Shown here: piece after piece, positions 1 to 64,000 of the stretch | How positions within the stretch are numbered: position 1 is the first letter of the stretch | Layout of the letters: the number at the start of each line of letters is the position of its first letter | Assembly: GCA_964551605.1 (NCBI GenBank) | Contig: CAZKCV010000004.1 | Coordinates: 7,331-71,330, forward strand | Source: an uncultured Gammaproteobacteria bacterium | GTDB taxonomy: Bacteria; Patescibacteriota; Microgenomatia; Daviesbacterales; UBA10151 | Direction: 5' to 3' | DNA: 64,000 nucleotides | The notes under the pieces: generated by a model | What the model saw: only the letters and a program-made list of their open reading frames with translations | Told to the model about the DNA's origin: nothing | Database searches by the model: none | Position numbers and translations under genes: made by a program

Positions 1-626
1 TTGGGATTATGGCAGTCTTAGCCCCGGGATTTTTGGAAAAATCGTTGCAAATTAAGGCTGCTGATGCCTCATACGTCCTGATTATTCCTTTAGGACTGGG
101 GATTGTCACAGGAGGGATCATTTTGGGTAGGTTCGGCAGCAGCTTGATTAAAAGAAAATTAGTGGCCCGGGCCATTCTTTTTATCGGGTTGCTGCTTTTT
201 CTGGTTGGTTTAGCCCCGCTGATTTCCCCGGCTATCCGTTATTTCCAGTCCCCTAAGCCGGTACCATTTTTATACCAACCGCCGCTTTCCAAAGTATTAG
301 TCATAGGGTCGTTTTTAATAGGGATGGCAGTGGTTTCAATCCTGATTCCTTCCCAAACAGTGCTTCAGCAAAATACGCCCGAAGCAGACCGGGGTAAGGT
401 TTTTGCTGTCTTAGGGGTAGCTATGTCTGCACTCTCTTTAGTCCCAATTTTTCTGGTAGGTATTTTGGCTGATGTTTTCGGCACCACCCCTATTTTTATC
501 GGACTGGGGGCTTTAGTGATTGCGGTGGGGCTCTTTGGGCTTAATCCCAGTTTATTCTTTCGCAAGCACGAGTTATCTTACCGGGTCAGGGAATTTTTGG
601 GATTGGGGCATTGGGAAGGCAAGTGA
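1..626 (+). CDS. MFS-type transporter, C-terminal part (5' end lies outside the window)
   Basis: Open frame from the window edge; multiple hydrophobic helices and an MFS-like C-terminal half. The ORF track starts at 9 but the frame is open upstream. Confidence 0.55.
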   Translation, partial: GIMAVLAPGFLEKSLQIKAADASYVLIIPLGLGIVTGGIILGRFGSSLIKRKLVARAILFIGLLLFLVGLAPLISPAIRYFQSPKPVPFLYQPPLSKVLVIGSFLIGMAVVSILIPSQTVLQQNTPEADRGKVFAVLGVAMSALSLVPIFLVGILADVFGTTPIFIGLGALVIAVGLFGLNPSLFFRKHELSYRVREFLGLGHWEGK

Positions 627-1684
627 TGTTTCTGAAAAAGCTGAACTTAACTAATTTTCGAAATTATGCTAGTTTAGAGCTGGAATTTGATCACAGGCCG
701 ACTATTTTAGTTGGCAATAACGCGGCCGGCAAATCGAATATCCTGGAAGCAGTTTATCTTTTATCAACCTCTAAATCCTTAAGGGTAGAAACAGAAGATG
801 AGTTAATAAAGCAGGGAGAAAGTTTTGCTAGAGCGGAAGGTTTCTTGGAAAACGCAGGAGATCTGGCACTATTGGTCATGATCAACAGACCCAGCAAAGA
901 AGTACTTTTTAGGAAGAAAGTACTGGTAAATGGAGTTTCCCGAAGAGTGGTGGATTTTATCGGAAACTTACCGGCAGTTATCTTCTATCCGTCTGACATT
1001 AATCTGGTGACCGGCTCACCCAGCCTTCGCCGCTGGCACCTGGATTTGAGCCTGGCTCAAATTGATCCGCAATATAAAAAGGCGCTGACTTCGTATGAAC
1101 AATTCCTGACTGCCAGGAATAGGGTTTTGAAAAGGATTAGGGAAGGGCATGGCAGAAAGGATGAATTAGATTATTGGACCGGCGAGCTGGTAAAAAATGG
1201 CCAGGTTATTTCGGAAAAAAGAATGGTATTTTTTAGTTTCATCAATCCGGCGGTTGCCGGACCTTTAGGAGAATTTCGGTTTGGATACAAGCCCAGTGAG
1301 GTCACTGTTGAGAAGTTGACTGAAACAAATGGCAGGGAGGTGGCAGCAGCAGCTACATTAATTGGTCCGCATAGGGATGATTTTGATATATTACTAGAGA
1401 ATCGCAATATTGCTCATTTCGGCTCCCGGGGTGAACAGAGAACCGGCACTTTGGCTTTTAAATTAGCTCAGCTTGAATATATGGCTAAAATATTGGGGAA
1501 GCGGCCAATACTTTTACTGGATGATGTTTTTTCTGAATTGGATGCCGACCATCGCGCTCATGTAGTGGCAGTGGTCAGCAAACAGCAAACCATTATTGCT
1601 ACAGTAGAGTTGGAAAATATCCCCCAGGATTTTCTAAATGCAGCCAGAATCTTGAGAGTAGAGGATGGGAAGATCAGCGCTTAA
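611..1684 (+). CDS. recF: DNA replication and repair protein RecF
   Basis: N-terminus LNLTNFRNY..LEF with a Walker A GNNAAGKSNILEA; C-terminal LLLDDV..ELD signature of SMC-like RecF; 357 aa. Confidence 0.9.
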   Translation: MGRQVMFLKKLNLTNFRNYASLELEFDHRPTILVGNNAAGKSNILEAVYLLSTSKSLRVETEDELIKQGESFARAEGFLENAGDLALLVMINRPSKEVLFRKKVLVNGVSRRVVDFIGNLPAVIFYPSDINLVTGSPSLRRWHLDLSLAQIDPQYKKALTSYEQFLTARNRVLKRIREGHGRKDELDYWTGELVKNGQVISEKRMVFFSFINPAVAGPLGEFRFGYKPSEVTVEKLTETNGREVAAAATLIGPHRDDFDILLENRNIAHFGSRGEQRTGTLAFKLAQLEYMAKILGKRPILLLDDVFSELDADHRAHVVAVVSKQQTIIATVELENIPQDFLNAARILRVEDGKISA

Positions 1685-2003
1685 GTCCCCACCTTTGAGC
1701 TAATCGGGAAAGCTGGAAAGTCACCAGTACACCCAATAAGGTAACTAAGATCGCATAGATAAATCTTGATAATACTCCTGAGCCGGGTACAGTAGGTTCG
1801 ATGAAGTCTTTAACTGTTTGTTGGATTGTTTCATTCCAGGCTAAAGCTGCGGCAAAACCAAAAGCAGACGTTGATAGGGTGACCAGTTGAGCTGTAAACT
1901 CCTTATAAGGAGACCTTGAAAGCTTGCTTGAAAGGTTTCCTTTCAAGCTTCGCTTATAGAAAACTAATCCATTCTTTTTCTTCTTGGCCATATCTTGTAT
2001 CAT
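1674..2003 (-). CDS. Small hypothetical membrane protein containing an in-frame palindromic insertion (family B)
   Basis: 109-aa ORF. Its N-terminal region (YKRSLKGNLSSKLS) is encoded by the palindrome cttgaaaggtttcctttcaag flanked by aagcttcgctta. Confidence 0.35.
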   Translation of the reverse strand: MIQDMAKKKKNGLVFYKRSLKGNLSSKLSRSPYKEFTAQLVTLSTSAFGFAAALAWNETIQQTVKDFIEPTVPGSGVLSRFIYAILVTLLGVLVTFQLSRLAQRWGLKR

Positions 2004-2010
2004 ATAACAA

Positions 2011-3066
2011 ATGACGAACTTAGTTAAACTGCCCGGTTTAATTGATCCTCATGTTCATCTTCGCGAGCCGGGTGCTACCCAGAAGGAGGATTTTGAAACC
2101 GGCACCAAGGCCGCTATTGCGGGAGGCTACACTACAGTTTTAGATATGCCTAATAACCCGATAGCCACAGTATCCCCGGAAGCTTTACAGGAAAAAATAA
2201 ATTTAGCCAGTAATAAAATCTACTGTGATGTGGGGTTTCACTTTGGGGCCAGCGGTAAAAGTGTCCAGTATTTTCAGGAAGTTGCCCCTAAAGTTTTCGG
2301 ACTGAAGGTTTATATGAACCAGACCACCGGAGATTTGTTAATTGAAGACGATAATATTTTAGAGTCAATTTTTTCTGCCTGGCCTAAAAATATACCGGTC
2401 ATGGTGCATGCAGAAGGGGATACGCTGCAAAAAGCTATTTCTTTAGCCAAAAAATTTAGTAATCGATTACATGTTTGTCATGTTTCCTTAAGAAAGGAGA
2501 TTGCAGCTATTAAAGCGGCCAAAGAAGCTGGTATGGAAATAAGCTGTGAAGTGAGCTGCCATCACCTGTTTTTAACTGATGAAGATGCAAAAAGATTGGG
2601 TCCATACGGACTAATGAAGCCACCGCTTTCGAGTAAAGAAGATCAAGTTGCCTTGTGGGATGGGTTAAAAGACGGGACTATTGATATGATTGCCTCTGAC
2701 CATGCTCCGCATACCAAAGAGGAGAAGCAAGGGGAAAAACCACCCTTTGGTGTACCGGGATTGGAAACTACGCTATCATTGCTTCTGACAGCTGTAAATA
2801 ATGGCCGGTTGACTGTTGAAAGGTTGATTGAGTTAACTTCCGTAAGTCCCCGGAAAGTTTTTGGCATTCCTGAACAAAATGATACTTATGTTGAGGTGGA
2901 TATGGAGGAGAATTGGACAATTAATGATAAGAACTTGCAAACTAAATGCGGCTGGACCCCCTTTGCAGGAATGAAAGTCACAGGGAAAGTGAAAAAGGTG
3001 GTTTTAAGAGGGAAAATGGTATTTGATGGGCAGACTATCTTTGGTCCATACGGACAGATTCTCTGA
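2011..3066 (+). CDS. pyrC: Dihydroorotase (amidohydrolase family, type I signature)
   Basis: DPHVHLREPG metal-binding signature, a second His cluster (VHAEG) and SDHAPH; 351 aa. Confidence 0.75.
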   Translation: MTNLVKLPGLIDPHVHLREPGATQKEDFETGTKAAIAGGYTTVLDMPNNPIATVSPEALQEKINLASNKIYCDVGFHFGASGKSVQYFQEVAPKVFGLKVYMNQTTGDLLIEDDNILESIFSAWPKNIPVMVHAEGDTLQKAISLAKKFSNRLHVCHVSLRKEIAAIKAAKEAGMEISCEVSCHHLFLTDEDAKRLGPYGLMKPPLSSKEDQVALWDGLKDGTIDMIASDHAPHTKEEKQGEKPPFGVPGLETTLSLLLTAVNNGRLTVERLIELTSVSPRKVFGIPEQNDTYVEVDMEENWTINDKNLQTKCGWTPFAGMKVTGKVKKVVLRGKMVFDGQTIFGPYGQIL

Positions 3067-3067
3067 A

Positions 3068-3096
3068 TTGACACTTTGGTTTTTTTGTGCTATATT
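3068..3096 (+). promoter_or_regulatory. Sigma70-type promoter: TTGACA (3068-3073), 17-nt spacer, TATATT (3091-3096)
   Basis: Consensus -35 hexamer with a good -10 at canonical spacing, directly upstream of the structured leader. Confidence 0.5.
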
Positions 3097-3099
3097 TTA

Positions 3100-3362
3100 T
3101 AGTTAAATGCGTTTGTTTGCGTAAGCAACGATAAGTCCGCCGCAGCGGACGAGCAGCATACATCAGCCTTCGGGTAGAGTATGACAGAAATTGAACTGTA
3201 TAAATACAATAAGCGTGTCGGTAGCGGAGCGCTAATGAGGATTACCTCAAACAGTCTCCGCCGAAAGGCGGATTTTAAATGGGTAATCGAATACAAGGTG
3301 GCACCACGGAGATCCCGTCCTTGAGTTTAACTTTAATGTTAAAGTCAGAGACGGGATTTTTT
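3100..3362 (+). promoter_or_regulatory. T-box-riboswitch-like leader in front of the argHGF operon
   Basis: The sequence aatacaaGGTGGCACCACGGag resembles the T-box consensus AAUUAGGGUGGUACCGCGG. It is preceded by a small hairpin (ccgcc gaaa ggcgg) and followed by a terminator. Stem I and the specifier were not resolved by eye. Confidence 0.45.
3312..3362 (+). terminator. Intrinsic terminator (putative T-box terminator)
   Basis: Stem atcccgtc(3312-3319)/gacgggat(3350-3357) with an internal hairpin, then TTTTT (3358-3362). The argH ATG at 3363 follows immediately. Confidence 0.55.
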
Positions 3363-4565
3363 ATGAAAAAATTATGGCAGAAAAGTGAATATAAGTTAGA
3401 CCCGGTTGTGGAAGCCTTTGAAACCAAAGGAGATCTTTTGATGGATCAAAAACTGCTCAAATTTGATGTGCAGGGTTCATTAGCCCATGCCAAAATGCTT
3501 TTTAAGATCGGAATTTTATCTAAAAAAGAACTGGAAAAGATAGAAAAAGCTCTTAAGGAGATTTTGGATTTGGATAGAGCCGGGAAGTTTAATTTGGAAA
3601 TGGGGGATGAAGACATACACACCAAGATTGAAAACTATATTACCGAAAAATATGGTGAAGTGGGTCAAAAGCTGCATACCGGCAGGTCCAGAAATGACCA
3701 AGTACTAACTATGATCAGGCTTTATGGTAAAGACCAATTAGAGGCTATTGAGCTTGAATTAAATAACCTAATCAAGAGTTTTACTGTTTTTTCCCAAAAA
3801 TATGGTGCCATTAAAATGCCAGGTTATACCCATATGCAAAAAGCCATGCCTTCTTCAATTAAGATTTGGTGTGGTAGCTTTTTAAGCTCGTTACAGGATG
3901 ATATGGTTTTGCTTAAAAGTGCGATGGAGTTAAATAATCAGTCGCCTTTAGGATCAGGAGCAGGTTATGGTGTGCCGCTTGATCTGGACAAGAAATATTC
4001 TGCCAAGCTATTAGGATTTTCAAAAGTGCAGGAAAATCCGCTTTATTGTCAAAACTCCAAAGGTAAAACTGAGGCAGTAGTAATTGCCGGTTTAATTAGT
4101 ATTCTGCAAACTATAAATAAGTTTGCTTCAGATATGTTGTTGTTTACAACTGCTGAATTTGGTTTCTTTGTAATGTCTGACAAGGTGACTACCGGTTCCA
4201 GTATTATGCCGCAGAAAAAGAATGTGGATTTAGCAGAGTTACTAAGGGGTAAAGTTTCCCTGGTGTTAGGAAATTATGTTCAAATGGTCAGCCTTACGAC
4301 TAACTTAATCTCCGGTTATAACCGGGATTTGCAGGATATTAAAAAACCTTTAATAGAAAGCTTGGAAACCACTTTGGACAGCCTGAAAGTAACTAAGATT
4401 TTACTGGAGAATTCAACTCCTAATCAGGAAGTCCTGGAAAAAGCCATGACTCCGGAAATATTTGCTGCTGAAAAAGCTTTGGATTTAGTTAAAAAAGGAA
4501 TGCCGTTTAGAATAGCATATCAAAGAATCGGAGAGGAGGTGGATAACAGTGAAACAAACAACTAG
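3363..4565 (+). CDS. argH: Argininosuccinate lyase
   Basis: N-terminus MKKLWQ.. matches the conserved MKLWGGRF start of ArgH. Fumarase/lyase family features, the GSS..PQKKN region and ~400 aa length. The ORF-track start at 3279 lies inside the leader/terminator and was rejected. Confidence 0.85.
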   Translation: MKKLWQKSEYKLDPVVEAFETKGDLLMDQKLLKFDVQGSLAHAKMLFKIGILSKKELEKIEKALKEILDLDRAGKFNLEMGDEDIHTKIENYITEKYGEVGQKLHTGRSRNDQVLTMIRLYGKDQLEAIELELNNLIKSFTVFSQKYGAIKMPGYTHMQKAMPSSIKIWCGSFLSSLQDDMVLLKSAMELNNQSPLGSGAGYGVPLDLDKKYSAKLLGFSKVQENPLYCQNSKGKTEAVVIAGLISILQTINKFASDMLLFTTAEFGFFVMSDKVTTGSSIMPQKKNVDLAELLRGKVSLVLGNYVQMVSLTTNLISGYNRDLQDIKKPLIESLETTLDSLKVTKILLENSTPNQEVLEKAMTPEIFAAEKALDLVKKGMPFRIAYQRIGEEVDNSETNN

Positions 4566-5805
4566 TTATATTAAAGTTGCTTCTCATGAAGGTAAAGTCG
4601 GGGAAGTTAAAAAGGTGCTCCTGCTTTATTCCGGAGGATTGGATACCTCAGTCATGCTGAAATGGATCCAGGACCAGTATAAATGTCAGGTAGTAACCTT
4701 AACAGCGGATTTAGGTCAGCAACACGATGATTTGGAGGCGATTAAGCAAAAAGCACTCAAGTTCGGAGCAAAAGAAGCAGTAGTTTTGGATTTAAAAGAT
4801 GAGTTTGCTAATGAATATATTAGTAAGGGCATTAAAGCTAATGCTTCTTACCAGGGTAATTATTATTTATCAACTCCGATGGGCAGGGCGGTTTTAGGGA
4901 AAGAGGTGGTGAAGGTTGCTAAAAAATATGGTTGTGATGCGATTGCGCATGGCTGTACGGGTAAAGGAAATGACCAGGTTAGAATTGAGAGCTATATTTT
5001 AACCCATGATCCGAAAATGAAAATTGTTGCCCCTGTCAGGGAGTGGGCTATGGATAGAAATGAAGAAATCGCTTATGCGAAGAAACATGGAATACCAATT
5101 CCGGCGACAGTGGATTTTCCATACAGCGATGATGACAATATGTGGGGGATTACCTGGGAAGGCGGAGAGATAACTGACCCTAGTTTAATCGTATCTGAGG
5201 AAAAATTTCTAACAACTTATACTTTACCTAGAGATGCTTCTGATAAAGAGGAATTAGTAAAGCTTAAATTTGAAAAAGGAATTCCGGTTGCTTTAAATGG
5301 GGAAAAATTGAGTTTAGCTAAGTTAGTTATCAGACTGAATAAACTGGCAGGTAAACATGGTGTGGGAACATTTCAGATTCTGGAAGACAGGTTAATCGGA
5401 CTTAAAAACAGGGGAGTGTATGAACATCCTGGTGCCCATGTCATTATTGAAGCTCACAAAAACCTGGAAAAGTATGTTTCTACCCGGGTATTAAATGAGC
5501 TAAAAGCAATAATGGATATTAAATGGGGATATTTGTGTTACGGGGCATTGTGGTTTGATCCGGCAATGAAGGCAATAAATGCTTTCAATGACCAGGTTAA
5601 CGAAAAAGTTACCGGCGAAGTAATTATTAAATTATTTAAGGGTAGTACTACGGTAGTGGCTGTAAAGTCACCTTTTGCCTTAGATTATGCCTCATTTAAT
5701 AATACTGAGGGGTATGAGTTTAATGTCAACGCTGCTGCCGGGTTTATTGAGACTTACTCTTTGCAAATGAAGCTGGCTAATCAAGTAGGGAAAGGAAAAA
5801 AGTGA
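4549..5805 (+). CDS. argG: Argininosuccinate synthase
   Basis: VLLLYSGGLDTSV PP-loop motif, ~418 aa, ArgG-type C-terminus. GTG start behind a GGAGAGGAGGTGG SD. Confidence 0.9.
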   Translation: MKQTTSYIKVASHEGKVGEVKKVLLLYSGGLDTSVMLKWIQDQYKCQVVTLTADLGQQHDDLEAIKQKALKFGAKEAVVLDLKDEFANEYISKGIKANASYQGNYYLSTPMGRAVLGKEVVKVAKKYGCDAIAHGCTGKGNDQVRIESYILTHDPKMKIVAPVREWAMDRNEEIAYAKKHGIPIPATVDFPYSDDDNMWGITWEGGEITDPSLIVSEEKFLTTYTLPRDASDKEELVKLKFEKGIPVALNGEKLSLAKLVIRLNKLAGKHGVGTFQILEDRLIGLKNRGVYEHPGAHVIIEAHKNLEKYVSTRVLNELKAIMDIKWGYLCYGALWFDPAMKAINAFNDQVNEKVTGEVIIKLFKGSTTVVAVKSPFALDYASFNNTEGYEFNVNAAAGFIETYSLQMKLANQVGKGKK

Positions 5806-6740
5806 GCAAAGTACAGCATCTTTTGTCCATTACTGATTTATCAGCCAAAGAAATTTGGTCAGTTTTTAAACTGGCCAAAAAGCTCAAACAGGAGCTTAAA
5901 AGCAAGGGTAGTAATAAGCCTTTTCTTAAAGGTAAATCCTTAGTGCTTATTTTTGAAAAGCAGTCGCTTCGCACCAGGATATCCTTTGAGATCGGCATGG
6001 CTCAGTTCGGCGGTCATACTCTTTATCTTGACCCGCGGGATACCGGGATTGGGGTCAGGGAGTCAGAAGCAGATATTGCCAGAGTACTTTCCGGCATGGC
6101 AGATATCATCGCAGCCAGGACTTACTCGCATCAGACAATCGTGGACATTGCCCAAAATGCCACGATTCCGGTAATTAACGCCTTGTCAGATATAGAACAC
6201 CCGTGTCAGGCATTAACAGACCTGTTTACTATTTGGGAAGTTAAAAATTATAAGAATTTATCCGGATTAACTGTTAGTTATGTGGGGGATGGAGATAATA
6301 ATGTGGCCCATTCTTTATGTCTGGGTACCGCAATGTTGGGGATGAATTTTAGGTGTGGATCACCAAAGGGTTATTCTTTGAATTCAGAAATAGTTAAAAG
6401 AGCCAGAAAATATCAGGCAAATATTTTGCAAACCGAAGATCCCAAAGAGGCAGTTTCAGGAGCCGATATAGTAGTGACTGATACTTGGATTAGTATGGGT
6501 GATACGGATAAAGAGGGTAGGATTAAAAAATTCAAAAAGTATCAGGTGACTCAGGCTTTAATGAGATATGCCAAGAAGGATGCCATTTTTATGCATTGTC
6601 TGCCAGCCTACAGGGGGAAGGAAGTGACTGCTGAAGTAATTGACGGTCCGCAGTCAGTGGTTTTCCAGGAAGCAGAAAATAGGCTTCATGTCCAGAAGGC
6701 TTTGATATTTTTCCTTTTAGGGAATAGAGCGAATCATTAA
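5802..6740 (+). CDS. argF: Ornithine carbamoyltransferase
   Basis: SLRTRISFE (STRTR-type carbamoyl-phosphate motif), DTWISMG and HCLPA, which distinguish OTC from ATCase. Confidence 0.85.
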   Translation: MSKVQHLLSITDLSAKEIWSVFKLAKKLKQELKSKGSNKPFLKGKSLVLIFEKQSLRTRISFEIGMAQFGGHTLYLDPRDTGIGVRESEADIARVLSGMADIIAARTYSHQTIVDIAQNATIPVINALSDIEHPCQALTDLFTIWEVKNYKNLSGLTVSYVGDGDNNVAHSLCLGTAMLGMNFRCGSPKGYSLNSEIVKRARKYQANILQTEDPKEAVSGADIVVTDTWISMGDTDKEGRIKKFKKYQVTQALMRYAKKDAIFMHCLPAYRGKEVTAEVIDGPQSVVFQEAENRLHVQKALIFFLLGNRANH

Positions 6741-6762
6741 TATGATAAAAGAAAAAGAAAGT

Positions 6763-7737
6763 TTATTTAACTAACTTATTACTAAAGACTTCAGCCAGCA
6801 TGCAACGGGCACTGCCGCCGCCGATTGTCTCTATGGTAGGAATGCTAACAGGGACAAGGTCACCATGATCTAGTAGTTGTTTTCTTTGATCTTTAGTAAA
6901 CGCATCATACGCCGTAACAGACATTATGATTTTATTCTTTCCTAAAATGGATCTTACCTGTAAGATGTTGCCGCAAAAAGAATGTAGTTGATCTAAGGTA
7001 ATCGGTATAGTTTCTAATCCCAATGTAGTCAGTTCCTTTTTAACAGTTTCGCGTTCTCTAACGTCTTTCATTGCCTCAAAACACACAGTAGAAAAATCTT
7101 CACCAATGGTCATTACTACATTCGTGTGATAAATTGGTTTTTTGTTTTTATCATATGCATGAAATTTGACTGGTCGGTAACCAGTTTTGTTGCAGAAATC
7201 ATCTAAAACTGAACAAGATGTTCTAGCAGATTCATGAGCAAAAGCTACTTTTCTTCTGCGATCAAGAATGAGGCTTCCGGTACCTTCAAGAAAAGACTCT
7301 GTTGCTTCATAATGAGTAAGATCCAAGATGGCTGAATGATCAATTTGAAGTCCCAGAGCCCGGCTGACATTGTCCAATTGTCTTTCAGCTCTCCTATTTG
7401 GAGCAAGCATAGGATACAGGATGATATTCGTGCTGCTTAATTCATTATGGAAGGAAATCCAGTTATTAGGAAAAACTGCATCAGGCGTGATTACATCTTC
7501 TCTGCTAGGACAGATTAAGACTCTGATATTATTCTTACGTAACGAAGCTACTGCGGCATTAAATTCTAACACAGCCTTATTACGGATTTCTTCGGAGTTA
7601 TGCGGTAAATTATTTTGGAAAGTATTAGTAGTGGCGGTTTGATTATTGAAACCAAATTGATCGGGGCTAATCATTAAGAGGGTATCTGTTAATTGGGCAG
7701 ACTTAGACGACAAGAGTGCTTCTGTTGTAGTAGTCAT
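6763..7737 (-). CDS. Amidinotransferase-superfamily hydrolase (CtlX/DDAH/arginine-deiminase-related), C-terminal catalytic Cys
   Basis: 324 aa; C-terminus GGGSARCMLAEVF is typical of the catalytic Cys of guanidino-group-modifying enzymes. Confidence 0.5.
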   Translation of the reverse strand: MTTTTEALLSSKSAQLTDTLLMISPDQFGFNNQTATTNTFQNNLPHNSEEIRNKAVLEFNAAVASLRKNNIRVLICPSREDVITPDAVFPNNWISFHNELSSTNIILYPMLAPNRRAERQLDNVSRALGLQIDHSAILDLTHYEATESFLEGTGSLILDRRRKVAFAHESARTSCSVLDDFCNKTGYRPVKFHAYDKNKKPIYHTNVVMTIGEDFSTVCFEAMKDVRERETVKKELTTLGLETIPITLDQLHSFCGNILQVRSILGKNKIIMSVTAYDAFTKDQRKQLLDHGDLVPVSIPTIETIGGGSARCMLAEVFSNKLVK

Positions 7738-7798
7738 AAGATTTAGGCAATGTATAGGATCTTATACCTCGGATTTAAGGTTGTCAATAATTCGCAAC

Positions 7799-8299
7799 TT
7801 AAAAAGTTGGTGTAGGATGGGTGGGGAAAGGACTGAGCGGATAAGGGAGAATAGTTACCCTTAGTCCGGTTGCCTGATCCACATGATCAGTGCCGCGCTT
7901 TGCGCCCAGCTTGATCATGGTCATAGATTTTAATATTTCTGGTGGGTATCTATTGTCGTTTCCGACAGCACATTTAACAGCTTCTGCAAGGGAAAAAGGA
8001 TCCTGATCTATAACCAAATATAGTCCTTCGCCGCATTGTTTTCTGCGTGAGTTGCACACCTGTAATATTTGTTCCGCTCTTTCCTGATCTGAATCGCATA
8101 CGACGAGAGGAGAGGGGTCTGGTATTCCGGCCTCAGTTAATAATTTGCCCGCTTCTTCTTTGATTATTGTATCAGGCAAGCCTTCTTTGCGACTAAGGAA
8201 ACTTCCGCCATACGAACAGTGGACTGTTTTTACAAAAGGACAAATATCTTGAATCCTTGTTTCTGTTGCATTACCAATTAAAATAATACGTTCAGCCAT
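7799..8299 (-). CDS. Hypothetical protein
   Basis: 166-aa ORF between argS and the amidinotransferase-like gene; no motif recognised. Confidence 0.3.
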   Translation of the reverse strand: MAERIILIGNATETRIQDICPFVKTVHCSYGGSFLSRKEGLPDTIIKEEAGKLLTEAGIPDPSPLVVCDSDQERAEQILQVCNSRRKQCGEGLYLVIDQDPFSLAEAVKCAVGNDNRYPPEILKSMTMIKLGAKRGTDHVDQATGLRVTILPYPLSPFPTHPTPTF

Positions 8300-8338
8300 A
8301 CAAGATTTCTATAACATATATGAAATATAATTTCAATA

Positions 8339-10246
8339 CTACATTCTATTAGGTGCCTCAATACATAGTAGGTTTAGACCTTTTTTGATAACTTGAGCAG
8401 CAGCCCTGGTTAGTCGGAGGCGAGTATTTCTTATATTTAAATCCGGTTCATTGAATACGCTGACTTGTTTATAAAAATCGCTGAATAAACCAGCGGTATG
8501 GTAAATATGATCCGCGATCACCTCCGGACTGTTTTTTGCTCCGGCTAACGCAACTATTTCGGGAAACTTACTTATTTGTTTAATCAATAGAAATTCTGAT
8601 TGGTCAGTTGTTTTAACGGGTATATCTGGCGCTAGTTTTATTGCTTCTTCTTCAGCGCGTCTTAGTAGTGCTGCCATTCTGGCGTGGGCATATTGGATAT
8701 AAGGAGCACTGTATCCGGTAAAAGATAAAGCTTTATCCCAGTCAAAACTGATTGATCTCTCTCTGTTTTGTCCAAGATCAAAAAAAGCCACCGCCCCAAC
8801 TCCTACTTGTTTTGCTATGATTTCTTTTTCCTCGGGAGGGAGGTTTTTATTAATCTCATTGATTTTTTGTCTGGCCCTATCAATAGCTTCATTTAGTACA
8901 TCCTCCAAAAATATCACTCTGCCGGCCCTGGTGGACATTTTGCCTTCCGGCAGCTTAATCATCCCAAAATGAAGATGTTCAAGATGCGGTCTTTTGCCGT
9001 CGGTCATTTTATCGAAAGTGGCAAAAACTTGCTGAAAGTAATCTTGTTGATCTTCGCCAACTACATAAAGGATGCGGTCCGGTTGAAACCAGGCGCACCG
9101 GGCAACCAGTGTAGCTAAATCACGGGTAGAATAGAGGCTTGTTCCGTCAGCCTTTTGAATGACTAAATTCTTAAGGTTCCTTTCCGATAAATCGACTATG
9201 GCAGCTCCTGTTTCATCGATAGTAGCAATACCCCGGTCTTTCGTATATTGCAAGACAGGAGGCAACATGCTGAAATAAAATGATTCGCCCAGCATGTATT
9301 CATACTTCGTTCCGAGCAAATCATAAACTTTCTGGAATTCGGTTAAACTTTGTTCAGTAGCCCACTTTAGTAGTTTTAATGCCTCTGTGTCACCTGCTTC
9401 TAGTCTTTGGAACCATTTTCTTCCTTCTCTCTCCAGAGGGGTTTCTACCTCGGCGTTAGGATCGCGCAATCTTGCTCTTTCTGCCGCTCTCTCTTTTTCA
9501 ACCTCATCATGTATACGGACGTACAGTTTGTATAAGCCTCTTACAGGGTCGGTATTATCGCGCAGTTCTTCGTAATCCTGACTCCAGAGTTCGTAAGCCC
9601 TTGTCAGCATGCCGAATTGGGTACCCCAATCTCCCAAGTGGTTATCACGGATAACGGTATAACCATTAGCACGATGTATCCGCGCAAGCGATTCCCCAAT
9701 GATAGTTGATCTGAGATGGCCAACACTCATATATTTGGCTACATTTGGAGAAGAGCAGTCAATAATAATTGTTTTACCGCCACCTGTTTTTTGCTCTCCA
9801 TACCGATCTTGATAGGTTTCAATTTCCGTAAGGACTTGGGAAGTAAACACCCCTGGATCAAGTTGAAAATTAAGGTATCCGCCTTCAGCATTGGCTTGTT
9901 TGATTGCTTGAGGGTGGGGTTCTTGATTAAAACCTGTAGCCAACTCTTGAGCAATTTGTGCTGGACTTTTTCTTAGAGTTTTTGCCATTCCGTGACAGAC
10001 TATAGTCAAGTCAGCTTGGATCCTGGAAGGTGGTTCGATTACTTGTATGCTTGTTTCTGTTAAAGCATGATTAAGACCTGTTAAATGAGTTTCTAATTCT
10101 TTCTGTAATTTTGCCCAGACATATTCGTTGTTTTCAGGTATTGTTGTCAGATTTGGTTCGACAACAGGAATCATGCTTTTTGGAAGGGGGGGGACAGGAA
10201 TTCCCAGATAGTGTAAATCAGATTCAGGATTTCCCTGTGTTTTCAT
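8339..10246 (-). CDS. argS: Arginine--tRNA ligase
   Basis: Class I HIGH-like SPNVAKYMSVGHLRS, a DALR anticodon-binding C-terminus and an Arg_tRNA_synt N-domain. The ORF track extends to 10279; the internal ATG at 10246-10244 gives a 4-nt overlap with the upstream gene, so the exact start is uncertain. Confidence 0.85.
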   Translation of the reverse strand: MKTQGNPESDLHYLGIPVPPLPKSMIPVVEPNLTTIPENNEYVWAKLQKELETHLTGLNHALTETSIQVIEPPSRIQADLTIVCHGMAKTLRKSPAQIAQELATGFNQEPHPQAIKQANAEGGYLNFQLDPGVFTSQVLTEIETYQDRYGEQKTGGGKTIIIDCSSPNVAKYMSVGHLRSTIIGESLARIHRANGYTVIRDNHLGDWGTQFGMLTRAYELWSQDYEELRDNTDPVRGLYKLYVRIHDEVEKERAAERARLRDPNAEVETPLEREGRKWFQRLEAGDTEALKLLKWATEQSLTEFQKVYDLLGTKYEYMLGESFYFSMLPPVLQYTKDRGIATIDETGAAIVDLSERNLKNLVIQKADGTSLYSTRDLATLVARCAWFQPDRILYVVGEDQQDYFQQVFATFDKMTDGKRPHLEHLHFGMIKLPEGKMSTRAGRVIFLEDVLNEAIDRARQKINEINKNLPPEEKEIIAKQVGVGAVAFFDLGQNRERSISFDWDKALSFTGYSAPYIQYAHARMAALLRRAEEEAIKLAPDIPVKTTDQSEFLLIKQISKFPEIVALAGAKNSPEVIADHIYHTAGLFSDFYKQVSVFNEPDLNIRNTRLRLTRAAAQVIKKGLNLLCIEAPNRM

Positions 10247-11472
10247 ATTTTTGATCTTCGCAATTGACCTGTCATGCAATGGGCTGCACCGTAGCCCTTG
10301 GTACTTTCGAATAGATCCGTATGAACTACTTTTTTACCTAACTTTTCCAACTGTTTAATCGTTTCGGTATTTCTAGATAGTGGCACGAATACAGAGCAGT
10401 CGCCGTTTGGCTCTTCTCCTTTGAGCAGAAAATTGCAGCCAAACCCTTTTTGCTCTTCTTGCGGGACGACTACGATATTGTCTTCTGTTTTCTCCAGATA
10501 AGCAATAAAAGTATCTGGGGTATCTTGTATAACCGTATCGCCGTTTACTGTGTTTAAAAATCTGACTCTTCTTTTTCTTGCCTCTTCTATGCAAACAGCA
10601 ATTTCGCTTTTGCCTATTGGATTCGAGAAGGTGTCGAGATGCATAGAGTCTTGTTGCTCGCTGAAGGATTTTTGAAAAGGATCCTCATCTTCGACGATGG
10701 CAAATTTTAGGCAGTATTGTTCTAGTTGTGGTTTGAGAGCTTGGTATACACTGATTACTGCACCCAAAGTAGTACGTGTTCCTACGCCGACAAATACAGT
10801 GCCGTTATGTATATAAGCGTCTCCGCCTTCAAAAGTTTCATTTGAAGGGATGATGATCGTATGGTGGGGCGCCAGATGTTGCTGATAGATGAGCTCATAA
10901 AGTCCGACTTCATGTTTTCTAATATCTTTAGCCATTCGTGAAACAACTCTTGCATCTAGCAAGACATTCATGTGATCTCTGCCGTAGAGACTATTGCCCA
11001 GAGGAAGTTGTGGGTCAACACTCAGTGCTTGATTTAATCTCAAAGCTTTTTCTTCTCCATATCGGACAACATCTTGTTCTACCAGTGTTGTTATTAAGTC
11101 ACTAGAATTTTGTACATGAGTATTATATTGACCTTGGATAGTTTTAGCTTTCCTATGCATAGCAGAAATTACATCGTCTTTTTTCAAATGTTTTTGGGGA
11201 CCTAGAGCATCCGCTAGAAGATCTCTTACCATAAGAACTCGGATGCCATGATCTTGTAAAGTCGCAGCATAGTTTAATCCTTCTTGTCGGGCTGTAACTG
11301 CGTCAAATGATTGGTGAAATAATGAGATTTGTATCGGATAGCATTGAGTTAAGATTGCTTCCGCTCCTATTGCACCCCAAGTGGCAACCGTTCTTAACGG
11401 TTCAGCTTCATCAAGAATCCCTATCTGCACAGATTTAAAAGGGAGGAGGGATTCAGGTGAATGTGAGGTCAT
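10243..11472 (-). CDS. arcA: Arginine deiminase-like enzyme (amidinotransferase superfamily)
   Basis: 409 aa; FEGGD, MHLDTF and a C-terminal GYGAAHCMTGQL catalytic-Cys motif, as in ADI. Confidence 0.6.
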   Translation of the reverse strand: MTSHSPESLLPFKSVQIGILDEAEPLRTVATWGAIGAEAILTQCYPIQISLFHQSFDAVTARQEGLNYAATLQDHGIRVLMVRDLLADALGPQKHLKKDDVISAMHRKAKTIQGQYNTHVQNSSDLITTLVEQDVVRYGEEKALRLNQALSVDPQLPLGNSLYGRDHMNVLLDARVVSRMAKDIRKHEVGLYELIYQQHLAPHHTIIIPSNETFEGGDAYIHNGTVFVGVGTRTTLGAVISVYQALKPQLEQYCLKFAIVEDEDPFQKSFSEQQDSMHLDTFSNPIGKSEIAVCIEEARKRRVRFLNTVNGDTVIQDTPDTFIAYLEKTEDNIVVVPQEEQKGFGCNFLLKGEEPNGDCSVFVPLSRNTETIKQLEKLGKKVVHTDLFESTKGYGAAHCMTGQLRRSKI

Positions 11473-11523
11473 CTTTTAGGATCAGTTATACTATCATTAA
11501 ATCAAGTTGTCAAATTTTAGGGG

Positions 11524-11552
11524 TTGACAGAAAATGGCTTCAGGATTAAACT
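11524..11552 (+). promoter_or_regulatory. Sigma70-type promoter: TTGACA (11524-11529), 17-nt spacer, TAAACT (11547-11552)
   Basis: Canonical -35 hexamer and spacing, upstream of the pyrB leader. Confidence 0.45.
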
Positions 11553-11563
11553 ATCTCAAGGTT

Positions 11564-11608
11564 ATGCTTAAGAAATGTTCTTATGAATTAGTTCTAGAAG
11601 TGTTCTGA
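11564..11608 (+). CDS. Putative 14-aa leader peptide (MLKKCSYELVLEVF) of a pyrB attenuator
   Basis: Short ORF starting ~5 nt after the predicted TSS. Its TGA (11606-11608) overlaps the base of the terminator hairpin. Confidence 0.3.
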   Translation: MLKKCSYELVLEVF

Positions 11609-11640
11609 TCCGCCAATGGGCGGATTTTTTTTAAAAAAAA
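11608..11640 (+). terminator. Intrinsic terminator/attenuator immediately upstream of pyrB
   Basis: Stem atccgcc/ggcggat with loop aatg, then T8 followed by A8 (11625-11640). The pyrB ATG is at 11642. Confidence 0.5.
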
Positions 11641-11641
11641 T

Positions 11642-12574
11642 ATGAACTTTAAAGGCAGGGACTTAATAGATATAAAAGATCTTTCCAAAGAGGAATTGTT
11701 ATATATCCTAAAAACTGCCAAAAGGTTTGATCCGGCTTTTGTCAAAAGAGATAGGTCAAATTACACTATTGCTCAAGGTAAGATTGCCGCTTTGCTTTTC
11801 TTTGAGCCATCTACCAGAACCCAGCAATCTTTTTCTTCAGCAGCTCAAAAGATAGGCATGGGTTTGATTGGATTTAATGATCCTGAGCTAACATCTATCC
11901 ATAAAGGCGAATCTTTTGCAGACACAATTAGAATAATGATGGCTTATGCAGATGTGATGATTATTAGACACCCGGAGCCTGGATCTGCCAGAAAAGCTGC
12001 AGATGTAGCTGATATACCGGTAATTAATGCCGGAGATGGTCCGAATAGCCACCCCACGCAAACACTTTTAGATATTTATACTATCTTAAAAGTTTTTAAG
12101 AGACTGGATAATTTAAAAATAGCTTTTGTGGGTGACCCTTTACACTACAGAACATTTCATGGACAGTTTGCAGCTTTATCAAAGTTTTCCGGTAATAAAT
12201 TTTATGGTGTTTCACCAAAAGGTTTGGAGATGCCTAAAGAATTTAGGAATAAAGATTATCATGATGTGGTGATCGATATGAAAAACCTAGATAAAACACT
12301 AGAGCAGCTTAAACCGGATATAGTTTCTGTTGGCAGAATTCCAAAAGAATATATTAAAGGAGATGCCACAAAATACAGTTTTCAAGTAACGATTAATACA
12401 GTTGAAAAATTACCTTCTCATTCAATTGTGATGCACCCGCTACCAAGGGTAAACGAGCTTGATCCGAAGATAGACAACAATCCAAAAGCTGTTTATTTTC
12501 AGCAAGCCAGAAACGGTTTATATATCAGGGAAGCATTGTTAGCTTTAGTATTAGGAAGAATTAATTCAAGGTAA
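11642..12574 (+). CDS. pyrB: Aspartate carbamoyltransferase catalytic chain
   Basis: STRTQ, HPTQ and HPLPR motifs (ATCase rather than OTC); 310 aa. Confidence 0.85.
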   Translation: MNFKGRDLIDIKDLSKEELLYILKTAKRFDPAFVKRDRSNYTIAQGKIAALLFFEPSTRTQQSFSSAAQKIGMGLIGFNDPELTSIHKGESFADTIRIMMAYADVMIIRHPEPGSARKAADVADIPVINAGDGPNSHPTQTLLDIYTILKVFKRLDNLKIAFVGDPLHYRTFHGQFAALSKFSGNKFYGVSPKGLEMPKEFRNKDYHDVVIDMKNLDKTLEQLKPDIVSVGRIPKEYIKGDATKYSFQVTINTVEKLPSHSIVMHPLPRVNELDPKIDNNPKAVYFQQARNGLYIREALLALVLGRINSR

Positions 12575-12588
12575 CAGGAAGGGAAATT

Positions 12589-12681
12589 ATGCAGGGTAAA
12601 TTAACTCTGTCCGATGGGACAGTTTTTTTAGGCGGACTGAAGCAAAAAACAATTAAAATAATGAAAAATTGTTTTTTGTAA
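12589..12681 (+). CDS. 30-aa upstream ORF mimicking the CarA N-terminus (MQGKLTLSDGTVFLGG..)
   Basis: Strong SD aggaaggga 5 nt upstream of the ATG. The peptide parallels the CarA start MIGKLILSDGTEFIGEG. Confidence 0.3.
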   Translation: MQGKLTLSDGTVFLGGLKQKTIKIMKNCFL

Positions 12682-12694
12682 AGGAGCCCGCTTG

Positions 12695-12721
12695 CAAAAA
12701 TTGTCTAAATGACAATTTTTG
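12695..12721. promoter_or_regulatory. Perfect 11-bp inverted repeat caaaaattgtc-taaat-gacaatttttg 13 nt upstream of the carA start
   Basis: Perfect palindrome between the uORF and carA; a candidate operator or pause hairpin. Confidence 0.35.
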
Positions 12722-12733
12722 ACAAGGGAAACT

Positions 12734-13822
12734 ATGATTGGCAAATTAATTTTATCAGATGGAACTGAATTTATAGGAGAGGGATTTGGTTTTCCCATTT
12801 CCACCTCAGGGGAGGTGGTTTTTAATACCGGCATGGTGGGTTACCCGGAATCTTTAACAGATCCGTCATATTTTGGCCAAATTTTGGTGTTAACTTATCC
12901 GCTGCAGGGAAACTACGGTGTGCCGGGGAAAGATTTTTGGGAATCCAAAAAAATACAGGTTAAGGGCCTGATTGTCCAAAACTATATAGATCATCCGTCT
13001 CACTTTGAAAGTCAGAAGACCTTAGGGAAGTGGCTGAAAGCGGAAGGAATTCCGGCACTACAGGGGATTGATACCAGGTCTTTAACTACTAAACTGAGAG
13101 AGCATGGGGTGATGCTTGGTCGGATTGAAACAGGTTACAGGCAACAGGTTACAGGCAACAGTATCTATGATCCTAACGGTGAGAATATTCTTCCTTATGT
13201 TAGCTGTAAAAAGGTGGAAGTTTATGGGGAAGGCAAGAAAAATATAGTTTTAATTGATTGCGGGGCTAAGGAAAATATCATCAGGAGTTTAGTTAAGAGG
13301 GGAGTTAAAGTAACCAGAGTGCCATGGGATTTTAATCCTTTGAAATTTATGGATTCCCGCCTGCGCGGGAATGACAAGGTAGAGAAGCTGGATTTTGACG
13401 GGGTATTAGTTTCCAATGGCCCGGGAGATCCTAAACAAGCTAAAGAAACTATAGAAACTGTCAGACAACTGCTGGCAGAGAGTATTCCCACCTTTGGTAT
13501 CTGTTTAGGCAGTCAGATTCTATCTTTAGCAGCCGGAGGCGAAACCTACAAATTAAAATTTGGCCACCGGGGTCAAAATCAACCGGTGCAGGATGTAATT
13601 ACCAAAAAAGCGGTAATTACTTCTCAAAACCACGGGTTTGCTGTAGATACTAAATCTTTAAGTAAAGACTGGACAGAGTGGTTTGTAAACTTAAATGACG
13701 GTACCAATGAGGGGATCAGACATAAAAAGAAGCCGTTTATGGCAGCACAGTTTCACCCGGAGGCCAACCCGGGTCCGACAGAGGGCGGCTATTTGTTTGA
13801 TGAATTTTTGGAATATGTCTAA
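12734..13822 (+). CDS. carA: Carbamoyl-phosphate synthase small (glutaminase) subunit
   Basis: N-terminus MIGKLILSDGT.., GATase catalytic triad region (ICLGSQ, HGF..); start moved to the ATG at 12734. Confidence 0.85.
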   Translation: MIGKLILSDGTEFIGEGFGFPISTSGEVVFNTGMVGYPESLTDPSYFGQILVLTYPLQGNYGVPGKDFWESKKIQVKGLIVQNYIDHPSHFESQKTLGKWLKAEGIPALQGIDTRSLTTKLREHGVMLGRIETGYRQQVTGNSIYDPNGENILPYVSCKKVEVYGEGKKNIVLIDCGAKENIIRSLVKRGVKVTRVPWDFNPLKFMDSRLRGNDKVEKLDFDGVLVSNGPGDPKQAKETIETVRQLLAESIPTFGICLGSQILSLAAGGETYKLKFGHRGQNQPVQDVITKKAVITSQNHGFAVDTKSLSKDWTEWFVNLNDGTNEGIRHKKKPFMAAQFHPEANPGPTEGGYLFDEFLEYV

Positions 13823-16800
13823 TAGGTCAAATCAGTCGGATAAGTCTAATATGCTTAGGAAAGTACTTGTTCTAGGTTCAGGAGCATTAAAGATCGGTGA
13901 GGCCGGTGAATTTGATTATTCCGGCTCACAAGCTTTAAAAGCCTTGAAAGAAGAAGGGATAAAGGCCGTTTTAATTAATCCTAATATTGCTACCATCCAA
14001 ACCTCAAAGGAATTAGCCGGTAAAATATATTTTTTGCCGGTGACCCCGTATTTTGTCCAAAAAGTCATTGAAAAAGAAAAGCCGGATGCGATCTTTTTAA
14101 GTTTTGGCGGGCAAACTGCCTTAAATTGCGGTTTAGCTCTTGATCACCAAGGTGTGTTTAAAAAAAATCAGGTAAAAGTTTTAGGGTCTCCTGTTAAAAG
14201 TATCCAGATTACGGAAGACCGGGAACTTTTTGCCAGGGAGCTGGAGAAGATTAATGTGAAAGTCCCCAAAGGTGGCTTTGCCCGCTCAATGGATGAGACT
14301 TTAAAGATTGCCAGTAAGTTGGGTTATCCGCTCCTGATCCGGAGTGGATTTTCTTTAGGTGGACTTGGTTCCGGAGTGATTCACAGTAAAGAGGAGTTGA
14401 TTAAAATGGTTGCCATTGCCTTAAAACAAACGCCGCAAATTGCCATTGAAGAATACTTAAAACACTGGAAAGAGGTGGAGTATGAAGTAGTCCGGGATAA
14501 TTTAGGCAACAAAATTACTGTTTGTAATATGGAAAATATGGATCCCTTAGGTATCCATACCGGAGAGAGCATTGTGGTTGCTCCTTCCCAAACCCTAAAC
14601 AATTACCAGTATCATTTCCTGCGTAGGATATCGCTACAGGTGATTGAACATTTGGGGATTGTCGGGGAATGTAATATCCAATTTGCCTTAAATCCTAAAA
14701 ACAATGATTACCGGGTAATTGAAGTAAATGCCCGGTTGTCCCGATCTTCAGCCTTGGCATCCAAAGCGACCGGTTATCCGTTGGCTTATATTGCGGCCAA
14801 AATTGGGTTAGGCTATAACCTGCCGGAACTTAAAAACAGTGTTACTTTATCTACTTCTGCCTTTTTTGAACCGGCCTTAGATTATATTGTTATTAAGATT
14901 CCCCGTTGGGATCTGCAGAAGTTTGTCGGGGCTAAAGAGGCGATTGGTTCAGAAATGAAAAGTGTCGGAGAAGTAATGGCAGTGGGGCGAAGTTTTCCGG
15001 AAGTGCTCCAGAAAGCGATCAGGATGTTAGAGACCGGTCAGGATGGGCTGCTTTCAAACGGCGCCGATGATACCCAGCTTTTACCGACTACAGAGCGGCT
15101 GTTTGCAGTAGCCAAAAGATTAGGTAAGGGTGAATCGGTGGAAGCAATTTATAAGGCTACTGGTATTGATCCCTGGTTTTTATACCAGATTCAGGAAATG
15201 GTGAAATTTGAAGGTAGTCTTCAGTCGTCAGCTTTCAGTCGACAGACAGTTTTTAGGGCGAAACAACTGGGTTTTTCAGATAAAATAATTGCCAAAGCCT
15301 TTAAGAAAACCGAACAGGAAGTGCGCGATTATCGCAAAAAGAATGACATAGTGCCTAAGGTAAAACATATTGATACTCTGGCAGCAGAGTACCCGGCCAA
15401 AACCAATTATCTTTATTTAACTTACCATGGGGAAGAGTCGGAAAGTCCAAAAGCCAAACAATTAAATAAAGAAAAGGCCATTGTTTTAGGTTCAGGGCCT
15501 TACCGGATTGGGTCATCAGTGGAATTTGATTGGTGTTCTGTTACAGCCGCCAAAACTTTAAGAGATAAAGGCTTGGAAACAATTATTATCAATTGTAATC
15601 CGGAAACAGTCTCTACTGATTTTGACTCGGCAGATAAATTATACTTTGAGCAATTAACCTTTGAGAGAGTCAGTGATATCTATGATATAGAATCAGAAAA
15701 TAAAGGGAATGTTTCGCTGGTATTAGGTTTTGGAGGGCAAGTTCCCAATAATTTGGCCATGAGCTGTTTCCGGGCCGGCTATAAAATCTTAGGCACTTCT
15801 CCGGAGAACATTGATCGGGCAGAGGATAGGAATAAATTCTCCAAGCTGTTGGATAAACTGGGGATTGAGCAGCCGGCTTGGCAAAGCTTGAAAACACCTA
15901 ATGAGGCAATAAGGTTTGCTGATAAAATCGGCTATCCGGTTTTAATCAGGCCTTCTTATGTATTATCAGGGTCAGCCATGAATGTGGCTTATTCAGCTGC
16001 TGATCTGAAGAAAGATTTAAAAAGTGCAACTGATGTATCAGCAGAACACCCGGTGGTAATTTCCAAATTTGTAGAAGGTGCCAAGGAGATCGAGGTAGAC
16101 GGGGTGGGACAGAAGGGGAAGCTATTGATTTATGCTATCTCAGAGCATGTAGAGAATGCCGGGGTCCATTCCGGAGATGCCACCATAGTTTTGCCGCCGC
16201 AGCGGTTATATCTGGAAACGGTCAGGAAAATTAAAGATGCCACCAGAAAGATTTTGGAATCCTTAAATATCAACGGGCCATTTAATATCCAGTTTTTGGC
16301 TAAAGATAATAAAATCCTGGTGATTGAGTTAAACCTGCGGGCTTCCCGGTCTTTTCCGTTTGTCTCTAAAGTAACCGGTTTTAACTTTGTAGAAATAGCT
16401 ACCCGGGCCATGTTTGGCGGAGAGCCATCCAGGCATTACAATACAGTTGGTCTAGATCATGTGGCTGTTAAAGCCCCTCAGTTTTCCTTTAGTAGGATCA
16501 AGGGTGCTGATCCAAGGCTTCGGGTGGAGATGTCTTCTACCGGAGAAGTAGCTTGTTTTGGAGATGACCTTCGGGAAGCCTACCTTAAAGCAATATTAGC
16601 TACCGGGTTTAAGATGCCTAAGAAGAGTGTATTCTTAACAATCGGCGGGGAAGAAAATAAATTAAACCTGCTTAATTCAGCAAAGGATTTGTCTTTATTA
16701 GGTTTTAAAATATATGCTACAGCCCAAACCCATGAATTTTTAAGCCAGAACGGAATTAAAAATACCAGAGCCTACAAAATTTCAGAAGAGGCTCATCCTT

Positions 16801-17030
16801 CGGTCTTGGATTTATTAATACAGGGAGCCATTGATTTGGTGATTAATATTTCGGAGCCGGGTTCTCAAAAAGGTGAGACAGACGGTTTTATTATCAGGAG
16901 AACCTGTGTAGATTTAGGTATTCCCTTAATTACCAATTTGCAGGCAGCAGAATTGTTGGTCTCTGCCCTGAAACTTAAAAAACTAGAGGACCTGGAAATT
17001 AAAAGCTGGGATGAATACGTAAGCAGTTGA
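13815..17030 (+). CDS. carB: Carbamoyl-phosphate synthase large subunit
   Basis: Two ATP-grasp halves (KVLVLGSGALKIGEAGEFDYSG and a second repeat) and an MGS-like C-terminus. Start is the ATG at 13815 (overlaps the carA stop) or 13851; the track start at 13695 was rejected. Confidence 0.85.
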   Translation: MSNRSNQSDKSNMLRKVLVLGSGALKIGEAGEFDYSGSQALKALKEEGIKAVLINPNIATIQTSKELAGKIYFLPVTPYFVQKVIEKEKPDAIFLSFGGQTALNCGLALDHQGVFKKNQVKVLGSPVKSIQITEDRELFARELEKINVKVPKGGFARSMDETLKIASKLGYPLLIRSGFSLGGLGSGVIHSKEELIKMVAIALKQTPQIAIEEYLKHWKEVEYEVVRDNLGNKITVCNMENMDPLGIHTGESIVVAPSQTLNNYQYHFLRRISLQVIEHLGIVGECNIQFALNPKNNDYRVIEVNARLSRSSALASKATGYPLAYIAAKIGLGYNLPELKNSVTLSTSAFFEPALDYIVIKIPRWDLQKFVGAKEAIGSEMKSVGEVMAVGRSFPEVLQKAIRMLETGQDGLLSNGADDTQLLPTTERLFAVAKRLGKGESVEAIYKATGIDPWFLYQIQEMVKFEGSLQSSAFSRQTVFRAKQLGFSDKIIAKAFKKTEQEVRDYRKKNDIVPKVKHIDTLAAEYPAKTNYLYLTYHGEESESPKAKQLNKEKAIVLGSGPYRIGSSVEFDWCSVTAAKTLRDKGLETIIINCNPETVSTDFDSADKLYFEQLTFERVSDIYDIESENKGNVSLVLGFGGQVPNNLAMSCFRAGYKILGTSPENIDRAEDRNKFSKLLDKLGIEQPAWQSLKTPNEAIRFADKIGYPVLIRPSYVLSGSAMNVAYSAADLKKDLKSATDVSAEHPVVISKFVEGAKEIEVDGVGQKGKLLIYAISEHVENAGVHSGDATIVLPPQRLYLETVRKIKDATRKILESLNINGPFNIQFLAKDNKILVIELNLRASRSFPFVSKVTGFNFVEIATRAMFGGEPSRHYNTVGLDHVAVKAPQFSFSRIKGADPRLRVEMSSTGEVACFGDDLREAYLKAILATGFKMPKKSVFLTIGGEENKLNLLNSAKDLSLLGFKIYATAQTHEFLSQNGIKNTRAYKISEEAHPSVLDLLIQGAIDLVINISEPGSQKGETDGFIIRRTCVDLGIPLITNLQAAELLVSALKLKKLEDLEIKSWDEYVSS

Positions 17031-17062
17031 CGTAGAATTTTTGCGGGAAATGTGCAAGAATA

Positions 17063-17130
17063 GGGGAAAGGGTGAAGGGTCAAGGGTGAAGTATTTATTT
17101 ACTTTTCCCTTTACGCTTTCCCCTTAACCC
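17063..17130. repeat. G-rich heptad repeat pair (family A): GGGGAAAGGGTGAAGGGTCAAGGGTGAAG, then a C-rich complement of the same heptad family (not an exact reverse complement)
   Basis: Four G3 tracts with 3-4-nt loops (a G-quadruplex-type motif) followed 12 nt later by the C-rich complement; lies between carB and the Fic gene. Confidence 0.5.
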
Positions 17131-17137
17131 TAACTTT

Positions 17138-18214
17138 ATGTTTATCCCCAAATACTCTATCACCAATAAAATTCTCAAAGATATCGGTACAGTTGAAGCA
17201 GCCCGGGAAGTGATTATGAATGCGCCTCTGGTACCGGCCTGGGAGGCCAAATTCCGCAAAGAGGCTATGGAGCGGACTGTCCATCACGGTACCCACCTGG
17301 AGGGTAATCCTCTATCACCCGAAGAAGTCAAGGATGTCTTGGAAGGGGAAGAAATAATTGCCCGGGACCGGGATGTCCAGGAGATTATCAATTACAGAAA
17401 TGTCTTAAAATTCATTGACGGCATTCACAGTCAGATTGGCTCTTCCGGCAGTTACAGCTTTACCATTGAAACTATACTGGAGATGCACAGGTTAACTACT
17501 GACAAAATTTTAGCGCCGGAATCTTCCGGCCAATTTAGAATTAGGCAGGTAGTGATCAAGAATACCAAAACCGGCCAGATTTCCTATACTCCGCCGCCGG
17601 CAGTGGAAGTGCCGTATTTGGTGGAAGATTTGGTCAATTGGATCAATTCCGATGAAGGCAGACAGGTCCATCCAATCATCAAGGCCGGGATTATCCATTA
17701 TGAACTGGCTAGGATCCATCCTTTTGTAGACGGTAACGGCCGGGTGGCGAGAGCCGTGGCTACCTTGATTTTGTTTTTAGACGGTTATGACATCCGGAAG
17801 TTTTTCTCTTTTGAAGAATACTTTGATGAAAACCCGATGCAGTATTACTTAACACTACAAGCCGTATCAAACCAGCTCGTTCTGGATACTCATGAGCGTG
17901 ATTTAACACCGTGGCTGGAATACTTTACGGAAGGGGTAGCTATTGAGCTAAACCGGGTGAAGGAAAAAGTACAGCGTATTTCGGTTGATGCCAGGATCAA
18001 GGATAAATTAGGCAAGCAACTGATGTTAAATGAGCGGCAAATGTTGATTATGGAATATATTCATCGGCACAAAGGCTTGTCTAATAAAGAGTTCCGTAAG
18101 ATTTTTCCGGATCATTCTGATGATACGGTTCTTAGAGAACTAAAATTCCTCCGCCAAAAAGGCCTGGTTAAAAAATCCGGCGGCACCAAAAAAGCGGTGT
18201 ATGTCTTAAAGTAA
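17138..18214 (+). CDS. Fic family protein (adenylyltransferase-type) with a C-terminal wHTH
   Basis: HPFVDGNGRVAR matches the Fic motif HPFx[DE]GNGR. Confidence 0.8.
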   Translation: MFIPKYSITNKILKDIGTVEAAREVIMNAPLVPAWEAKFRKEAMERTVHHGTHLEGNPLSPEEVKDVLEGEEIIARDRDVQEIINYRNVLKFIDGIHSQIGSSGSYSFTIETILEMHRLTTDKILAPESSGQFRIRQVVIKNTKTGQISYTPPPAVEVPYLVEDLVNWINSDEGRQVHPIIKAGIIHYELARIHPFVDGNGRVARAVATLILFLDGYDIRKFFSFEEYFDENPMQYYLTLQAVSNQLVLDTHERDLTPWLEYFTEGVAIELNRVKEKVQRISVDARIKDKLGKQLMLNERQMLIMEYIHRHKGLSNKEFRKIFPDHSDDTVLRELKFLRQKGLVKKSGGTKKAVYVLK

Positions 18215-18229
18215 GGAGTTGAGAAGATT

Positions 18230-18625
18230 GTGAGTTCTCATGCTGAACGACGACTAAGTGTATTGGTGGTTGAGGATGACGAGTCGATACGGGATTTGTT
18301 AAGAATAAGCTTAGAAGATGAGGGGTATGAAGTGACTGCTTTTGAAAGACCACCAGAGGTTGAGGCTTATTTATTGCAAGAAGCTGGTGATTCTCCCGAC
18401 ATCATACTGCATGATCTGGGACTGTGGAATTATGACGGAGTGAATTTGATGCAAAGGTTTAAGGAGAGACATCCAAACGCAATACTTATTGCCCTAACTG
18501 CAACTCCAGGTAATTTGCATTTGTCTTGTGATGGGGTAATTAAGAAGCCATTTGATCTTAATGGACTGCTTGATTCAATGAAGTATCTAGTACGGTTAAG
18601 ACTGCATGATCCGGGGTTTGAATAG
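18230..18625 (+). CDS. Stand-alone response-regulator receiver domain protein
   Basis: 131 aa; VLVVEDDESIRDLL..D..L; CheY-like fold with no output domain. Confidence 0.65.
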   Translation: MSSHAERRLSVLVVEDDESIRDLLRISLEDEGYEVTAFERPPEVEAYLLQEAGDSPDIILHDLGLWNYDGVNLMQRFKERHPNAILIALTATPGNLHLSCDGVIKKPFDLNGLLDSMKYLVRLRLHDPGFE

Positions 18626-18638
18626 TTTATAACCAAAT

Positions 18639-18974
18639 TTGCCATCTGGACAAAGCGCTTCTCATAGGGTATATATGTTTCTACGTAACCGGGTTTTTCT
18701 TGTAGGTTCTGTGGTAAATACTGATATGAGATTAGAAATTGAGTCGCATGATGGAGTATTTGCCCCAGCTGAGAAGAGAGCAAGAAGGGTTAAAGCTTAT
18801 AGAATAATAGCTAAGGTGCCCCGTTATGCACGTCTTTTCTTCAAGATCCAGAGGTTATTAGGTGCTTCTTCAGATGCGGATATTCAAGAACATTATCGTA
18901 GAACTGCAGATACGATTGAGAATGGTTATAGACAATATGAAGCAGAAAAAGCAAAAAGTGATGCAGGGGATTAG
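18639..18974 (+). CDS. Hypothetical protein
   Basis: 111-aa ORF with no recognised motif. Confidence 0.25.
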   Translation: MPSGQSASHRVYMFLRNRVFLVGSVVNTDMRLEIESHDGVFAPAEKRARRVKAYRIIAKVPRYARLFFKIQRLLGASSDADIQEHYRRTADTIENGYRQYEAEKAKSDAGD

Positions 18975-19092
18975 ACTGGAAAAGATATTAATGCTGGGTT
19001 AAGGAAATTTATATTCCTCATAAATTGACATTTTGATATTAAGCGCCTTGAGATTAATTGTCCAGTAATAGATTTGTAAGAGATTGCAGTAT

Positions 19093-19950
19093 TTATTTTG
19101 GTCTTGGTTGGAATGGAACCCGTTCCACAGTGATCTTCCCATTGTTTTGAGGACCTCTTTTTATAATACCTACTGTATTGCTGCCTTTTTCTTTAAAGGC
19201 GACCATATTTCTGCCGGCCTCTTTTGCTCCATACATAGCTGTGTCTGCCTCACGCATAATTCTTGTCGCTGTTTCCTGTACAACTTCATCGACTATTTGC
19301 CTATTTTTTGCATGGTCGTTTGGGTCTAAAGAAGCAAGCAGGGGGATCTCTCGAGGGTCAAAAGAGCTTACGCCTGAAGTGATTTCAATTTTAATATCCT
19401 CTCCACCAAAATGGGTAGTAGCTCCCTCTATATTTCTTCTTTGCCTTTCTGCTATACTAATTGCGGTATCTAAATCTACCGGTGTGATGGTTACGAATTC
19501 CTCTCCGCCATACCGAAAAACTCTATCGGACCCTCTTTTTGTACTATTTTCTAGAATTTTGGCAACATTTTTTAATACTGCATCCCCTGCTTGGTGATCA
19601 GTGTACTTATTATTAAAATCTCTAAAATGGTCTATATCATTCATAATGTAAGAAAATGGTCGGCCTGTACTAATTGAAGTTTCTATCGCTTTTACAATCT
19701 CTTCGTCATATGCTCTTTTGTTTCCTAATTCGGTTAAAGCATCAATTCGAGAGTTTTTTTCTGCTTCGGCTTTTTCTGCTTCTAGCTTTGCTTCTTTAGC
19801 ATCTCTTCTTTGTTCTTCTAAAGTAAGCTCTTCAGCCAGCTTTTCAGGAGGCGTAGTTCGGATCCTTTCCAAATAATGTTGCACCAGTTTAGGATCCGGT
19901 TTATTTTCAATAGCTTCTTCTGTGATTGTCCCTTTGTTTGTTTCAGGCAT
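19093..19950 (-). CDS. GGDEF-domain diguanylate cyclase with an N-terminal coiled coil
   Basis: RYGGEEF active-site motif with a DxLT region; the N-terminus is rich in E/K/A heptads. Confidence 0.8.
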   Translation of the reverse strand: MPETNKGTITEEAIENKPDPKLVQHYLERIRTTPPEKLAEELTLEEQRRDAKEAKLEAEKAEAEKNSRIDALTELGNKRAYDEEIVKAIETSISTGRPFSYIMNDIDHFRDFNNKYTDHQAGDAVLKNVAKILENSTKRGSDRVFRYGGEEFVTITPVDLDTAISIAERQRRNIEGATTHFGGEDIKIEITSGVSSFDPREIPLLASLDPNDHAKNRQIVDEVVQETATRIMREADTAMYGAKEAGRNMVAFKEKGSNTVGIIKRGPQNNGKITVERVPFQPRPK

Positions 19951-20107
19951 GCTTGTATTTTACAATATTCTCTGAATCTATTACAATCCAGATGCTGTCA
20001 TTGCGATCCGGCTCTGCCGGAGAAGCAATCTTGGTAGGATGATTTCCTGACCTAGATTGCCGCGTCGCTCACTTTGTTCGCTCCTCGCAATGACGAAATA
20101 AATCAAT

Positions 20108-21886
20108 ATGTTATTTTCTAAACTTGCACAGTATTTTGAAAAGTTGGAACAAACTTCCTCCCGTTTGGCTTTAATTGATATCTTGGCAGAATTGTTTGCA
20201 GAGGTGAATTTCAATGAGATTGGGCATGTGGCTTATTTAATTCAAGGCCGGGTAGCCCCGTTTTTTGAGCCCTTAGAAATAGGCATGAGCGAGAAGCTGG
20301 TAGCACACTCTATTGCCCGGGCTTATGAAGCGGAAAGAGCAGAAGTCTTAAAAGAGTACGGTAAAGTTGGGGATCTGGGGATAGTGGCTGAACGTCATTC
20401 TGGTAAGCGAAGCGCATCCAGAATCGATTCTGGACAAGTCCTTCGATCCCGAGGTCCTCAGGACCAAGGGGCCAGAATGACAGTTAATGAAGTTTTTGAA
20501 ACCTTAAGAGGGATAGCTAAGACAAGCGGTGAGGGCACAGTAGAAAAAAAGGTCTCTGCTTTAGCCGGGCTGCTTAAAAAGATGGATGATTTATCTGCCA
20601 AACACTTAGTCAGGATTCCTTTAGGGGTTTCCAGGTTAGGGGTAGGGGATCCGACTATTTTAGATGCTTTTGCCAAATTAAAACTGGGAGACAAAAGTAA
20701 AAGGAAGAGACTGGAAGGAGCATATAACCGGACTTCCGATCTAGGTTTAATCGGAGAAACTTTATGGAAAGGGGGGCTTCCCGGGGTAGAAAAACTAAAT
20801 GTGACAGTAGGCAGGCCAATCAGATCCCAGCTGGCAGAGCGGCTGCCGACTGCTGAAAAAGTGATTGAAAAGCTGGGAATGGTAAATTCTCAAAGGAAAT
20901 TGGATGGTTTCCGGGTTCAAGTGCACAAAGATGGGGACAGTGTCAGGCTATTTTCCCGGAATCTGGAAGAAACGACTCCGATGTTTCCGGAAATTGTGGA
21001 AGGGACCAAAAAACAAATTAAAGCCAAAACCGCCATTTTGGATTGCGAGGCAATTGGTTTTAACCCGGCTTCTGAGGAGTTTCTGCCTTTCCAGGAGACC
21101 ACCCAGCGGCGGCGAAAATACGGCATTGCAGAAATGGCAATAAAAATCCCTCTGAAGGCTTTTTGTTTTGATATTTTGTATAAGGATGGTAAATCTCTGA
21201 TTGAGTTGGAGCTTAAAGAAAGGTTGAAAATACTGGAGCAAACCATTAAGGCAGGGGATGTGTTGATGGTAGAAAAGGGGGAAATGGTAAGTGATGTCAA
21301 AAGATTACAAATCCTGCTTGATGATTCTATTTCCAAAGGGTTAGAGGGTTTGGTGGTTAAGCGGCCGGATTCAAAATATGAAGCCGGAGCCAGAAATTTT
21401 AATTGGGTAAAACTAAAAAGACATTCGGCAGGGGAGCTTAAAGATACGATTGATTGCGTGATTTTGGGATATATTTTCGGCCGGGGGAAGAGGGCGGAGT
21501 TTGGAGCAGGGTCTCTCTTGGTGGGAATTTATGACAGCGTGAAAGATGAGTTTGTGACAGTATCCAAGATTGGTACCGGTTTAACTGATGAGGAATGGAG
21601 GGAAATTCACAAGCGGGCGGATAAAATAAAGGTGGATCACAAACCGGCCAGGGTTAATTCAATTTTAAATCCCAGTGTTTGGATTAAGCCGGAGATTGTG
21701 ATTGAAGTTCTGGCAGACGAGATTACCCGGTCGCCAGTGCATACGGCCGGAAAAGAGGCTTCAGAGCCCGGCTATGCCCTCAGATTCCCCAGATTGGTTA
21801 AGTTCAGGGAAGCTGATAAGCAGGCAGAAGATGCTACGACTGTGAAAGAACTGGTCGAAATGTATAAGCTGCAGTATAAGAAATAA
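20108..21886 (+). CDS. lig: ATP-dependent DNA ligase (archaeal/eukaryotic type)
   Basis: KLDGFR adenylation motif I, EGLVVK motif and a DSKYEAG..W.KLK motif; 592 aa. Contains the in-frame palindromic insert GKRSASRIDSG. Confidence 0.8.
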   Translation: MLFSKLAQYFEKLEQTSSRLALIDILAELFAEVNFNEIGHVAYLIQGRVAPFFEPLEIGMSEKLVAHSIARAYEAERAEVLKEYGKVGDLGIVAERHSGKRSASRIDSGQVLRSRGPQDQGARMTVNEVFETLRGIAKTSGEGTVEKKVSALAGLLKKMDDLSAKHLVRIPLGVSRLGVGDPTILDAFAKLKLGDKSKRKRLEGAYNRTSDLGLIGETLWKGGLPGVEKLNVTVGRPIRSQLAERLPTAEKVIEKLGMVNSQRKLDGFRVQVHKDGDSVRLFSRNLEETTPMFPEIVEGTKKQIKAKTAILDCEAIGFNPASEEFLPFQETTQRRRKYGIAEMAIKIPLKAFCFDILYKDGKSLIELELKERLKILEQTIKAGDVLMVEKGEMVSDVKRLQILLDDSISKGLEGLVVKRPDSKYEAGARNFNWVKLKRHSAGELKDTIDCVILGYIFGRGKRAEFGAGSLLVGIYDSVKDEFVTVSKIGTGLTDEEWREIHKRADKIKVDHKPARVNSILNPSVWIKPEIVIEVLADEITRSPVHTAGKEASEPGYALRFPRLVKFREADKQAEDATTVKELVEMYKLQYKK

Positions 21887-22032
21887 AGCGGCTCGTCTGG
21901 CCGCAAAAAATCGCTCGCACGGTAGAGACTTGCTCGCTTGTGAGAATTTTGTGGATAGCTTAATACAGAATCATTAAGCCTGTCAGCACAAAATCCTCAA
22001 CATTTTTTGGCTGGCCTAAGACTTCGCCGCTT
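21886..22032 (+). ncRNA. Conserved ~147-nt structured intergenic element, copy 1 (candidate cis-regulatory or small RNA)
   Basis: Three nested helices: aagCggc/gccGctt, caaaaaat/attttttg and attttgtg/cacaaaat. Copy 2 has a compensatory change in the outer helix. Confidence 0.35.
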
Positions 22033-22057
22033 TTAGAGAATATGGTAGAATGCAGGC

Positions 22058-23389
22058 ATGGGCTATGTAGCTGATTTGCATATCCACTCCAGGTACTCCC
22101 GGGCCTGCTCACCGCAATTAAATGTGCCTAATCTGGTGGAATGGGGGAAACTTAAAGGGATTGATGTTTTGGGGACAGGGGACTGCTTGCACCCTCTTTG
22201 GTTTACCGAGCTAAAAAGCCAATTAAAAGAAAATGAGACAGGATTTTTAAGTTACGATAAAGACCCTGCAGTTAAATTTGTTTTGACAGTGGAAGTGGCC
22301 TCGATTTATTCGCATAAAGGGGCAGTCCGCAGGATCCATAATGTGATTATGCTGTCTTCGTTTGAATCAGTGGAGAAGTTACAAAAGGTCTTATTGGCCA
22401 GGCGGGCCAATCTTTCCTCTGACGGCCGGCCGATTGTAGGGATTCCCTCTAAAGAATTGCTCAGGATGTGCCTGGAAATAGATAAAAATGTGATCTTTAT
22501 GCCGGCCCATGCCTGGACGCCCTGGTTTGGCATTTTTGGTTCCCAATCAGGCTATGACAGCCTGCAGGATTGCTTTGAAGATTTAACAGAATATATTTAT
22601 GGTGTTGAAACCGGATTAAGCTCTGACCCGGCCATGAATTGGCGGATTAAGGAATTGGATAACCGCTCAATTATCTCTTGCTCTGATGCCCATTCTTTGC
22701 CTAATTTAGGCAGGGAGGCAACGGTTTTTGGGGGAAGTTTGGAAGATGGGTACGAAAGTTTATGGAAAGCTATTTCAAACAAGATTGCCACGTCGCCTTC
22801 GGCTCCTCGCAATGACGGAGTAGTGGGCACAATTGAGTTTTATCCGGAAGAGGGTAAATATCACTACACCGGCCACCGCAGTTGTAATGTGAAGTATTCG
22901 CCGGAAGATACAAAGGCTAAGGGAACTAAATGTCCGGTTTGCGGCAGGGGATTAACAGTGGGAGTAATGGAAAGAGTAGAAGAGATCGCTTCGCGATCGA
23001 GTGCAGAGTTAAGAGTTAAGAATGTGGAAGGAATGATAAAGAGCGACGAATTTTCTGACAGAGCAGGGTACAAAATGTTAGTGCCGCTTTTGCAGGTGAT
23101 TGCAGAAGCTTTGGGGACTGCCCCGACAACCCAAAAGGTTTTAACTGAATATAAAAAGTTAACAACTGCATTAGGCAGTGAAATTAAGATTTTAACTAAA
23201 GTTGATATTGGAGAGATTGCCAAAGTTTCCGGTTCAAGGGTGGCAGAAGGGGTAGATAAAGTGAGAAAGGGGGATTTGGTGATTGATCCTGGCTATGACG
23301 GGGTGTACGGGGTAGTAAAGATTTGGGATCATGGGAAGGAAACTGTCAAAGAGGCAGAGGAGGTTCCCCAGTTGGGGTTGTTTGATTAG
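22058..23389 (+). CDS. PHP-domain protein of the endonuclease Q-like (TIGR00375-like) family with a C-terminal Zn ribbon
   Basis: N-terminus ADLHIHSRYS..GTGD (PHP metal-binding) and C..CPVCGRG; 443 aa. Confidence 0.5.
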   Translation: MGYVADLHIHSRYSRACSPQLNVPNLVEWGKLKGIDVLGTGDCLHPLWFTELKSQLKENETGFLSYDKDPAVKFVLTVEVASIYSHKGAVRRIHNVIMLSSFESVEKLQKVLLARRANLSSDGRPIVGIPSKELLRMCLEIDKNVIFMPAHAWTPWFGIFGSQSGYDSLQDCFEDLTEYIYGVETGLSSDPAMNWRIKELDNRSIISCSDAHSLPNLGREATVFGGSLEDGYESLWKAISNKIATSPSAPRNDGVVGTIEFYPEEGKYHYTGHRSCNVKYSPEDTKAKGTKCPVCGRGLTVGVMERVEEIASRSSAELRVKNVEGMIKSDEFSDRAGYKMLVPLLQVIAEALGTAPTTQKVLTEYKKLTTALGSEIKILTKVDIGEIAKVSGSRVAEGVDKVRKGDLVIDPGYDGVYGVVKIWDHGKETVKEAEEVPQLGLFD

Positions 23390-23393
23390 TTTA

Positions 23394-23539
23394 AGTGGCT
23401 CGTCACAGTACAAAAAATCGCTCGCACGGTTGGGACTTGCTCTCTTGTGAGTATTTTGTGAATAGCAGTTGACTTTTATCATTAGGATATTCAGCACAAA
23501 ATCCTCAACATTTTTTGTTACTTTGTGACTTCGCCACTT
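23394..23539 (+). ncRNA. Conserved ~146-nt structured intergenic element, copy 2
   Basis: About 80% identical to copy 1. The outer helix aagTggc/gccActt covaries with copy 1; the inner helices are identical. Confidence 0.35.
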
Positions 23540-23552
23540 CTGAATCAATAGT

Positions 23553-24188
23553 ATGAAGATTTTTAGGGATCGTATTGCAGCCGGCGGATTGTTGGCCAAT
23601 AGACTAAAAGATATAAAAGCTGATTTAGTTCTGGGTATTCCCAGGGGTGGGGTAGTGGTGGCAGCGGCAGTGGCTAAAGAATTGAATCTACCTTTGGATA
23701 TTGTAGTGACCAGGAAAATCGGTGCCCCCGGCCAGGAAGAGCTGGCTTTGGGGGCAGTGGATCGGGATGGGGTGGTAGTGTGGGAGGAGAGGTTATTAGG
23801 AGAATTAGGGATAAAGATTGAGGATTTAAGAGAAAAGGTGGAAATAGAGCTGGCAGAGATAAAAAGAAGAGAGGAATTGTACCGGGGTAAGCGGGGAAAT
23901 CTGGAGGTTCTGGGGAAAACAGTGATTCTGGTAGATGACGGGATAGCCACCGGGGCCACTGCTTTAGCTGCCATTAACTTCTTAAGAAGGCATGGGGTCA
24001 GGAAGATGGTGGTTGCAGCCCCTGTGGCTAGCCAGGAGGCAGCCGGCAGGATAACCAGGGAATTAGGGGAAGTAGGGGAAATGATGGTTTTGGAAACACC
24101 GGGATATTTCCGGGCAGTAGGGCAATTTTACCATCAATTCGAGGTGGTAACGGATGAAGAGGTGGTACAATTGTTGGATGGAAGATGA
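23553..24188 (+). CDS. Phosphoribosyltransferase (type I PRTase fold)
   Basis: VILVDDGIATGAT PRPP-binding motif; 211 aa. Confidence 0.7.
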   Translation: MKIFRDRIAAGGLLANRLKDIKADLVLGIPRGGVVVAAAVAKELNLPLDIVVTRKIGAPGQEELALGAVDRDGVVVWEERLLGELGIKIEDLREKVEIELAEIKRREELYRGKRGNLEVLGKTVILVDDGIATGATALAAINFLRRHGVRKMVVAAPVASQEAAGRITRELGEVGEMMVLETPGYFRAVGQFYHQFEVVTDEEVVQLLDGR

Positions 24189-24957
24189 TTTCTTAAACAT
24201 AGCAAAGCAGGCAGCTTTAGAAGCCGGGGAAGTAATAAAAAAATATTCCGGCAAGTTAAGTCAGAAGAATATCAAACATGAAGATCCGGTCGATTATGCC
24301 ACTGAAGCAGATCTGGCCGCCGAAAAAGCCATTGTTAAAATCTTGACTGCTAATTTTCCGGACCATAATTTAATAGCCGAGGAAGCAGCCAGGATTGATA
24401 AAGAATCCGACTTTACCTGGTTAATAGATCCGATGGACGGCAGTATTTCTTTTGGTTCCGGCATCCCGTATTTTTCCGTTTCCATTGGTTTGTTGAAAAA
24501 AGGCGAGCCGTTGCTGGGAGTAGTATACAATGTCAGTTTCAACCAGTTGTATTGGGCAAAGAAAGGCGGGGGGGCATACTTAAACGGGAGGATGCTCCGT
24601 GTCAGTCAGAAAAAGACTTTGGCTGAATCAGTCGGAGTATTGGACTTCGGGCATAATGTCAAAAGGCAATATAAATTAGATCTTTATATCAATAAAGTCA
24701 TTACCAAAATTGGCTATATTTATTCTTTCGGGTCAGCAGCAGCTTCTTTAGGTTTAGTAGCAGACGGCACTCTGGATTTGTACCTCAACCATGCCTATCC
24801 TTGGGATTTTGCCGGAGGGCTGATTATTGTCAGGGAGGCCGGAGGGATGGTTACTGACTTTGAAGGTCAGGAGCCGGATTGGACTAAAGAGCGGATGAAT
24901 ATTTTAGCTTCAAACGGGTTGGTGCATGAAGAGATTCTGGGGGCGCTCAGGAAATGA
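24178..24957 (+). CDS. Inositol monophosphatase family protein
   Basis: WLIDPMDGS and WDFAGG motifs; start set at the internal ATG overlapping the PRTase stop. Confidence 0.7.
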   Translation: MEDDFLNIAKQAALEAGEVIKKYSGKLSQKNIKHEDPVDYATEADLAAEKAIVKILTANFPDHNLIAEEAARIDKESDFTWLIDPMDGSISFGSGIPYFSVSIGLLKKGEPLLGVVYNVSFNQLYWAKKGGGAYLNGRMLRVSQKKTLAESVGVLDFGHNVKRQYKLDLYINKVITKIGYIYSFGSAAASLGLVADGTLDLYLNHAYPWDFAGGLIIVREAGGMVTDFEGQEPDWTKERMNILASNGLVHEEILGALRK

Positions 24958-25544
24958 AATTGATAGTCGGGCTGGGAAATCCGGGAGATAAGCGAAGCTT
25001 GCGATCTGGCGATCTTAAATATGCCGGTACCAGGCATAATTTAGGGTTTGCTGTGGTGGACAAGTTAGGGGAAAGGGTTAAGAGGGAAGGGGGAAGCTGG
25101 AGAAATGAAGAAAAATTTAAGTCTGAGATTTTAGACTTTACCCTTAACGCTTCCCGCTTTACCCTTGTTAAGCCACAGACTTATATGAACAATTCCGGCA
25201 TGGCTGTTAAGTTGCTGGCTAATTATTATAAAATCGCACCGGAAGATATCATTATTATTCATGATGAGCTGGATTTGCCTTTAGGAAAAATTAAGGTTAG
25301 GAAGGGTGGGGCAGCGGCCGGACACCATGGAGTGGAATCAATTATTGCGTCTTTGGGAACAGATCAATTTTTAAGAGTGAGATTAGGTATTGGCCCGGCA
25401 GTCGGAATAGTGGAAAAATTTGTCCTGGAACCTTTCGGCTCAAAAGAAAAACCTGCAGTTAAACATCTGATCAAGCAGGCACTAAAAGCTATTGATTTAC
25501 TTTTGGAAAAAGGTTTAGAAAAAGCCCAAAATCAATATAACTGA
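24954..25544 (+). CDS. pth: Peptidyl-tRNA hydrolase
   Basis: LIVGLGNPG..Y..TRHN and HDELDLP motifs. The CDS carries a family-B palindrome (24989-25020) and a family-A G-rich inverted pair (25068-25167) in frame. Confidence 0.85.
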   Translation: MKLIVGLGNPGDKRSLRSGDLKYAGTRHNLGFAVVDKLGERVKREGGSWRNEEKFKSEILDFTLNASRFTLVKPQTYMNNSGMAVKLLANYYKIAPEDIIIIHDELDLPLGKIKVRKGGAAAGHHGVESIIASLGTDQFLRVRLGIGPAVGIVEKFVLEPFGSKEKPAVKHLIKQALKAIDLLLEKGLEKAQNQYN

Positions 25545-25583
25545 TGCTATTGACAGCGGGTTATTTTCTCTCTAGACTGTACA

Positions 25584-26339
25584 ATGATGGATCAAGCTAA
25601 CTCCTTTTTAACTATTCCCAGGGCGATTATTTTGGGATCAGTTATGATCTCTATTGCCATTTTGCTAAGCGGCGGGATTATTAAAATTGCCCCCAAGACA
25701 GCCGGTAATAAGGTAGCAGCGCCGGTTGCTTCACCGGCGGCTCTTCCAGCTCTCCAGCAGCCCACCACCGCTACAGTCTCGGTAGATGATGACCCGGTCT
25801 TAGGGAGCAAAGATGCGCCGGTAACTTTAATAGAGTTTTCCGATTATGAATGCCCGTTTTGCAAAAGGCATTTTGACCAGGTTTATCCGGACTTAAAGAA
25901 AGATTATATTGATACCGGTAAGGTCAAAATGGTGTTCCGGGATTATCCATTGCCTTTTCATGATCCGATGGCTACTTTTGAAGCTAAAGCTGCTAATTGC
26001 GCCGGAGAGCAGGGTGGAGATGAGGCTTACTTTAAATTCCATGATGCCATCTTTACCAAAACCAAATCAAATGGTAATGGTTTAACCAAGGATGAGGTTT
26101 ATCAGATGGCTGCTGATTTAGGCTTAAACCGAGCTAATCTCAAAGCCTGTGCAGATTCAGATAAATATGAGGAAGAGATTAAAAAAGACCTGGCTGACGG
26201 CGGCGCAGCCGGAGTTTCCGGTACTCCCACTTTCGTTATCGGCAAATCCGATCCTTCAGGTACTATTACCGGCAGTGTGGTAGTGGGTGCACAGCCTTAT
26301 TCTGCTTTCCCGGCTGTGCTAGATCCGCTTCTTAATTAA
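25584..26339 (+). CDS. DsbA-family thiol:disulfide oxidoreductase, membrane-anchored
   Basis: N-terminal TM helix; CPFC thioredoxin-fold active site in FSDYECPFCKRH. Confidence 0.65.
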   Translation: MMDQANSFLTIPRAIILGSVMISIAILLSGGIIKIAPKTAGNKVAAPVASPAALPALQQPTTATVSVDDDPVLGSKDAPVTLIEFSDYECPFCKRHFDQVYPDLKKDYIDTGKVKMVFRDYPLPFHDPMATFEAKAANCAGEQGGDEAYFKFHDAIFTKTKSNGNGLTKDEVYQMAADLGLNRANLKACADSDKYEEEIKKDLADGGAAGVSGTPTFVIGKSDPSGTITGSVVVGAQPYSAFPAVLDPLLN

Positions 26340-26421
26340 TTCTTACCAAATTCTCTTGTTTCTTTGACCATCATCACTAATACTTAAATAAGTTTTATTC
26401 CTTAAGAAGGGAGGTGAGAAG

Positions 26422-26844
26422 ATGAATAATAAAGTCTTAATTGCTATTATAGTCATTATTGCCCTTCTGGGATTAGGGTACTTTCTTTCCCAATCTGCCA
26501 ACCGGCAGCCAACGGTTCAAGTAGTCCCTTCCGCAAATCCGGAGCAAGTACAGGTATCGGAAGCTGTAAAAACCTTTGATGTAAAGGGGACGCCTTTTAA
26601 GTTTGAGCCGAATGAGATTAAGATCAAAAAGGGTGATCGGGTGAAGATCAATTTTAAGAACGAGCAAGGTATGCTGCATGACTTGACTATTGCAGACTTA
26701 AATGTCAGGACCAAACAAATTCCGGCCGGAGAGACGGATTCGATGGAGTTTGTAGCTGATAGAGCCGGAACATTTGACATGATCTGCAGCGTGCCAACAC
26801 ATGCTGATAAAGGGATGGTGGGGAAGTTTATTGTAGAAGAGTAA
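26422..26844 (+). CDS. Membrane-anchored cupredoxin-like (type-1 copper-like) protein
   Basis: N-terminal TM helix; H(MLHD)..C(ICSV)..H(THAD)..M(GMVG) ligand spacing. Its RBS AAGAAGGGAGGTGAGAAG is shared with the RiPP precursor ORF. Confidence 0.5.
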   Translation: MNNKVLIAIIVIIALLGLGYFLSQSANRQPTVQVVPSANPEQVQVSEAVKTFDVKGTPFKFEPNEIKIKKGDRVKINFKNEQGMLHDLTIADLNVRTKQIPAGETDSMEFVADRAGTFDMICSVPTHADKGMVGKFIVEE

Positions 26845-26847
26845 GTT

Positions 26848-27573
26848 TTACCGGATGTAAACTGCTTTGAAGTATTGTTTGAAGATATCCAGGGCTTCCT
26901 GGATATCTTCCTGTGTGGGCACAGGGCAATCTGCCAGGGGATTTTCTATACCCAGCTCTTTATACTTATAGAATCCGTAAGTATGGAAAGGTAAAATCTC
27001 CACTCTTTTAATGTTTCTATATTCAGTAAAGTACTTTCCCCATTTATGCAGAAACTCTGTCTGGTTGGTATATCCGGGTACCAGGACATAACGAAGCCAC
27101 ATGGGAATATTTTTTTCTTCTAAATATTTGGCAAACTGCAGCGTGGGTTCATTAGAAGCATTGGTGACTGTCTGATGCCAGACCGGGTCAATGTGTTTAA
27201 CATCAAGTAATACTAAATCTGTTACCTCTAAAAGTTTTTTGGCATCATCATCCAGAATAGAACCATTAGTATCTAAAGTAGTATTAAAGCCTAATTTTTT
27301 GGCTTTGGTAAAAAGGTCAAGTAATGGCTTTCTTTGCAGCAGTGATTCTCCGCCGGATACGGTCAGACCGCCTTTATCCTTAAAATAAGGCTCCTGTTTC
27401 TTAAGCAGTTCAATGATTTCTTCTGAGCGCATTAATTTACCGCCCTTGGTGGGCCTGGTATCCGGGTTGTGGCAATATAAACAGCGGAAATTACAGCCCT
27501 GCATAAAGACTACTAATCTGATGCCCGGTCCTTCATGGGTGCCGAGTGTCTCAATGGAGTGAACTTGGAGCAT
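26848..27573 (-). CDS. pflA: Pyruvate formate-lyase activating enzyme (radical SAM)
   Basis: GCNFRCLYCHN CX3CX2C motif near the N-terminus; 241 aa. Confidence 0.85.
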   Translation of the reverse strand: MLQVHSIETLGTHEGPGIRLVVFMQGCNFRCLYCHNPDTRPTKGGKLMRSEEIIELLKKQEPYFKDKGGLTVSGGESLLQRKPLLDLFTKAKKLGFNTTLDTNGSILDDDAKKLLEVTDLVLLDVKHIDPVWHQTVTNASNEPTLQFAKYLEEKNIPMWLRYVLVPGYTNQTEFLHKWGKYFTEYRNIKRVEILPFHTYGFYKYKELGIENPLADCPVPTQEDIQEALDIFKQYFKAVYIR

Positions 27574-27574
27574 A

Positions 27575-29800
27575 TTATTTCATTGACTCAAAGAAAGTTC
27601 TGGCTAAGACTTCCTGCTGGTGTTCCCGGGAAAGTTTGACAAAGTTCACGGCATAACCGGAAACCCTGATAGTTAATTGAGGGTATTCTTCCGGATGGGC
27701 CATAGCCAGAAGCAGCGTTTCCCGGTTTAGGACATTAACATTTAGATGTTGAGCCTTTTTATGAAAATAACCGTCAATTAAAGCCACCAGGTTATCAGTT
27801 TGTTCCTCTTTGCTTGCGCCTAAGGCCCGGGGGACAATGGAGAAGGTATTAGAAACGCCGTCCCTGGCGCTTTGATAATCAATTTTGGCTACGGAATTTA
27901 AGGAGGCGATAGCCCCCCGGCTGTCCCGGCCATGCATCGGGTTAGCCCCGGGAGCAAAAGGCTCACCGCCGGCTCTGCCGTCCGGAGTAGCGCCTGTTTT
28001 TTTGCCGTACATGACATTAGAAGTAATAGTTAAGATGGATAGGGTCGGAGTGGCATCCCGATAAATATAATGTTTCCGCAGTTCGTTATTAAAATCATCC
28101 ACCAGTTCCTTGGCGATTTTATCTACTTTATCATCATCATTGCCGTATTTAGGAAAATCACCTTCTATTCTAAAACCCTCAGTGATCCCGTTTTGATCGC
28201 GCAGGGGAGTGACTTTAGCATATTTGATGGCAGACAAAGAGTCAGCCGCCACTGATAAGCCGGCGATGCCAAAGGCCATGAGGCGGTCAAGGTCGCTGTC
28301 CAGAAGAGCCATCTGGACTCTTTCATAATAATATTTATCATGCATGTAATGGATAACATTCATGCTTTCTACATAAACTTTTACTACATGACTTAAGGTT
28401 TTTTTAAACTCCGTCATCACCTGGTTAAAGTCTAAGGCCCCATCATCAAGTCGCTTAATTACTTCGACCAAGGTTACACCGGTTTTTTCATCCTTACCCT
28501 CATTCAAAGCTAAAAGCAGGGTTTTAGGAAGGTTGCATCTGGCTCCAAAATACTGCATTTGGGAGCCGTTTTTTTGCTGGGAAACGCAGCAGGAGATGGC
28601 ATAATCATCGCAGTTGGCTATTTCCCTCATTAAATCGTCATTTTCATATTGAATGGCAGAGGTATCAATGGAGACTTTAGCTGCAAACTGCTTAAATTTT
28701 TCCGGCAGTTTCTCTGACCAGAGGACAGTGATATTAGGTTCTGGAGCCGGCCCCAGGTTATATAGAGATTGTAAAAAGCGGTAGGTGGTTTTAGTGACTT
28801 TGTGGCGGCCGTCTAAAAACATGCCGGCCAAGGATTCAGTCAGCCAGGTGGGGTCACCGGCAAAGATTTGGTCATAATCTTTGGTCCGAAGTTGCCTGAC
28901 TAATCTTAATTTAATAATGAATTGGTCCACTAATTCCTGGGCTTCTTCTTCAGTCAAGCGGCCCTCGCTAATATCTTTTTCGATATAAATATCAAAAAAG
29001 CTGCTGGTGTTACCTAAAGAAATGGCGGCGCCGTCCTGTTCTTTTAAGGCTGAGAGATACCCAAAATAAGTCCACTGGATTGCCTCTCTGGCAGTGGCAG
29101 CCGGTTGGCTGATATCAAAGCCGTAGGAGTCGGCTAATTCTTTGATTAAATGTAGGGCAGCAATTTGGTCACTGATTTCTTCCCGCTGCCTAATTGTCTC
29201 ATCAGTCATTGTGCCTGATTTTTGATCAAGATCTTTTTGTTTTGCTTCAATCAGCCGGTCAATACCATATAAAGCCACCCGGCGATAATCACCAATAATC
29301 CGGCCCCGGGCATAATTATCCGGCAGCCCGGTAATGACGCCAGTTGAGCGGTATTTTCTTACCTCTTCAGTATAAGCATCAAAAATGCCGTCGTTGTGGC
29401 TTTTGCGGTATTTGGAGAAGATTTCTTTAACTGCCGGATCAAGCTCAAAGCCATAATCTTTGCAGGCTTGTTCAACTACGCGGACTCCGCCAAAAGGTTT
29501 AATGGCCCGTTTTAGGGGTTCATCTGTTTGTAAACCGACAATTAGTTCCAAGTCTTTTTTGATATAGCCTGGTTTGTGACTGATGACAGTAGAAATGGTT
29601 TTAGTATCAATATCTAAAACTCCGCCTTTTGCTGCTTCTTTTTTAAGTAAAGTTTTGCAATAATCCCAGAGTTTTTCGGTTTTAGGGGAGGGACCCTTTA
29701 GAAACTCTGATCCGCCGTCATAAGGGGTTTGATTGTGGAATAAAAAATCCCGGACATCTATTACTTTCTCCCATTCGCCCTGTCTGAAGGGTTTATTCAT
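27575..29800 (-). CDS. pflB: Formate C-acetyltransferase (pyruvate formate-lyase; glycyl radical enzyme)
   Basis: 741 aa; C-terminal glycyl-radical motif [11 protein letters not shown]. Confidence 0.9.
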
Positions 29801-29881
29801 AGACTATTTATTATATCATTTTAAGAAACGGTAAACTCAAATTTTTACATTATTCTTACTTCTATTTGTTACAATAAATCC

Positions 29882-31051
29882 ATGATCCTTTATGAATATG
29901 AAGGCAAGAAGATGTTATCTGAGGCCGGAATTGCCGTTCCTAACGGACAAGTCATTGCATCTCCTGAACAAAAAGTACCATTAAATTACCCGATTGTATT
30001 AAAAGCTCAAGTTTTATCAGGGAAGCGGGCAGAAGCAGGCGGGATTGTAATGATTGAAAAACCCGGGGATTTAGAAAATAGCCTCAATAAATTACTTGGC
30101 AAGGTAGTTAATAGAGAAAAAGCAGAAAAAGTTTTAGCTGAGGAGAAAATAGATTTTGAAAAGGAATATTATGTTTCAATCTCTTATGATACTAATACCC
30201 GGGGACCAATCTTAACTATCTCCGAGCAGGGAGGAACGGGAGTAGAAAGTAGAGAGGTTAAAATTTACCCAATTGACCCCTTAGAACCCTTGAAAAACTT
30301 ATCTTTGAGCCTGGATCAGGAGCTTTTGAAGAAAATGCTAGATTTATTTTTTGCAGTAGACAGTTTGTTATTAGAAATTAATCCATTAGTGCTGACTAGG
30401 GCAGGGCTGTGGGTGGCACTGGATGCAAAAATCAAATTAGATGATGCGGCAGCCGGCCGCCACAGCGATTGGAATTTTCCCAGCCGCTCAGCCCCGGGCC
30501 ATACCCCGACTCAAAATGAAATTGAAGCCAAGAAAATAGATGAAGGTGATTACCGGGGAGTGGCCGGCTCAGCCTATTTTGATCTTCCCGGAGATATTGC
30601 CGTATTGGCTTCCGGCGGGGGAGCCTCTTTAGCTGCTATGGATGCATTAATTAAAGTTGGCGGCAAACCGGCTAATTACACTGAATACGGGGGCAACCCG
30701 CCCCGGGAGAAAGTGGCAAAGTTAACTAAAGTTGTCTTAGGTAAGCCAAACTTAAACGGTTTATGGGTGGTAGGGGCCTTGGCTAATTTTACCAATATTT
30801 ATGAAACTTTATCCGGGTTTATTGAGGGATTGCGGGAAGCAGAAAAACTCCTGGGTAAAAAATTTGATTTTCCGATTGTGATAAGAAGAGCCGGGCCGGA
30901 AGATCAAAAAGCCCGGCAGATGTTAAAAGAAGTCAAAGATTTTGACCTGCATGTTTACGGTGAAGAGACTTCCATTACTGAATCAGCAGTCATAATTGCC
31001 GGGTTAGCCAGGGAGTATGAAATGAGGAGGAAAAATGTTACTTCTTCCTGA
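29882..31051 (+). CDS. Succinyl-CoA synthetase beta-like ATP-grasp subunit (possible citryl-CoA synthetase large subunit)
   Basis: SucC-like N-terminus MILYEYEGKKML; ligase-CoA domain GDIAVLASGGGASLAAMDALIKVGGKPANYTEYGGN. Confidence 0.65.
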   Translation: MILYEYEGKKMLSEAGIAVPNGQVIASPEQKVPLNYPIVLKAQVLSGKRAEAGGIVMIEKPGDLENSLNKLLGKVVNREKAEKVLAEEKIDFEKEYYVSISYDTNTRGPILTISEQGGTGVESREVKIYPIDPLEPLKNLSLSLDQELLKKMLDLFFAVDSLLLEINPLVLTRAGLWVALDAKIKLDDAAAGRHSDWNFPSRSAPGHTPTQNEIEAKKIDEGDYRGVAGSAYFDLPGDIAVLASGGGASLAAMDALIKVGGKPANYTEYGGNPPREKVAKLTKVVLGKPNLNGLWVVGALANFTNIYETLSGFIEGLREAEKLLGKKFDFPIVIRRAGPEDQKARQMLKEVKDFDLHVYGEETSITESAVIIAGLAREYEMRRKNVTSS

Positions 31052-31928
31052 AAATGCCAAAATTATCGGCCAGGGGATTACCGGTGCAGAAGGATCGCAA
31101 GCCCTAGAATGGATGCAAAAATACGGCACTCAGGTGGTGGGCGGGGTGACGCCGGGTAAAGGCGGACAAGAGGTATTGGGAGTACCTATCTTTAATTCGG
31201 TTAAGGAATGCCTGGATCAGGTTAGCGGTGTAATAGGTTCAGTAATTTATGTGCCACCGCTTTTTGCCAAAAATGCCGTAATTGAGGCAATAGAGGCCGG
31301 TATAAAGTGGATTTTAATAGTAACGGAAAAAATTCCCACTGCTGATACAGCTTTTTTTTACAGGCTAGCCTGTAAAAATGGGGTCAGTATCATCGGTCCC
31401 AGCTCTGCCGGGATGATTTCACCGTCAAAGCGGATTAAGATAGGTTCTATCGGCGGACCACAGCCGCAAAGATCTTATGTACCGGGACATATTGCAGTGA
31501 TTTCCAAATCCGGCAGCATGACTTCAGAAATCAGTTTACATCTTAAAAACCATGGTTTAGGGGTTTCCTGGGCCACCTGTATTGGCGGAGACAGAATTAT
31601 TGGTACGGACTTTGCGGATTTACTGTTAGAGCTGGAAACAGATCCGGAAACTGTCGCCTCAGTTATTTTTGGAGAACTTGGGGGCACTTATGAGGAAAAA
31701 GTGGCAAAACTTAAAGCTTCAGGTAAACTTAAAAAACCGGTAGTTGCTTTTATCGGGGGGGAGTTTACCATGAGTTTGCCGTCTGAGATGCAATTTGGCC
31801 ATGCCGGTGCCATAATAGAAGGTAAGATAGGGCAGCCGGCTGAAAAAAGAAGGATTTTACGTGAGGCAGGTATTGCGGTAGCAGATAATCTGGATGATAT
31901 TGCCGGATTAGTGAAGGAGGCATTATGA
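31035..31928 (+). CDS. Succinyl-CoA synthetase alpha-like CoA-binding subunit with a phospho-His loop
   Basis: GQGITGAEGS..VGGVTPGKGG and the catalytic His in QFGHAGAIIEGK. Confidence 0.65.
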   Translation: MLLLPENAKIIGQGITGAEGSQALEWMQKYGTQVVGGVTPGKGGQEVLGVPIFNSVKECLDQVSGVIGSVIYVPPLFAKNAVIEAIEAGIKWILIVTEKIPTADTAFFYRLACKNGVSIIGPSSAGMISPSKRIKIGSIGGPQPQRSYVPGHIAVISKSGSMTSEISLHLKNHGLGVSWATCIGGDRIIGTDFADLLLELETDPETVASVIFGELGGTYEEKVAKLKASGKLKKPVVAFIGGEFTMSLPSEMQFGHAGAIIEGKIGQPAEKRRILREAGIAVADNLDDIAGLVKEAL

Positions 31929-32596
31929 GTAAAACAGTCATACATAATGAATCAGGAGAAGCTAAATTTGGGGAGCAGGATCATCTGCAGTTGGCTCGGA
32001 CAGTCAGTTTTTCTGCTTTAATTTTTGAACTGCTGTCAGAAAAATCTCCCACAAAAGAGGAGCTTAAGCTTTTTGATTTAATGCTTAATTTATCAATTGA
32101 TCACGGCCCGGATGCTCCGTCAGCAGCTGCTACCATTCAGGCAGCCAAAGAAGGTAAAGGCTTTGGTGAAGCAGTGGGAGAAGGAATTGCCCGGATAAAC
32201 GAGACTCATGGCGGGGCGATAGAACCATTGATGGAGATTTTGTATAGGCAACAGGAAACAGGCATCAGGATACAGGATTTGGTGAAGGAGTATATAGAAC
32301 AGGATAAAAAGATTCCGGGGTTAGGGCATAGATTGTATAAAGACAAAGACCCCCGGACTGAGATAATTTTTCAAACTGCCGGTAAGTTAAATATCGGGGA
32401 AGAATATATGCAAATTATCAAAGAAATCAGGGATGAATTTGAAAAACAGTCCGGAAAAAGTCTGGTGATAAATATTGACGGAGCGATAGCAGCAGTGTTG
32501 TGTGGTTTTGGCTGGCCAAGTAAATTAGGGAAAGCTGTATTCATTATTGCCCGGACTCCGGGTCTATGCGGCCACTTTCTGAACACTAAATCTTAG
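31925..32596 (+). CDS. Citrate synthase-like small protein (citryl-CoA lyase / ATP-citrate lyase C-domain-like)
   Basis: GLGHRLYKDKDPR resembles the citrate synthase GFGHRVYK His motif; 223 aa. Confidence 0.45.
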   Translation: MSKTVIHNESGEAKFGEQDHLQLARTVSFSALIFELLSEKSPTKEELKLFDLMLNLSIDHGPDAPSAAATIQAAKEGKGFGEAVGEGIARINETHGGAIEPLMEILYRQQETGIRIQDLVKEYIEQDKKIPGLGHRLYKDKDPRTEIIFQTAGKLNIGEEYMQIIKEIRDEFEKQSGKSLVINIDGAIAAVLCGFGWPSKLGKAVFIIARTPGLCGHFLNTKS

Positions 32597-32629
32597 CTTT
32601 TTGATACTCCAAGCGGTATAATTTGCAGA

Positions 32630-33364
32630 ATGAAAAACAGTTTGCAAATTAAGGGGTTGTCAGTGTCAGTGGAAGGAAAAACAGTAGTTGAAGGGGTAAA
32701 TTTAACAATTAATCCCGGGGAAGTACATGCCTTAATGGGGCCGAATGGCTCAGGCAAGTCCAGCTTAGCTTTATCCTTAATGGGTCATCCAGGTTACAAA
32801 ATAATAACCGGTCAGGCTACCATAGCGGGTGCTGACCTACTGGTTTTAGAACCAAACGAACGGGTCAAAAAAGGTTTATTCCTAACATTCCAAAATCCGG
32901 TTGCTGTGCCCGGAGTCACTTTAGGGCAGCTGACCTGGTCTGCATATCAAAATATTGCCGGTAAAAAGGCTATAGATTTAAGGGATTTTTATACGGAAGT
33001 TAAAAGGAAAGCTAAAGATTTAGGATTAAAAGAAGAAATTTTAGACAGATTTGTGAATGATGGTTTCTCCGGCGGGGAAAAGAAAAAGGCGGAAATACTC
33101 ATGCTTTTAAGTTTAACCCCGAAATTTGTGATTTTTGATGAAATAGATTCCGGTTTAGATATAGATAGCCTTAAAAGTATTACTACTGCTATTAGCAGAT
33201 TAATTAAAGATAATACCGGTATTTTACTGATTACCCATAATCAAAGAATCCTAAAACAGATAAAAGCTGACTTTGTACATGTTTTAAAAGCAGGAAGGAT
33301 TATCAAAAGTGGTAATCATCAGTTAGCAGTTCAGATTGAGGAAAAAGGTTATGCAAAAGTTTAA
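32630..33364 (+). CDS. sufC: Fe-S cluster assembly ATPase SufC
   Basis: Walker A GPNGSGKSS, ABC signature FSGGEKKK and Walker B FDEIDSGLD. Confidence 0.85.
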   Translation: MKNSLQIKGLSVSVEGKTVVEGVNLTINPGEVHALMGPNGSGKSSLALSLMGHPGYKIITGQATIAGADLLVLEPNERVKKGLFLTFQNPVAVPGVTLGQLTWSAYQNIAGKKAIDLRDFYTEVKRKAKDLGLKEEILDRFVNDGFSGGEKKKAEILMLLSLTPKFVIFDEIDSGLDIDSLKSITTAISRLIKDNTGILLITHNQRILKQIKADFVHVLKAGRIIKSGNHQLAVQIEEKGYAKV

Positions 33365-34679
33365 AGGTTTAAACAAACAAACTGTTAAAGATATTTCGGC
33401 TTACAAAAGCGAGCCGGAGTGGATGAAAAGCTTAAGATTGCAGGCTTTAGAGTATTTTGAAAAAATGCCCCTACTAACTTTTGGGGGAGATTTAAGTGGA
33501 TTGGATTTTGAAAAAATCCAGTATTTTGTTAAATCCACTGATGGAATTAAGCATTCCTGGAAGGATGTCCCCTCAGAGATTAAAAGGACTTATGAAAAAT
33601 TAGGCATCCCCAGGATCGAACAGAAGTTTTTGGCCGGGGTAAAAGCCCAATGGGACAGTGAAATGGTCTATGGATCGCTGTTGAAGGATCTGGAAGAGCA
33701 GGGGGTGGTATTTTTAAGTATGGATGAGGGGTTGCAGAAATATCCGGAACTGGTAAAACAATACTTTGGCACAGTTATAAAGCCTGATGAGCACAAGTTT
33801 GCTGCTTTAAATTCAGCTGTCTGGTCCGGCGGCTGTTTCATCTATGTGCCGCCTGAGGTTTCCATCAGCTTGCCGCTTCAGGCTTATTTCCGTCTGAGCG
33901 CCAAGAATATCGGCCAGTTTGAGCGGACTTTAATTATTGCCGATGAAGACAGTTTCATCCATTACATTGAAGGCTGCAGCAGCCCGGTTTATACCACGGA
34001 TAGCTTACATGCCGGTGTGGTAGAAATAATTGTTAAAAAAGGGGCCCGGGTGCGCTATACCACAGTTCAAAACTGGTCTAAAAATGTCTATAACCTGGTC
34101 AGTAAACGGGCTCTAGTGCAAGAGAATGGAATCATGGAATGGGTGGATTTTAACAGCGGGTCAAAACTCACCATGAAATACCCCTCAGCAGTGCTGGCCG
34201 GTAAAGGAGCCAGATTGGAAATGCTCTCTTTAGTCATGGCCGGACCTAAGCAATACTTAGATTGCGGCGGCAAAGCCATTCATCTGGCTTCAGATACTTC
34301 ATCCGTTATTAACTCTAAATCAGTCAGTTTCAAAGGAGGGATTACTTCATATCGGGGGTTGGTTAAAATAGCTTCAGGAGTCAAAGACGTCAGATCCAAA
34401 ACCGTTTGCCAGGCTTTGATTTTGGATGAAAAATCCAAATCTGAAACATATCCTGCTATTTCGGCTATTGGTCCAAACTCTGAAGTATCTCATGAAGCCA
34501 CAGTTTCCCGACTATCCGAAGAGCAGATTTTTTATCTGCAAAGCCGGGGGATTACTGAGAGTGAAGCCCAGGCGATGATTGTGAATGGTTTTATCAAGCC
34601 GCTGGTCAAAGAGTTGCCTTTTGAATATGCGGTGGAGTTAAACCAATTAATCAGGTTAGAAATGAAAGGAGCATTATGA
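33336..34679 (+). CDS. sufB: Fe-S cluster assembly protein SufB/SufD family
   Basis: SufB-like beta-helix region with conserved HxxxxxS..C motifs; 447 aa. Confidence 0.8.
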   Translation: MRKKVMQKFKGLNKQTVKDISAYKSEPEWMKSLRLQALEYFEKMPLLTFGGDLSGLDFEKIQYFVKSTDGIKHSWKDVPSEIKRTYEKLGIPRIEQKFLAGVKAQWDSEMVYGSLLKDLEEQGVVFLSMDEGLQKYPELVKQYFGTVIKPDEHKFAALNSAVWSGGCFIYVPPEVSISLPLQAYFRLSAKNIGQFERTLIIADEDSFIHYIEGCSSPVYTTDSLHAGVVEIIVKKGARVRYTTVQNWSKNVYNLVSKRALVQENGIMEWVDFNSGSKLTMKYPSAVLAGKGARLEMLSLVMAGPKQYLDCGGKAIHLASDTSSVINSKSVSFKGGITSYRGLVKIASGVKDVRSKTVCQALILDEKSKSETYPAISAIGPNSEVSHEATVSRLSEEQIFYLQSRGITESEAQAMIVNGFIKPLVKELPFEYAVELNQLIRLEMKGAL

Positions 34680-35851
34680 GAAAAGTTCAAAGTGATTTTC
34701 CAATACTTAATAAAAAAAGCAGAAAGCTTGTTTATTTGGATTCTGCTGCAACTTCTTTAAAACCAAAACAAGTGATTAAGTCTGTGACTGATTTTTATGA
34801 GAACTACTCAGCTAATGTGCATCGGGGTATATATCAGGAATCGGAAGAAGCGACAGAAAACTATGAAGGCGTCAGGGATAAAGTGGCTAAGTTAATAAAT
34901 TCAGACAGCAGTGAGGTGATTTTTACTAAAAATGCCACTGAAGCCATTAATCTGGTGGCTAAAACATGGGAAAGCGTAAAGCGTAAAGGGGAAAGGGGAA
35001 AGAAAATTTTAACTACAGTGATGGAGCATCACAGTAATTTAATTCCCTGGCAAAAGCTATTAGGTTCAAAATTAGTTTTCTTAGATATCAATAATAACGG
35101 AGAATTAGATTTATCTGATTTGGAAAATCAGCTAAAAGGAGTTTCTTTAGTAGCAGTTGCCCATGTGTCTAATGTTTTAGGAACCATTAATCCGGTAGAA
35201 AAGATTATTAAAGCAGCTCATGAGGATGGAGCTTTAGTCTTGATTGACGGCGCCCAGGCAGCCGGACATATGAGAGTGGATATTAAAAAATTAGGCTGTG
35301 ATTTTTATGTGTTTTCCGGCCATAAAATGTTAGGTCCAAGCGGGGTAGGGGTACTATGGATGAGAAAGGAAATTGCAGAGAGTCTGCCGCCATTTTTAAC
35401 CGGCGGGGGGATGGTGGGGCAGGACACACCATATAAGTTTGAAGCAGGTACCCCCAATATAGAAGGGGTAATCGGTTTGGGAGCAGCTATAGATTATTTA
35501 CGAAATGTAGGGATGGATAAAATCAGGGAGCATGAAAAAACATTAACTGAATATGCTCTGAAGAAGTTTTCCCGGGTAAGAGGTCTGACTGTATATGGCC
35601 CTTTGGATATAAATAAACGGGGAGGAGTAATTGCTTTTAATATTGAGGGTATTCACCCTCATGATCTGGCCAGTTTACTGGATAATGACGGTATTGCCAT
35701 CCGGGCCGGGCATCATTGCGCTATGCCATTGCATGAGAGATTGGGAATCAAAGCCTCTGCCCGGATCAGCTTTTATATCTATAACAGTATTAGAGACATA
35801 GACAGGTTGGTTGTTAGCCTGCAAAAGATCAAGCGCTTACTTAAAGTATAA
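34676..35851 (+). CDS. sufS: Cysteine desulfurase SufS
   Basis: PLP-Lys motif SGHKMLGPSG and class V aminotransferase fold. Contains an in-frame family-A G-rich insert (34968-35002, encoding KRKGERGKK). Confidence 0.85.
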   Translation: MRKVQSDFPILNKKSRKLVYLDSAATSLKPKQVIKSVTDFYENYSANVHRGIYQESEEATENYEGVRDKVAKLINSDSSEVIFTKNATEAINLVAKTWESVKRKGERGKKILTTVMEHHSNLIPWQKLLGSKLVFLDINNNGELDLSDLENQLKGVSLVAVAHVSNVLGTINPVEKIIKAAHEDGALVLIDGAQAAGHMRVDIKKLGCDFYVFSGHKMLGPSGVGVLWMRKEIAESLPPFLTGGGMVGQDTPYKFEAGTPNIEGVIGLGAAIDYLRNVGMDKIREHEKTLTEYALKKFSRVRGLTVYGPLDINKRGGVIAFNIEGIHPHDLASLLDNDGIAIRAGHHCAMPLHERLGIKASARISFYIYNSIRDIDRLVVSLQKIKRLLKV

Positions 35852-35853
35852 CT

Positions 35854-36249
35854 ATGGATTTAACACAGGAAATTATTTTGCAGCATGGAAGGCACTCTCC
35901 TTTTAAAGGGAAGCTTAAAAATCCTACTTTTAGTTCAAAGCTGGAAAATCCCCTGTGTGGTGATGAGATCAGGATTGAAATAAGGTTAGAAAAAGATCAG
36001 GTTGTAGAAATTGGTTTTACCGGGGACGGCTGTTTAATTTCTCAGGCAGCAGCCAGTTTATTAGTAGGGGAAGCAAAAAAGGTAAGAAACTTAAGTAAAA
36101 TTAAAAAATTTAATCAGGAAACAGTGCTTGAGCTTTTAGGTATTAAGTTAACTCTTTCCAGGATTCAATGCGCCATGTTGTCAGTAGAGGTTTTGCGAGA
36201 GATAGTTGGGTATTCATCTTCCAGCACCAAGTCAGCCAAGGTGGGTTGA
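35854..36249 (+). CDS. sufU: SufU/IscU-like Fe-S scaffold / sulfur acceptor
   Basis: CGDEI and GDGCLIS conserved Cys motifs; 131 aa. Confidence 0.7.
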   Translation: MDLTQEIILQHGRHSPFKGKLKNPTFSSKLENPLCGDEIRIEIRLEKDQVVEIGFTGDGCLISQAAASLLVGEAKKVRNLSKIKKFNQETVLELLGIKLTLSRIQCAMLSVEVLREIVGYSSSSTKSAKVG

Positions 36250-36438
36250 TGATCTGAGTCTGGTGGAACCTTTATAGCTTCCCAAGAGCTTTTAATCAGA
36301 CGCTTGAACCTCGAGCCAATACGAGGATCTTTTTCGCAACTTTTCATAATTGTTATTTTAACATACACTAATTAATGTATAATGTCAGGCTGTTGTGGGG
36401 TGTTAGTGTTTTTTTCGACTAACTAAAATAAGGGAGAT

Positions 36439-36960
36439 ATGGTAAACGGACAAATTATTTTAGCCTGTGATGAGGCAGGCGCATTTGAAGAATATATTCC
36501 CAAAGAAGTAGGTCATACCGGCGTAGGCAGGAGACATCAGGCAATTGCAGTATTGCTTCATAATGATAAAGCCGAGGTTTTGTTGCAAAGAAGAAAGCAC
36601 CAGGTATTTGATAATATCTGGGATATCACCGGAGCCACTCATCCGTTACACAAAGAAGACGGTAGAGATGAAACTTTAGAGGAAGCCACCAGGCGTTGTC
36701 TGAAAGATGAGTGGGATATTAAAGAAATAGGGGAACTTAGGGAAGTCGGAGTTTATAATTATTTTGCCAGATATAACGGATTTTGCGAGAACGAGTACTG
36801 CCACTTACTTACAGGAGAATATAATGGTGATTTTAAGTTAAATCCAGAGATCGGTTATGAATATAAATGGATAAAAAAAGGGGACTTTTTGGAAGACATT
36901 GGGAAAAATCCGCAAAAATATTCTCCCTGGGCTGTTAAAGCTGCAGAATTACTAGAATAA
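36439..36960 (+). CDS. Nudix hydrolase, type-1 IPP isomerase-like
   Basis: IDI-1-like HQAIAVLLHN..LLQRR..W.. and ENEYCHLL. The catalytic Cys position reads ITGATHP (Ala), so activity is uncertain. Confidence 0.5.
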   Translation: MVNGQIILACDEAGAFEEYIPKEVGHTGVGRRHQAIAVLLHNDKAEVLLQRRKHQVFDNIWDITGATHPLHKEDGRDETLEEATRRCLKDEWDIKEIGELREVGVYNYFARYNGFCENEYCHLLTGEYNGDFKLNPEIGYEYKWIKKGDFLEDIGKNPQKYSPWAVKAAELLE

Positions 36961-37968
36961 ATGTTCTTCAGAAAGCCTGGTGCCTTCTCCCGGAGTATTG
37001 ACGATAATATCTTTAACTTCTTCAAGTCCTTCTAATTTAGTTTTGACTTTATCAACATTTTCCTGCCCGCAGATTAAATGGACATCCTGGCCGGTATTGA
37101 TAGTAAAATAAACCGGAATGCCTTCATTCCGCCAGTGGCCGGTTAGTTTCATGATTCTAAGTGTCCCCGGAGTCCAGTAAATGAGCGGGGGAGTTTGGGT
37201 TAACATGATAGTATGAAGTTCCAGGGCTTCCTGTTCAATCAGTGGTCCCAGTTCCGCTAAGTTTTTCCCGGCAATCAGCTTTTTAACTTTTTCATTTTTT
37301 TCTTTCATCCGCGACATTCTAATGTCCATAAACGGGGAAGAGTGGGTAGCCTGCATGCCCCTGGAAGTGGGAACTTCTTTTTTACCCTCATTTACCACTG
37401 CCACTACATCTGCTATTGCCCAGTAATCAGCTGGGAAAAGTTGAGTAGCGTAAGACGTCTCGGAATTATCACCGTCCAGCCATTCCACAAAGCCGGAGGG
37501 GATGGAGCGACAAGCTGAGCCGGAGCCCTGCCTGGCTAGAATAGATAAATCTTTCTCGGATAGATTTAAGTCCGCAGCTTTTGAAGCAGCTAAACTAAGT
37601 GCTGCAAAGCCGGATGCAGAAGATGATAAACCGGTGCCGGAGGGGAAGTTATTATTAGAAACCACTTTAGCTTTTTGATCCATATTAGCCAGTTTTCTGA
37701 TCCGGTCCAGGTGTTTAATGATCCGTTCTGCTTCGCCTTCCTCCCCGCCTCGACTCGCACGCTCATCGGGCGAGGCGGGCAGGCCACCACCGTTAATAGT
37801 GATGTCGTCTTTGGAATAAGCGGGAGAGAATTCTACTGTGGTAGTGGTTAAGAGATTGCTTAAGCACATGGAGATGCTGCCGTTTTCCGGAAGCCTCAAT
37901 ATTTCATCTTTTTTACCCCAGTATTTGGTAAAAGCAATATTAGATGGTGCAATAGCGGTAGCTTTCAT
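36952..37968 (-). CDS. mvaD: Diphosphomevalonate decarboxylase
   Basis: NIAFTKYWGK, GLSSSASG and GSGSACRS (GHMP) motifs; 338 aa. Confidence 0.85.
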   Translation of the reverse strand: MKATAIAPSNIAFTKYWGKKDEILRLPENGSISMCLSNLLTTTTVEFSPAYSKDDITINGGGLPASPDERASRGGEEGEAERIIKHLDRIRKLANMDQKAKVVSNNNFPSGTGLSSSASGFAALSLAASKAADLNLSEKDLSILARQGSGSACRSIPSGFVEWLDGDNSETSYATQLFPADYWAIADVVAVVNEGKKEVPTSRGMQATHSSPFMDIRMSRMKEKNEKVKKLIAGKNLAELGPLIEQEALELHTIMLTQTPPLIYWTPGTLRIMKLTGHWRNEGIPVYFTINTGQDVHLICGQENVDKVKTKLEGLEEVKDIIVNTPGEGTRLSEEHLF

Positions 37969-38456
37969 AATATATTGATTTCTTTCAGGTTAGTAATCGC
38001 AAAAGGGGTCAGCTTCGATTGCATTTTCTTTAACTGGCTAATTGTAACAAATTTGACTCCGTCTGTTTCTTGTTTGTTGGGAGAAAACGGTCCATTGTAT
38101 GTAGCTTCGAAAAGGTAATTCATTTCAGTTTCAATATCTGTTTTAACAATAAATTTTTTCTTCTTAATAATAGAGAAGTTAATACCTAATTCCTCGAATA
38201 ATTCTCTTTTGGCAGTTTGTTGGTATGTTTCGCCTTTATCAACATGCCCAGCCACAGCTAAGGTATAAAGGCCTGGGTAGGTATCTTTATTCTTGCTTCT
38301 TTTTTGGAGTAATATTTCTCCTTTATCATTAAAGATAACTACTGAAATTGTTCTGTGAATGAGTTGTTTGTTGTGGTGGCAGTCAAAACGGGTGCGGTAG
38401 CCGATTATTTTATCATCTTGATCAACAACTACAAATAATTCATCTTGTTTATCCAT
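37965..38456 (-). CDS. Nudix hydrolase, type-1 IPP isomerase-like (second copy)
   Basis: HRTISVVIFNDKGEILLQKR...GHVDKGETYQQTAKRELFEELGI Nudix box; the IDI Cys position is again Ala. Confidence 0.5.
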   Translation of the reverse strand: MDKQDELFVVVDQDDKIIGYRTRFDCHHNKQLIHRTISVVIFNDKGEILLQKRSKNKDTYPGLYTLAVAGHVDKGETYQQTAKRELFEELGINFSIIKKKKFIVKTDIETEMNYLFEATYNGPFSPNKQETDGVKFVTISQLKKMQSKLTPFAITNLKEINIL

Positions 38457-39411
38457 CTATTCTGACCCCTTCTACATTAGCTTCAACATTTATGACTTGG
38501 CCTCCCGCAGAAGTAATTCCATCTTTAACAGCTTGAGTTTTATCATCTGGAGCTAGGGCTATCATGCAGTCTCCGCCGCCTGCGCCGGATAACTTTGTCC
38601 CGTATGCTCCGGCTTTTATAGCGCCTGAGATCATATCGTCAAGCTTTTGAATACTGACTCCGAGCTCTTTTAAGAGTTTTTGGTTGTCAGTCATGAGTAT
38701 TCCTAAGGCAGGCCAATCTTTGTTCAAAACAGCTGGTTTAGCCTGCTCTACTAATCTGCCAATTTCAGTATAAATTTGGTCAACAACAATTTGGTCTTTC
38801 TGTAATACCTGGTTCATTAAAGTAACAGTATCTGCTTTGACACCTGAATAACCCACGATTAAGGGGAGCGAGTCAATGTTCAAAGACTCAATTAGTTCAC
38901 CGCCTTTTTTAAAGTAAAGCGTGCCGCCGTAAACCGCGGCCGCTACATCAAAGCCGGAGCCTTTGCCCTGAATGTATAAGACAGTTTTGTAGGCAAGATC
39001 AAAAATGGCTTTGGTGTCTAGCTTGACCTCAGTTAATTCTGATAAAGCTTTAACTACACAAACAGTGGAAGCAGAGGAGGAACCAAAGCCAAATTGGGAA
39101 GAAAATTCTGAAGCGGTAGTAACATTTAATCCTCCTTGAATGGGATATTTTTCAATGAAATTTTTAACTGCAATTTCAACAAACTTGGCTCCTTTGGGAA
39201 TATCTCCTATTCCCAGCTGATCCATTGGTTTTTTGTAATCTGTAACAGCAACATCCGGGGCATTAAGAGAAAAAATAGGCTCATCAATCAGTTCTACAGT
39301 AGCTTTCATCCGTTGTCCGACAGCTGTAACAATACATGGCCGGCCGTATACCACAGCATGTTCTCCCAAAAGCATTAATTTTCCCGGCGCTGAAACAGTA
39401 ATTTTGCTCAT
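38449..39411 (-). CDS. mvk: Mevalonate kinase (GHMP kinase)
   Basis: APGKLMLLGEHAVVYG N-terminal motif and GFGSSSA ATP-binding motif; 320 aa. Confidence 0.75.
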   Translation of the reverse strand: MSKITVSAPGKLMLLGEHAVVYGRPCIVTAVGQRMKATVELIDEPIFSLNAPDVAVTDYKKPMDQLGIGDIPKGAKFVEIAVKNFIEKYPIQGGLNVTTASEFSSQFGFGSSSASTVCVVKALSELTEVKLDTKAIFDLAYKTVLYIQGKGSGFDVAAAVYGGTLYFKKGGELIESLNIDSLPLIVGYSGVKADTVTLMNQVLQKDQIVVDQIYTEIGRLVEQAKPAVLNKDWPALGILMTDNQKLLKELGVSIQKLDDMISGAIKAGAYGTKLSGAGGGDCMIALAPDDKTQAVKDGITSAGGQVINVEANVEGVRIDG

Positions 39412-40487
39412 ATTGTTTTTTGAGTCAATTCTGTTGTTATTTTATTAAACCATTTACCACTTATATATTCCATCATATCTGTTTGCCATTGTTTGGCAGT
39501 ATGATTTTGGGGTGTCCAGGTTTGAACAAGTTCTTCCAAAGATTTTTTATATTGGCTACTAAAATACGCTACAGCTTCTATTGCAGAGCGTGCCAAGTCT
39601 CCGTTTACAGCTTGAATTTTCTCATCAGATAACCCGCCTATTAAGTGAAGTCGTTTTGCCAGGTCAGCCCTGCTTAAAACAGGGAGATTCCTGGTTTGAA
39701 GATAATTGGGGTGATTTGGGTCTTCTATAAGCTTGGTTTCCAGTAATAATCTTGCCCCGCCGTCAAGATTCATTCCTGCCGCTGCGAATAATCCGTGCAG
39801 AAAGTCTCGCTGAGGATCATACATTCTGGAGGTTAAAGGTTTAAAAACAGGCGGGTAAATACCCTCAGGATTGATAAAAGCAATCCTGACTAGCCCTTCC
39901 AATAAAACTGCAGTATTTTCGTCTCTATTTGGTTGTAGGCCATATTTCGGCAAATCAGCACCATCCGCACGCAGTCTGGCACCGCCTACAAACTGCGATC
40001 TCCTGGCTATTACCCAGACACCATTTTGTTCCATCTTGTCCGCTACAAACAAGGCTGCAAGCACTTTCTCCTGTTGTGTCCATTGTTCCGGTAGGGGTCG
40101 ATCCCGGAAAAACTCCGGGGGACGGCCGTTTTTTAAAATGGAATCTTCCAGTGCTTTTCGTTCGCCATCCGTAGTGGAATAAAGTCCGGCTGAGTGCATA
40201 TGAATTGAAAAATCAGTTGAAGCTTCAGCGCTTTTGGCTTCGTCGCTTGTGGCATTTGTCTCATTCATAGATCTTTCAAAGTCATGAAACCAGCCGGCAA
40301 TTCGGGAAAGCTCAATATCTTTTGAGTCATAGCCTGCAGCCAGGCAGGCCAACGTGCTTAATTGAGCAACACTTCTTAAATGAGGTTCATCATGACCGGA
40401 GTAACTTTTATTAGGGTCGCGATGATCCCTAATATATTGGGTTGCGGATTTATCAATTAATTCAATATTTTCTAAATTTACAGACAT
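39408..40487 (-). CDS. Hypothetical protein (possible HD-type phosphohydrolase) within the mevalonate cluster
   Basis: H..HD-like WFHDFE motif; start placed at the internal Met to avoid overlap. Confidence 0.3.
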   Translation of the reverse strand: MSVNLENIELIDKSATQYIRDHRDPNKSYSGHDEPHLRSVAQLSTLACLAAGYDSKDIELSRIAGWFHDFERSMNETNATSDEAKSAEASTDFSIHMHSAGLYSTTDGERKALEDSILKNGRPPEFFRDRPLPEQWTQQEKVLAALFVADKMEQNGVWVIARRSQFVGGARLRADGADLPKYGLQPNRDENTAVLLEGLVRIAFINPEGIYPPVFKPLTSRMYDPQRDFLHGLFAAAGMNLDGGARLLLETKLIEDPNHPNYLQTRNLPVLSRADLAKRLHLIGGLSDEKIQAVNGDLARSAIEAVAYFSSQYKKSLEELVQTWTPQNHTAKQWQTDMMEYISGKWFNKITTELTQKTI

Positions 40488-40488
40488 A

Positions 40489-41535
40489 TTAACATGATAT
40501 ATGAAAGCGTTGACCAATTGTAACTTGCAATAGACTTGAGTTGTCTAAGAGAGGAAAGGGATTAGTGCGGATGTCCATTTCATCAAGCAGGGAGTTAATT
40601 CTGACAGTTTGGTTATGCAAGCCTGCCTCTCTCATTCCTTGTGAATATCGGTTTACGGGTCGGTGTCCTTCCAACGGCCAGATTGCATTTGGTCCTAAGT
40701 TTGCTCTGTCCGCGATATTTTTATATGCCAGCCAAAATCTGGTAATTTGTTTTCTGGCTCTTAGTTCCTCAGGGGTGATTTTAAGATTGCCATCCGGGTT
40801 ATTTCTAGTTTGTGGGTAAGCCTCTTTCCAGTTGGCAAGGCCCTCCTCTTTTTGTTCCCAATCGAATTTTTCAAGGAATCCCAGTACCCGGATAGGATGC
40901 TCCCAAAGATCGTGATGCCAGTCTGCAAAGATGGCAAAACCTCCTATTTTTAATACCCGCGCGTAATCTTTAAAAGGGATTCTTGCATGATGGTGGATGG
41001 AGGCAACGCCTGTTAGGATATCAATGGATTGTCTTCTTAATTCTCTTAGTACTTCTGTATCTGTGCCGATTAATACTTTATAGTTGACTTTCTGCTTTTC
41101 CATAAGCTGTGCTGCTGTTTTAAGGCTTTCTTTTGATGGGTCAACAAGAATCATTGTAGCTTTTTTTCTGATATTGTCTGGAAGCGTTTCAACTATGGCC
41201 AAGGCTGATGCTCCGGCACCTGCTCCAATATCTGCTATGACAGGAGATTTCAAAAAATAATTCCTTTCTATAATTCCTGCTACAATCTTAGCTGTTGCTT
41301 GTTGCAGTAGACAGTTAGCATTGGTCAGACCTGCTTCGTTTGAAGCTTGTAGCACTAAAGCCAGTTGCTCGGGTGTTCCATTTGCCCATTCTTTTTTGTA
41401 TGCTAGAGAAGCAGGAGTTTCATTAGTATACCCACCTAAGCCGTATTTGTTGTAAGCATAATCGGGAACACGGTAGGGGGAGCCCATGGTGATAGGCATT
41501 AATGCTTCATTGTGTGGTGTTAATAGCTCTGGCAT
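40489..41535 (-). CDS. Class I SAM-dependent methyltransferase
   Basis: Motif I VIADIGAGAGASA; 348 aa. Confidence 0.6.
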   Translation of the reverse strand: MPELLTPHNEALMPITMGSPYRVPDYAYNKYGLGGYTNETPASLAYKKEWANGTPEQLALVLQASNEAGLTNANCLLQQATAKIVAGIIERNYFLKSPVIADIGAGAGASALAIVETLPDNIRKKATMILVDPSKESLKTAAQLMEKQKVNYKVLIGTDTEVLRELRRQSIDILTGVASIHHHARIPFKDYARVLKIGGFAIFADWHHDLWEHPIRVLGFLEKFDWEQKEEGLANWKEAYPQTRNNPDGNLKITPEELRARKQITRFWLAYKNIADRANLGPNAIWPLEGHRPVNRYSQGMREAGLHNQTVRINSLLDEMDIRTNPFPLLDNSSLLQVTIGQRFHISC

Positions 41536-41586
41536 ACGCTTTTGGGCACTCGGTGATTATATTACTAAAGCTTATAATGCGCAAAT

Positions 41587-42657
41587 TCAGTGTTCTTGCC
41601 TTATTCCTTCAACTCCTAAAGCTGCGTTAAAATAGGGGAGCTTGTATGACTTAGCGATTTTTTCAATTTTAGTTTTATCCTGGTGATAAGCCAGCAATAT
41701 TCCGGTGGGGCCGATCGTGGAGCCGGCACCGCACATCTTGGCGGCTCCGCCGGTTTTTTCAATCTCCCTAATGATCTGTTGGGAAAATGCTGAAACCACT
41801 CCAATGTTTTCCAAATTTCTCTCTCCCTGTTTAATTATCCTCATAAACTCCCCGCTGTCTCCGTTTTTAACCACCGGTATTAGACTCTCTGCCAGTTGGC
41901 TTTGGCTTTGAAAAGCAGTATCAAAAAGTTTTGGATTTTCCTCACGGAGTTTCCTGACTAGACTGACCATCTCGCCGGTTGACTGCTGCGGGCTGCCGGT
42001 AGCAATTAAGACAAAGTTAGCGGCGAGTTTTTCCGGAATAGTAATTTTAAGTGGGGTAATGGTTTTGGGTTCCCTGATGAATTTAATAATTCCTCCGAAG
42101 GTGACTGTGGCATTATCAGCTCCTGACGGATTGCCGTGTCTTCTTTGCTCGCCGGCATAGGCAATTTCATTGATGGTTTTTTTGTCAAATTTCTTACCCA
42201 GGAAAAGAGCGGTAGCGGCAGCGATAGCTACGCTGGTGGCGGCAGAGGAGCCTAATCCGGCGTTAACCGGCACATCTGATTTTATTTCAAGGTTGAATCC
42301 GGATGAGGGTTTTTTACCAAAAAATTTAATGGTTTCACCAATGATAATGGCTGCAAAGTCCAATGGTTGGGCAGTCAGACTTTTAATTATGGCAATGTCA
42401 TTAGTTTTGGCAAATTTCTGCCAATTTGATTCGGCTTTGGCTCTTTTGGAGAGTAATTTATCTATTGTTAATCTGGCTTTTTTATTGAAATTTTCGGAGG
42501 AAATAACAATAGTTTTATCAGATCTGGGCACTAGTTTGACGACACATCTTAAGTTGACTGCTGCCAGTAGGGCCGGAGCCCCGTAAACTACAAAATGTTC
42601 TCCGAGCAGGTGGATTTTGCCGGGAGCAGATACTTTAATACTATTATGATTCTTCAT
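41587..42657 (-). CDS. GHMP kinase, second mevalonate-kinase-like copy (possibly phosphomevalonate kinase)
   Basis: APGKIHLLGEHFVVYG and PVNAGLGSSAA motifs; 356 aa. Confidence 0.7.
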   Translation of the reverse strand: MKNHNSIKVSAPGKIHLLGEHFVVYGAPALLAAVNLRCVVKLVPRSDKTIVISSENFNKKARLTIDKLLSKRAKAESNWQKFAKTNDIAIIKSLTAQPLDFAAIIIGETIKFFGKKPSSGFNLEIKSDVPVNAGLGSSAATSVAIAAATALFLGKKFDKKTINEIAYAGEQRRHGNPSGADNATVTFGGIIKFIREPKTITPLKITIPEKLAANFVLIATGSPQQSTGEMVSLVRKLREENPKLFDTAFQSQSQLAESLIPVVKNGDSGEFMRIIKQGERNLENIGVVSAFSQQIIREIEKTGGAAKMCGAGSTIGPTGILLAYHQDKTKIEKIAKSYKLPYFNAALGVEGIRQEH

Positions 42658-42664
42658 CTTCGTT

Positions 42665-42698
42665 CACCTCGAAGGAGTCAAAGCCCACCTTCGAGGTG
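42665..42698. repeat. Family-C 34-nt perfect palindromic element cacctcgaagg-agtcaaagccca-ccttcgaggtg (intergenic copy)
   Basis: Exact reverse complement of the copy at 46241-46274, which lies inside the HMG-CoA reductase CDS. Confidence 0.6.
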
Positions 42699-42701
42699 TT
42701 G

Positions 42702-43001
42702 CTAAATAGGTTTTGCTTTGATACCGTACTCAATTACTTCATCTAATTTAACTTTGCCTAATTTCCTGACTACAGTAATAATTTTCTGATTAGGCTTCAG
42801 ATGTTTTTCGGCGTATTCCACCAGTTGCAGAGGCATTCTCATGCCGTCTTTAAACTGCACAATAGCCACCGGGTAAGGGGCTTCATGCTCAAATCCGGCC
42901 GGAGCAATATAGACTTTAGTCCATACAATAATTTTACCTGTTTGTCCCAGGTAGTTTTTAATATTTTTATGATGTCTCCAAACTGTAACAGGACTACTCA
43001 T
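42702..43001 (-). CDS. DUF35-like OB-fold protein (partner of archaeal-type thiolase/HMG-CoA synthase)
   Basis: 99 aa. Gene order DUF35-thiolase-HMGCS is typical of the archaeal-type complex. Confidence 0.5.
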   Translation of the reverse strand: MSSPVTVWRHHKNIKNYLGQTGKIIVWTKVYIAPAGFEHEAPYPVAIVQFKDGMRMPLQLVEYAEKHLKPNQKIITVVRKLGKVKLDEVIEYGIKAKPI

Positions 43002-43018
43002 AGGTCGGTTTCGCCTCC

Positions 43019-43053
43019 AATGTAAAATGTAAAATGTAAAATTTAAAATTTAA
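43019..43053. repeat. Heptamer tandem repeat (AATGTAA)x3 (AATTTAA)x2
   Basis: Direct 7-nt periodicity in the intergenic region, followed by a family-B-like palindrome agcttgcgatctaaagatcttaa. Confidence 0.4.
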
Positions 43054-43105
43054 TTGTAAGCTGAGCTTGCGATCTAAAGATCTTAAATTGTACATTTGTA
43101 AATTG

Positions 43106-44257
43106 TTAATTTTGTAGTATGTGTACTACAACCGTGGCTCCGGTGCCTCCCACATTTTGGGTCAGGCCGATATTTGCATCTTTCACCTGTCGGCTGCCGG
43201 CATTTTTGCGCAGCTGTTCCGTAATTTCAATGATCTGTTTAACTCCGGTGGCGCCGACCGGATGCCCGCAGGCTTTCAAGCCGCCGGAGGTATTAACAGG
43301 AAGTTTTCCCCCTAATCTGGTATGGCCTTTGGTGATAAACTTGCCTCCTTCTCCTTCGGGACAAAAACCTAAATCTTCCATGGCCATAATTTCGGCTATA
43401 GTAAAGCAGTCATGAACCTCAGAGACTTTAATGTCTTTGATCTCTGCTCCGGCTTGTTTTAAAGCAAGCTTAGCTGCCAGCTGGGTAGCTTTTAATTCTG
43501 TTAAGCTGGATCTCTGCGCTAAGTCAATGGTATCCGAAGCCACAGCGCTGCCGGTAATATACACCTGCCTGCCGGCAGGCAGGCCCCTTGACGAGTCATC
43601 CCCGGAAAGTATAACTGCAGCGGCACCATCAGTAATAGGGGAGGAATCAAAAAGTGTAATCGGGTAAGAAATTAAACTACTGCTTAAAACTTTTTCGGCT
43701 GTTATCTCATACGGATAGTGGGCCTTTTTATTCAAAGAAGCATGGTAGTGATTTTTTACTGAGACATGGGCCAGATGTTCCCGGGTGGTGCCGTATTTTT
43801 GCATATGGGCCTGGGCCATTAATGCATACAGGGCGGGGAAAGTTAAGCCGGCTTTTCGCTCTTTAGAAGAGCTGGCCCCCATTAAAGCCCAGGTGATTTG
43901 ACTTGATGGGGCATCAGTCATTTTTTCCGCTCCCACTACCAGGACATTTTTATATGTCCCGGCTAAAATGCCCTGGATGGCTAAATGGACGGCCAGTCCT
44001 CCTGAGGCACAGGCACCTTCAATCCTAAAGGAGGCGCAGTTAAGTCCTAAAGAAGAGCTGATGACCGGTCCCAGGTGATCCTGACCGGCAATTTTACCAA
44101 TTAACATATTGCCGACAAAAACGGCATCGATTGTATTTTTATCAATTCCTGAATCTTTGATAGCATCAAGAGATGCTTCTAGCCCCAAATCAAGTAATGA
44201 TTTGTCCCAGAGTTCACCGAATTTTGTTAAACCTACTCCAGCTACCTTAATACGCAT
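43106..44257 (-). CDS. Acetyl-CoA C-acetyltransferase (archaeal-type thiolase)
   Basis: Thiolase fold with the catalytic Cys region ..GACASGG.. and a C-terminal GH/CG active site GGLKACGHPVGATG. Confidence 0.85.
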   Translation of the reverse strand: MRIKVAGVGLTKFGELWDKSLLDLGLEASLDAIKDSGIDKNTIDAVFVGNMLIGKIAGQDHLGPVISSSLGLNCASFRIEGACASGGLAVHLAIQGILAGTYKNVLVVGAEKMTDAPSSQITWALMGASSSKERKAGLTFPALYALMAQAHMQKYGTTREHLAHVSVKNHYHASLNKKAHYPYEITAEKVLSSSLISYPITLFDSSPITDGAAAVILSGDDSSRGLPAGRQVYITGSAVASDTIDLAQRSSLTELKATQLAAKLALKQAGAEIKDIKVSEVHDCFTIAEIMAMEDLGFCPEGEGGKFITKGHTRLGGKLPVNTSGGLKACGHPVGATGVKQIIEITEQLRKNAGSRQVKDANIGLTQNVGGTGATVVVHILQN

Positions 44258-44262
44258 AAATT

Positions 44263-45303
44263 TTATATCCTGTACTTATTTATTATGTTCCTGGCTACCA
44301 GTGAATAATCAATCATTTGTTTATTTTGTATTTGATTTTGGACATTTTTGCTGTTTTTCTTTTGGAATTGTTTTAACAGGGGAGTGGTTTCAAAGATAAA
44401 GGAATCAGAGCCGGCACCTGAGCCATAGGAGCACATAAAGATCTTTTGCTTAGGGTTAGCAATATCCAAAGTAGCTGCCAAGCCTATCATGGATGAGGCA
44501 GAATAAGGATTACCTATTTGAGAAACTATAAATCCGGGTTTTAATTGCTCATCTTTAAAGCCTAACCTTTTGGCTGCTTCTTTGGGGAACTTACCATTTG
44601 GCATATGGAAAACAGCAAACTTAAAGTCAGCCGGTTTTAGTTTCGCTTTTTCCAGTAACAGGTTGGAAGCACTAAGAACATGATTAAAGTAAGCCGGATC
44701 TCCGGTGAACCTGCCGCCGTGGGAGGGAAATTTTTCAGTATCCCTTCTCCAAAAGTCCGGAGTATCCGAACTGTAGGAAGTAAAATCTAAGATATTAGCA
44801 AGTGTATCCTTGTTGCCTAATATGAAACTGGCAGCAGCAGAGCCTGCAGTATATTCCAAAACATCAGATGGCTTGGATTGGGCTACATCAGAACCGATGG
44901 CTAAAACATATTTGGTATCTTTGCCAACTAAGCCTGATAATAGCTGCATTCCGGAGGTGCCGGCTTTGCAGGCAAATTCCAAGTCCACAGCCAGTAAATT
45001 CTCCGGCAGGCCTAAAATTCCGGCTACAGTGGTGGCAGTAGGTTTAACTGCATAAGGATGGGATTCTGAGCCTACTGTTATGGCGCCTATTTTACTGAGG
45101 TCAAAGTTAAGTGGCATAGCAGCATTAAGGGTAGCCTCAACTGCTAAAGTGACTGCATCTTCATCAACTGAGGCCACAGCTTTTTCAAAAACCCCTAAAG
45201 CTTTTTCTACTTCATTGACTTCCTTGCCCCAGGCATGAGCGATTTGAGAGGGCTTGATGCGGTATTTTGGAATATAAGTTCCGTATGAAACAATGCCTGT
45301 CAT
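44263..45303 (-). CDS. mvaS: Hydroxymethylglutaryl-CoA synthase
   Basis: N-terminus GIVSYGTYIPKYRI and catalytic Cys region EFACKAGTS; 346 aa. Confidence 0.85.
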   Translation of the reverse strand: MTGIVSYGTYIPKYRIKPSQIAHAWGKEVNEVEKALGVFEKAVASVDEDAVTLAVEATLNAAMPLNFDLSKIGAITVGSESHPYAVKPTATTVAGILGLPENLLAVDLEFACKAGTSGMQLLSGLVGKDTKYVLAIGSDVAQSKPSDVLEYTAGSAAASFILGNKDTLANILDFTSYSSDTPDFWRRDTEKFPSHGGRFTGDPAYFNHVLSASNLLLEKAKLKPADFKFAVFHMPNGKFPKEAAKRLGFKDEQLKPGFIVSQIGNPYSASSMIGLAATLDIANPKQKIFMCSYGSGAGSDSFIFETTPLLKQFQKKNSKNVQNQIQNKQMIDYSLVARNIINKYRI

Positions 45304-46469
45304 TTTTTTCTTCCAAGTTTTTGATGTGCTTTTGCCAAACTGCCTTCTGCTAAGCTGGCAATCAAAGATAGTTCACCGGCCAAGACCGTTGCGCCTAAAA
45401 CTTGAGCATATTCTAACACACCCTTCACATTCATAACCTTCAGAGCTTCCTGCTGGGTAGGAAGGTGTGTCCCGCCGCCGACAGTGCCAACTATTAAAGA
45501 GGGGAGATAGACAGAAAAATAAAGGCTATTGTTTTCCAATACCTCGGCGCTGGTTATTCCTAAACTGGCTTCTGTTACATGTGCTAAATCCTGACCGGTG
45601 GCAGCAAAAACCGCTGCCGCAATATTGGCAAAGTGGCTGTTATAGCCAAGGGAGCCTGACATTATTGAGCCCAGATGGCATTTCCGTTCAGTTACTTCGA
45701 CAACTTTCTCCGGGGTAGTTTTGAGGACATTGGTTACTACCTTTTTAGGTAATATGCATTCTGCCCAGACTTTTTTGCCGCGGCCTAAAATGAAATTTAG
45801 CCAGGAAGGTTTTTTATCTATATCAAAGTTACCTGCTAAAGAAATGCATTTGGCGGAGGTCTTTTCTTCAATGATTTTTACCATTGCTTCAGTGGCAATA
45901 GTGGCCATATTCATTCCCATGGCATCGCCGGTATCAAAATAGAACCTGACAAATAGGTTTCTGCCGACGATTCTATAATCTGCCTTTAATAATTTTAGAT
46001 GGGAAGAAGTGGCTTCAGCCGCCTTGGCCAAAGCTTTGAAGTTTTTTTCAATCCAGATTTTGGTTTTCATGGCTCTGCTTAAGTCTTTAAGTTTAAAAAC
46101 CGGCCCCCGGGTAATACCGACATTCTCTATAAAAACCATTATTCCACCGGATTCCTTGGTGGCTTTGCAGCCCCGGGAAACAGAAGCTACCAGAGCGCCT
46201 TCTGTTGTTGCTAACGGAATAAAATAATTTTTCTCTCTTACACCTCGAAGGTGGGCTTTGACTCCTTCGAGGTGGACTAATAATGGCCCGGCAATACCAA
46301 GGGGGATTTGGGCAGCGCCGATTAAATTTTCAATATTTCGGCCAACTGCAGCCTCTTCCGGAAAGCTGAAATCGCCAATATTATCCAGTTTAATATTTAG
46401 CTTTTTTTCTAGAAACTGCCGCCTTTTTTGTGCAGATGTAAAGCCACGAAGTGAGGTTTGATCTTTCAT
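45300..46469 (-). CDS. mvaA: HMG-CoA reductase
   Basis: ATTEGALVAS, the GTVGGGT region and DAMGMN motifs. Contains the family-C 34-nt palindrome in frame (VKAHLRGV). Confidence 0.85.
   Translation of the reverse strand: MKDQTSLRGFTSAQKRRQFLEKKLNIKLDNIGDFSFPEEAAVGRNIENLIGAAQIPLGIAGPLLVHLEGVKAHLRGVREKNYFIPLATTEGALVASVSRGCKATKESGGIMVFIENVGITRGPVFKLKDLSRAMKTKIWIEKNFKALAKAAEATSSHLKLLKADYRIVGRNLFVRFYFDTGDAMGMNMATIATEAMVKIIEEKTSAKCISLAGNFDIDKKPSWLNFILGRGKKVWAECILPKKVVTNVLKTTPEKVVEVTERKCHLGSIMSGSLGYNSHFANIAAAVFAATGQDLAHVTEASLGITSAEVLENNSLYFSVYLPSLIVGTVGGGTHLPTQQEALKVMNVKGVLEYAQVLGATVLAGELSLIASLAEGSLAKAHQKLGRKK
46241..46274. repeat. Family-C 34-nt palindromic element inside the HMG-CoA reductase CDS
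   Basis: cacctcgaaggtgggctttgactccttcgaggtg, reverse complement of 42665-42698; 11-bp arms with a 12-nt loop. Confidence 0.6.
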
Positions 46470-46619
46470 TGGTAGTCAATTCTACCAGAAACGACATTGG
46501 TAACCAAGTTGCTATTCGGCAGCACCTATGATAGATTTCTCCTATGGCTGAAAGAAGTTTTTCTGAGCATACTCTAATGGAGTATCGTAATCAAGGGCTT
46601 CATGAGGGCTGTAGGAGAA

Positions 46620-47174
46620 TTAAAATCTGGTTAAGGTAATTTTCTTTTGACCTAGAGGTGGATAAAAATTAAGTGATTCAAGTTTTAAAGTTTTACCGGT
46701 TAGCTTCTCCTGAAAATATTTTAAAATTTCGGTTGGATATCTATTATCCTGATTTTTAATGTAGCATAAAGCTAAATGAGGATCAAAAGGCAAAGATTCA
46801 GAAACAATCTCATTATTTTGTCTGACCCAGGAGTCAAACAAGAGAATATTCTGATCTATCTCCGGAATGGCAACAACAATATAATATTCCCCCTTGTATC
46901 CTAAATTGATTTGTATATTTTTAATTTTAATATTTTGTTGCCAGTTTAATTTTAACTTTGCAGCTTTAAATCTTTTTTCCAGGTCCAGATTTTTAATTCC
47001 GTAACAAATTGTCAAATGGCCTTTCAGGCTAACATTTCCATTAATATAAGTGTAGCCAGGATCGAATGATTGAAAATAATCTTTTCCCGGAATCTTCTGG
47101 GAGATGATGTCAAAAAGCATCTGCCTACTGGTACCGGAAAGGTCAATAACAACATAACCTAAATCATTACTCAT
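46620..47174 (-). CDS. 2H phosphoesterase family protein (LigT/ThpR-like)
   Basis: Two H-x-T/S-x motifs (GHLTI and PHLAL) at typical spacing; 184 aa. Confidence 0.5.
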   Translation of the reverse strand: MSNDLGYVVIDLSGTSRQMLFDIISQKIPGKDYFQSFDPGYTYINGNVSLKGHLTICYGIKNLDLEKRFKAAKLKLNWQQNIKIKNIQINLGYKGEYYIVVAIPEIDQNILLFDSWVRQNNEIVSESLPFDPHLALCYIKNQDNRYPTEILKYFQEKLTGKTLKLESLNFYPPLGQKKITLTRF

Positions 47175-47196
47175 ATATATAAGGATACTAGCATAA

Positions 47197-47814
47197 TTGC
47201 TTTGTATCTGGGTACCTATCAGAAAATTATATTCAGTGGGATTGACAACTGTACAAGGTTTTATTCCTTTTCACCCTTTGATGGACGAAGCGGAGTTAAG
47301 TGAAAATTTGAAATTTATCGAAAGACATCCCGAAGATATTACCCCTTCTCTTGATAATCCTTTAGGATTCTTAAGAGTTAACCCACGTACCGCGTATCTT
47401 GGTCATGTTTTAAAACAGCAAGAAGAGCGACATGTCCGTTTGATTAAAGAGTTCGATCCAAATACTCTAAGTTATCACTGTGGTTATCTTGATCCAAAGT
47501 TAGGTCTTCTAGCAAGTTTTTTATATTCGCTTAAGGCTCTTACACGATCGGAAATAAAACACATTCAATGGGATGACGACATAAACAGTCGACTTATTCG
47601 TATGAGATATATTAATTTTGATTTGCTTAGCTCCTCTTATCGGTATTTTACTGAATCAACATCTACTCATTCACTAGAAATACAACTTGTAACAGACCTT
47701 CTTCCTTGGTATCACAAAACTGTTGCTAAGGTTGGATTAGACGGAGTTGGAGAAGATTTTGAAGATCGCTTCGCTCATGAATTCGAGAGAAATAAATCAA
47801 TCCTCCTTGTTTAA
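47197..47814 (+). CDS. Hypothetical protein
   Basis: 205-aa ORF with no motif recognised. Confidence 0.25.
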   Translation: MLCIWVPIRKLYSVGLTTVQGFIPFHPLMDEAELSENLKFIERHPEDITPSLDNPLGFLRVNPRTAYLGHVLKQQEERHVRLIKEFDPNTLSYHCGYLDPKLGLLASFLYSLKALTRSEIKHIQWDDDINSRLIRMRYINFDLLSSSYRYFTESTSTHSLEIQLVTDLLPWYHKTVAKVGLDGVGEDFEDRFAHEFERNKSILLV

Positions 47815-47858
47815 CAACCTAATGTGCAAGAACTGGGATTATATGGTAAATTTAGGCA

Positions 47859-48806
47859 ATGGAATTTGAGGAATTTAGAAAAAGCGTCACTTTGCAGATT
47901 GAAAAGCAGTTAAAGAAGCTACTGAGAGACTGGAGGAGCGAGGTGGAAAAAATTGACACTAAGCTTTTGCCACTGGTAGATAAATTTATCGCCGGTTGTC
48001 AGGGAGGGAAGATGATCAGAGGTATATTGGTGGTGCTGGGGAATGAGATTGCGAGGGGTGGAGATCACCTCGGAGGAGTCATGGCTTCGCAAGCTCAGCC
48101 TGCCACCATCCGAGGAGATCTTGATAGGGAGATTTTTAAAGTTGCAGCGACTTATGAAATAATGCACAGCGCGATTTTGGCTCATGATGATATCATAGAC
48201 CAAAGCCCGGAAAGGCGGGGCCAGTCTTCTTTATTTAAAGCTATTGGCCAGGGTCATTATGGAATATCCCAGGCGATCAGTTTAGGGGACGCCGGTTTTT
48301 TCCTGGCAATGAAGATTATTTCTGGAGCTAATTTTCCCAAAGAAAGAAAAATTCCCGCCCTGAAACTGCTTTCTACAGTAATGTTGGATACAGCTTTGGG
48401 GGAAATATTGGATTTAGAGAAAGTTGATCCGTTGGTTGTGACAAAGCTTAAAACGGCGTACTATACGATCTCCGGGCCGCTGCAGTTGGGAGCAATTTTA
48501 GGGGGGGCCGAATCTCACCTCGGAGGAGTCAAAGCCCACCTAATACGTGCTCAAAGAGAGCAACGAGGTGTAAAACTACTTAACAATTTGGCAAAATTTG
48601 GAGAGGGCTTAGGGATTGCTTTTCAGATCCAGGATGATATTTTGGATTCTGAAGTAGATTTTTGGGGAGGGGCTGATAAGGCTAAAAAGGAAGCGGATAA
48701 GTTTAAAAATAAAGCATTGAAGATATTGCCGGAGATTACCAAAGATCCCCAAATGAGTAAATTGTTGGAACAGTTATCGAAATACTTAATCGAAAGAACA
48801 GAATGA
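47859..48806 (+). CDS. Polyprenyl diphosphate synthase (trans-isoprenyl diphosphate synthase)
   Basis: DDxxD motifs (AHDDIID and QIQDDILD). Carries two degenerate family-C-derived in-frame inserts (48066-48125 and 48514-48567). Confidence 0.8.
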   Translation: MEFEEFRKSVTLQIEKQLKKLLRDWRSEVEKIDTKLLPLVDKFIAGCQGGKMIRGILVVLGNEIARGGDHLGGVMASQAQPATIRGDLDREIFKVAATYEIMHSAILAHDDIIDQSPERRGQSSLFKAIGQGHYGISQAISLGDAGFFLAMKIISGANFPKERKIPALKLLSTVMLDTALGEILDLEKVDPLVVTKLKTAYYTISGPLQLGAILGGAESHLGGVKAHLIRAQREQRGVKLLNNLAKFGEGLGIAFQIQDDILDSEVDFWGGADKAKKEADKFKNKALKILPEITKDPQMSKLLEQLSKYLIERTE

Positions 48807-49492
48807 AAAATATTCCACAACATATTGCCATAATTATGGACGGAAACCGCCGTTGGGCCCGGTCAAAGGGTCTGCCGGATATTAGGGGCCACGAGAAGGG
48901 CACGGATATTCTGGAAGAGGTGGTGGAAGCTGCAGAGGGTTTAGGAGTAAAAGCCATCACAGTTTATGCTTTGTCTACAGAAAACATTAAAGAGCGGGCT
49001 AAAAGGGAGGTCTTGGGGCTGTTTAACCTGATCAGGAGGGGTTATCATATAAAGCTTAAGAAGATGATGCAAAGAGGGGTACGGATCAGTATTTTAGGGG
49101 AAATGCAGGGCCTGCCGGGAACCATAAAAAGACTGATTGAGCAGGTGAAAAAAACCTATATCAAAAATGAATCCATCAAGCTCAATATAGCCTTAAATTA
49201 TGGCGGGAAAAGAGAGCTGGTAGAGGCTGTAAAAGATCTGATTAAAGAAGGAATTGATGTAAGTAAATTAAATGAGAAAACAATAGAAAAATATCTTTAT
49301 ACTAATGGCCAGCCTGATCCGGAGCTGGTGATCAGAACCGGCGGCAGGTCCAGGTTATCTAACTTCCTGCTTTGGCAAACAGCTTATTCGGAATTTTATT
49401 TTACTAAAACATTATGGCCGGATTTTGATAAAAAGGAATTTAAAAAAGCTTTAGCCTGGTACCAGGAGCAGAAAAGAAATTTTGGTAAGTAG
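48803..49492 (+). CDS. uppS: Undecaprenyl diphosphate synthase (cis-prenyltransferase)
   Basis: HIAIIMDGNRRWA, E..YALSTEN and RTGG..RLS motifs; 229 aa. Confidence 0.85.
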   Translation: MKNIPQHIAIIMDGNRRWARSKGLPDIRGHEKGTDILEEVVEAAEGLGVKAITVYALSTENIKERAKREVLGLFNLIRRGYHIKLKKMMQRGVRISILGEMQGLPGTIKRLIEQVKKTYIKNESIKLNIALNYGGKRELVEAVKDLIKEGIDVSKLNEKTIEKYLYTNGQPDPELVIRTGGRSRLSNFLLWQTAYSEFYFTKTLWPDFDKKEFKKALAWYQEQKRNFGK

Positions 49493-49493
49493 C

Positions 49494-50294
49494 TTACTGA
49501 ACCTCTGACCAACGTTGAAGGGTATCGGCAAATAAATCCCTTAAAATCACCACATATTTCGGCTGGTGGACTATCTTTTCCGCAGCCACTGTATTATCAG
49601 TCAGGCTGCGGCAGAAAACTATTTTACCCGGGCTTAGACTGATTAAACTGCCATAAATAGTTAAAGTGTTGGCTACAGTGGAATTAGTAGTACAAGGATA
49701 ACCGGCAGTATAAATTTTATCTGAAGAAATGATCACCGAATATATTTGAGTCACAGTTTGAGTGATACTAACGTAGCCCTTAACGACAAAGACTATGCCG
49801 GAGCTTGCGTCTCCGAAATTACTGTTAAAGGTTAAATCTCCGTCTACAAAGATAACAGCAGCGGTTTTGGAGGGCCCACCTAGAGGGGAATTAATATCTA
49901 CATTTCCATTAACTAATACAATGTCATAACTGTTTAATAGGGACCTTAAAGTGCCTTGGTTGGCGGTGGCAGTTGATGTTTTAGCGGCTTTAGATTGGGT
50001 GTAATAGAGTGATTTTAGATCTTCATAAGTAGGGATTTTATAGGAGACAAAAGCAGCTTTTAAGTCAATCACGCAATTACCGGTGGTATTGCTGAATTTA
50101 GTAGAAACTGTCGGAGCACTAATTAAGCCGCCGGCCCGGGGATTGGTGGATTGGGTTGGGCAGGCATTTTGGGCATAAACGGTTGGTAGTATAAATAAAG
50201 CTACGACAATCAAATAAGCTGCCAAAATAACTGTACCCTGTAACCTAAGACCTTTAGGTCGCAAGCTTCGCTTATACCCTGTACCCTTTATCAT
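49494..50294 (-). CDS. Secreted/membrane-anchored hypothetical protein
   Basis: N-terminal hydrophobic segment after the family-B-encoded KRSLRPKGLRL; Thr/Ser/Asn-rich body. Confidence 0.4.
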   Translation of the reverse strand: MIKGTGYKRSLRPKGLRLQGTVILAAYLIVVALFILPTVYAQNACPTQSTNPRAGGLISAPTVSTKFSNTTGNCVIDLKAAFVSYKIPTYEDLKSLYYTQSKAAKTSTATANQGTLRSLLNSYDIVLVNGNVDINSPLGGPSKTAAVIFVDGDLTFNSNFGDASSGIVFVVKGYVSITQTVTQIYSVIISSDKIYTAGYPCTTNSTVANTLTIYGSLISLSPGKIVFCRSLTDNTVAAEKIVHQPKYVVILRDLFADTLQRWSEVQ

Positions 50295-51898
50295 TATGGT
50301 CCTCCCGGAGCCTGGATAGCTTTATTGGAGTGGACATCACCGCCCTCTGTTTGTACCCAAGGGGTGATGCAGGCCCTGAGGTTACAAGTTTGGGTTTCTC
50401 TCAAACCCCTGGTGCCGTCTGCTTTCAGGCACTGCAGCCCGCCGTAGGCCGGAACCGGACTAATGCAATTTCTGGTTTTGAAGCCAGGCCCGCAGGTTTC
50501 AGTACACATAGAATTCCAAACCGGCCCGTCCGGAAAGTCCCAGCCGCCATCAACAGGGCAACGCGGAATGTTACAAGTCACAGTCTGGGAAGAAGGGCCG
50601 GAACAGGGGGCGCCGTTGTTTGAAGGCGGAGTGCAGGTTCTGGTCCTGGTGGTTGTATCGGAACCGTCCCCGCAGGCCGGACAGGCACTCCAGGGGCTCC
50701 AGGCAGACCAGACACCATCCGTAGGACACAGCGGGAGTTTGATAATAGATACTGCGCTATGCCAGCCAAAATTGCCGTTAAACCAGTATGTGCTCCAGTT
50801 GGAGGAAGCATCATAGCCGAATAAACGGACGTAATAAGTATGGTCGGGTTGAATAGTCAGGGGGCCGGAAACTCCTGAGGCGCCATTAAAGCCGATAGGG
50901 GCATCCGTGTAAGTAGCGCCCGCAGGAACTCCTTTATTATAAAAAGTGGCAAAGTTAGGGTCTTCGCTGATATCCACCCAGTTGATTTGGCGTGCCGGAT
51001 TGGAGGTGGGGAAATAGATCCTGGCCAGGACAGAATTAGTGGCATTTGAAGTTAAGCAGGTGCCATAGTTAGTCAGAGTGTAATCATACTGGATATTCGG
51101 CGCCGGCATTTGGTATCTAAACCCGGAGGCGCAGGTATTGGCAAGCTCTGTTTCTACACTTTGGTTGTTCCAGTTAGTAGTCCTTTGTATAAGGCTATAT
51201 TTAGTGCCAATGGTATAGTAAGGGTTATTAAAGGCAATACTTTGGCTTGAGTATCCAGTTGACCAATTCCGGGTACATAATCCTGAGGATCCCCATCGGG
51301 TATCACAGACTGTCCAGTCCCAGTTGTTCCAGTTATCATGAGCCTTGACATAGAAGTTAGTTACTGTCCAGGGATAAACCCAATCATAAAGATTGATTGT
51401 GCAACGGTTATCCCACCAGTTCATCCAGCAGTACCCGCTGCTGGACCAGATATAGGCTTTATTCCAAGTGTAAGCGCCGCATTGGGGAGGGGCCGGAGGA
51501 GGCTGCGGAGGGTTATTCAGGGTAATATTAATGGAGGAACAACTACCGGTGTTGCCGGCGGCATTAGGCGAGACAATAGTGGCGGTTATATGATGAGGAG
51601 GAGTACCGGTAGATTGTCCGGTTGTATTCCAAGTTACACTGGGCTTGATAGCAGGTACAGTGTCCCCCGGGGCGGGCCAAATCCTGGTATTATCAACTAA
51701 AATAGCGGTTACTCCTTGAGTATTAGTGGTATCCACCGTAATAATAATTGATTCACCGATAGTGGCACTTGTTTTGGCAGTGATATTACAGGTGGGGGTA
51801 CTAAAGTCAGTATTCCAGTCAGCCAGGGCCGGGGAGATAAAGTATAGAGTATAAAGTATAAAGTATAGTGGGAAATAAAGCAGCAGGCGGCAGGGCAT
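50294..51898 (-). CDS. Secreted Trp/Cys-rich protein with two thrombospondin type-1-like repeats
   Basis: Signal-peptide-like N-terminus; WSAWSPWSACPACGDGSDTTTRTRTC and a second CxxTCGPG..R.C repeat; GC-rich relative to its surroundings. Confidence 0.5.
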   Translation of the reverse strand: MPCRLLLYFPLYFILYTLYFISPALADWNTDFSTPTCNITAKTSATIGESIIITVDTTNTQGVTAILVDNTRIWPAPGDTVPAIKPSVTWNTTGQSTGTPPHHITATIVSPNAAGNTGSCSSINITLNNPPQPPPAPPQCGAYTWNKAYIWSSSGYCWMNWWDNRCTINLYDWVYPWTVTNFYVKAHDNWNNWDWTVCDTRWGSSGLCTRNWSTGYSSQSIAFNNPYYTIGTKYSLIQRTTNWNNQSVETELANTCASGFRYQMPAPNIQYDYTLTNYGTCLTSNATNSVLARIYFPTSNPARQINWVDISEDPNFATFYNKGVPAGATYTDAPIGFNGASGVSGPLTIQPDHTYYVRLFGYDASSNWSTYWFNGNFGWHSAVSIIKLPLCPTDGVWSAWSPWSACPACGDGSDTTTRTRTCTPPSNNGAPCSGPSSQTVTCNIPRCPVDGGWDFPDGPVWNSMCTETCGPGFKTRNCISPVPAYGGLQCLKADGTRGLRETQTCNLRACITPWVQTEGGDVHSNKAIQAPGGP

Positions 51899-51958
51899 GA
51901 CTTATTATTGGCATATTAGAAAATGTTTTGCAAGGCGACAAGGTGGTATAATAAATTT

Positions 51959-52255
51959 ATGACACAATCACAAAAACGTCTGGAAAAAATCAAAACCAAA
52001 ATCCTTCCCATACTCAAACAGGCAGGAGTTAAAAGAAGCAGCCTGTTTGGTTCTTATGTCAGGGGAGAGGAAACAAAAGATAGTGATATTGATATTTTAG
52101 TAGAACTTCCTAAAGGAAAAAGTCTGTTTGATTTTGTAGACTTACAATTAAAATTAGAGGAAATGTTAAACAGGAAGGTTGATTTGGTGGAATACTCCAC
52201 AATTAAACCCCGCCTCAAACCTTATATTTTGGATAACCAGCTGCAGATCCTATGA
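51959..52255 (+). CDS. Nucleotidyltransferase antitoxin (MNT family)
   Basis: GSYVRGEETKDSDIDILV minimal nucleotidyltransferase motif. Confidence 0.65.
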   Translation: MTQSQKRLEKIKTKILPILKQAGVKRSSLFGSYVRGEETKDSDIDILVELPKGKSLFDFVDLQLKLEEMLNRKVDLVEYSTIKPRLKPYILDNQLQIL

Positions 52256-52608
52256 AAAAGCGGGATATTGGTGTTTTTCTTGAGGATATTTTAGAGAGCA
52301 TTGACAGGATAGAAGAATACACCAAAGATATCCCGGAAGAAGGATTTTACAGTACAGTTTCACTCCAAGATGCAGTCATCAGACGCTTTGAGATTATCGG
52401 AGAGGCAGTTAAACATATTCCCCAGAAAGTGAAGGACAAATACTCAGAGGTTCCATGGAAAGAAATCTCAGGCACCAGAGATATATTAATTCATGAATAT
52501 TTTGGAGTAAATTTAGAAAGAATCTGGAAAACCATCCAAAAAGATGTCCTGCCCTTTAAAAAGCAACTTCAACAGATGCTCCGCGATATTGATGAACAGG
52601 CTTCGTAA
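52252..52608 (+). CDS. HepT-like (DUF86) toxin
   Basis: R-x4-HxY-like RDILIHEYF motif; overlaps the MNT gene by 4 nt. Confidence 0.65.
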   Translation: MKKRDIGVFLEDILESIDRIEEYTKDIPEEGFYSTVSLQDAVIRRFEIIGEAVKHIPQKVKDKYSEVPWKEISGTRDILIHEYFGVNLERIWKTIQKDVLPFKKQLQQMLRDIDEQAS

Positions 52609-52777
52609 TTAATCTGTTAAGCTACATTTTGATCTATATTATATTTGGATCTATTTTCAGGATGGCAGATGCGATAGTGGGGAAGTGGTATAATTAGATT
52701 TGATTGACAAAGTTGCTTTTTCATGCATATAGTGGTACTATAGGATCATAAACTTTAGCTTTGAGCAGAGGCTAACT

Positions 52778-54370
52778 ATGAATACCATTGAAATGGATGG
52801 GGTAAAGGTTGAGAATCCATCAAGCTTAAATCCGTCCGACGGGCAACCGCCTGATTCCTCCGTGGTGTCACAACATCATCGACGGTCTCACCCTTGGGCT
52901 AAGAGACTGATACGGTGGGGTTTAGGGCTACTGACAGTGGCAGCCCCGGCAGCAGATACCGGTGTCAATATCTCTAAAACTGCAGCACAAGAATTTTCCC
53001 AGCCGCAGCCAGCCCCAACCCTGGAACTAAAGGCCTCCCCTCACGGCTCTATTGCTGAAGACATAGAAGCTGTTAAATCCCTGCAATATTCCAAGCCAGC
53101 CGAGCCTGCTTCTCAGGTTAAGATAGAAGCTTCAGGCTCCTTGACTGATACATTGAAAGCGCCATTGGTAGTGAGCAGGGAGTGGGTAGAAAGGAACCCC
53201 CAAAATATAGTGGCAGAAGTAGATGTAACGGATAATAACGGCGATTTAACTAAGCAGTTTACAGTGCTTGGTAGTAGTGTTCCCTATGAAACACATTTAG
53301 ACGGAAATGTTTTTACTGAGCGCAGAGCCCTGACTAAAATCCCCATGGGAAATGTTCAATCGCTTGGTGTGACTACAGACGGACAGACTTTAATAGCAGG
53401 CGGGACAGTAGCAAGAGACAATAATGCTGCTGGGATGGTTTTCCTGTCTTCTGACCAGGGGCAAACTTGGGTAGACAAGTCTTCAAAGTTCAATAATCTG
53501 GAAGGATTTACCAATCAGGTAAGGACTGCCGGGAATACTTTTATGGCAAATAATGCTAGATTTGAAGCTGGTTCTAATCAATTCCTTTATGACGTGGTAA
53601 ACGGGGATATAGTGAATGTGCGGGATATTACCTATCAAGACCAAAATGGTAACCCTGTGGCAGTAGGTTATGCAGGGGCTATGGGTAAGATGTCAGTGGA
53701 TAATGGTATTGCCACCATAGTTACGAATGGCTCTAATTTACTGGAGGATGGCTTGCTGGTATTAAGAGTAGATACTAATGCCGGATCTGGTACTGTACAA
53801 CACATCACACAAGTGAGGGTTGGTAATACATTGACTAACTTGGGCTACCTTTACGGTAAAGCTTTTTATACGGATCCAGCTGGTGACCCTCATGTTAAGG
53901 CTTTTAATTTTACGAGAAGGATAGTTTTTGATATAAATCTGAGAACGCTGAACGCTACAGAAACCAATGTGGCGGGCGTATTAAATGGTAAAGGTATCAA
54001 AGACTACCAGCTCAATACCTTTTATGCAAATGATCTCCGCGTTGATATAGATGCCCAACGTAATATTAGAACTCGTGTTGCAGGGGCTTACAGTACTACC
54101 AATGGTGACGCGCGGGCAGCCGTGGTAACTTTGGAAACAGGAGATGGGTTTAGCGATTTATTCCCAGCAACAAGATCTATTATAGGTGAAGGTGGCATGC
54201 AATTAAAACGGATCAATGGTCAACTGGTGGAGGACTTTACAATTATAGGAAGAGGTAAGGCTATCCTGCTTCCGGACGGGCAACTATTATTTACAGATGG
54301 CGGTTTTCCGGGCCAAATTACGGCCAGAGCTTATTTACCTCTAGTCACTAAATCTTCCTCGGGTTGGTAG
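52778..54370 (+). CDS. Secreted hypothetical protein (Thr/Gly/Asn-rich)
   Basis: N-terminal TM/signal segment LGLLTVAAPAA; 530 aa. Confidence 0.4.
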   Translation: MNTIEMDGVKVENPSSLNPSDGQPPDSSVVSQHHRRSHPWAKRLIRWGLGLLTVAAPAADTGVNISKTAAQEFSQPQPAPTLELKASPHGSIAEDIEAVKSLQYSKPAEPASQVKIEASGSLTDTLKAPLVVSREWVERNPQNIVAEVDVTDNNGDLTKQFTVLGSSVPYETHLDGNVFTERRALTKIPMGNVQSLGVTTDGQTLIAGGTVARDNNAAGMVFLSSDQGQTWVDKSSKFNNLEGFTNQVRTAGNTFMANNARFEAGSNQFLYDVVNGDIVNVRDITYQDQNGNPVAVGYAGAMGKMSVDNGIATIVTNGSNLLEDGLLVLRVDTNAGSGTVQHITQVRVGNTLTNLGYLYGKAFYTDPAGDPHVKAFNFTRRIVFDINLRTLNATETNVAGVLNGKGIKDYQLNTFYANDLRVDIDAQRNIRTRVAGAYSTTNGDARAAVVTLETGDGFSDLFPATRSIIGEGGMQLKRINGQLVEDFTIIGRGKAILLPDGQLLFTDGGFPGQITARAYLPLVTKSSSGW

Positions 54371-56470
54371 TTATTTAACTGGTTCTCTTGGGATGCTCCG
54401 TTCGCCGCCGGTCCAATTGATATAGCTGTAAGTTCCCCACCTACGATTACCTAAGGCATTGTAAAGCGTTACGGAAAATTGAGGAGGCGTAGATGGTAAA
54501 CTGACCCCCCTGTCTCGCGCAAGTGCCGTTATACCAATGGATTGATTCTCATGAGCTATTGTCCTGGTAAAATTATGCCAACCATCCTTTAAATAGATGT
54601 AGTACGTGTCAAAGCAGAAATTATAACCATTGCAGCCTGACTGGTTAGAACCAGTTCCTGGTGTCGGTCCTCCGGCATAAGAAGTATTTTTGTTGGCATA
54701 GATAAGTACAAACCCATTTGTATTGTTATTGTAGTTTGAACTTCGCATTAGCTCTGAGAGGGTATTGTTATTAGGGGCGGGGGGTGAAACCTGGCTGGTA
54801 AAGGCGGCTCCGACTAGTTTTATATCGCTGCCATTTGTATTATCTACATTGGGGATGATGGTAATAGCATTATAGTAATTACTACCTCCTTGATTTGAGT
54901 CGGACCTTAAACCGCTAATAGTATAAGTCCCTGCTTCTTGTGAGCCGGTGGCCGAGTCAGGTTTGATTTGTAGGGTTCCTGGAGTTGGAGCGGTACAGGT
55001 AACGGATTTGGGAGAACCGGGGAGAAGAGTATGGGTGCCGGAACCAATGTTAATGCCATAGGCATAGATATTATGGGATCTGCCGTCCCTGAGGGAGTTG
55101 GCAGGAATAGTAAAGGAAAAGCCATGATTGGGGTTGCCGCCGCACTGGTTAGCTACTGCTGTTTCCCTGGGCAGATTGGCAGTGGCAGAGCCTAAGCCTG
55201 TGCCAGTGCCGGCCGGGCCATCCGCATAGAAATCTACCCTTAGGGAAGCATTGTAATTATCCCCGTCACAGGTCCAGCCGGTGATGGCCGCGCAAGTCCC
55301 GCCTTCCAGATTCCCCACCGGATTATAGGTGGCTTCCCCGTAAATCTGCAGGTTGGCCATATCTCCGGTTGCTGCATTGTAGCCGGAGGTGGGAGGATAA
55401 CCCGGGGGAGAATAATAAAAAGTATTAAAGTAGGCCCGGCCAGAAGTATAGGCATTCCGGGTATTGATGCCGTTGATAAAGACATTGCCCTTGCCGCAGA
55501 AAGGATTATCCAGCCTGACCTGGGAGCCGGAGGTATTAGTGCCATACAGGTCAATCTGGCGGGGTTCATTGGGCCGGTCGCAGTTATATCTGCCTTGTTC
55601 CCAGTAACCGCCTTCTTCAGAGCCTCTGTTTTGATCCAGATGGGATTGTTGGATGGAGAGGAAATGTTGCCCGGGTTGCAATTGATGATTGGGGATTGTG
55701 ACGGTTAAGTTGCCTCCGTCAAAAGTCCAATTGGGTCCGGTGTATTTTGAGGGCACGTCACCTTTGTAGTATTGGTCGGCTTGCACTGTATTATAGGAGG
55801 CGGGAGCAGGGGTCCAGTCAAAGGTAGACTCGCCAAAGATCACACCGCTGCCATATGGCACGCCCCACTGTGACCATTCATCCCGGAGACCCTGTTGATT
55901 ATCGGATAACATCTGATATGCCCTGGTCCATTCGGAGGCCCGGGGGCAGGGCCGCTGGGGATCATTAATGATCATTCTTCTTAAGAATAAAGCTTCAATG
56001 GAGTTCTGGTCCACTCCGCAAAGGCTGGCCAAATCATTGGCTAACTCACCACCGATAAAAATCCGTTCCTCCCTGGCTAACATCGGCCCGGTAGGAGAAA
56101 TAACCGTGGTCCGGCCTTCATAGCCAAACGGGCTGGATTGTCCTTCGGGAGAAGTAGCCACTTGAGTAGAAGCAGTTGGTTCTCCGGCAAATACAGCCAC
56201 AGAAACTATCCCACCGGTGTTGCCTCCGGCATGGCCCAGTTTAAAGTCGGTTAACCTGATCCGGTTGACTTTGACCACTCCCGAAGGGGCGGCAAAGCTT
56301 TGGCCGGCCAGGTGGTTATCGGTCCAGCCTGCCTCAGTAGTATTGCTGCCGGCCGGACCATTGCCCGGGAAAATTTCAATTTCAGCGGCTGAGGCCGGGG
56401 AGGGAAGAATAAGTAATATAAGTAATAAGAATAAACATGTAATGCTGAATAAAGCTTTAAGTTTGCTCAT
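54371..56470 (-). CDS. Large secreted hypothetical protein (Gly/Asn/Thr/Pro-rich)
   Basis: Signal peptide MSKLKALFSITCLFLLLILLILPSPASA; 699 aa. Confidence 0.4.
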   Translation of the reverse strand: MSKLKALFSITCLFLLLILLILPSPASAAEIEIFPGNGPAGSNTTEAGWTDNHLAGQSFAAPSGVVKVNRIRLTDFKLGHAGGNTGGIVSVAVFAGEPTASTQVATSPEGQSSPFGYEGRTTVISPTGPMLAREERIFIGGELANDLASLCGVDQNSIEALFLRRMIINDPQRPCPRASEWTRAYQMLSDNQQGLRDEWSQWGVPYGSGVIFGESTFDWTPAPASYNTVQADQYYKGDVPSKYTGPNWTFDGGNLTVTIPNHQLQPGQHFLSIQQSHLDQNRGSEEGGYWEQGRYNCDRPNEPRQIDLYGTNTSGSQVRLDNPFCGKGNVFINGINTRNAYTSGRAYFNTFYYSPPGYPPTSGYNAATGDMANLQIYGEATYNPVGNLEGGTCAAITGWTCDGDNYNASLRVDFYADGPAGTGTGLGSATANLPRETAVANQCGGNPNHGFSFTIPANSLRDGRSHNIYAYGINIGSGTHTLLPGSPKSVTCTAPTPGTLQIKPDSATGSQEAGTYTISGLRSDSNQGGSNYYNAITIIPNVDNTNGSDIKLVGAAFTSQVSPPAPNNNTLSELMRSSNYNNNTNGFVLIYANKNTSYAGGPTPGTGSNQSGCNGYNFCFDTYYIYLKDGWHNFTRTIAHENQSIGITALARDRGVSLPSTPPQFSVTLYNALGNRRWGTYSYINWTGGERSIPREPVK

Positions 56471-56473
56471 AGT

Positions 56474-56911
56474 TTATTTAATCTCCGGATCCAGAATCAC
56501 TATCAGGTTTGTTTCCAGAAGGCCTTCTGTATTTGCGGCAGCAGAAATTGATACAGAACTGCCTATTTGGGCAGAAGAGGAAGCCGGTACTGTGCCAATG
56601 GAATTGGGGCCGAAACGCTGCTGTTTTAAGATAGCGGCGCCGGTAGCAATCCGGATGTCTATTTCCTGGTCATCACTTACTTTTACGGTTAATACATTGT
56701 CTTCAATCCGGCTGATTTCACCTTCCACCAGTTCAGAGGTGGGTAGCTCTGTATCTTCCGGTGCAGCAGTTTCTTCAGTAATGTTACTTTTCTGTTGGGT
56801 TAAAAAGTAAGTAGCAGCCAAACCCAGACCTGAAAGCAGGATGGCAGTAATAATAATTAAGCTGATCCGGTTTAAGAAGATATTTTTTAATAGATTAAGT
56901 TTAGAATCCAT
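56474..56911 (-). CDS. Membrane-anchored hypothetical protein
   Basis: Start placed at the internal Met MDSKLN..; one TM helix. The track's TTG start at 57001 was rejected. Confidence 0.35.
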   Translation of the reverse strand: MDSKLNLLKNIFLNRISLIIITAILLSGLGLAATYFLTQQKSNITEETAAPEDTELPTSELVEGEISRIEDNVLTVKVSDDQEIDIRIATGAAILKQQRFGPNSIGTVPASSSAQIGSSVSISAAANTEGLLETNLIVILDPEIK

Positions 56912-57000
56912 AAATTTATTATGGCTTTTTTTATGCAGGATATGCAAGTGTCTCTTGGCAGTTTTTTTCACCTTAACTTTATAATACAATATCTGCCGCA

Positions 57001-57165
57001 ATGGTCAAGTTGAATGCAAAGCAATTAAGGAAGGGTAAAGGGGAAAGCGTAAAGGGTGAAGTAAGAAAGAACAACATCTATATTATCCTGGATAATGTTT
57101 TAGATACCTATAATATTGGTTCTATCTTCAGGCTGGCAGATGCAACTTTGAAGATTTTACATTGA
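57001..57165 (+). pseudogene. Duplicated 5' fragment of the TrmH-family methyltransferase gene (48 codons + 6 novel codons)
   Basis: 57001-57143 matches 59764-59906. A 53-bp core is identical; a 42-nt G-rich heptad block differs. Confidence 0.5.
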
Positions 57166-57219
57166 CATATTGGTTAAGAATGAGGTATCTTGCAAATATT
57201 CCTGCCTGATAGAGGTTGA

Positions 57220-58551
57220 ATGACAAAACAAGAGATTTCTATTTCGGATCATCAAGAGCCTAATTTATTGAGATTACGCGGTGGAGTTTTTCTTGTTGAA
57301 GGATCTAAACGGGCAGCTCTATATGATACAAACAGCGGTAATGTCTATTCGCTTAACCAAGAAGCAACTCAAACAGTAAAAGGAGAAGCTAATTATCCCG
57401 AATTTTGGTCAAAACTTGCTTCTATGCAACTGGTTGTTGCCAGACAAGATTCCGCAACTGAGTTGATCATTTCAGAAGTTGAAATTCCGAAACCAACCTT
57501 GCAATTTGCATGGTTAGAACTTACTGAATTGTGTAATGAACGTTGTCTTCACTGCTATGGCAGTTTTTCTCCAGATAAGCAAGATAAAATTGCTAGATCT
57601 CTTGATCATACAGAATGGAAAGATACTATACAATCGTTGGCAGAAAATGGCTGTAAACAAATTCAATTTATCGGCGGAGAACCTTTTAGGTACCGCGGTG
57701 AGACAAAAACACAAACTGTTTTAGATTTGGCTGACTTTGCTAAAGAGCAGGATTTTAGTTTAGTTGAGATATTTACTAATGGAACGTTGATCTCGGCAGA
57801 AATTGTTAAAAGAATAAAAGATCTTGAAGTTTCAGTTGCTCTTTCGCTCTATTCATCAAACGCTGCGATTCATGACAATATAACACAAACCCCTGGAAGT
57901 TACAGAAAAACTCTTAGGGCAATTAATATGTTGAGAGAAGCAGATGTTTCGCTGAGAGCAGCTATTATTGTAATGAAACAAAATGAAGATACTATTGAAC
58001 AAACATTAGAGATGGCTCAAAATTTAGGCTTGAACGTTAGAGTCCCTGATGCAGTGCGCCCCAGTGGGAGGGCACAAGAAACAGATATAATTCCAAGTGT
58101 CGAAATGCTCATAAAATATGGGCTTATCACAAAACCGAATTTCTCAACCGATCCAGTTAGCTTTCAGCGAAACCACCTGTATCACAGTTGTTTAGCCGGT
58201 AAGGTTGCAATTACTAGGGATAGACAAGTCATCCCTTGTATTTTCTCAAGAGATAACACATTAGGTAATCTTAGAGATCAAAAATTGGCAGATGTACTTG
58301 AGTCTCCAGTTCTAAAAGAAACTTGGGAATTAACCAAAGATAAAGTTTTGGTTTGTAGAGACTGCGAATACCGTTACGCTTGTTCTGACTGCCGTCCGCT
58401 TGCTGAAGGTTCAAATTGCGGAAAAGGCTATTCAAGCGCTCCCTTTCCAAGATGTACCTATAATCCGTATACTGGTGAATGGGGATCCGGTGTGTGGAGG
58501 ATGAACAGTCAGGGAGAAATTGTTTATGAAGAATTGCCAATACAAAAGTAA
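57220..58551 (+). CDS. Radical SAM / SPASM-domain peptide-modifying enzyme with an N-terminal RRE-like extension
   Basis: ELCNERCLHCYG CX3CX2C motif; a C-terminal Cys-rich twitch/SPASM-like region (C..CRDCEYRYACSDCRP..CGKG..CTY); ~90 aa precede the rSAM core. Confidence 0.8.
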   Translation: MTKQEISISDHQEPNLLRLRGGVFLVEGSKRAALYDTNSGNVYSLNQEATQTVKGEANYPEFWSKLASMQLVVARQDSATELIISEVEIPKPTLQFAWLELTELCNERCLHCYGSFSPDKQDKIARSLDHTEWKDTIQSLAENGCKQIQFIGGEPFRYRGETKTQTVLDLADFAKEQDFSLVEIFTNGTLISAEIVKRIKDLEVSVALSLYSSNAAIHDNITQTPGSYRKTLRAINMLREADVSLRAAIIVMKQNEDTIEQTLEMAQNLGLNVRVPDAVRPSGRAQETDIIPSVEMLIKYGLITKPNFSTDPVSFQRNHLYHSCLAGKVAITRDRQVIPCIFSRDNTLGNLRDQKLADVLESPVLKETWELTKDKVLVCRDCEYRYACSDCRPLAEGSNCGKGYSSAPFPRCTYNPYTGEWGSGVWRMNSQGEIVYEELPIQK

Positions 58552-58572
58552 AAAGAAGGGAGGTGAAGAAAT

Positions 58573-58782
58573 ATAAAAGAAAATACCGAAATTTTAGCTC
58601 AACAAGCGGCTAGTAGGCAGGTTGGTTCTGGACCCACAATTGAATTGGTAACACCTAAAGCTGGAATGGGCATGGAACCAAGTGGAGTTTGTCCTCCAGA
58701 TTGTGCTCCAGGTGCAATTTGTCCTCCAAATTGCTTACCGAATTGTCAGCCGTCGTGTCCGCCGACAATATTTCCAAGATAG
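58573..58782 (+). CDS. Cys-rich candidate RiPP precursor peptide (core ..VCPPDCAPGAICPPNCLPNCQPSCPPTIFPR)
   Basis: Frame open from 58567 to TAG 58780-58782. A strong SD GGGAGGTGA lies directly after the rSAM stop. The codon at the canonical start position is ATA (58573); alternative starts are TTG 58645 and ATG 58666. Confidence 0.4.
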   Translation: MKENTEILAQQAASRQVGSGPTIELVTPKAGMGMEPSGVCPPDCAPGAICPPNCLPNCQPSCPPTIFPR

Positions 58783-58817
58783 CCTGAATCTTCCAAGCAG
58801 CCTAAACTACCGCCGAA

Positions 58818-59729
58818 CTAAGGCGGAATATGTAGCGTATTGGGGGTGGGGGCAATCAGGAATTGTGGCCAGGTTTTAGGGTATAGAGTCATGATAATTT
58901 TGCCGAAAACAAAGGCGAAATCGTGAGGGTATTTGCGTGGTTCTAATACAGAATCTACTTGGTCGAGATTATTTTCTTTTTCGACCTTTAGTAGGTATCC
59001 CATTGTATTGGCAGCAAAGATATCAAAGTTTCGTTTATGAGTCGGCCAAAAAATCATACTTGCCTGATATTCACAACAGAAAGCAAAGAGCTCGGTTATT
59101 CCTTCAACGGCGGGAAACCGAATTGGCAATTTTGCAAATTTTTCGCTCTTGGAGTGAGATGAATTTTTTACTTCGGAGTAGAGCTGTTTAACGGTTTTCA
59201 ACAGCAGGAGATTTTCCTTCTTATTTGAGTAATACCAAAGTTTGTGTTGGTGCCAGTAAGCGTGTCCGAATTCGTGGACAATAGTAGCCATGTAACTCTC
59301 GCGGGTGGTATAGGGGTTGTTTTTACGTCTTTTCATTTTCTTTTGGAGTTCAGTAAAAGGTATTAATAATCCTCCGGAGATAAAAGAAGTTATCAACTCA
59401 TTAGTTTTTAGTTTTGAGAGAAGTAACCGAGTTAGTTTCGGTAGTTTTAGACCTGCTCTCCACCAGTATTGATAATCATCGGAGATTTTAAGTTTATGGA
59501 GAATTTTGTAGGCAAAATATTGTTTCAGGCTGCATTTAATAGAGGTAAGCTTGGGAAATTTTGCCTGTGACCAAAGATAAATATTTTCGCAGTCATAACT
59601 GACAACAATTACCTTTTCAATTAACTTTTTGTTCTTAAACACAAAATTTAGTTTGGGATGCCAAACTGAATTTATTCCTTCTTCAATTGCCTCGAAGTCT
59701 TCTTTTACCGCTTTGTAGTTTTCAAACAT
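58818..59729 (-). CDS. Putative zinc metallopeptidase (HExxH)
   Basis: ATIVHEFGHAYWHQH motif; 303 aa; convergent with the precursor ORF. Confidence 0.5.
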   Translation of the reverse strand: MFENYKAVKEDFEAIEEGINSVWHPKLNFVFKNKKLIEKVIVVSYDCENIYLWSQAKFPKLTSIKCSLKQYFAYKILHKLKISDDYQYWWRAGLKLPKLTRLLLSKLKTNELITSFISGGLLIPFTELQKKMKRRKNNPYTTRESYMATIVHEFGHAYWHQHKLWYYSNKKENLLLLKTVKQLYSEVKNSSHSKSEKFAKLPIRFPAVEGITELFAFCCEYQASMIFWPTHKRNFDIFAANTMGYLLKVEKENNLDQVDSVLEPRKYPHDFAFVFGKIIMTLYPKTWPQFLIAPTPNTLHIPP

Positions 59730-59763
59730 AACGCAATTTTACCATTAATGATAAAATCATGGC

Positions 59764-60297
59764 ATGGTAAAACTTAATGCAAAGCAATTGAGAAAGGGTA
59801 CAGGGTACAGGGTACAGGGTACAGTTAAGCGCAATGAGATCTATATTGTTTTGGATAATGTTTTAGATACCTATAATATTGGTTCTATCTTCAGGCTGGC
59901 AGATGCGGTGGCAGCCAAAAAGATTTACCTTTGCGGGGGAACAGAGACTCCGCCCAATCACCGGATTAAGAAAGCTTCCATTAATACCACCGAAGTAGTG
60001 GAGTGGGAGTACTTCGAAACAGCCCTGGAAGCAGTTTCAAGGGTAAAGCGTGAAGCGAAAAGGGTAAAGATAATAGCGATAGAACAGAGCCCTAAATCAA
60101 TCCAATATAATACTTTTGAGTATAAATTGCCCATATGTTTGGTGGTAGGGCATGAAAGTAACGGGGTAAGCAGGGAAGTTTTGGAAATTTCTGATGCCAT
60201 TGTTGAAATTCCCATGTTCGGGGTTAATATTTCTTTAAATGTTGTGGTTTCTTTAGGGATAGTATTGTATGAAGTTATTAAGAAGAGTGATAATTAA
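59764..60297 (+). CDS. TrmH/SpoU-family RNA 2'-O-methyltransferase
   Basis: SpoU motifs NIGSIFR...GTE and a C-terminal LNV..S; contains the (GGGTACA)x4 in-frame repeat. Confidence 0.7.
   Translation: MVKLNAKQLRKGTGYRVQGTVKRNEIYIVLDNVLDTYNIGSIFRLADAVAAKKIYLCGGTETPPNHRIKKASINTTEVVEWEYFETALEAVSRVKREAKRVKIIAIEQSPKSIQYNTFEYKLPICLVVGHESNGVSREVLEISDAIVEIPMFGVNISLNVVVSLGIVLYEVIKKSDN
59796..59824. repeat. (GGGTACA)x4 heptamer tandem repeat (family A variant; G4 motif) in frame in the trmH-like CDS
   Basis: Perfect 7-nt repeats. The duplicated fragment at 57033-57061 carries GGGTAAAGGGGAAAGCGTAAAGGGTGAAG at the same place. Confidence 0.6.
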
Positions 60298-60301
60298 AAT
60301 T

Positions 60302-60955
60302 ATGTCGGGAGATTCTAGGATAAGTATTATGCAAGCTTCAGGTAGACTAGGGCCATACTTAAGCAGTATCCGCAAGAGTGCGCAAGAGGCGGTTTCCAAG
60401 ATTGAAGCAAAGATCCCCTTAACTGGTGTTGATGTTGTTATCTGTGATAATCCTAGAGCTACAATTCCACATTTGGGTATCGGTGGTCAAACTGTGACAT
60501 CTAATCTGGTGATAGTATCGCTAAACCCAAGCTCTAAATTCTTAATAAACAAAATTGAAGAGGCGATACTGAGAACCTTGGCCCACGAGCTAAACCATTG
60601 CGCAAGATGGGAATGCGTAGGATACGGAAAGACTCTCCTGGAGGCGATGATTTCAGAAGGATTAGCAGATCATTTTGATGAAGAGATTTCAAAGGGAGAA
60701 CCGCAATCCTGGAGTAAATCTCTAAGTCTCAGGCAGATAGAACGATTTTTAGGGCTGGCTAAGGAAGATTTACATAACAAGAACTATAATCATACGGATT
60801 GGTTTTTTGGGTCAAAAACCAAAAAAATCCCAAAATGGACAGGTTACAGCCTGGGATATTATCTGGTAGAGGAGTATCTGAAGAGGAATTCCGGTAAGCA
60901 GCCGTCCGACATTTACAATTTAACTGCATTACAGTTTATTAAATCAGATGATTGA
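60302..60955 (+). CDS. Putative Zn-dependent protease (DUF2268-like, HExxH)
   Basis: LAHELNHCARW motif; start placed at the internal Met after the trmH stop. Confidence 0.45.
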   Translation: MSGDSRISIMQASGRLGPYLSSIRKSAQEAVSKIEAKIPLTGVDVVICDNPRATIPHLGIGGQTVTSNLVIVSLNPSSKFLINKIEEAILRTLAHELNHCARWECVGYGKTLLEAMISEGLADHFDEEISKGEPQSWSKSLSLRQIERFLGLAKEDLHNKNYNHTDWFFGSKTKKIPKWTGYSLGYYLVEEYLKRNSGKQPSDIYNLTALQFIKSDD

Positions 60956-61199
60956 GATAGTTTTTGAATCACATTCAACAAGCATGGATAATGAGAATCA
61001 TCTTTCATCAGGATGGAATGATGTTGAACTCTCGCCATTAGGAATACAACAAGCAAAGGATTTAGGAAAACGAAGAAAAGATGAAAAATTTGATGCAATT
61101 TTTTGTTCAGATCTTCAAAGATCTTATAAAACAGCTGAGATTGCTTTTGGCAATAAATTTCCAATAATTCGTGATGAAAGATTAAGGGACTGCAGTTAG
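60948..61199 (+). CDS. Histidine-phosphatase (PGAM-like) family fragment, probably truncated
   Basis: Only 83 aa; N-terminal IVFESHSTS..GW.D..LS..G..QA..LG resembles the RHG region, but the motif is degenerate and the C-terminal half is absent. Confidence 0.3.
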   Translation: MIEIVFESHSTSMDNENHLSSGWNDVELSPLGIQQAKDLGKRRKDEKFDAIFCSDLQRSYKTAEIAFGNKFPIIRDERLRDCS

Positions 61200-61258
61200 A
61201 AGAAATTATTGCTGCTTCTTGGAAGTGGCAGCCCGGGTGGGAATATAGGCTGGAGTCA

Positions 61259-61852
61259 TTATAGTCTTATCTTTAATTCCTTGAGCTTCCTTGTAAGATC
61301 TAATGCAGATGTAAAAAGTATTGTTTTAAAGTCTAATCTTTCGGCAACTTCGATATTTTTTATATAATCATCAATGAATAGGCACTCTTGCGGTTTTAGT
61401 TGAAGTTTTTTTAAGACAAGCAGGAAAATTTCTTTATTTGGTTTTGTTAATCCTACCTGGAAAGAGTAAACAACATGTTTAAAAAGTTTATGGTATGAGT
61501 ATTTTTTTTCACAGTATTCTACCCATTCTTTACCATGATTTGATAGCAAAATGAGGGTATAATCCTCTTTTTTAAGTTTTTCTATAATTTCCCGTGTTCC
61601 TTTTATTTCTGTAAAGTTTTTTCTGGCTGCATTTTTCAGTTGGTCAACAGGAATATCCCATGAGTTTTCTTTAATAACAGATTTCCAGTAGTTATCTTCT
61701 GATATTTGTCCAGTCACAAACTTCTCATAATATTCGTTATAAAAATATTCCTCTGAAACAGTAGCACTCAATTCTTTTTCAAAATATTTATGACTTCCTA
61801 AAATCCCTTCCAAATACACATTAGAGAGATCAAATATTATTGTGGTAATCAT
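61259..61852 (-). CDS. HAD-superfamily hydrolase
   Basis: IIFDLSNV motif I-like, LLSN motif II and FIDD motif IV-like; 197 aa. Confidence 0.55.
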   Translation of the reverse strand: MITTIIFDLSNVYLEGILGSHKYFEKELSATVSEEYFYNEYYEKFVTGQISEDNYWKSVIKENSWDIPVDQLKNAARKNFTEIKGTREIIEKLKKEDYTLILLSNHGKEWVEYCEKKYSYHKLFKHVVYSFQVGLTKPNKEIFLLVLKKLQLKPQECLFIDDYIKNIEVAERLDFKTILFTSALDLTRKLKELKIRL

Positions 61853-61955
61853 TTTAAATTTGCGCCAATATGTTTAGATTACCAGAAAGACAAACTATAT
61901 TCATACTTCAACAGGTAGTATCAATACAGCCGTTGCAGTGTGGTAGTATAAATTT

Positions 61956-62402
61956 ATGGTAAATTCTATTATCTTTGATTGGAAAAGGACTTTGTATGAT
62001 CCGGATCGGAAGGTTCTAATTGATGGGGCCTTGGAACTTTTGGATTTGATTAAAGCTAAAAATATCCCTATGGTCTTAATCGGTAAAGGGGCGGAAGATA
62101 TGCAGCGGGAGGTAAAACGCCTGGGGGTAGATAAGTATTTCAGGCAGATTGTATTTGCTGAGGGAGATAAAGACCCGCAAGTTTTTATGCCATTTGTCTT
62201 AAAAGCTGATCCTGAAAGAACACTTTTTATTGGAGATCGGGTCAGATCTGAGCTAGAAATTGGTAAAAAACTGGGGGCTGTAACTGTCTGGGTCAGGCAG
62301 GGTAAATTTGCCTCAGAGACGCCTCAAAATCACGATCAGAAACCAGATTATGCCGTTTCATCATTAAGAGATTGCTTGAGTGTAATTTCAGGTCTGAATT
62401 AG
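61956..62402 (+). CDS. HAD-superfamily hydrolase (small)
   Basis: IIFDWKRTL N-terminus and FIGDR..E C-terminal motif; 148 aa. Confidence 0.5.
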   Translation: MVNSIIFDWKRTLYDPDRKVLIDGALELLDLIKAKNIPMVLIGKGAEDMQREVKRLGVDKYFRQIVFAEGDKDPQVFMPFVLKADPERTLFIGDRVRSELEIGKKLGAVTVWVRQGKFASETPQNHDQKPDYAVSSLRDCLSVISGLN

Positions 62403-63560
62403 GGTGTAGCCGATCTTTTTGTGGCTTTCAATAATGTAATTATTAGCCTGCATAAAGGGATGTTTCCGCAGGCGGTAGATAAGCGCATCCAGGGCCCAGT
62501 CTGTAGCACCTTCTCCGGCATCTGCCGGATCCCAAACTGCGGTAAAGATTTCATCTTTTGATACAGTCCGACCGATGTTATTTCTTAATAGTTTGAATAA
62601 CCTGGCTTCCTTAACTGGTAACTTAACCGGCATATTGGTTTTGATAAAGTCCCCTAACAGGGGAGTAAAAAGCTCAAATTTTACACCCCCGGGGTGTAAT
62701 CGCATTTTTTCCACCCCGGGGGTGAACTGTCTAACCATGCCGACTCCCAAAAGATAATCGTCAATTTCCCCAAAGTTATAACCCTGAGCTTGCCGAAGGG
62801 CTATCTTTTGCAGGGTCTTGCGCTGGTGGTAATCTAAATAATCAATTAGCTCTTTTATTTGCATTTTGACAAACCTATCCAAGAGCAGGTTTTGTTTAGG
62901 AGAAGCCAGAAGGAGATGCAAAAGCTGGTTATGGCCGCCGGAAAGCTCGATCAATTCATTCAAGGTTTGGGTAGAGCTCGTAGGTTCGGGATCAAGGTTG
63001 AGGAGTTTTTTTAGATCGCTTGCCGAGTAAGGCTTAAAATACAAATATTTGGAATAAAAAGTAAGGTTCCCGCCGCTGACAGCCTCCGGTGCCAAGTCAT
63101 GCAAAGGCTTAGTGGAAGTAAAAATGAGCACGATCCTACCCGATTGGATTGCGGTTAAGCTTTGCAAATTAGATAGAAAATTGGCATCAAACGCCTTCGC
63201 TAATTGATCAAACCGGCTAAAGATTATTACCACTTTTTCATGCTTGGCAGCTAAATTTTTTATGATTTCTTTAGTTTCGATAAAAACCTGCTCGTCTGAT
63301 TTGCCGTCAGGATTACCTTTTAAGTCCCTTAAAAACATTCTGTAAAACTCATGTTGGTTTAAAGTAGGCAAAGAGTAAAGGTCGACATGGACAAAATAGG
63401 CAAAGCTTTGGCAAGCCAGGTATTTTAGGAAATAAGATACTCCCACTCCCGGCATGGAAACGGTGACAAAAGACACTCCGGCATCAATCAAGGCTTTAAA
63501 TTCTTTGAGTTTGTCTGAGGCAAAGTTGGGTCCCAGTTCAGCTTCTTTAAAGTTATACAT
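62388..63560 (-). CDS. ATPase-like N-domain + OmpR/PhoB-type winged-helix transcriptional regulator
   Basis: C-terminal LFKLLRNNIGRTVSKDEIFTAVWD...ALDALIYRLRK matches the trans_reg_C wHTH; the N-terminus has a degenerate P-loop/Walker B (VVIIFSRFD). Confidence 0.5.
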   Translation of the reverse strand: MYNFKEAELGPNFASDKLKEFKALIDAGVSFVTVSMPGVGVSYFLKYLACQSFAYFVHVDLYSLPTLNQHEFYRMFLRDLKGNPDGKSDEQVFIETKEIIKNLAAKHEKVVIIFSRFDQLAKAFDANFLSNLQSLTAIQSGRIVLIFTSTKPLHDLAPEAVSGGNLTFYSKYLYFKPYSASDLKKLLNLDPEPTSSTQTLNELIELSGGHNQLLHLLLASPKQNLLLDRFVKMQIKELIDYLDYHQRKTLQKIALRQAQGYNFGEIDDYLLGVGMVRQFTPGVEKMRLHPGGVKFELFTPLLGDFIKTNMPVKLPVKEARLFKLLRNNIGRTVSKDEIFTAVWDPADAGEGATDWALDALIYRLRKHPFMQANNYIIESHKKIGYTLIQT

Positions 63561-63760
63561 GGTTTTTCAGAATGACTCAGAAAACTCAGATAACCAGAAT
63601 ATCCGATGATCAGAATTTCTGACACTCTGATTCTCTGGTACGCCGAGTCATCCCGAGTTTTCCGAACCTATTCTCATCAGGATTATATCAGTTTAATATC
63701 AAGCAGTCAAGCCAGATTTAGTTTAGAGTTATTAGTTGGTAGTTTGTAGTAAAGGAAAAA

Positions 63761-64000
63761 TATGGGTATTGAAGGTGGAGGAATAGGTGGAGCAGTTGGA
63801 GGAGTTGGCGGCGTTGGATTAGGTATATCTTCCGGAATAGAAGCCGGAGGTTTGGCGGCAGGAGTAGCTTCTGCTGCGGCTGGCTTGGAAACCAGATTTG
63901 GTCCGGTTATGGGGCCTGTTGATACCGGCCTAATCGGAAGTGAAGGAGTTTTTAAGGGATCGATGGCAGATTTTAATCCGATTACGCTGCCAGTTCCTGA
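63761..64000 (+). CDS. Gly-rich hypothetical protein (3' end outside the window)
   Basis: ATG behind an AAGGA SD; 80 codons open to the window end: MGIEGGGIGGAVGGVGGVGLG.. Confidence 0.35.

What the first reader, a model, noticed from the sequence alone, without database searches (positions are those of the whole stretch)
24989..25020. Family-B in-frame palindromic elements with the conserved 5' TAAGCGAAGC(TT)G, encoding K-R-S-L/A loops
The 10-mer TAAGCGAAGC plus a variable perfect hairpin occurs at four sites. In pth it is gATAAGCGAAGCTTGCGATCtggcGATCttaaat, encoding DKRSLRSGDLK. In the ligase it is gTAAGCGAAGCgcaTCCAGAATCGATTCTGGa, with a 16-bp perfect palindrome, encoding GKRSASRIDSG. At 1914-1955 it is on the opposite strand as cttgaaaggtttcctttcaag + cttcgctta, encoding YKRSLKGNLSSK. 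At 50244-50276 it is on the opposite strand as acctaagacctttaggt + cgcaagcttcgctta, encoding YKRSLRPKGLRL. A related intergenic copy lies at 43063-43090. These behave like Rickettsia-palindromic-element-style MITEs that insert in frame into protein-coding genes.
Basis: seen in the sequence. Interest (0 to 1): 0.6.

Follow-up and report, generated by a model that had tools for sequence, protein, structure and literature searches.

The report
Tiny mobile hairpin inserts in genes
A family of roughly 27-30-base hairpin-forming DNA elements has copied itself into this uncultured groundwater bacterium's genome, including in frame into essential genes such as peptidyl-tRNA hydrolase; this is a much smaller relative of the known in-frame palindromic elements of Rickettsia.

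Summary
TAAGCGAAGC occurs 4 times in 64 kb (0.08 expected), and the quoted sequences and peptides are correct.

Three coding copies (pth, DUF5654, a 266-aa membrane protein) and the intergenic copy are one family: TA|AGC-NNN-GCTTG(C) + a variable, covarying hairpin + T|TA. Orthologues lack the insert at all three coding sites. Removing the element plus one TA restores the orthologous peptide, so the net insert is 27 nt (51 nt at one site).

Across about 34 distinct copies from Daviesbacteria/Microgenomates contigs:
- the target is A|TA|RR;
- 30 of 34 net lengths are divisible by 3, and the other four lie outside long ORFs;
- genic copies use only two stop-free frames;
- one identical 29-mer sits at 7 or more unrelated loci.

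The ligase copy is a different, 51-nt four-arm palindrome that uses the 10-mer as a loop and carries a nested 33-nt element.

Best reading: a very small non-autonomous mobile hairpin element that behaves like an RPE or MITE but is about 5 times smaller. No transposase was identified.

One result is unexplained. The pth copy is nucleotide-identical in four diverged, non-sister pth genes (0/54 against 62/120 synonymous-codon differences in the flanks).

Verdict: a new variant of a known kind, of moderate to high interest.

The parts
24989..25017 (+). Copy C, inside pth (ORF 24954-25544): TA|AGCGAAGCTTGCGATCTGGCGATCT|TA. Net 27-nt insert encoding KRSLRSGDL between Asp12 and Lys22. Hairpin 1 is AAGC(24990-24993)/GCTT(24997-25000) with loop GAA. 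Hairpin 2 is GATC(25003-25006)/GATC(25011-25014) with loop TGGC.
   Evidence: Most of 120 Pth orthologues read NPG-EK/DK-Y with no insert. Covariance-model hit at 48.8 bits (although this copy was in the training set). The AlphaFold2 model has pLDDT below 50 only at residues 14-20.
50246..50274 (-). Copy D, at the N-terminus of the 266-aa secreted/membrane protein (ORF 49494-50294, -): TA|AGCGAAGCTTGCGACCTAAAGGTCT|TA. Net 27-nt insert encoding KRSLRPKGL between TGY and RLQGTV. It sits inside a heptamer-coded stretch, (ACAGGGT)n.
   Evidence: Homologues P0369, P0380 and P0409 read TG(F/Y)R(L/V)Q(G/V)T with no insert. Covariance-model hit at 50.4 bits.
1904..1956 (-). Copy A, in the N-terminal tail of a DUF5654 protein (ORF 1674-2003, -): TAAGCGAAGCTTG, then a 10-bp hairpin GCTTGAAAGG-AAA-CCTTTCAAGC, then a tail ending CCTTA|TA. 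Net 51-nt insert encoding KRSLKGNLSSKLSRSPY. It is an extended or composite member of the family.
   Evidence: None of the 120 listed orthologues has the insert, and P0241 (84% identical) reads ...NGLVFY|KEFTAQ.... DNA fold -14.8 kcal/mol, z -6.0. Covariance-model E = 0.035.
43057..43085 (+). Copy E, intergenic between the thiolase gene (43106-44257, -) and the OB-fold/DUF35 gene (42702-43001, -): TAAGCTGAGCTTGCGATCTAAAGATCTTA. The hairpin-1 loop is TGA instead of GAA. The copy is flanked by period-7 tandem arrays (43019-43053 and 43084-43111).
   Evidence: 44.5 bits.
20396..20479 (+). Site B, in the DNA ligase N-terminal domain (ORF 20108-21886). This is a different element type: a 51-nt four-arm palindrome CATTCTGG-[TAAGCGAAGCGCA]-TCCAGAAT-CG-ATTCTGGA-CAAG-CCAGAATG, encoding HSGKRSASRIDSGQ..ARM. 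The 10-mer (20404-20413) lies in its first loop.
   Evidence: The same peptide is present in ligase orthologues P0131, P0132, P0138, P0140, P0141 and P0203 and absent from most others. It is 51/51 nt identical in L133. Fold -20.3 kcal/mol, z -4.6.
20439..20471 (+). Nested 33-nt element of a third family (TCCTTCGATCCCGAGGTCCTCAGGACCAAGGGG, encoding VLRSRGPQDQG), inserted inside element B.
   Evidence: L133 has GGACAAG|CCAGAATG uninterrupted at this point. The family is related to the pth insert VLRQAQDKD of P0053, P0082 and P0089.

Best explanation
Copies A, C, D and E belong to a family of very small, non-autonomous, orientation-specific mobile DNA elements found in Candidatus Daviesbacteria/Microgenomates (Candidate Phyla Radiation bacteria). 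The anatomy is a conserved head, TA|AGC-NNN-GCT-TGC, in which AAGC/GCTT form a 4-bp stem around a triloop and GCGAAGC is the known DNA mini-hairpin. A second hairpin follows whose sequence and length vary but whose pairing is kept (GA-N..loop..N'-TC). The element ends in T|TA. Shown: the element inserts at an asymmetric target, A|TA|RR, and ends up flanked by TA on both sides, adding a net 27 nt (sometimes 30, 33 or 51). Shown: identical copies occur at many unrelated loci. Shown: inside genes only copies survive whose length is a multiple of three and which lie in one of two stop-free frames. These frames are sense K-R/Q/H-S/G-L-R-x-x-x-L and antisense K-S-x-S-S-Q-A-S-L. Such copies are simply translated as a 9-10-residue hydrophilic, disordered loop at N-termini or surface loops. 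Inferred: no RNA-level removal is needed. Inferred, with low confidence: the element is moved in trans as single-stranded hairpin DNA by a structure-recognising enzyme, an HUH/Y1 transposase of the IS200/IS605 or REP-associated (RAYT) kind. The likely intermediate would be a small two-hairpin 'dumbbell' circle whose junction is CTTAAG. A TA-specific DDE transposase is the less likely alternative. The ligase site B is a separate palindromic element family that reuses the same 10-mer as a loop module.
For: Over-representation restricted to the lineage. Filled versus empty sites for all three coding copies. For pth, NPGD|KY and NPGEKY occur in most orthologues. For DUF5654, none of the 120 listed orthologues has the insert, and P0241 gives the exact empty-site peptide. 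For the 266-aa protein, the empty site reads TGYRLQGT. In each case removing the element plus one TA restores the orthologous peptide. At copy D the duplication is exactly 2 nt (GGGTA-TA-..-TA-GGTTA). Target logo from 30 distinct sites: A at -1 in 27/30, purine at +1 in 30/30, purine at +2 in 27/30. This asymmetry argues against a symmetric DDE target. Copy-paste: the 29-mer TAAGCGAAGCTTGCGAGCTTACGCTCTTA is found at 7 or more unrelated loci, and other variants at 2-3 loci. There are tandem units in L105 and two copies in one mevalonate-kinase gene in L122. Hairpin 2 is 100% paired in 14 copies, and pair 17-24 takes all four Watson-Crick types (GC5, UA5, AU2, CG2). No shuffle out of 500 reached the observed covariation, and shifted registers fell to 15-46% paired. 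Stems of 4-11 bp occur elsewhere. Net lengths are 27, 30 or 33 in 30 of 34 copies, and the four copies of 26 or 28 nt are all outside long ORFs. Genic copies use only two of the four open frames. Hosts are ordinary housekeeping genes: GHMP (mevalonate-type) kinase, Fpg, class I/II aminotransferase and an oxidoreductase. The Pth model folds normally (mean pLDDT 89.5) with only the insert disordered. The element-bearing Pth proteins fall in at least 5-6 separate places on the tree, each next to element-less relatives. No known RNA family matches.
Against: No transposase, integrase or HUH protein was found among about 55 window ORFs, and none could be sought genome-wide, so the mobilising enzyme is conjecture. 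The terminal inverted repeat is only TAAG/CTTA. The short copies are thermodynamically marginal hairpins. Copy number per genome was not measured; the observed density is 1 per 4-50 kb. The metagenome sample was drawn with a pattern that fixed the head and the GA..TC..TTA frame, so conservation of those positions in that sample is by construction. Orthologous copies do not decay like junk. The pth copy is identical in four diverged genes (0/54 against 62/120 synonymous-codon differences). The second pth allele differs by compensatory, amino-acid-changing substitutions. Ligase element B is 51/51 identical across ligases that are 78% identical. These points fit selection on the nucleic acid, or homing, better than simple selfish spread.
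Confidence: 0.7

Rival explanations
1. The element, or at least its head-plus-hairpin core, is a host-level functional cis-element. It would be a structured DNA or RNA motif bound by a cellular factor, for example for mRNA processing or stability, translation pacing near the 5' end, or nucleoid or replication functions. It would be kept by purifying selection, possibly after domestication of a mobile ancestor.
For: The pth copy is nucleotide-identical across four pth genes whose flanking same-amino-acid codons differ in 52% of pairwise comparisons. Between the two pth alleles, changes fall on first and second codon positions (S to P, G to S, D to G) and preserve pairing: one compensated pair and one G.T wobble. 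Only 1 of 8 third positions in the core changed. In L132 the terminal TAs have mutated while the core is intact. Element B is 51/51 identical in L133. About 12 of 22 genic or near-genic copies lie in the 5' UTR or the first 25 or so codons. Both imperfect stems (L002, L116) have G.T on the TAAGCG strand.
Against: Most orthologues of every host gene do without it. Both orientations occur in genes. The copies sit in unrelated genes, UTRs, intergenic repeat clusters and tRNA-fragment leaders, with no common functional context. Hairpin 2 varies freely in sequence and length. Identical copies at many unrelated loci look like spread, not independent recruitment. The folding energy is marginal. The conservation sample is small: 6 pth sequences and 2 ligase sequences.
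Confidence: 0.15
2. The copies at orthologous sites are not inherited but re-acquired. The element would be a homing-type insert that repeatedly enters the same permissive TA site, or would be passed between co-occurring Daviesbacteria lineages by very short-patch recombination. Identity would then reflect recency, not constraint.
For: Element-bearing Pth sequences are scattered over the tree, each next to element-less sisters, and L127 adds a sixth placement. Flanking synonymous sites differ within 3-6 nt of the element borders. Element-bearing pth genes all have GAT|AAA (a TA at the site), whereas most empty ones have GAR AAA with no TA. Another element family occupies nearly the same pth position in three further scattered lineages. 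The ligase loop shows rapid turnover of many element types. Several of these lineages come from the same sequencing project.
Against: The target requirement seen at other sites is only A|TA|RR, which is too loose to explain re-use of one site. The TGGC-loop variant was found only in pth among 35 metagenome hits, so no pool of this variant is evident. The L002/L132 allele shows ordinary synonymous drift, including loss of the terminal TAs, as expected for an old inherited copy. The neighbour-joining tree of a 176-column protein alignment is weak.
Confidence: 0.1
3. The inserts are generated locally rather than transposed. Candidate processes are replication slippage or template switching at quasi-palindromes, or expansion around the heptamer arrays. 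The shared head would then reflect convergence on the very stable GCGAAGC mini-hairpin.
For: Three copies (D, E, L097) sit inside heptamer tandem arrays. Tandem units occur in L105. At copy A the insert end CTCCTTA is the inverted complement of the adjacent host TAAGGAG. Template-switch correction would produce compensatory stem changes without selection. The 10-mer also appears as a loop in unrelated hairpins (site B and L126).
Against: The same 29-mer, including loop bases, occurs at 7 or more unrelated loci. The 14-nt head is conserved far beyond the 7-nt mini-hairpin. There is a consistent asymmetric target and a TA duplication. The net length is a discrete 27 or 30 nt. The motif is absent from 1.06 Mb of other bacteria, which share the same mini-hairpin physics.
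Confidence: 0.04

Closest known systems
Rickettsia palindromic elements (RPE-1 to RPE-10; Ogata et al., as summarised in review PMC10969869)
   Same: Dispersed palindromic repeats that insert into unrelated housekeeping ORFs without breaking the frame. They add a conserved peptide at positions compatible with the protein fold, and also occur in non-coding DNA. They are found in a small, reduced genome.
   Different: RPEs are about 100-150 bp; these elements are 27-33 nt net. The phylum is different (Candidate Phyla Radiation/Patescibacteria). The architecture is a conserved head plus a variable hairpin rather than a long conserved palindrome. There is a TA duplication and an asymmetric A|TA|RR target. 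No sequence comparison with RPEs was made.
[quoted passage not shown] 2008, Genome Res 18:1484. The citation was seen in PMC3116915. The content is recalled from my own knowledge because the paper is not held.
   Same: Mobile-looking repeats of only about 21-27 nt with a shared hairpin structure. Nested or tandem insertions are the evidence for mobility. They co-occur with heptamer tandem repeats (STRR) in the same genomes. The transposition mechanism is unknown.
   Different: Different phylum and sequence. Here there is systematic in-frame occupation of essential genes, a defined TA duplication, and nucleotide-identical copies at orthologous sites of diverged genes. A direct comparison was not possible.
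REP / REPIN elements and their RAYT (Y1 HUH) transposases (PMC3116915)
   Same: Hairpin repeats of 20-40 nt with a conserved short head next to the stem. Recognition depends on structure. The proposed mobility is through single-stranded DNA and an enzyme acting in trans.
   Different: REPs are extragenic, carry a GTAG-type head, and replicate as inverted doublets (REPINs). Here copies are singletons or direct tandems, often intragenic, with head TAAGC-NNN-GCTTGC. No RAYT gene was identified.
Prokaryotic MITEs with TA duplication (Correia, RUP and Nezha-type, IS630/Tc1-mariner-related)
   Same: Non-autonomous and multi-copy, flanked by a duplicated TA, able to fuse in frame with host ORFs, and forming stem-loops in transcripts.
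   Different: Typical MITEs are 80-500 bp with 10-30-bp terminal inverted repeats. Here there is only TAAG/CTTA, the element is too short for a double-stranded synaptic complex, and the target is asymmetric.
d(GCGAAGC) extraordinarily stable DNA mini-hairpin (Hirao and colleagues; review PMC13037366)
   Same: The exact heptamer is the centre of the conserved 10-mer. It can fold on its own as single-stranded DNA.
   Different: That is a physico-chemical motif, not a genetic element. In this family the GAA triplet is replaceable (TGA, AGA, AAG, AAA, ATA) while the longer AAGC/GCTT stem is kept.

Membership tests
Rickettsia palindromic elements (RPE) | Length about 100-150 bp | tested here: not met
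   Net inserts are 27, 30 or 33 nt (51 nt for copy A). The RPE size is taken from PMC10969869.
Rickettsia palindromic elements (RPE) | Inserted in frame into unrelated ORFs, adding a conserved peptide | tested here: met
   pth, DUF5654 and the 266-aa protein in the window; GHMP kinase, Fpg, aminotransferase and oxidoreductase genes elsewhere.
Rickettsia palindromic elements (RPE) | Sequence membership in RPE-1..10 / Rickettsia lineage | not tested
   The host is Candidatus Daviesbacteria. No RPE consensus sequences were available for comparison.
MITE (as defined in PMC10969869) | Short (<500 bp), no transposase gene, multiple dispersed copies | tested here: met
   29-nt units with identical copies at 7 or more loci.
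MITE (as defined in PMC10969869) | Terminal inverted repeats of about 4-30 bp | tested here: inconclusive
   Only TAAG...CTTA, which is 4 nt and includes the duplicated TA. In the commonest variant the two halves form a longer imperfect palindrome, but not in the window copies.
MITE (as defined in PMC10969869) | Flanking target-site duplication | tested here: met
   A TA on both sides. Three filled/empty comparisons restore the host peptide after removal of the element plus one TA. Target logo A|TA|RR. A target-TA plus element-end-TA with no true duplication cannot be excluded.
MITE (as defined in PMC10969869) | Mobilised in trans by a cognate autonomous IS with matching ends | not testable with these tools
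   No transposase in the window. Genome-wide searches were exhausted.
REP / REPIN-RAYT | Extragenic location | tested here: not met
   At least 15 copies lie inside ORFs.
REP / REPIN-RAYT | Inverted doublet (REPIN) organisation | tested here: not met
   Window and related loci contain singletons. The only array (L105) is a direct tandem.
REP / REPIN-RAYT | Short conserved head next to a hairpin whose pairing, not sequence, is conserved | tested here: met
   The head TAAGC-NNN-GCTTGC is invariant apart from the triplet, and hairpin 2 covaries. The head sequence differs from GTAG.
REP / REPIN-RAYT | A RAYT (Y1 HUH) gene in the genome, flanked by the repeats | not testable with these tools
   Only 64 kb of this genome is available.
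IS200/IS605-derived mini-elements (PATE-like) | Subterminal hairpins at both ends; insertion 3' of a short fixed target in one orientation, without a true duplication | tested here: inconclusive
   Two hairpins lie 1-3 nt from the ends, and an asymmetric target has A-TA on the left and the element ending in T-TA. This is compatible with the model but cannot be distinguished from a 2-nt duplication.
Small dispersed repeats (SDR) of cyanobacteria | 21-27-nt hairpin repeats with nested insertions | not testable with these tools
   The size and the tandem or nested behaviour are similar, but the defining paper is not held. The comparison rests on my own knowledge.

The most novel reading that the evidence does not exclude
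These may be among the smallest mobile DNA units known: a roughly 27-nt single-stranded 'dumbbell' of two hairpins with circle junction CTTAAG. An HUH-type enzyme would insert it in one orientation at A|TA|RR. Its nucleic-acid core would also be actively maintained across species inside essential genes, by selection for a cis function or by homing. On this reading CPR bacteria carry a conserved, structured signal written through the coding sequence of genes such as pth, mevalonate kinase and fpg.
Probability: 0.2. Interest if true: 0.8.

Novelty: new variant of a known kind. Interest (0 to 1): 0.6.

Why it matters
In-frame palindromic elements are known mainly from Rickettsia, and very small mobile repeats mainly from cyanobacteria. 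This window shows both behaviours combined, at about 27 nt, in the Candidate Phyla Radiation, whose roughly 1-Mb genomes are usually described as streamlined.

It matters for three reasons:
- It sets a lower size bound that any proposed transposition mechanism must explain, and points to single-stranded hairpin DNA.
- It shows that essential enzymes tolerate 9-17-residue inserts. In Pth the insert lies between GLGNP and the TRHN motif, which by my own knowledge of Pth contain key active-site residues (not tested here). Such inserts affect annotation, alignment and phylogenetic markers for CPR genomes.
- Orthologous copies are identical at the nucleotide level while their flanks are diverged. 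This gives a concrete, testable case of either selection on nucleic-acid structure inside coding sequence or homing of a mini-element.

The searches of the held literature found no description of this family.

Tried and rejected
**Viral origin.** A scan of IMG/VR for the 16-mer head gave 9 chance-like hits with no hairpin or tail.

**Known RNA family.** Rfam gave no hit in the window.

**Insertion into functional tRNA genes.** Several metagenome copies looked as if they lay in tRNA D-loops. ARAGORN and inspection show they are 5' tRNA-Arg-like fragments in the leaders of intact tRNA-Arg genes.

**RNA-level excision (mini-intron).** Rejected, because genic copies are always a multiple of three and stop-free, while 26- and 28-nt copies occur only outside long ORFs.

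**Thermodynamic support for the short hairpins.** Not significant, so covariation was used instead.

**General scan for TAAG...CTTA units filled by hairpins.** My criterion was too strict and it found nothing useful.

**Covariance-model census.** It found no further convincing copies in the window. There is only a doubtful hit at 63397-63427, E = 4.6.

**Promoter reading of TTGCGA...TAAAT.** The spacing is too short, as seen directly in the sequence.

**Variable hairpin copied from the flank or pairing with the target.** No consistent match was seen. The CTCCTTA|TAAGGAG palindrome at copy A rests on only 3 informative bases.

**Search for a transposase in the window.** About 55 ORFs were scanned against Pfam and none was found.

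**Other.** The exact-sequence look-up of the window's Pth found no record, although an identical protein, P0001, is in the protein collection. The Elhai 2008 paper could not be read.
Full report
**1. The observation.**
The sequence at 24989-25020 is TAAGCGAAGCTTGCGATCTGGCGATCTTAAAT. The 10-mer TAAGCGAAGC occurs four times, at 1947-1956(-), 20404-20413(+), 24989-24998(+) and 50265-50274(-). The expectation is 0.08, and no shuffle out of 100 reached four. A fifth, diverged copy lies at 43057-43085. The host genes are:
- a DUF5654 protein;
- an ATP-dependent DNA ligase;
- peptidyl-tRNA hydrolase (pth);
- a 266-aa protein with no Pfam match.

The contig belongs to Candidatus Daviesbacteria (CPR/Microgenomates). 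Identical Pth and ligase proteins are on a 73,914-bp NCBI contig, and the closest named homologues are Daviesbacteria. L001 is a syntenic Daviesbacteria contig.

**2. Anatomy.**
Aligning the window copies with relatives fetched from public assemblies gives this unit: TA|AGC-NNN-GCT-TGC, then GA-N(2-9)-loop-N'(2-9)-TC, then T|TA.
- The stem AAGC/GCTT is invariant. Its triloop varies: GAA, TGA, AGA, AAG, AAA, ATA.
- With GAA the centre is d(GCGAAGC), the known extra-stable DNA mini-hairpin (PMC13037366).
- The second hairpin varies in sequence and length (4-11 bp) but is almost always perfectly paired.

In 14 distinct 29-nt copies hairpin 2 is 100% paired. Pair 17-24 takes all four Watson-Crick combinations (GC5, UA5, AU2, CG2). 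No shuffle out of 500 reached the observed covariation score, and shifted registers fell to 15-46% paired. The outer GA/TC pairs of the metagenome copies were fixed by my search pattern, so only the inner pairs are informative. The head is invariant, which says nothing either way about its stem. Predicted DNA folding energies of the short copies are weak.

**3. They are insertions, flanked by TA.**
- **pth.** Most of 120 orthologues read GLGNPG-EK/DK-Y-x-x-RHN. Only five carry DKRSLRSGDLK or EDKRSLRPSGLK. Pth genes from distant bacteria are about 185 codons with no insert.
- **DUF5654.** None of the 120 listed orthologues has the 17-residue insert. P0241 (84% identical) reads ...NGLVFY|KEFTAQ....
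- **The 266-aa protein.** Homologues read TG(F/Y)R(L/V)Q(G/V)T, where the window has TGY-KRSLRPKGL-RLQGTV.

In each case deleting the element plus one TA restores the orthologous peptide:
- GGAGA-TA-AATAT gives GDKY;
- GGGTA-TA-GGTTA gives GYRL;
- TTCTA-TA-AGGAG gives FYKE.

At copy D the repeated bases are exactly TA. Thirty distinct sites give an asymmetric target: A at -1 (27/30), purine at +1 (30/30) and purine at +2 (27/30).

**4. Evidence for copying.**
A metagenome scan for head + gap + TCTTA returned 35 loci.
- The identical 29-mer TAAGCGAAGCTTGCGAGCTTACGCTCTTA lies at seven or more unrelated sites, and other variants at two or three.
- L105 has three tandem units.
- One mevalonate-kinase gene (L122) has two copies, and its orthologue in L007 has one at a nearby but different TA.
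- The family pattern is enriched in the window (4 against 0.12 expected) and in 206 kb of Daviesbacteria/Microgenomates loci (4 against 0.39). It is not enriched in 1.06 Mb from other bacteria (1 against 2.0, with no hairpin).
- It is not found in viral contigs beyond chance.

**5. How genic copies survive.**
Of 34 copies, 30 have a net length of 27, 30 or 33 nt. The four of 26 or 28 nt are all outside long ORFs. Copies inside long ORFs use only two frames, although four frames are stop-free:
- sense: K-R/Q/H-S/G-L-R...;
- antisense: K-S-x-S-S-Q-A-S-L.

Hosts include a GHMP (mevalonate-type) kinase, Fpg, a class I/II aminotransferase and an NAD-binding oxidoreductase. About half of the genic or near-genic copies lie in 5' UTRs or the first 25 or so codons. 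An AlphaFold2 model of the window Pth has mean pLDDT 89.5, with only residues 14-20, the insert, below 50. This is a disordered loop between strand 1 and helix 1. The elements are therefore translated, and selection filters for length and frame. No RNA-level removal is required.

**6. Site B is something else.**
The ligase loop after LGxVAExLS is an insertion hot spot. Orthologues carry many unrelated peptides typical of translated palindromic repeats: HPERSEGSQ...RDSS...QNDK, FPRKRES...GSRIKSGMT and VIPAKAGIQ.... The basal state is about KFKVQSSKL. Six listed orthologues share HSGK(R/Q)SASRIDSGQARM or a close variant of it. Its DNA is a four-arm palindrome, CATTCTGG-[TAAGCGAAGCGCA]-TCCAGAAT-CG-ATTCTGGA-CAAG-CCAGAATG. 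The window copy additionally contains a nested 33-nt element (20439-20471) that is absent from L133. That nested element is related to a second family, which occupies nearly the same pth position as the family-B element in three other lineages (VLRQAQDKD). The 13-mer TAAGCGAAGCTTG is also the loop of an 11-bp hairpin in L126. The 10-mer is therefore a module shared by several element types.

**7. The unexplained part.**
The pth element is nucleotide-identical in the window, L001, L003 and L127. In the flanks, same-amino-acid codons differ in 62 of 120 pairwise comparisons; in the element the figure is 0 of 54. These genes, and the two with the second allele, fall in separate places of a Pth neighbour-joining tree, each next to element-less relatives.

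The second allele (L002, L132) differs in these ways:
- one compensated stem pair;
- one G.T wobble;
- one loop base.

The compensated stem pair and the loop change are amino-acid-changing, whereas only one of eight third positions of the core changed. In L132 the terminal TAs have mutated. Ligase element B is 51/51 identical between the window and L133, although the ligases are 78% identical. Simple selfish-element decay does not predict this. The options are:
- selection on the nucleic-acid core;
- repeated homing-like acquisition;
- biased repair or concerted evolution.

**8. Mechanism.**
Shown:
- orientation-specific insertion at A|TA|RR with TA on both sides;
- discrete unit length;
- copy-paste spread;
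- hairpin pairing maintained.

Inferred: a 27-nt unit is too short for a double-stranded DDE synaptic complex, the target is asymmetric, and structure rather than sequence is conserved in hairpin 2. Together these point to a single-stranded, hairpin-recognising system of the HUH/Y1 kind (IS200/IS605, RAYT), acting in trans. This step is a hypothesis.

**9. Comparison and verdict.**
The behaviour matches RPEs (in-frame palindromic inserts; PMC10969869) and, from my own knowledge, the cyanobacterial SDR elements. Membership of RPE fails on size. Membership of REP/REPIN fails on extragenic location and doublet organisation. Membership of MITE is met for copy number and duplication but inconclusive for terminal repeats. 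The searches of the held literature found no description of this family in CPR bacteria. I rate it a new variant of a known kind, with interest 0.6.

Noticed in passing
window 13129-13161, 17068-17091, 25067-25096, 32246-32277, 34968-35002, 43019-43053, 43084-43111, 51837-51867, 57031-57061, 59795-59824, 60039-60069: At least 11 period-7 tandem arrays of 3.4-5 copies, resembling cyanobacterial STRR repeats. Several lie inside ORFs and are translated. In pth, residues 40-49 or so (GERVKREGGSW) are heptamer-coded, and orthologues carry other heptamer-coded peptides at the same place (RVKGQGESW, DRLQGTGDSW, KCKVQSAKW). Three hairpin-element copies (D, E, L097) sit inside such arrays.
   Followed up: partly
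window 20380-20480 (ligase residues ~95-125) and orthologues P0122-P0240: The ligase N-terminal-domain loop is an insertion hot spot. Different Daviesbacteria lineages carry many unrelated peptides typical of translated palindromic repeats (HPERSEGSQ..RDSS..QNDK, FPRKRES..GSRIKSGMT, VIPAKAGIQ.., SLRKQGS..). This implies rapid turnover at one permissive site.
   Followed up: partly
window 20439-20471; L128 1193-1216: A third element family, GTCCTTCGA...TCAGGAyNAAGG, encoding VLR..QDK/QDQG. It is nested inside ligase element B in the window. It occupies nearly the same pth position as the family-B element in three scattered lineages (P0053, P0082, P0089).
   Followed up: partly
L119 1058-1125; L116 4640-4702 (-); L115 3767-3822 (-): Upstream of intact tRNA-Arg genes, just after a promoter-like TAAAAT, lie 5' fragments of tRNA-Arg-like sequence (acceptor plus D-arm). 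Each is interrupted by a family-B element, at the D-loop TA (GGA-TA-GA) in L119 and L116 and near position 8-9 of the fragment in L115. ARAGORN does not call them. Whether they are decayed tRNA genes or functional leaders is unknown.
   Followed up: partly
window 21880-22030 and 23387-23540: A direct repeat of about 150 nt (84% identity) follows the ligase gene and again follows the next gene (22058-23389, no Pfam match). Rfam has no hit. It could be a shared regulatory or terminator region, or a small RNA.
   Followed up: no
window 57001-57143 and 59764-59906: A 143-nt direct repeat (83% identity) containing heptamer arrays. The second copy covers the 5' end of the ORF 59764-60297. The first lies between ORFs 56474-57001 and 57220-58551.
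   Followed up: no
L120 669-697: A family-B element lies between a BrnT toxin domain and a BrnA/CopG antitoxin domain, and a single stop-free frame runs through both. The insert may have fused or re-linked a toxin-antitoxin pair.
   Followed up: no
L126 ~2105-2157 (-): TGATGTCCTCG-TAAGCGAAGCTTG-CGAGGACATCA: the 13-mer head forms the loop of an 11-bp hairpin on a 51% G+C contig. The head motif therefore circulates as a module outside the family-B architecture.
   Followed up: no
window 29882-32596, 36952-46469, 50294-51898, 51923-52608: Gene content notable for a CPR bacterium: ATP-citrate-lyase-like genes, a cluster of mevalonate-pathway genes (HMG-CoA reductase, a probable HMG-CoA synthase, thiolase, DUF35, three GHMP-family kinases, and a decarboxylase), a protein with a thrombospondin type-1 domain, and a HepT/MNT toxin-antitoxin pair.
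   Followed up: no
window 63397-63427: TAGGCAAAGCTTTGGCAAGCCAGGTATTTTA: a weak covariance-model hit (E = 4.6) that could be a degenerate family member, antisense within ORF 62388-63560. It is not distinguishable from chance.
   Followed up: no

Follow-up and report, generated by a model that had tools for sequence, protein, structure and literature searches.

The 34-nt hairpin CACCTCGAAGGAGTCAAAGCCCACCTTCGAGGTG, present in two exact copies in the 64,000-nt stretch of DNA analyzed here (the window), is probably one family within a superfamily of ultra-small, non-autonomous palindromic repeats, apparently mobile and selfish, that reside in Candidatus Daviesbacteria and related Microgenomates (CPR/Patescibacteria). 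It is best read as a hairpin micro-repeat tolerated at β-hairpin tips, which at its individual sites most likely behaves as selfish or neutral DNA and not as a functional part. Far from being restricted to the two sites in the window, the exact 34-mer occurs, sharply bounded, 33 more times in 22 other assemblies, mostly Daviesbacteria, that were retrieved by public scans. The resulting 35 exact-core copies, window included, have unrelated flanks and number one to six per assembly. When up to three mismatches are allowed, the count rises to 61 copies at about 31 distinct sites; exact-match searching favors undecayed copies. No match arose in 100 dinucleotide-preserving shuffles, three or fewer mismatches included. 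Hosts are Daviesbacteria and other Microgenomates MAGs, including a copy in the aspartyl-tRNA synthetase (AspRS) gene of a Gottesmanbacteria MAG, and the copies come from independent assemblies of many studies and sample types. A metagenome scan revealed a same-stem superfamily that is wider than the exact 34-mer and includes at least the matches listed, while a single IMG/VR entry matched the whole superfamily pattern. All copies are solitary single units, the closest pairs lying more than 1.4 kb apart inside genes, which rejects a CRISPR or other repeat-spacer array. An Rfam 15 scan of positions 41000-49500 returned no family at E≤1 (a weak, unrelated CyVA-1 match lay elsewhere), and our literature search turned up no account of elements like these from CPR/Patescibacteria.

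The unit is built as CACCTCGAAGG-AGTCAAAGCCCA-CCTTCGAGGTG (arm-loop-arm). A preceding reading of the letters alone (the sequence-only reading) had called it a perfect palindrome, which is wrong: the two 11-nt arms are perfectly complementary, but the 12-nt loop between them is asymmetric and non-palindromic. Folding is predicted to yield -18 kcal/mol for the RNA form and -11.3 kcal/mol for the DNA form (z ~ -5.5). Pairing is kept in 99.8% of stem cells, and both partners have changed together in 4 of the 11 pairs (16 A-T to G-C replacements in one, and further cases in three others), a level of covariation reached in 0 of 500 shuffles. Both covariation and folding energy identify the hairpin as the feature being preserved; the single-sided changes, four G·U versus one A·C, are too few to tell RNA from DNA. 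On the 5' side, a pyrimidine occupies position -2 in 30 and position -1 in 28 of 31 distinct sites (p=3e-7 and 3e-5, respectively). This YY flank is seen as TC, CT or TT, ahead of a stem that starts with CACC and ends with GGTG. The stem-loop DNA unit therefore spans 12 codons (36 nt) once the 5' pyrimidine dinucleotide is included. The copies have no conserved tag on the 3' side, and comparison of 2-4 nt on either side of the 35 copies revealed no target-site duplication, only the one-sided YY.

The two identical 34-mers of the window were correctly recognized at the outset. The first (42665-42698, plus strand) is preceded by TT, forming a unit at 42663-42698 that fills the 44-nt spacer between an OB-fold/DUF35-type gene (42702-43001) and the mevalonate kinase gene (41587-42657), both on the minus strand. 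It lies 3 nt past the stop codon of the former and 7 nt ahead of the ATG of the latter, and the corresponding spacer of locus L024 (JACOXH01) holds an orthologous copy. Intergenic copies are located 7-13 nt upstream of start codons and contain GAGGTG within the 3' arm; the window copy may incidentally carry, and mask, the mevalonate kinase ribosome-binding site. A terminator or promoter role for it is unsupported, as it has no T tail and was not called by the terminator scan. An intrinsic terminator is also rejected for the family, most copies of which lie inside ORFs.

The exact reverse complement, at 46241-46274, lies in frame within the class I HMG-CoA reductase (HMGR) gene (45300-46469, minus strand; PF00368; E=5e-99 to PDB 6HR7). 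With the TC at 46275-46276 of the minus strand, the unit spans 46241-46276 and encodes HLEGVKAHLRGV, residues 66-77, ten residues ahead of IPLATTEG and hence just upstream of ATTEG, as had been proposed. Alignment with human HMGR shows an exact 12-residue gap, and an AlphaFold model (mean pLDDT 80) places the insert at a β-hairpin tip, between strands 57-67 and 79-87, which supports its assignment as a surface-type loop. Only 12 of 120 HMGR orthologues contain an insert, and the four closest relatives (76-88% identity) are devoid of it. The element-bearing sequences are scattered over a star-like neighbor-joining tree that is, taken alone, also compatible with a single origin. An ancient, immobile element would be expected at just two sites and with residues conserved among orthologues; the genome scans and the HMGR alignment contradict this on both counts.

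The polyprenyl synthetase encoded nearby (47859-48806, plus strand) is 315 aa long versus 271-277 aa in insert-free orthologues, and its counterpart in the closest relative lacks both of the inserts described here. The sequence-only reading had seen in them degenerate copies of the hairpin, which it labeled family C. Two copies do exist, but neither is randomly decayed. The first, at 48066-48117 (plus strand), is a 52-nt in-frame composite, CACCTCGGAGG - AGTCATGGCTTCGCAAGCTCAGCCTGCCA - CCATCCGAGGAG, that encodes HLGGVMASQAQPATIRG and belongs to a conserved composite sub-family. Its stem is that of family C, apart from one mismatch and a bulged A, and its loop encloses a core resembling family B. 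The nesting had been rightly suspected, as 13/13 nt of the block (TCGCAAGCTCAGC) match the 'family B' copy at 43057-43088 when that copy is reverse-complemented. This composite is 51/52 identical to the AspRS-gene insert of GCA_964489875.1 (L155), and its peptide HLGGVMASQAQPATIRGD recurs in the AspRS proteins P0126 and P0138. The site is empty in loci L033 and L158 and holds a different sub-family in L157. The second copy (48516-48570, plus strand, also in frame) is an intact G-C variant of family C with a nested insertion: left arm, loop and CCT at 48516-48541 are followed by 22 nested nt (AATACGTGCTCAAAGAGAGCAA) at 48542-48563 and by CGAGGTG at 48564-48570. The net gain is 21 nt, and the product reads HLGGVKAHL-IRAQREQ-RGV. 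L157 has an uninterrupted copy at this site, which is empty in L033 and L158, and the filled and empty polyprenyl synthetase alleles differ by exactly 36 nt.

Conversely, four sites that hold the element elsewhere lack it in the window. One lies at 39100-39180 (minus strand) of the GHMP-kinase gene (38449-39411), with the element present in L028 and L143, and another at 43460-43500 (minus strand) of the thiolase gene (43106-44257), filled in L006. The remaining two fall within 30290-30460 (plus strand) of ORF 29882-31051, whose product looks, by eye, ATP-grasp / succinyl-CoA-synthetase-β-like; one is filled in L013, L022, L100 and L104, and the other in L025. Comparisons of the window with L028, L006, L013/L022/L025, L033 and L156 yielded no nucleotide-exact junction, the surroundings of the loops being too diverged, and filled/empty comparisons give net lengths only (33, 36 and 57 nt). 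Copies are patchy among close relatives, and they acquire nested inserts, deletions (as in the derivative in P0132), point decay and in-place loop flips. The latter were found at three orthologous sites, with arms and junctions unchanged. Paired A-T/G-C swaps distinguish orthologous copies whose flanks are 82-95% identical, and a single genome (JAUSHE01; L013 and L015) contains both the A-T and the G-C variant. Some variants are common to different sites, namely AGCCAAAGCTCA in L125 and L129/L134, and AGTCAGGGCCCA in L093 and L115. The HMGR and AspRS loops accommodate many hairpin families and phases across lineages; the same loops hold different sub-families, phases and orientations. The HMGR copies of L158 and the window have both junctions in common and differ by a 15-nt loop block, and the composite with this block is found at three unrelated loci in addition to L158 HMGR. 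The whole unit, acquired loop insert included, is copied to new places. We infer the recent mobility that had been suggested from this patchiness combined with near-identity of the copies.

Several results count against the preferred reading of a mobile, selfish repeat. The flanks show no target-site duplication, about 1 Mb of loci yielded neither a mobilizing enzyme nor an autonomous parent, and filled/empty pairs were too diverged to fix a junction to the nucleotide. Assemblies contain only one to six exact copies, and 16 sites, more than half of the approximately 31, are common to contigs of different species, with the element differing by 2.4% where the flanks differ by 30.4% (1.3% at positions outside the search pattern). 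Such site sharing at about 98% element versus 70% flank identity is not predicted by purely random transposition and demands strong hot-spots, copy-to-copy conversion or nucleotide-level selection. It would suit a functional nucleotide-level signal kept at conserved positions by purifying selection or molecular drive, e.g., a site for a DNA- or RNA-binding protein, an mRNA hairpin that is an RNase target or masks an internal Shine-Dalgarno-like GGAGG/GAGGTG, or a DNA-uptake/recognition sequence. Stem covariation, the position of intergenic copies close ahead of start codons, where their 3' arm supplies a GAGGTG, and the sharing of a site as far as the Gottesmanbacteria AspRS gene are also in line with this explanation. 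We nonetheless regard it as unlikely, given the patchy presence even in the closest relatives, the unrelated hairpin families found in the same loops of other lineages, and the decay, deletions and nested insertions that occur without loss of the host gene. Orthologous copies read in different phases and host genes sharing no functional theme also argue against it. As for DNA uptake, USS/DUS have a short non-palindromic core and occur about once per kb, far above the one to six copies per genome recorded here; the window contains 2 exact and 2 variant copies in 64 kb, and this candidate was rejected.

Concerted evolution, in which a few ancient insertions are re-templated through their 11-nt arms by conversion or template switching and no new transposition takes place, is less probable still as a full account. 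The shared junctions and exchanged 15-nt block of the HMGR copies, loop flips that spare arms and junctions, paired A-T/G-C swaps at orthologous sites, and AGCCAAAGCTCA and AGTCAGGGCCCA variants each recurring at different sites all speak for such a process. It leaves unexplained, however, how the element first reached about 31 unrelated sites, why alleles of close relatives are empty and why orthologous copies differ in phase; A-T and G-C variants within one genome do not fit it either, and 11-nt arms offer little length for recombination. Concerted evolution is more aptly regarded as one part of the mobile-repeat explanation than as its rival.

The view that the hairpin tolerates translation was borne out. 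Long continuous ORFs harbor 29 of the 35 copies (~83%), in either orientation. Five of the six reading frames of the unit are open, and the TGA-containing one is used 0 times; HLEGVKAHLRG is read 10 times, TSKESKPTFEV and TSKVGFDSFEV 9 times each, and PRRWALTPSR once. Identical nucleotides are read in different frames between genes and even between orthologues. The hosts, which include HMG-CoA reductase, Asp-tRNA synthetase, topoisomerase I, PurL and MurB, have no common functional theme. Surviving copies are in frame, and both hosts examined closely carry them in variable loops (the β-hairpin tip of HMGR and an N-terminal loop of AspRS). Relative to the host gene, 19 of the 29 genic copies are sense and 10 antisense, where the open frames predict 3:2; because loops also flip in place, this orientation is uninformative. 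A hairpin removed from the RNA as a mini-intron, or bypassed by the ribosome, would be absent from the protein. The stability of the fold is consistent with this scenario, and CPR genomes are known for insertions in rRNA genes. It is nevertheless very improbable, since the net insert lengths (36, +15 and +21 nt) are all divisible by three, the stop-containing frame is avoided, decayed and deleted derivatives are still in frame, and removal of 34 nt would shift the frame. An old, protein-level conserved loop with coincidental nucleotide identity, or an assembly or sequencing artefact, would agree with ORFs that stay open and with nothing further, and is refuted by a chance expectation of 0, recovery from independent assemblies (22 besides the window) of many studies and sample types, four frames in unrelated proteins and inserts in just 12 of 120 HMGR orthologues.

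If the 34-mer is a mobile, selfish repeat, most insertions would be expected to land in genes, as the genome is ~94% coding. Selection would then retain those in permissive loops, where a copy is translated as a 12-residue extension. Propagation would require the hairpin to form in single-stranded DNA. A trans-acting, hairpin-recognizing enzyme of the HUH/Y1 type, like RAYT or the TnpA of IS200/IS605, might cut beside the 5' YY; alternatively, copies might spread by template switching during replication or by conversion between copies. The same process would maintain arm complementarity and copy homogeneity. No mobilizing enzyme was found in the approximately 1 Mb of loci inspected (8-kb pieces). 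Pairs of arms 60-6000 nt apart in these loci, which could betray an autonomous parent, enclosed no gene and represented solo arms and swapped-arm hairpins only. Two window-specific ORFs between the HMGR and polyprenyl synthetase genes (46620-47174 and 47197-47814) were rejected as mobilizing genes, having no Pfam match and no link to the element.

A wider reading, which we put forward tentatively, is that 36-nt hairpins constitute an undescribed class of mobile DNA, the smallest known, spreading by means of the hairpin itself together with host replication/repair or a CPR enzyme and repeatedly remodeling surface loops of essential enzymes across Microgenomates, or else that, as their near-invariance at shared sites would then mean, coding sequences contain them as functional signals acting at the nucleotide level. 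In the first version, copies would be homogenized by conversion or template switching, insert into hairpin loops and undergo flip-flop of their own loops. If the mobile-repeat reading holds, CPR genomes (~94% coding) would host a population of hairpin micro-repeats within genes instead of between them, furnishing essential enzymes with a steady supply of 12-residue (and larger, nested) loop insertions. This would provide a concrete mechanism for many unexplained short insertions in CPR proteins. It would also affect annotation through mis-alignment and odd 'conserved' peptides, e.g., HLEGVKAHLRG and TSKESKPTFEV. Shared stems with exchangeable loops, nesting, flips and site re-occupation would further make these elements a tractable system for learning how REP-type single hairpins move.

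The element resembles known repeats of the RPE, REP or SDR types and is far smaller than RPEs. The latter are dispersed palindromic repeats of Rickettsiales, ~100-150 bp long and with a peptide conserved in one frame, that are translated in frame within unrelated housekeeping genes and are thought to be tolerated owing to their position at the protein surface (Ogata et al. 2000/2002, as reviewed in PMC10969869). Both kinds of repeat are in-frame, translated and palindromic, reside mainly in unrelated housekeeping genes of reduced genomes with little intergenic DNA, have had their tolerance ascribed to surface position, and encode no transposase. In contrast to RPEs, the Daviesbacteria unit spans 34-36 nt, yields four peptides in both orientations, inhabits CPR rather than Rickettsiales hosts and has no sequence relationship to them; its families combine common stems with interchangeable loops, and it shows nesting and loop inversion. 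Nor does it have the CGTC tag that has been described in RPEs (PMC3733652).

REP/REPIN elements are single stem-loops of 20-40 nt (stem 5-13 bp, loop 2-20 nt) that form sub-families by compensatory stem changes and now and then lie within genes, at a site common to related species (PMC3733652, PMC3116915). Their mobilization has been proposed to proceed as single-stranded hairpins through an HUH/Y1 enzyme cutting beside the hairpin (PMC3733652, PMC3116915). The Daviesbacteria hairpin, at 34 nt with an 11-bp stem and 4 covarying pairs, falls into this size class and likewise forms compensatory sub-families. It differs in having a YY flank and a CACC stem start without an unpaired GTAG or CGTC tetranucleotide, and in occurring as single copies, 83% intragenic and 1-6 per assembly, whereas REPs are mostly extragenic, number tens to thousands and are often arranged as inverted doublets. 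No RAYT gene was bracketed by copies in the inspected loci.

MITEs measure 50-500 bp, have target-site duplications and derive from a parent IS with matching ends, and QMITE of Coxiella is intragenic (PMC5896051). Their non-autonomous nature, terminal inverted repeats and potential for in-frame fusions recall the element described here, which lacks that size, a target-site duplication and a matching parent IS. IS200/IS605 derivatives have two different sub-terminal hairpins and insert 3' of a fixed 4-5-nt target without duplication. The Daviesbacteria unit is a single symmetric hairpin; its 5' YY preference, free of duplication, would broadly agree with such insertion but covers only 2 nt.

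Among organelles, yeast GC clusters and the double-hairpin elements of Allomyces are GC-rich hairpins that sometimes lie in coding regions, and flip-flop of a hairpin loop between fixed arms is a classic pattern of chloroplast inversions. Repetitive hairpin-forming elements of sponge mitochondria are also short and spread in a compact genome (PMC2800124). Short GC-rich hairpins in compact genomes are the common denominator, and the three Daviesbacteria loop flips are of the chloroplast type; the organelle elements have other sequences and sizes, and their mobility is likewise deduced. The SDRs of Nostoc and other cyanobacteria, reported by Elhai et al. in 2008, are said to be near-invariant dispersed repeats shorter than 40 nt and to have been argued to be mobile, with hairpin-forming members, elements nested within each other and genomes rich in tandem heptamers. 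We know of no systematic in-frame residence in conserved enzymes, or shared-stem/variable-loop design, for SDRs, which belong to another phylum and have other sequences. Tiny size, near-invariance, nesting and a heptamer-rich genome are nonetheless shared features, the window holding at least 10 tandem heptamer repeat arrays.

Family C, the element that recurs in this region, is a 34-nt hairpin. The sequence CACCTCGAAGGAGTCAAAGCCCACCTTCGAGGTG lies on the forward strand at 42665-42698, between genes, and its exact reverse complement at 46241-46274, within the gene for HMG-CoA reductase (HMGR), as the sequence-only reading had reported. That reading called it a perfect palindrome, which it is not: between perfectly complementary 11-nt arms (CACCTCGAAGG and CCTTCGAGGTG) lies a 12-nt loop, AGTCAAAGCCCA, that is asymmetric. 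No match arose in 100 dinucleotide-preserving shuffles, even with three mismatches allowed. Folding energies of -18 kcal/mol (RNA) and -11.3 kcal/mol (DNA) each correspond to a z of about -5.5. Across 58 distinct copies, 99.8% of stem cells are paired, and double-sided changes occur at 4 of the 11 stem pairs (A-T to G-C 16 times; C-G to G-C, G-C to C-G and A-T to G-C at the three others). The two stem variants, CGAAGG…CCTTCG and CGGAGG…CCTCCG, are compensated without exception. These pairing and covariation values were equalled in none of 500 shuffles; pairing of the hairpin is preserved.

The window copies lie in a mevalonate-pathway gene cluster. Mevalonate kinase (41587-42657), an OB-fold/DUF35-type protein (42702-43001), thiolase (43106-44257), HMG-CoA synthase (44263-45303) and HMGR (45300-46469) are encoded on the minus strand, and a polyprenyl synthetase (47859-48806) and an undecaprenyl-diphosphate-synthase-like gene (48803-49492) on the plus strand, the last inferred from its orthologue in L033 (PF01255; L-numbers denote loci of other assemblies or metagenomes). 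Family C occurs only four times in the whole 64 kb. One copy takes up the spacer that separates mevalonate kinase from the OB-fold gene, and two, noticed in that earlier reading, lie in the polyprenyl synthetase, at 48066-48117 and 48516-48570. The fourth, already described as an in-frame HMGR insert upstream of ATTEG, encodes HLEGVKAHLRGV (residues 66-77), shortly N-terminal to IPLATTEG.

The spacer copy is not terminator-like. On the mRNA strand (42655-42704, minus), the OB-fold stop codon is followed by 3 nt, the hairpin, 7 nt and the mevalonate kinase ATG. Since the GAGGTG that ends the 3' arm is the sole Shine-Dalgarno-like motif ahead of this ATG, the hairpin may mask the predicted ribosome-binding site and couple mevalonate kinase translation to the upstream ORF. 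The hairpin-to-ATG spacing is 13 nt in L024 and in L009/L030. Elsewhere in the cluster, a 1.4-kb low-GC (0.37) segment at 46470-47858 parts HMGR from the polyprenyl synthetase in the window only, the genes being adjacent in L033, L157 and L158; its two ORFs (46620-47174, minus; 47197-47814, plus) have no Pfam matches.

The window HMGR is 100% identical to an NCBI protein, and its relatives are named Candidatus Daviesbacteria; the window thus belongs to a Daviesbacteria (CPR/Microgenomates) genome. The hairpin is not confined to this genome. A search with a 23-nt core in one genome per species returned 33 copies on 32 stretches of 22 assemblies, mostly labelled Daviesbacteria, with one Gottesmanbacteria; in every copy similarity is limited to exactly the 34-mer, with unrelated flanking sequence. 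Several of these assemblies are titled "uncultured Gammaproteobacteria", and nr names the proteins on their contigs Daviesbacteria. Such titles, or "Flavobacteriales", on loci with Daviesbacteria-like genes (L003, L004, L010, L014, L016, L017, L022, L023, L025, L026 and L029; L002) are probably placeholder or mis-binned taxonomy. A metagenome scan for both arms around a free 6-36-nt loop found at least 120 loci, forming a superfamily with a common stem and many loop families. Among the matches listed are loops of 12 nt (AGTCAAAGCCCA and point variants), 13 nt (AGTCCTTCGGCCA), 14 nt (AGTCCATTCGGCCA) and 22 nt (AGTCGAGGTCGCTGCCTCGCCA), composites of 27 and 32 nt, and others. The superfamily is nearly missing from viral contigs, and no Rfam family matches the hairpin. 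Another window hairpin, CACCCCCGGGGTG-taatcgcattttttc-CACCCCGGGGGTG (62684-62724, 13-bp stem, within ORF 62388-63560, minus), has a loop that matches a family from metagenomes whose stem is that of family C (…GGtgtaatcgcatttcttcaCC…, L058); GVKLIHPPGVQ inserts in orthologues of Asp-tRNA synthetase (AspRS) are related to it.

Most copies are genic: 29 of 35 exact-core copies lie inside long continuous ORFs, in both orientations, and the other six directly 5' of a start codon or tRNA gene. Given a window coding density of ~94% (crude gene map), genes are therefore neither avoided nor preferred. Genic copies are read as HLEGVKAHLRG (10 copies), TSKESKPTFEV (9), TSKVGFDSFEV (9) or PRRWALTPSR (1), never as PRRSQSPPSR or in the TGA-containing frame; the probability of zero TGA-frame copies is ~0.005 counted per copy and ~0.05 over ~17 independent genic sites. 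The hosts are unrelated housekeeping or surface proteins. As read from translated ORFs, with Pfam or database names confirming only AspRS and the mevalonate-cluster proteins, they include AspRS, topoisomerase I, PurL, MurB, CCA-adding enzyme, thiolase, a GHMP kinase, an ATP-grasp protein, a 3D-domain protein, a prepilin leader and giant surface proteins. The apparent prepilin leader peptide (L012, 5623; L083, 3338) reads MKRKFQIRL[HLEGVKAHLRG]GLSFTLVELLVV, and its element-bearing segment would be cleaved away. In L008 (JACPKL010000008), a surface protein of 2310 residues, rich in repeats and with intein/Hint-like segments, holds two copies in opposite orientation, at 2132 and 6554-6587; the corresponding site of a paralogue from that genome (L032) is likewise occupied.

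Pyrimidines (YY) occupy the two positions next to the hairpin on its 5' side at 30/31 and 28/31 distinct sites (p=3e-7 and 3e-5), with TC 14, CT 8 and TT 5 times across these ~31 sites. Together with the 34-mer they make 36 nt, and a length of 12 codons explains how insertions leave the frame intact. In the cleanest comparison of a filled with an empty site, polyprenyl-synthetase site 2, L157 (filled) differs from L033 and L158 (empty) by exactly 36 nt; at the insert, the window HMGR is exactly 12 residues longer than human HMGR, and its loop, of 20 residues, exceeds by 12 the 8-residue type found in other orthologues. All three comparisons agree with a 36-nt unit.

The distribution also gives evidence of gain and loss. 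Among 120 HMGR orthologues the GPL-to-IPLATTE stretch has 4, 8 or, most commonly, 13 residues, and family C or recognisable derivatives (including HLEGAKAHLRGV, HLEGVKTHLRGV, RPGGVKAHLRGV and RLKGAKARLTG) occur in only 12, scattered across a poorly resolved tree; other orthologues have quite different inserts there. The four nearest relatives of the window HMGR (76-88% identity) are without it. The closest, L033 (88%), carries a different 21-nt insert in its HMGR, and its 271-residue polyprenyl synthetase has neither window insert. The window itself is empty at four sites filled in other genomes. The common 13-residue HMGR loops (KLRTTNYELRTHY, RVKSxESRVKEYY, KIINHKSLIINHF…; orthologues P0001-P0120) are internally repetitive and scattered over the gene tree, as if exchangeable modules too; that of L024 (~4200-4260) is encoded by (GAGTCAA)x4, and GAGTCAA also occurs within the family-C loop.

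Both polyprenyl-synthetase copies had been described as decayed. The one at 48516 is instead a G-C variant whose right arm is broken by a 22-nt block (net +21 nt, IRAQREQ), and the L157 (JAQUSJ01) orthologue has an uninterrupted copy at this site. The 48066 copy does show the nesting first proposed, being a 52-nt composite with a family-C stem and a family-B-like core in its loop. An AspRS insert in another genome (L155) matches it at 51/52 positions, and its peptide recurs in two AspRS proteins, so the 48066 copy represents a conserved composite sub-family, not random decay. A second composite, the canonical loop plus 15 nt, lies in the L158 HMGR with the junctions of the window copy and, among the matches listed, at three unrelated metagenomic loci. 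Recurrence of composites in unrelated contexts is the strongest evidence that the hairpin is copied as a whole unit, loop passengers included.

With up to three mismatches, 61 copies represent ~31 sites, 16 of them common to at least two contigs. At shared sites the flanks diverge by 30.4% and the element by 2.4% with the covarying pair set aside, or by 1.3% at the ten positions outside the search pattern. Such near-invariance is not what one old insertion drifting neutrally would be expected to leave. Several features suggest instead that the same loops were occupied, or re-templated, more than once. AspRS orthologous copies differ in reading phase (L003 and L011 versus L004, L018 and L021). 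Orthologous copies with 82-95% identical flanks (L009/L030, L017/L026) differ exactly by the A-T/G-C pair. Loops can also flip: at three orthologous sites, in topoisomerase I, in the 3D-domain protein and upstream of a tRNA, the 12-nt loop stands in reverse complement between unchanged arms and junctions. The AspRS loop, mostly short (~8 residues) among 120 orthologues, carries inserts of many hairpin families in ~25 of them (family C in two phases, the 52-nt composite, a swapped-arm family, a CACCCC…GGGGTG family and a deletion derivative), and polyprenyl-synthetase site 1 holds different sub-families in the window and L157. One candidate explanation of these hot loops is solely that few places tolerate 12 extra residues; target preference and conversion between copies are alternatives.

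Further small palindromic inserts, unrelated, lie beside family C or in the same loops: a 42-nt palindromic block after the L021 AspRS copy (after 6017), CCTTCGACTCCCTCCGGTCGCTCAGGGCAA in L022 (~1750-1800) and one in L025 (~4560-4640).

An AlphaFold model of the window HMGR, derived from an alignment of 86 orthologues (mean pLDDT 80, pTM 0.79), places residues 66-77, with lower local confidence (~60-80), at the tip of a β-hairpin with strands 57-67 and 79-87. This position, together with gaps in solved HMGRs, suggests that the insert lies at the surface.

The initial interpretation of a mobile hairpin that tolerates translation was essentially right. The observation is real: the element is translated and turns over, and family C is best filed as a tiny palindromic repeat tolerated in coding sequence. 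Its distinctive features are the 36-nt/12-codon unit, a common stem with exchangeable loops, and a near-invariant sequence that recurs in the same loops of enzymes from different species; a full-text search of the CPR/Patescibacteria literature retrieved no description of such elements. Propagation would proceed through a folded single strand. One route would be a trans-acting, hairpin-specific enzyme that cuts next to the 5' YY, analogous to RAYT/REP and IS200/IS605; the other, replication template switching from copy to copy, would also account for arm co-correction, loop flips, nested loop insertions and homogeneity. Searches covering ~1 Mb of loci found no mobilising enzyme or autonomous parent, and the flanks of 35 copies show no target duplication.

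In behaviour the nearest analogues are Rickettsia palindromic elements, which are in frame, translated and tolerated at the protein surface (PMC10969869) but differ in being 3-4 times longer, using one reading frame and having unrelated sequence. In form, the nearest are REP/REPIN sequences, hairpins of 20-40 nt that fall into compensatory sub-families and occasionally lie within genes (PMC3733652, PMC3116915), whose hallmarks (GTAG/CGTC tag, extragenic habit, high copy number, doublets) family C lacks. Organelle hairpin elements and chloroplast loop inversions are similar in their flip-flop and spread in compact genomes. The cyanobacterial small dispersed repeats described by Elhai in 2008 reportedly resemble family C in being very small, in nesting and in occurring in a genome rich in heptamers.

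Tandem heptamer arrays, of 4-5 units each, are numerous in the window and recall the STRR heptamers of cyanobacteria (13129-13161, 17062-17139, 25067-25167, 32246-32277, 34966-35015, 43019-43053, 43084-43116, 51837-51867, 57024-57064, 59795-59826 and 60038-60079). Units include AACAGGC, AAGGGTG, AGGAAAC, GGGAAAG, AATGTAA, TAAATTG, ATAAAGT, AAGGGTA, AGGGTAC and AAGCGTA; about half of the arrays lie within ORFs, and some pair with an inverted array into long hairpins. At 43019-43116 such arrays (AATGTAA x5 on one side, TAAATTG-type on the other) flank the core of another repeat, family B (TAAGCKRAGCTTGCGATCT-nnn-GATCTTA), and this core forms the nested block of the 48066 composite. Family B also occurs at 24988-25020 and 50246-50275 and in L024 (4584), L115 and L028, where the flanking arrays are GAGTCAA. 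Finally, a 534-residue protein encoded at 50294-51898 (minus) matches thrombospondin type 1 (TSP_1, PF00090; E=4e-9), which is unusual in a bacterium.

What the first reader, a model, noticed from the sequence alone, without database searches (positions are those of the whole stretch)
50294..51898. Secreted Trp/Cys-rich protein with thrombospondin type-1-like repeats in a GC-rich patch
After a signal-peptide-like N-terminus the protein contains WSAWSPWSACPACGDGSDTTTRTRTCTPP. This is the WSxWSxWS...C..CG......R.R.C signature of TSP1 repeats, which are rare in bacteria. A second repeat follows (C.ETCGPGFKTRNC), and a central region is extremely rich in W/N/Y (WMNWWDNRC..NWNNWDW). Local GC (~55-58%) is far above the window average, suggesting foreign origin or strong compositional constraint. 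An adhesin or host-interaction role is plausible.
Basis: partly seen in the sequence, partly recalled or inferred. Interest (0 to 1): 0.6.

Follow-up and report, generated by a model that had tools for sequence, protein, structure and literature searches.

The report
Animal-type TSR adhesin in CPR bacterium
A tiny uncultivated groundwater-type bacterium (Daviesbacteria, candidate phyla radiation) encodes a secreted surface protein carrying two genuine thrombospondin type-1 repeats, about 51% identical to those of human thrombospondin-1, and it sits in a strain-variable 'adhesin slot' marked by a previously undescribed 22-residue C-terminal tag.

Summary
ORF 50294-51898(-) encodes a 534-aa protein with a Sec-type signal peptide and a Trp/Asn/Tyr/Cys-rich core. 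It has two tandem TSRs that pass Pfam's TSP_1 threshold and align end to end with human TSP-1 TSR2-TSR3 (E 4e-20, 51% identity, all 12 Cys). The host is a Daviesbacteria-like CPR bacterium, not a contaminant: gene order (cargo, 266-aa partner, UppS, polyprenyl synthase, mevalonate genes) recurs in several independent assemblies. The GC-rich patch is mostly an amino-acid effect (GC2 about 0.70 in all orthologues). Raised GC3 is seen here but not in orthologue L002, so recent foreign origin is not supported; an old eukaryote-to-bacterium domain transfer is plausible.

New context: the protein ends in a 22-aa tail (PW[IV]QTxGGDVHSNxxIxxPGGP-stop) shared by dozens of unrelated secreted adhesin-domain proteins of this lineage. 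Its last codons supply SD and ATG for the next gene. Here that gene encodes a secreted beta-solenoid protein from a family of at least 228 members, all named ones from Microgenomates. The gene upstream of the solenoid differs between genomes, and TSRs also occur in a second, unrelated tail-bearing protein.

Most likely it is a surface-displayed adhesin of an episymbiont. The tail's role and the W-rich domain remain unexplained.

The parts
50294..51898 (-). Whole gene: 534-aa secreted modular protein (the 'cargo')
   Evidence: ORF list. The identical protein is on record at NCBI and Logan. Six to eight full-length relatives were found.
51821..51898 (-). Signal peptide, aa 1-26 (MPCRLLLYFPLYFILYTLYFISPALA|DW)
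   Evidence: Read from the sequence. An equivalent hydrophobic N-terminus plus an (A/V)xA|(D/Q)W site is present in all homologues. No SignalP run.
51515..51820 (-). Variable N-terminal beta-sandwich domain, aa 27-128
   Evidence: All-beta in the AF2 model at pLDDT 65-78. Poorly conserved in A1. GC3 about 0.40-0.42, like the rest of the genome. No Pfam hit.
51482..51514 (-). Pro-rich linker NPPQPPPAPPQ, aa 129-139
   Evidence: Sequence and alignment A1.
51089..51481 (-). Family-specific Trp/Asn/Tyr/Cys-rich half-domain, aa 140-270 (C[YW]MNWWD...NFYVKAHDNWNNWDWTVCDT)
   Evidence: Found only in about 8 proteins among 1.84 billion representatives. No Pfam hit. No PDB profile hit, best E 1.4. AF2 pLDDT below 50.
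50726..51088 (-). About 90-120-aa 'WVDISxDxxF...APxGF...TYYVRLY' beta-sandwich (FN3-like) module, aa 271-391
   Evidence: Shared with about 30 diverse secreted proteins, often as tandem repeats. There are sub-threshold Pur_ac_phosph_N (FN3-like) hits in relatives.
50555..50725 (-). TSR1, aa 392-448: W397/W400/W403 ladder, R418/R420, six Cys
   Evidence: Pfam TSP_1 over aa 398-447. Aligned to TSP-1 TSR2.
50366..50554 (-). TSR2, aa 449-511: six Cys, reduced Trp ladder (W453, W461), CTETCG motif
   Evidence: Second Pfam stretch. Aligned to TSP-1 TSR3 including the CPxxGGW junction.
50297..50365 (-). Conserved C-terminal tail, aa 512-534: TPWVQTEGGDVHSNKAIQAPGGP-stop
   Evidence: Invariant in the family. 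The same tail ends dozens of unrelated secreted proteins. Synonymous codon variation shows it is constrained as a peptide.
50292..50306 (-). Coupling junction GGGAGGACCATAATG: a Shine-Dalgarno-like GGAGGA inside the Gly-Gly-Pro codons, and a TAA stop overlapping the downstream ATG by 1 nt
   Evidence: Sequence. The equivalent GGAGGACCATGA junction, with a 4-nt overlap, occurs in most other loci.
49494..50294 (-). Translationally coupled partner gene: 266-aa secreted protein with a beta-solenoid core
   Evidence: Family of at least 228 proteins with no Pfam domain; all named members are Daviesbacteria or Microgenomates. AF2 gives pLDDT above 90 for aa 85-245, a stack of short strands. The only weak PDB matches are the ComZ minor pilin and TPS beta-helices.
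47859..49492 (+). Synteny anchors: polyprenyl synthase (47859-48806) and UppS (48803-49492), convergent with the cassette
   Evidence: The Pfam families are annotated on the syntenic genes of the related loci; the window ORFs themselves were not scanned. The window UppS is 64-79% identical to the UppS of those loci. The same arrangement occurs in L002, L084, L090, L092, L094 and L096.
51923..52608 (+). MNT / HepT toxin-antitoxin pair, divergent from the cargo gene (upstream boundary of the variable slot)
   Evidence: Pfam families shown in L001. In L096 the same pair abuts the partner gene with no cargo gene between them.

Best explanation
The ORF encodes a Sec-secreted, disulfide-rich, modular surface protein of adhesin type from a Daviesbacteria-like CPR (Patescibacteria, Microgenomates) bacterium.

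Shown:
- It carries two genuine tandem thrombospondin type-1 repeats of the TSP-1 class. They sit behind a lineage-specific Trp-rich domain and an FN3-like module.
- It ends in a 22-residue tail shared by many unrelated secreted adhesin-domain proteins of this lineage.
- Its stop codon overlaps the start of a gene for a secreted beta-solenoid protein.
- The pair sits beside UppS in a conserved position. There the partner gene is constant and the upstream 'cargo' gene differs between genomes.

Inferred:
- The TSRs and the Trp-rich domain bind a glycan or protein ligand on the surface of the cell this episymbiont attaches to, or on a eukaryotic host or grazer.
- The tail is a C-terminal display or attachment tag. 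It may dock the cargo to its co-translated solenoid partner or to another surface structure. Its GGAGGA-CC-ATG end also enforces coupled translation of the partner.
- The TSR module entered the lineage by an old transfer from a eukaryote and has since been shuffled among tail-bearing proteins.
- The GC-rich patch is chiefly a consequence of TSR amino-acid composition.
For: TSR identity:
- Pfam TSP_1 scores 36.8 bits against a 21.6 cut-off.
- PDB phmmer gives E 4e-20 to TSP-1 TSR2-3, and the other matches are properdin, UNC5, BAI1, C8 and ADAMTS13.
- Identity is 51%, with 12/12 Cys aligned and an even 22 Cys in the mature protein.

Lineage and authenticity:
- Named partner-family and tail hits are Candidatus Daviesbacteria or Microgenomates.
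- UppS is 64-79% identical to the UppS of those MAGs.
- Synteny is conserved in independent assemblies.
- The ArgRS is bacterial.

Variable slot: the cargo gene is a TSR protein (window, L002, L003, L116), a Cys-rich 433-aa protein (L090), an SdrD_B/SpaA 476-aa protein (L092), a CARDB/PKD 837-aa protein (L094), or absent (L096).

Tail:
- It is always within 0-2 residues of the stop.
- Complete cargos have signal peptides.
- Their domains are CARDB, CarboxypepD_reg, Ig-like, SdrD_B, SpaA, PKD and TSP1.
- Synonymous variation is seen in the GGDVHSN codons, and there is no conserved RNA structure.

TSR shuffling: L121 is an unrelated cargo with a TSP1_spondin repeat (47.7 bits, cut-off 41) that has the same CP-x-ACG...TRTR signature. 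P0027 has the same N-terminal domain and core, but other repeats replace the TSRs.

Plausibility of disulfide-rich secreted proteins and of interaction-centred biology in CPR: MdbA/VKOR-like oxidoreductases, sortase and type IV pili are enriched in CPR (PMC6744442).

GC: GC2 is about 0.70 in the TSRs of all orthologues, while GC3 varies (0.62, 0.55, 0.43).
Against: - No ligand, localisation or expression data exist, so the adhesin role rests on domain content and analogy.
- The tail is not exclusively linked to the solenoid partner. Only about 10 of 27 metagenome loci found through the tail have the partner downstream; about 5 have a cupredoxin-like membrane protein and the others have unrelated genes. 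A one-to-one docking model is therefore at best part of the story.
- The tail shows no sequence similarity to the solenoid's rungs.
- The full-length AF2 model is poor (pLDDT 49), so the TSR fold is supported by sequence rather than by a confident model.
- The direction and donor of the TSR transfer were not tested by phylogeny.
- Fold matches for the partner are not significant (best Foldseek E 0.15).
Confidence: 0.6

Rival explanations
1. The TSR gene is eukaryotic contamination or a chimeric mis-assembly in a bacterial MAG.
For: The TSR pair is 51% identical to human TSP-1. The closest non-family database hits are metazoan: a sponge ADAMTS-like protein and an annelid hemicentin. Local GC is higher than in the flanks.
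Against: The gene is an uninterrupted ORF with a bacterial-type signal peptide. It is overlapped by 1 nt with a bacterial partner gene. The same architecture and flanking genes recur in independent assemblies from different runs (SRR4343430, SRR22388350, SRR22388342, OBOI01006681) at 45-66% identity. The N-terminal two-thirds has no eukaryotic relatives.
Confidence: 0.02
2. The cargo is the tip adhesin of a type IV pilus. The downstream beta-solenoid protein is a ComZ-like minor-pilin-associated adaptor, and the tail docks the adhesin onto the pilus tip complex.
For: The best, though weak, structural match of the partner is ComZ, a beta-solenoid-bearing competence minor pilin (prob up to 0.84, E 0.15-0.26). 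In L086 a tail-bearing gene directly precedes a PilX-like minor-pilin cluster and pilM. L090 has an N_methyl pilin gene two genes downstream of the partner. Type IV pili are central to CPR host attachment (PMC6744442).
Against: The partner has an ordinary Sec signal (A-x-A|Q), not a prepilin G|FxxxE site. No N_methyl hit was found in the partner family, which has no Pfam domain in 120 listed members. No pilin genes were found in the 64-kb window. The structural match is not significant.
Confidence: 0.2
3. The conserved tail is mainly a nucleic-acid device. It would be a portable translational-coupling and recombination handle (SD plus ATG plus about 70 nt of homology) that lets cargo genes be swapped in front of constant downstream genes. 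The peptide itself would have no function.
For: The last codons GGA-GGA-CCA-TGA provide GGAGG plus ATG, and most downstream genes start at exactly -4. Tail DNA is repeated within genomes: 239 bp at 98% identity at two contig ends of one MAG, and a 110-bp direct repeat flanking a TA insertion. The cargo differs between otherwise syntenic genomes.
Against: The invariant GGDVHSN block shows repeated synonymous substitutions with the amino acids unchanged. No conserved RNA structure was found (-1.2 kcal/mol). The SD and ATG explain only the last 4 codons, not the upstream 18 residues. The tail is in frame and C-terminal in every case.
Confidence: 0.12
4. The protein is not an adhesin. It would be a secreted effector or decoy aimed at eukaryotes (protist hosts or grazers), mimicking eukaryotic extracellular-matrix TSR proteins.
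For: TSRs are overwhelmingly eukaryotic extracellular modules (own knowledge). The nearest matches are metazoan. Parasites such as apicomplexans acquired TSP1 domains from animals for host invasion (PMC3417536).
Against: There is no evidence that Daviesbacteria associate with eukaryotes. The same slot carries CARDB, SdrD_B and PKD-type cargos typical of bacterial surface proteins. No catalytic or toxin domain was found.
Confidence: 0.1

Closest known systems
Thrombospondin type-1 repeats of metazoan thrombospondin-1 (TSR2-TSR3; PDB 1LSL, 3R6B, 7YYK), Pfam PF00090
   Same: Tandem pair of about 55-60-residue repeats. Six Cys per repeat in the same positions. A WxxWxxW ladder and an R-x-R motif in repeat 1. 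The identical CP-x-x-GGW junction. 51% identity over 105 aligned residues.
   Different: The host is a CPR bacterium. Repeat 1 has CP-ACG instead of the O-fucosylation site CSx(S/T)CG. Repeat 2 has a degenerate Trp ladder. The repeats are embedded in an otherwise wholly bacterial architecture with no other thrombospondin domains.
Apicomplexan TSR adhesins (TRAP, MIC2), where TSP1 domains were acquired laterally from animals
   Same: A TSR module borrowed from animals or other eukaryotes and redeployed on the surface of a host-dependent microbe (PMC3417536). MIC2 is among the PDB hits.
   Different: TRAP and MIC2 are eukaryotic type-I membrane proteins linked to a gliding motor. Here there is no TM anchor or cytoplasmic tail, but a 22-aa C-terminal tag.
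Cohesin-dockerin display (cellulosome)
   Same: Diverse secreted cargos share a conserved C-terminal tag. A constant partner could display them on the cell surface.
   Different: Dockerin is a Ca-binding duplicated EF-hand of about 70 aa, and no dockerin or cohesin Pfam hits were found. The tail is 22 aa and the partner is a beta-solenoid. The interaction is only hypothesised.
C-terminal sorting signals (LPXTG/sortase, PEP-CTERM, PGF-CTERM, T9SS CTD)
   Same: Strictly C-terminal, lineage-restricted, and attached to many unrelated secreted surface proteins.
   Different: No hydrophobic helix or basic tail follows the motif, and it is far shorter than a T9SS CTD. No NCBIfam or Pfam model matches. 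No cognate sorting enzyme has been identified.
ComZ-PilA2 type IV pilus tip complex of Thermus (PDB 6QVI)
   Same: A beta-solenoid-containing accessory protein is the best, though weak, structural match for the partner. Some tail genes lie beside pilus genes.
   Different: The match is not significant (E 0.15 or higher, TM 0.28 or lower). The partner lacks a prepilin leader.

Membership tests
Thrombospondin type-1 repeat (Pfam PF00090 TSP_1; group-1 TSR) | Profile-HMM score above the curated gathering threshold | tested here: met
   36.8 bits against 21.6, E 4.4e-9, two stretches. Orthologues L116 and P0005 also pass for TSP_1 or TSP1_ADAMTS.
Thrombospondin type-1 repeat (Pfam PF00090 TSP_1; group-1 TSR) | Six conserved cysteines per repeat in the canonical spacing | tested here: met
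   Cys at 406, 409, 422, 432, 442, 447 and at 465, 469, 478, 490, 505, 510 all align with the Cys of TSP-1 TSR2 and TSR3.
Thrombospondin type-1 repeat (Pfam PF00090 TSP_1; group-1 TSR) | WxxWxxW tryptophan ladder and RxR arginines (the CWR layers) | tested here: met
   TSR1 has W397/W400/W403 and R418/R420. TSR2 has only a partial ladder (W453, W461; K474/R476).
Thrombospondin type-1 repeat (Pfam PF00090 TSP_1; group-1 TSR) | Elongated three-stranded fold | tested here: inconclusive
   The AF2 model gives pLDDT 55-75 over the TSRs, with strands at 415-422, 437-443, 472-478 and 500-505, but the overall model is poor (pLDDT 49).
Thrombospondin type-1 repeat (Pfam PF00090 TSP_1; group-1 TSR) | C-mannosylation and O-fucosylation (CSx[S/T]CG) as in eukaryotic TSRs | not testable with these tools
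   TSR1 has CPACG (site absent) and TSR2 has CTETCG (site present). No modifying enzymes are expected in CPR bacteria.
Sortase / other known C-terminal sorting signals | Signature motif followed by a hydrophobic helix and a basic tail, or a recognised CTD model | tested here: not met
   The protein ends ...APGGP-stop with nothing after it. No NCBIfam hit. No LPXTG-type C-terminus in the window.
Type IV pilin / minor pilin (for the downstream partner) | Prepilin leader with G|F/M-x-x-x-E and an N_methyl domain | tested here: not met
   The partner N-terminus ends ...TVYA|QN (Sec type). The family consensus is ...AQxxxC. None of the 120 listed members has a Pfam domain.
Cohesin-dockerin | Dockerin or cohesin profile hit | tested here: not met
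   No such Pfam hits in the cargo, the partner or 21 other cargos.
Two-partner-secretion TpsA beta-helix | TPS domain and structural match | tested here: not met
   Only non-significant Foldseek matches to HpmA and HxuA (E 0.5 or higher, TM 0.24 or lower). CPR bacteria lack an outer membrane (PMC6744442).

The most novel reading that the evidence does not exclude
The 22-residue tail (PWIQTxGGDVHSNTxINxPGGP-stop) is a previously undescribed, Microgenomates-specific C-terminal display or sorting tag. It would define the exchangeable adhesin repertoire of these episymbionts. A hypervariable 'adhesin slot' beside UppS is translationally coupled, through the tag's own SD and ATG, to a constant beta-solenoid base. 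Eukaryote-derived TSRs would be one of the binding modules shuffled into this system.
Probability: 0.35. Interest if true: 0.75.

Novelty: new variant of a known kind. Interest (0 to 1): 0.55.

Why it matters
CPR bacteria are thought to live attached to other cells, yet almost nothing is known about the molecules that mediate and specify that attachment. This locus gives three things.

- A clear case of an animal-type extracellular-matrix module (TSR) in a CPR surface protein. The held literature searches found only bacterial type-3 repeats, and nothing on type-1 repeats in CPR or Patescibacteria.
- A sequence tag that picks out, from raw metagenomes, a whole repertoire of candidate adhesins in one CPR lineage.
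- A syntenic, strain-variable slot that could underlie host-range differences.

All three can be tested directly: binding assays on the TSR pair, multimer modelling or pull-down of the tail with its partner, and comparative genomics of the slot.

Tried and rejected
- Tail as a rung homologous to the partner's beta-solenoid repeats: a tail HMM scores no better on the 68 real partner sequences than on shuffled ones. Rejected.
- Conserved RNA structure at the tail/start junction: RNAalifold gives -1.2 kcal/mol and only a weak 7-pair hairpin. Rejected as the main constraint.
- Recent foreign origin from GC: the GC3 elevation is not shared by orthologue L002, and synteny is old. Rejected.
- Phage origin: neither the tail DNA pattern nor the W-rich family is found on IMG/VR contigs.
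- Family scans of GTDB genomes and JGI metagenomes with W-rich-core patterns found nothing.
- Full-length AF2 with 5 sequences was too poor for a fold search of the W-rich domain. Pfam at E up to 5 and a PDB profile search gave nothing for it.
- A 26-aa tail profile was too short for the big protein search, so it was redone with 41-aa C-termini.
- Exact look-ups of housekeeping proteins gave no organism names. ArgRS gave at most 39% identity to any GTDB representative. Lineage was therefore assigned through named partner-family and tail hits plus synteny.
- NCBIfam gave no hits for the cargo or the partner.
- The promoter/terminator scan was not above chance.
Full report
**1. Observation**

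It contains the quoted motifs.

- Pfam TSP_1 matches at 36.8 bits (gathering cut-off 21.6, E 4.4e-9) in two stretches. TSP1_spondin and TSP1_CFP_C are weaker, related hits.
- A sequence search of all PDB chains aligns residues 393-510 in a single stretch with human thrombospondin-1 TSR2-TSR3 (7yyk, 3r6b, 1lsl; E 4e-20 to 2e-17). The next matches are properdin, BAI1, UNC5, C8-beta and ADAMTS13.
- A pairwise alignment gives 54/105 identical residues (51%). All twelve cysteines and the CP-x-x-GGW junction between the two repeats are conserved.
- The mature protein has 22 Cys. Residues 140-270 are 9.9% Trp, 12.2% Asn and 8.4% Tyr.
- GC in 200-nt windows reaches 0.565-0.61 across 50300-50800, against 0.42 for the window.

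**2. Organism and authenticity**

No rRNA, tRNA or Rfam element lies in the window. The window encodes a complete mevalonate pathway, UppS, a polyprenyl synthase, an ATP-dependent DNA ligase, PFL, SufB, carbamoyl-phosphate synthase and a bacterial ArgRS. The ArgRS is at most 39% identical to any GTDB species representative.

Lineage came from relatives of the downstream gene and of the C-terminal tail. Every named hit is Candidatus Daviesbacteria or the Microgenomates group, that is Patescibacteria/CPR. The window's UppS is 64-79% identical to the UppS of those MAGs. The gene order cargo, about 265-aa gene, UppS, polyprenyl synthase, HMG-CoA reductase and onward recurs in L002, L084, L090, L092, L094 and L096.

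The identical TSR gene is also present in an independent Logan assembly. Homologues at 45-66% identity come from other runs. Contamination or chimerism is therefore excluded.

**3. Anatomy of the protein**

This is based on alignments A1 and A9.

- aa 1-26: signal peptide.
- aa 27-128: variable all-beta N-terminal domain.
- aa 129-139: Pro-rich linker.
- aa 140-270: family-specific Trp-rich half-domain. In an exhaustive HMMER search of 1.84 billion representatives it is found only in the family itself. It has no Pfam or PDB-profile match and is not modelled by AF2.
- aa 271-391: module with the signature WVDISxDxxF...APxGF...TYYVRLY. It recurs, often in tandem, in about 30 unrelated secreted proteins carrying PA14, CARDB, subtilase, GH25 or T9SS-tail domains. 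It gives sub-threshold FN3-like hits.
- aa 392-448: TSR1.
- aa 449-511: TSR2.
- aa 512-534: tail, TPWVQTEGGDVHSNKAIQAPGGP, followed directly by the stop codon.

**4. The GC-rich patch**

By codon position, the gene has the highest GC2 (0.564) and the highest GC3 (0.516) of 60 ORFs in the window.

By domain, GC3 is 0.40 in the N-terminal domain, 0.52 in the core and 0.61-0.62 in the TSRs. GC2 is 0.83 in TSR1 and 0.59 in TSR2.

In the orthologues, the GC2 of the TSR segment stays at 0.67-0.70. GC3 is 0.55 in L003 and only 0.43 in L002, which is no higher than that locus's UppS.

The patch is therefore driven mainly by the Pro/Thr/Ser/Cys/Gly/Trp-rich composition of TSRs. The GC3 component is not consistent across the family, and the gene is old at this locus. 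Recent import is not supported.

**5. The tail and the cassette**

*Junction.* The stop codon overlaps the ATG of the next gene by one base (CCA TAA TGA). That gene (49494-50294, 266 aa) has a Sec-type signal.

*The partner.* It belongs to a family of at least 228 proteins with no Pfam domain. AF2 with 68 sequences gives pLDDT above 90 for residues 85-245 as a stack of short strands, which looks like a beta-solenoid. The conserved residues 45-85 and the C-terminal TLQKWSE motif are of low confidence. Foldseek against the PDB returns only weak matches, led by the beta-solenoid minor pilin ComZ (E 0.15-0.26) and TPS beta-helices.

*Cargo variation at this position.* Every gene examined upstream of a partner-family gene ends in a version of the tail, but is otherwise unrelated:
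- L090: a Cys-rich 433-aa protein.
- L092: an SdrD_B/SpaA protein.
- L094: a CARDB/PKD protein.
- L096: no cargo at all. The MNT/HepT pair that flanks the TSR gene in the window abuts the partner gene directly.

The partner can also be fused to the end of a 1379-aa adhesin (L084) or placed in front of a Laminin-G domain (L087).

*Breadth of the tail.* An independent scan of JGI and ENA metagenomes for the tail's coding sequence found 27 loci, several of them from groundwater. The tail is always within 0-2 residues of the stop. Complete cargos have signal peptides. Their domains are CARDB, CarboxypepD_reg, Ig-like, SdrD_B, SpaA, PKD and TSP1.

*What follows the tail in those 27 loci*:
- The solenoid partner in about 10.
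- A membrane-anchored cupredoxin-like protein of about 170 aa in about 5.
- Unrelated genes in the rest.

The frequent -4 overlap is built into the tail's last codons. GGA-GGA-CCA-TGA carries both GGAGG and ATG.

*Level of constraint.* The invariant GGDVHSN block shows repeated synonymous changes, and there is no conserved RNA structure. The tail is therefore constrained as a peptide. It is not recognisably a rung of the solenoid, has no NCBIfam or Pfam model, and is not found on viral contigs.

*Repetition within genomes.* Two contig ends of one MAG share 239 bp at 98% identity. A 110-bp direct repeat containing the tail flanks a PIN/PhD insertion. Both are compatible with recombination at the tail.

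**6. TSRs as a shuffled module**

- L116 is a further family member with TSP_1 and TSP1_ADAMTS repeats and the partner gene downstream.
- P0005 and P0025 carry an ADAMTS-type second repeat where the window has a TSP-1-type one.
- P0027 has the same N-terminal domain and core, but unrelated repeats in place of the TSRs.
- L121 is an unrelated tail-bearing protein, homologous to the window's 699-aa ORF (54371-56470). It carries a TSP1_spondin repeat (47.7 bits, cut-off 41) with the same unusual CP-x-ACG...TRTR signature as the window's TSR1.

TSRs are therefore an established, mobile module within this lineage's tagged secretome.

The closest non-lineage matches are metazoan. This is compatible with an ancient eukaryote-to-bacterium transfer, as proposed for apicomplexan TSP1 adhesins (PMC3417536), but no phylogeny was run.

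**7. Interpretation**

The best-supported reading is a secreted, disulfide-bonded surface adhesin of a CPR episymbiont. CPR genomes are enriched in MdbA/VKOR-like disulfide machinery, sortase and type IV pili, and their lineage-specific genes are thought to serve cell-cell interaction (PMC6744442).

- Shown: TSR identity, lineage, architecture, the tail's distribution, translational coupling, and the variable slot.
- Inferred: ligand binding by the TSRs and the W-rich domain, the tail as a display or attachment tag, possible docking to the solenoid partner, and the HGT origin.

The rivals are in the structured fields: a pilus-tip adhesin, a tail that works only at the nucleic-acid level, a eukaryote-directed effector, and contamination.

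**8. Novelty and score**

The TSR domain is a known kind. Finding it in a CPR surface protein, in this architecture, appears to be unreported. The held literature yielded only bacterial type-3 repeats.

The more novel element is the C-terminal tag and the variable adhesin slot. These are observations without a demonstrated mechanism.

- Novelty: new variant of a known kind.
- Interest: 0.55.
- The tag-system reading has a probability of about 0.35 and would merit about 0.75 if true.

Noticed in passing
window 54371-56470 (-): A 699-aa secreted protein with no Pfam hit and the same raised GC (0.50) and GC3 (0.50) as the TSR gene. Its 'GWTCD...LRVDFY...NHGFS...IYAYGI' domain recurs in the tail-bearing proteins P0057 and L121; in L121 it is followed by a TSP1_spondin repeat and the tail. 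The window copy itself lacks the tail.
   Followed up: partly
window 51923-52608 (+); L096 6318-6934; L087 1347-2089: Toxin-antitoxin pairs repeatedly border the cassette. MNT/HepT flanks the TSR gene here and abuts the partner gene directly in L096. A PIN/PhD pair is inserted between cargo and partner in L087-L089, flanked by a 110-bp direct repeat (98% identical) containing the tail.
   Followed up: partly
L110, L112, L117, L120, L121 (gene immediately after the tail): A second recurrent downstream partner: a protein of about 170 aa with an N-terminal TM helix and a cupredoxin-like C-terminal domain (...QFKYGTGDYGYVC.G.GL.GFLHV), starting at the same -4 overlap.
   Followed up: no
L094 17-1009 and 5931-6923: An rve integrase and an RVT_1 reverse transcriptase lie next to the variable cargo/partner cassette in one Microgenomates contig. 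This may be a retroelement or diversity-generating system near the adhesin slot.
   Followed up: no
window 36952-46469: A complete mevalonate pathway (thiolase, HMG-CoA synthase, HMG-CoA reductase, mevalonate and phosphomevalonate kinases, diphosphomevalonate decarboxylase, a Nudix protein that may be an IDI-like enzyme) lies next to UppS and polyprenyl synthase. This block is syntenic across Daviesbacteria loci.
   Followed up: partly
window 27575-29800 (-): The pyruvate formate-lyase has cluster mates at 90% identity or more on contigs of 214 kb to 1.1 Mb from other assemblies. Most other window proteins are singletons in the 90% clustering.
   Followed up: no
L084 1-239 and L085 1-239: Two contig ends of the same Daviesbacteria MAG (GCA_016184225.1) share 239 bp at 98% identity covering a tail-bearing gene end. 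The tail region behaves as a repeat that breaks assemblies, so tail-bearing genes are probably under-counted in MAGs.
   Followed up: partly
window 1-64000: No tRNA, rRNA or any Rfam family at gathering threshold was found in 64 kb.
   Followed up: yes
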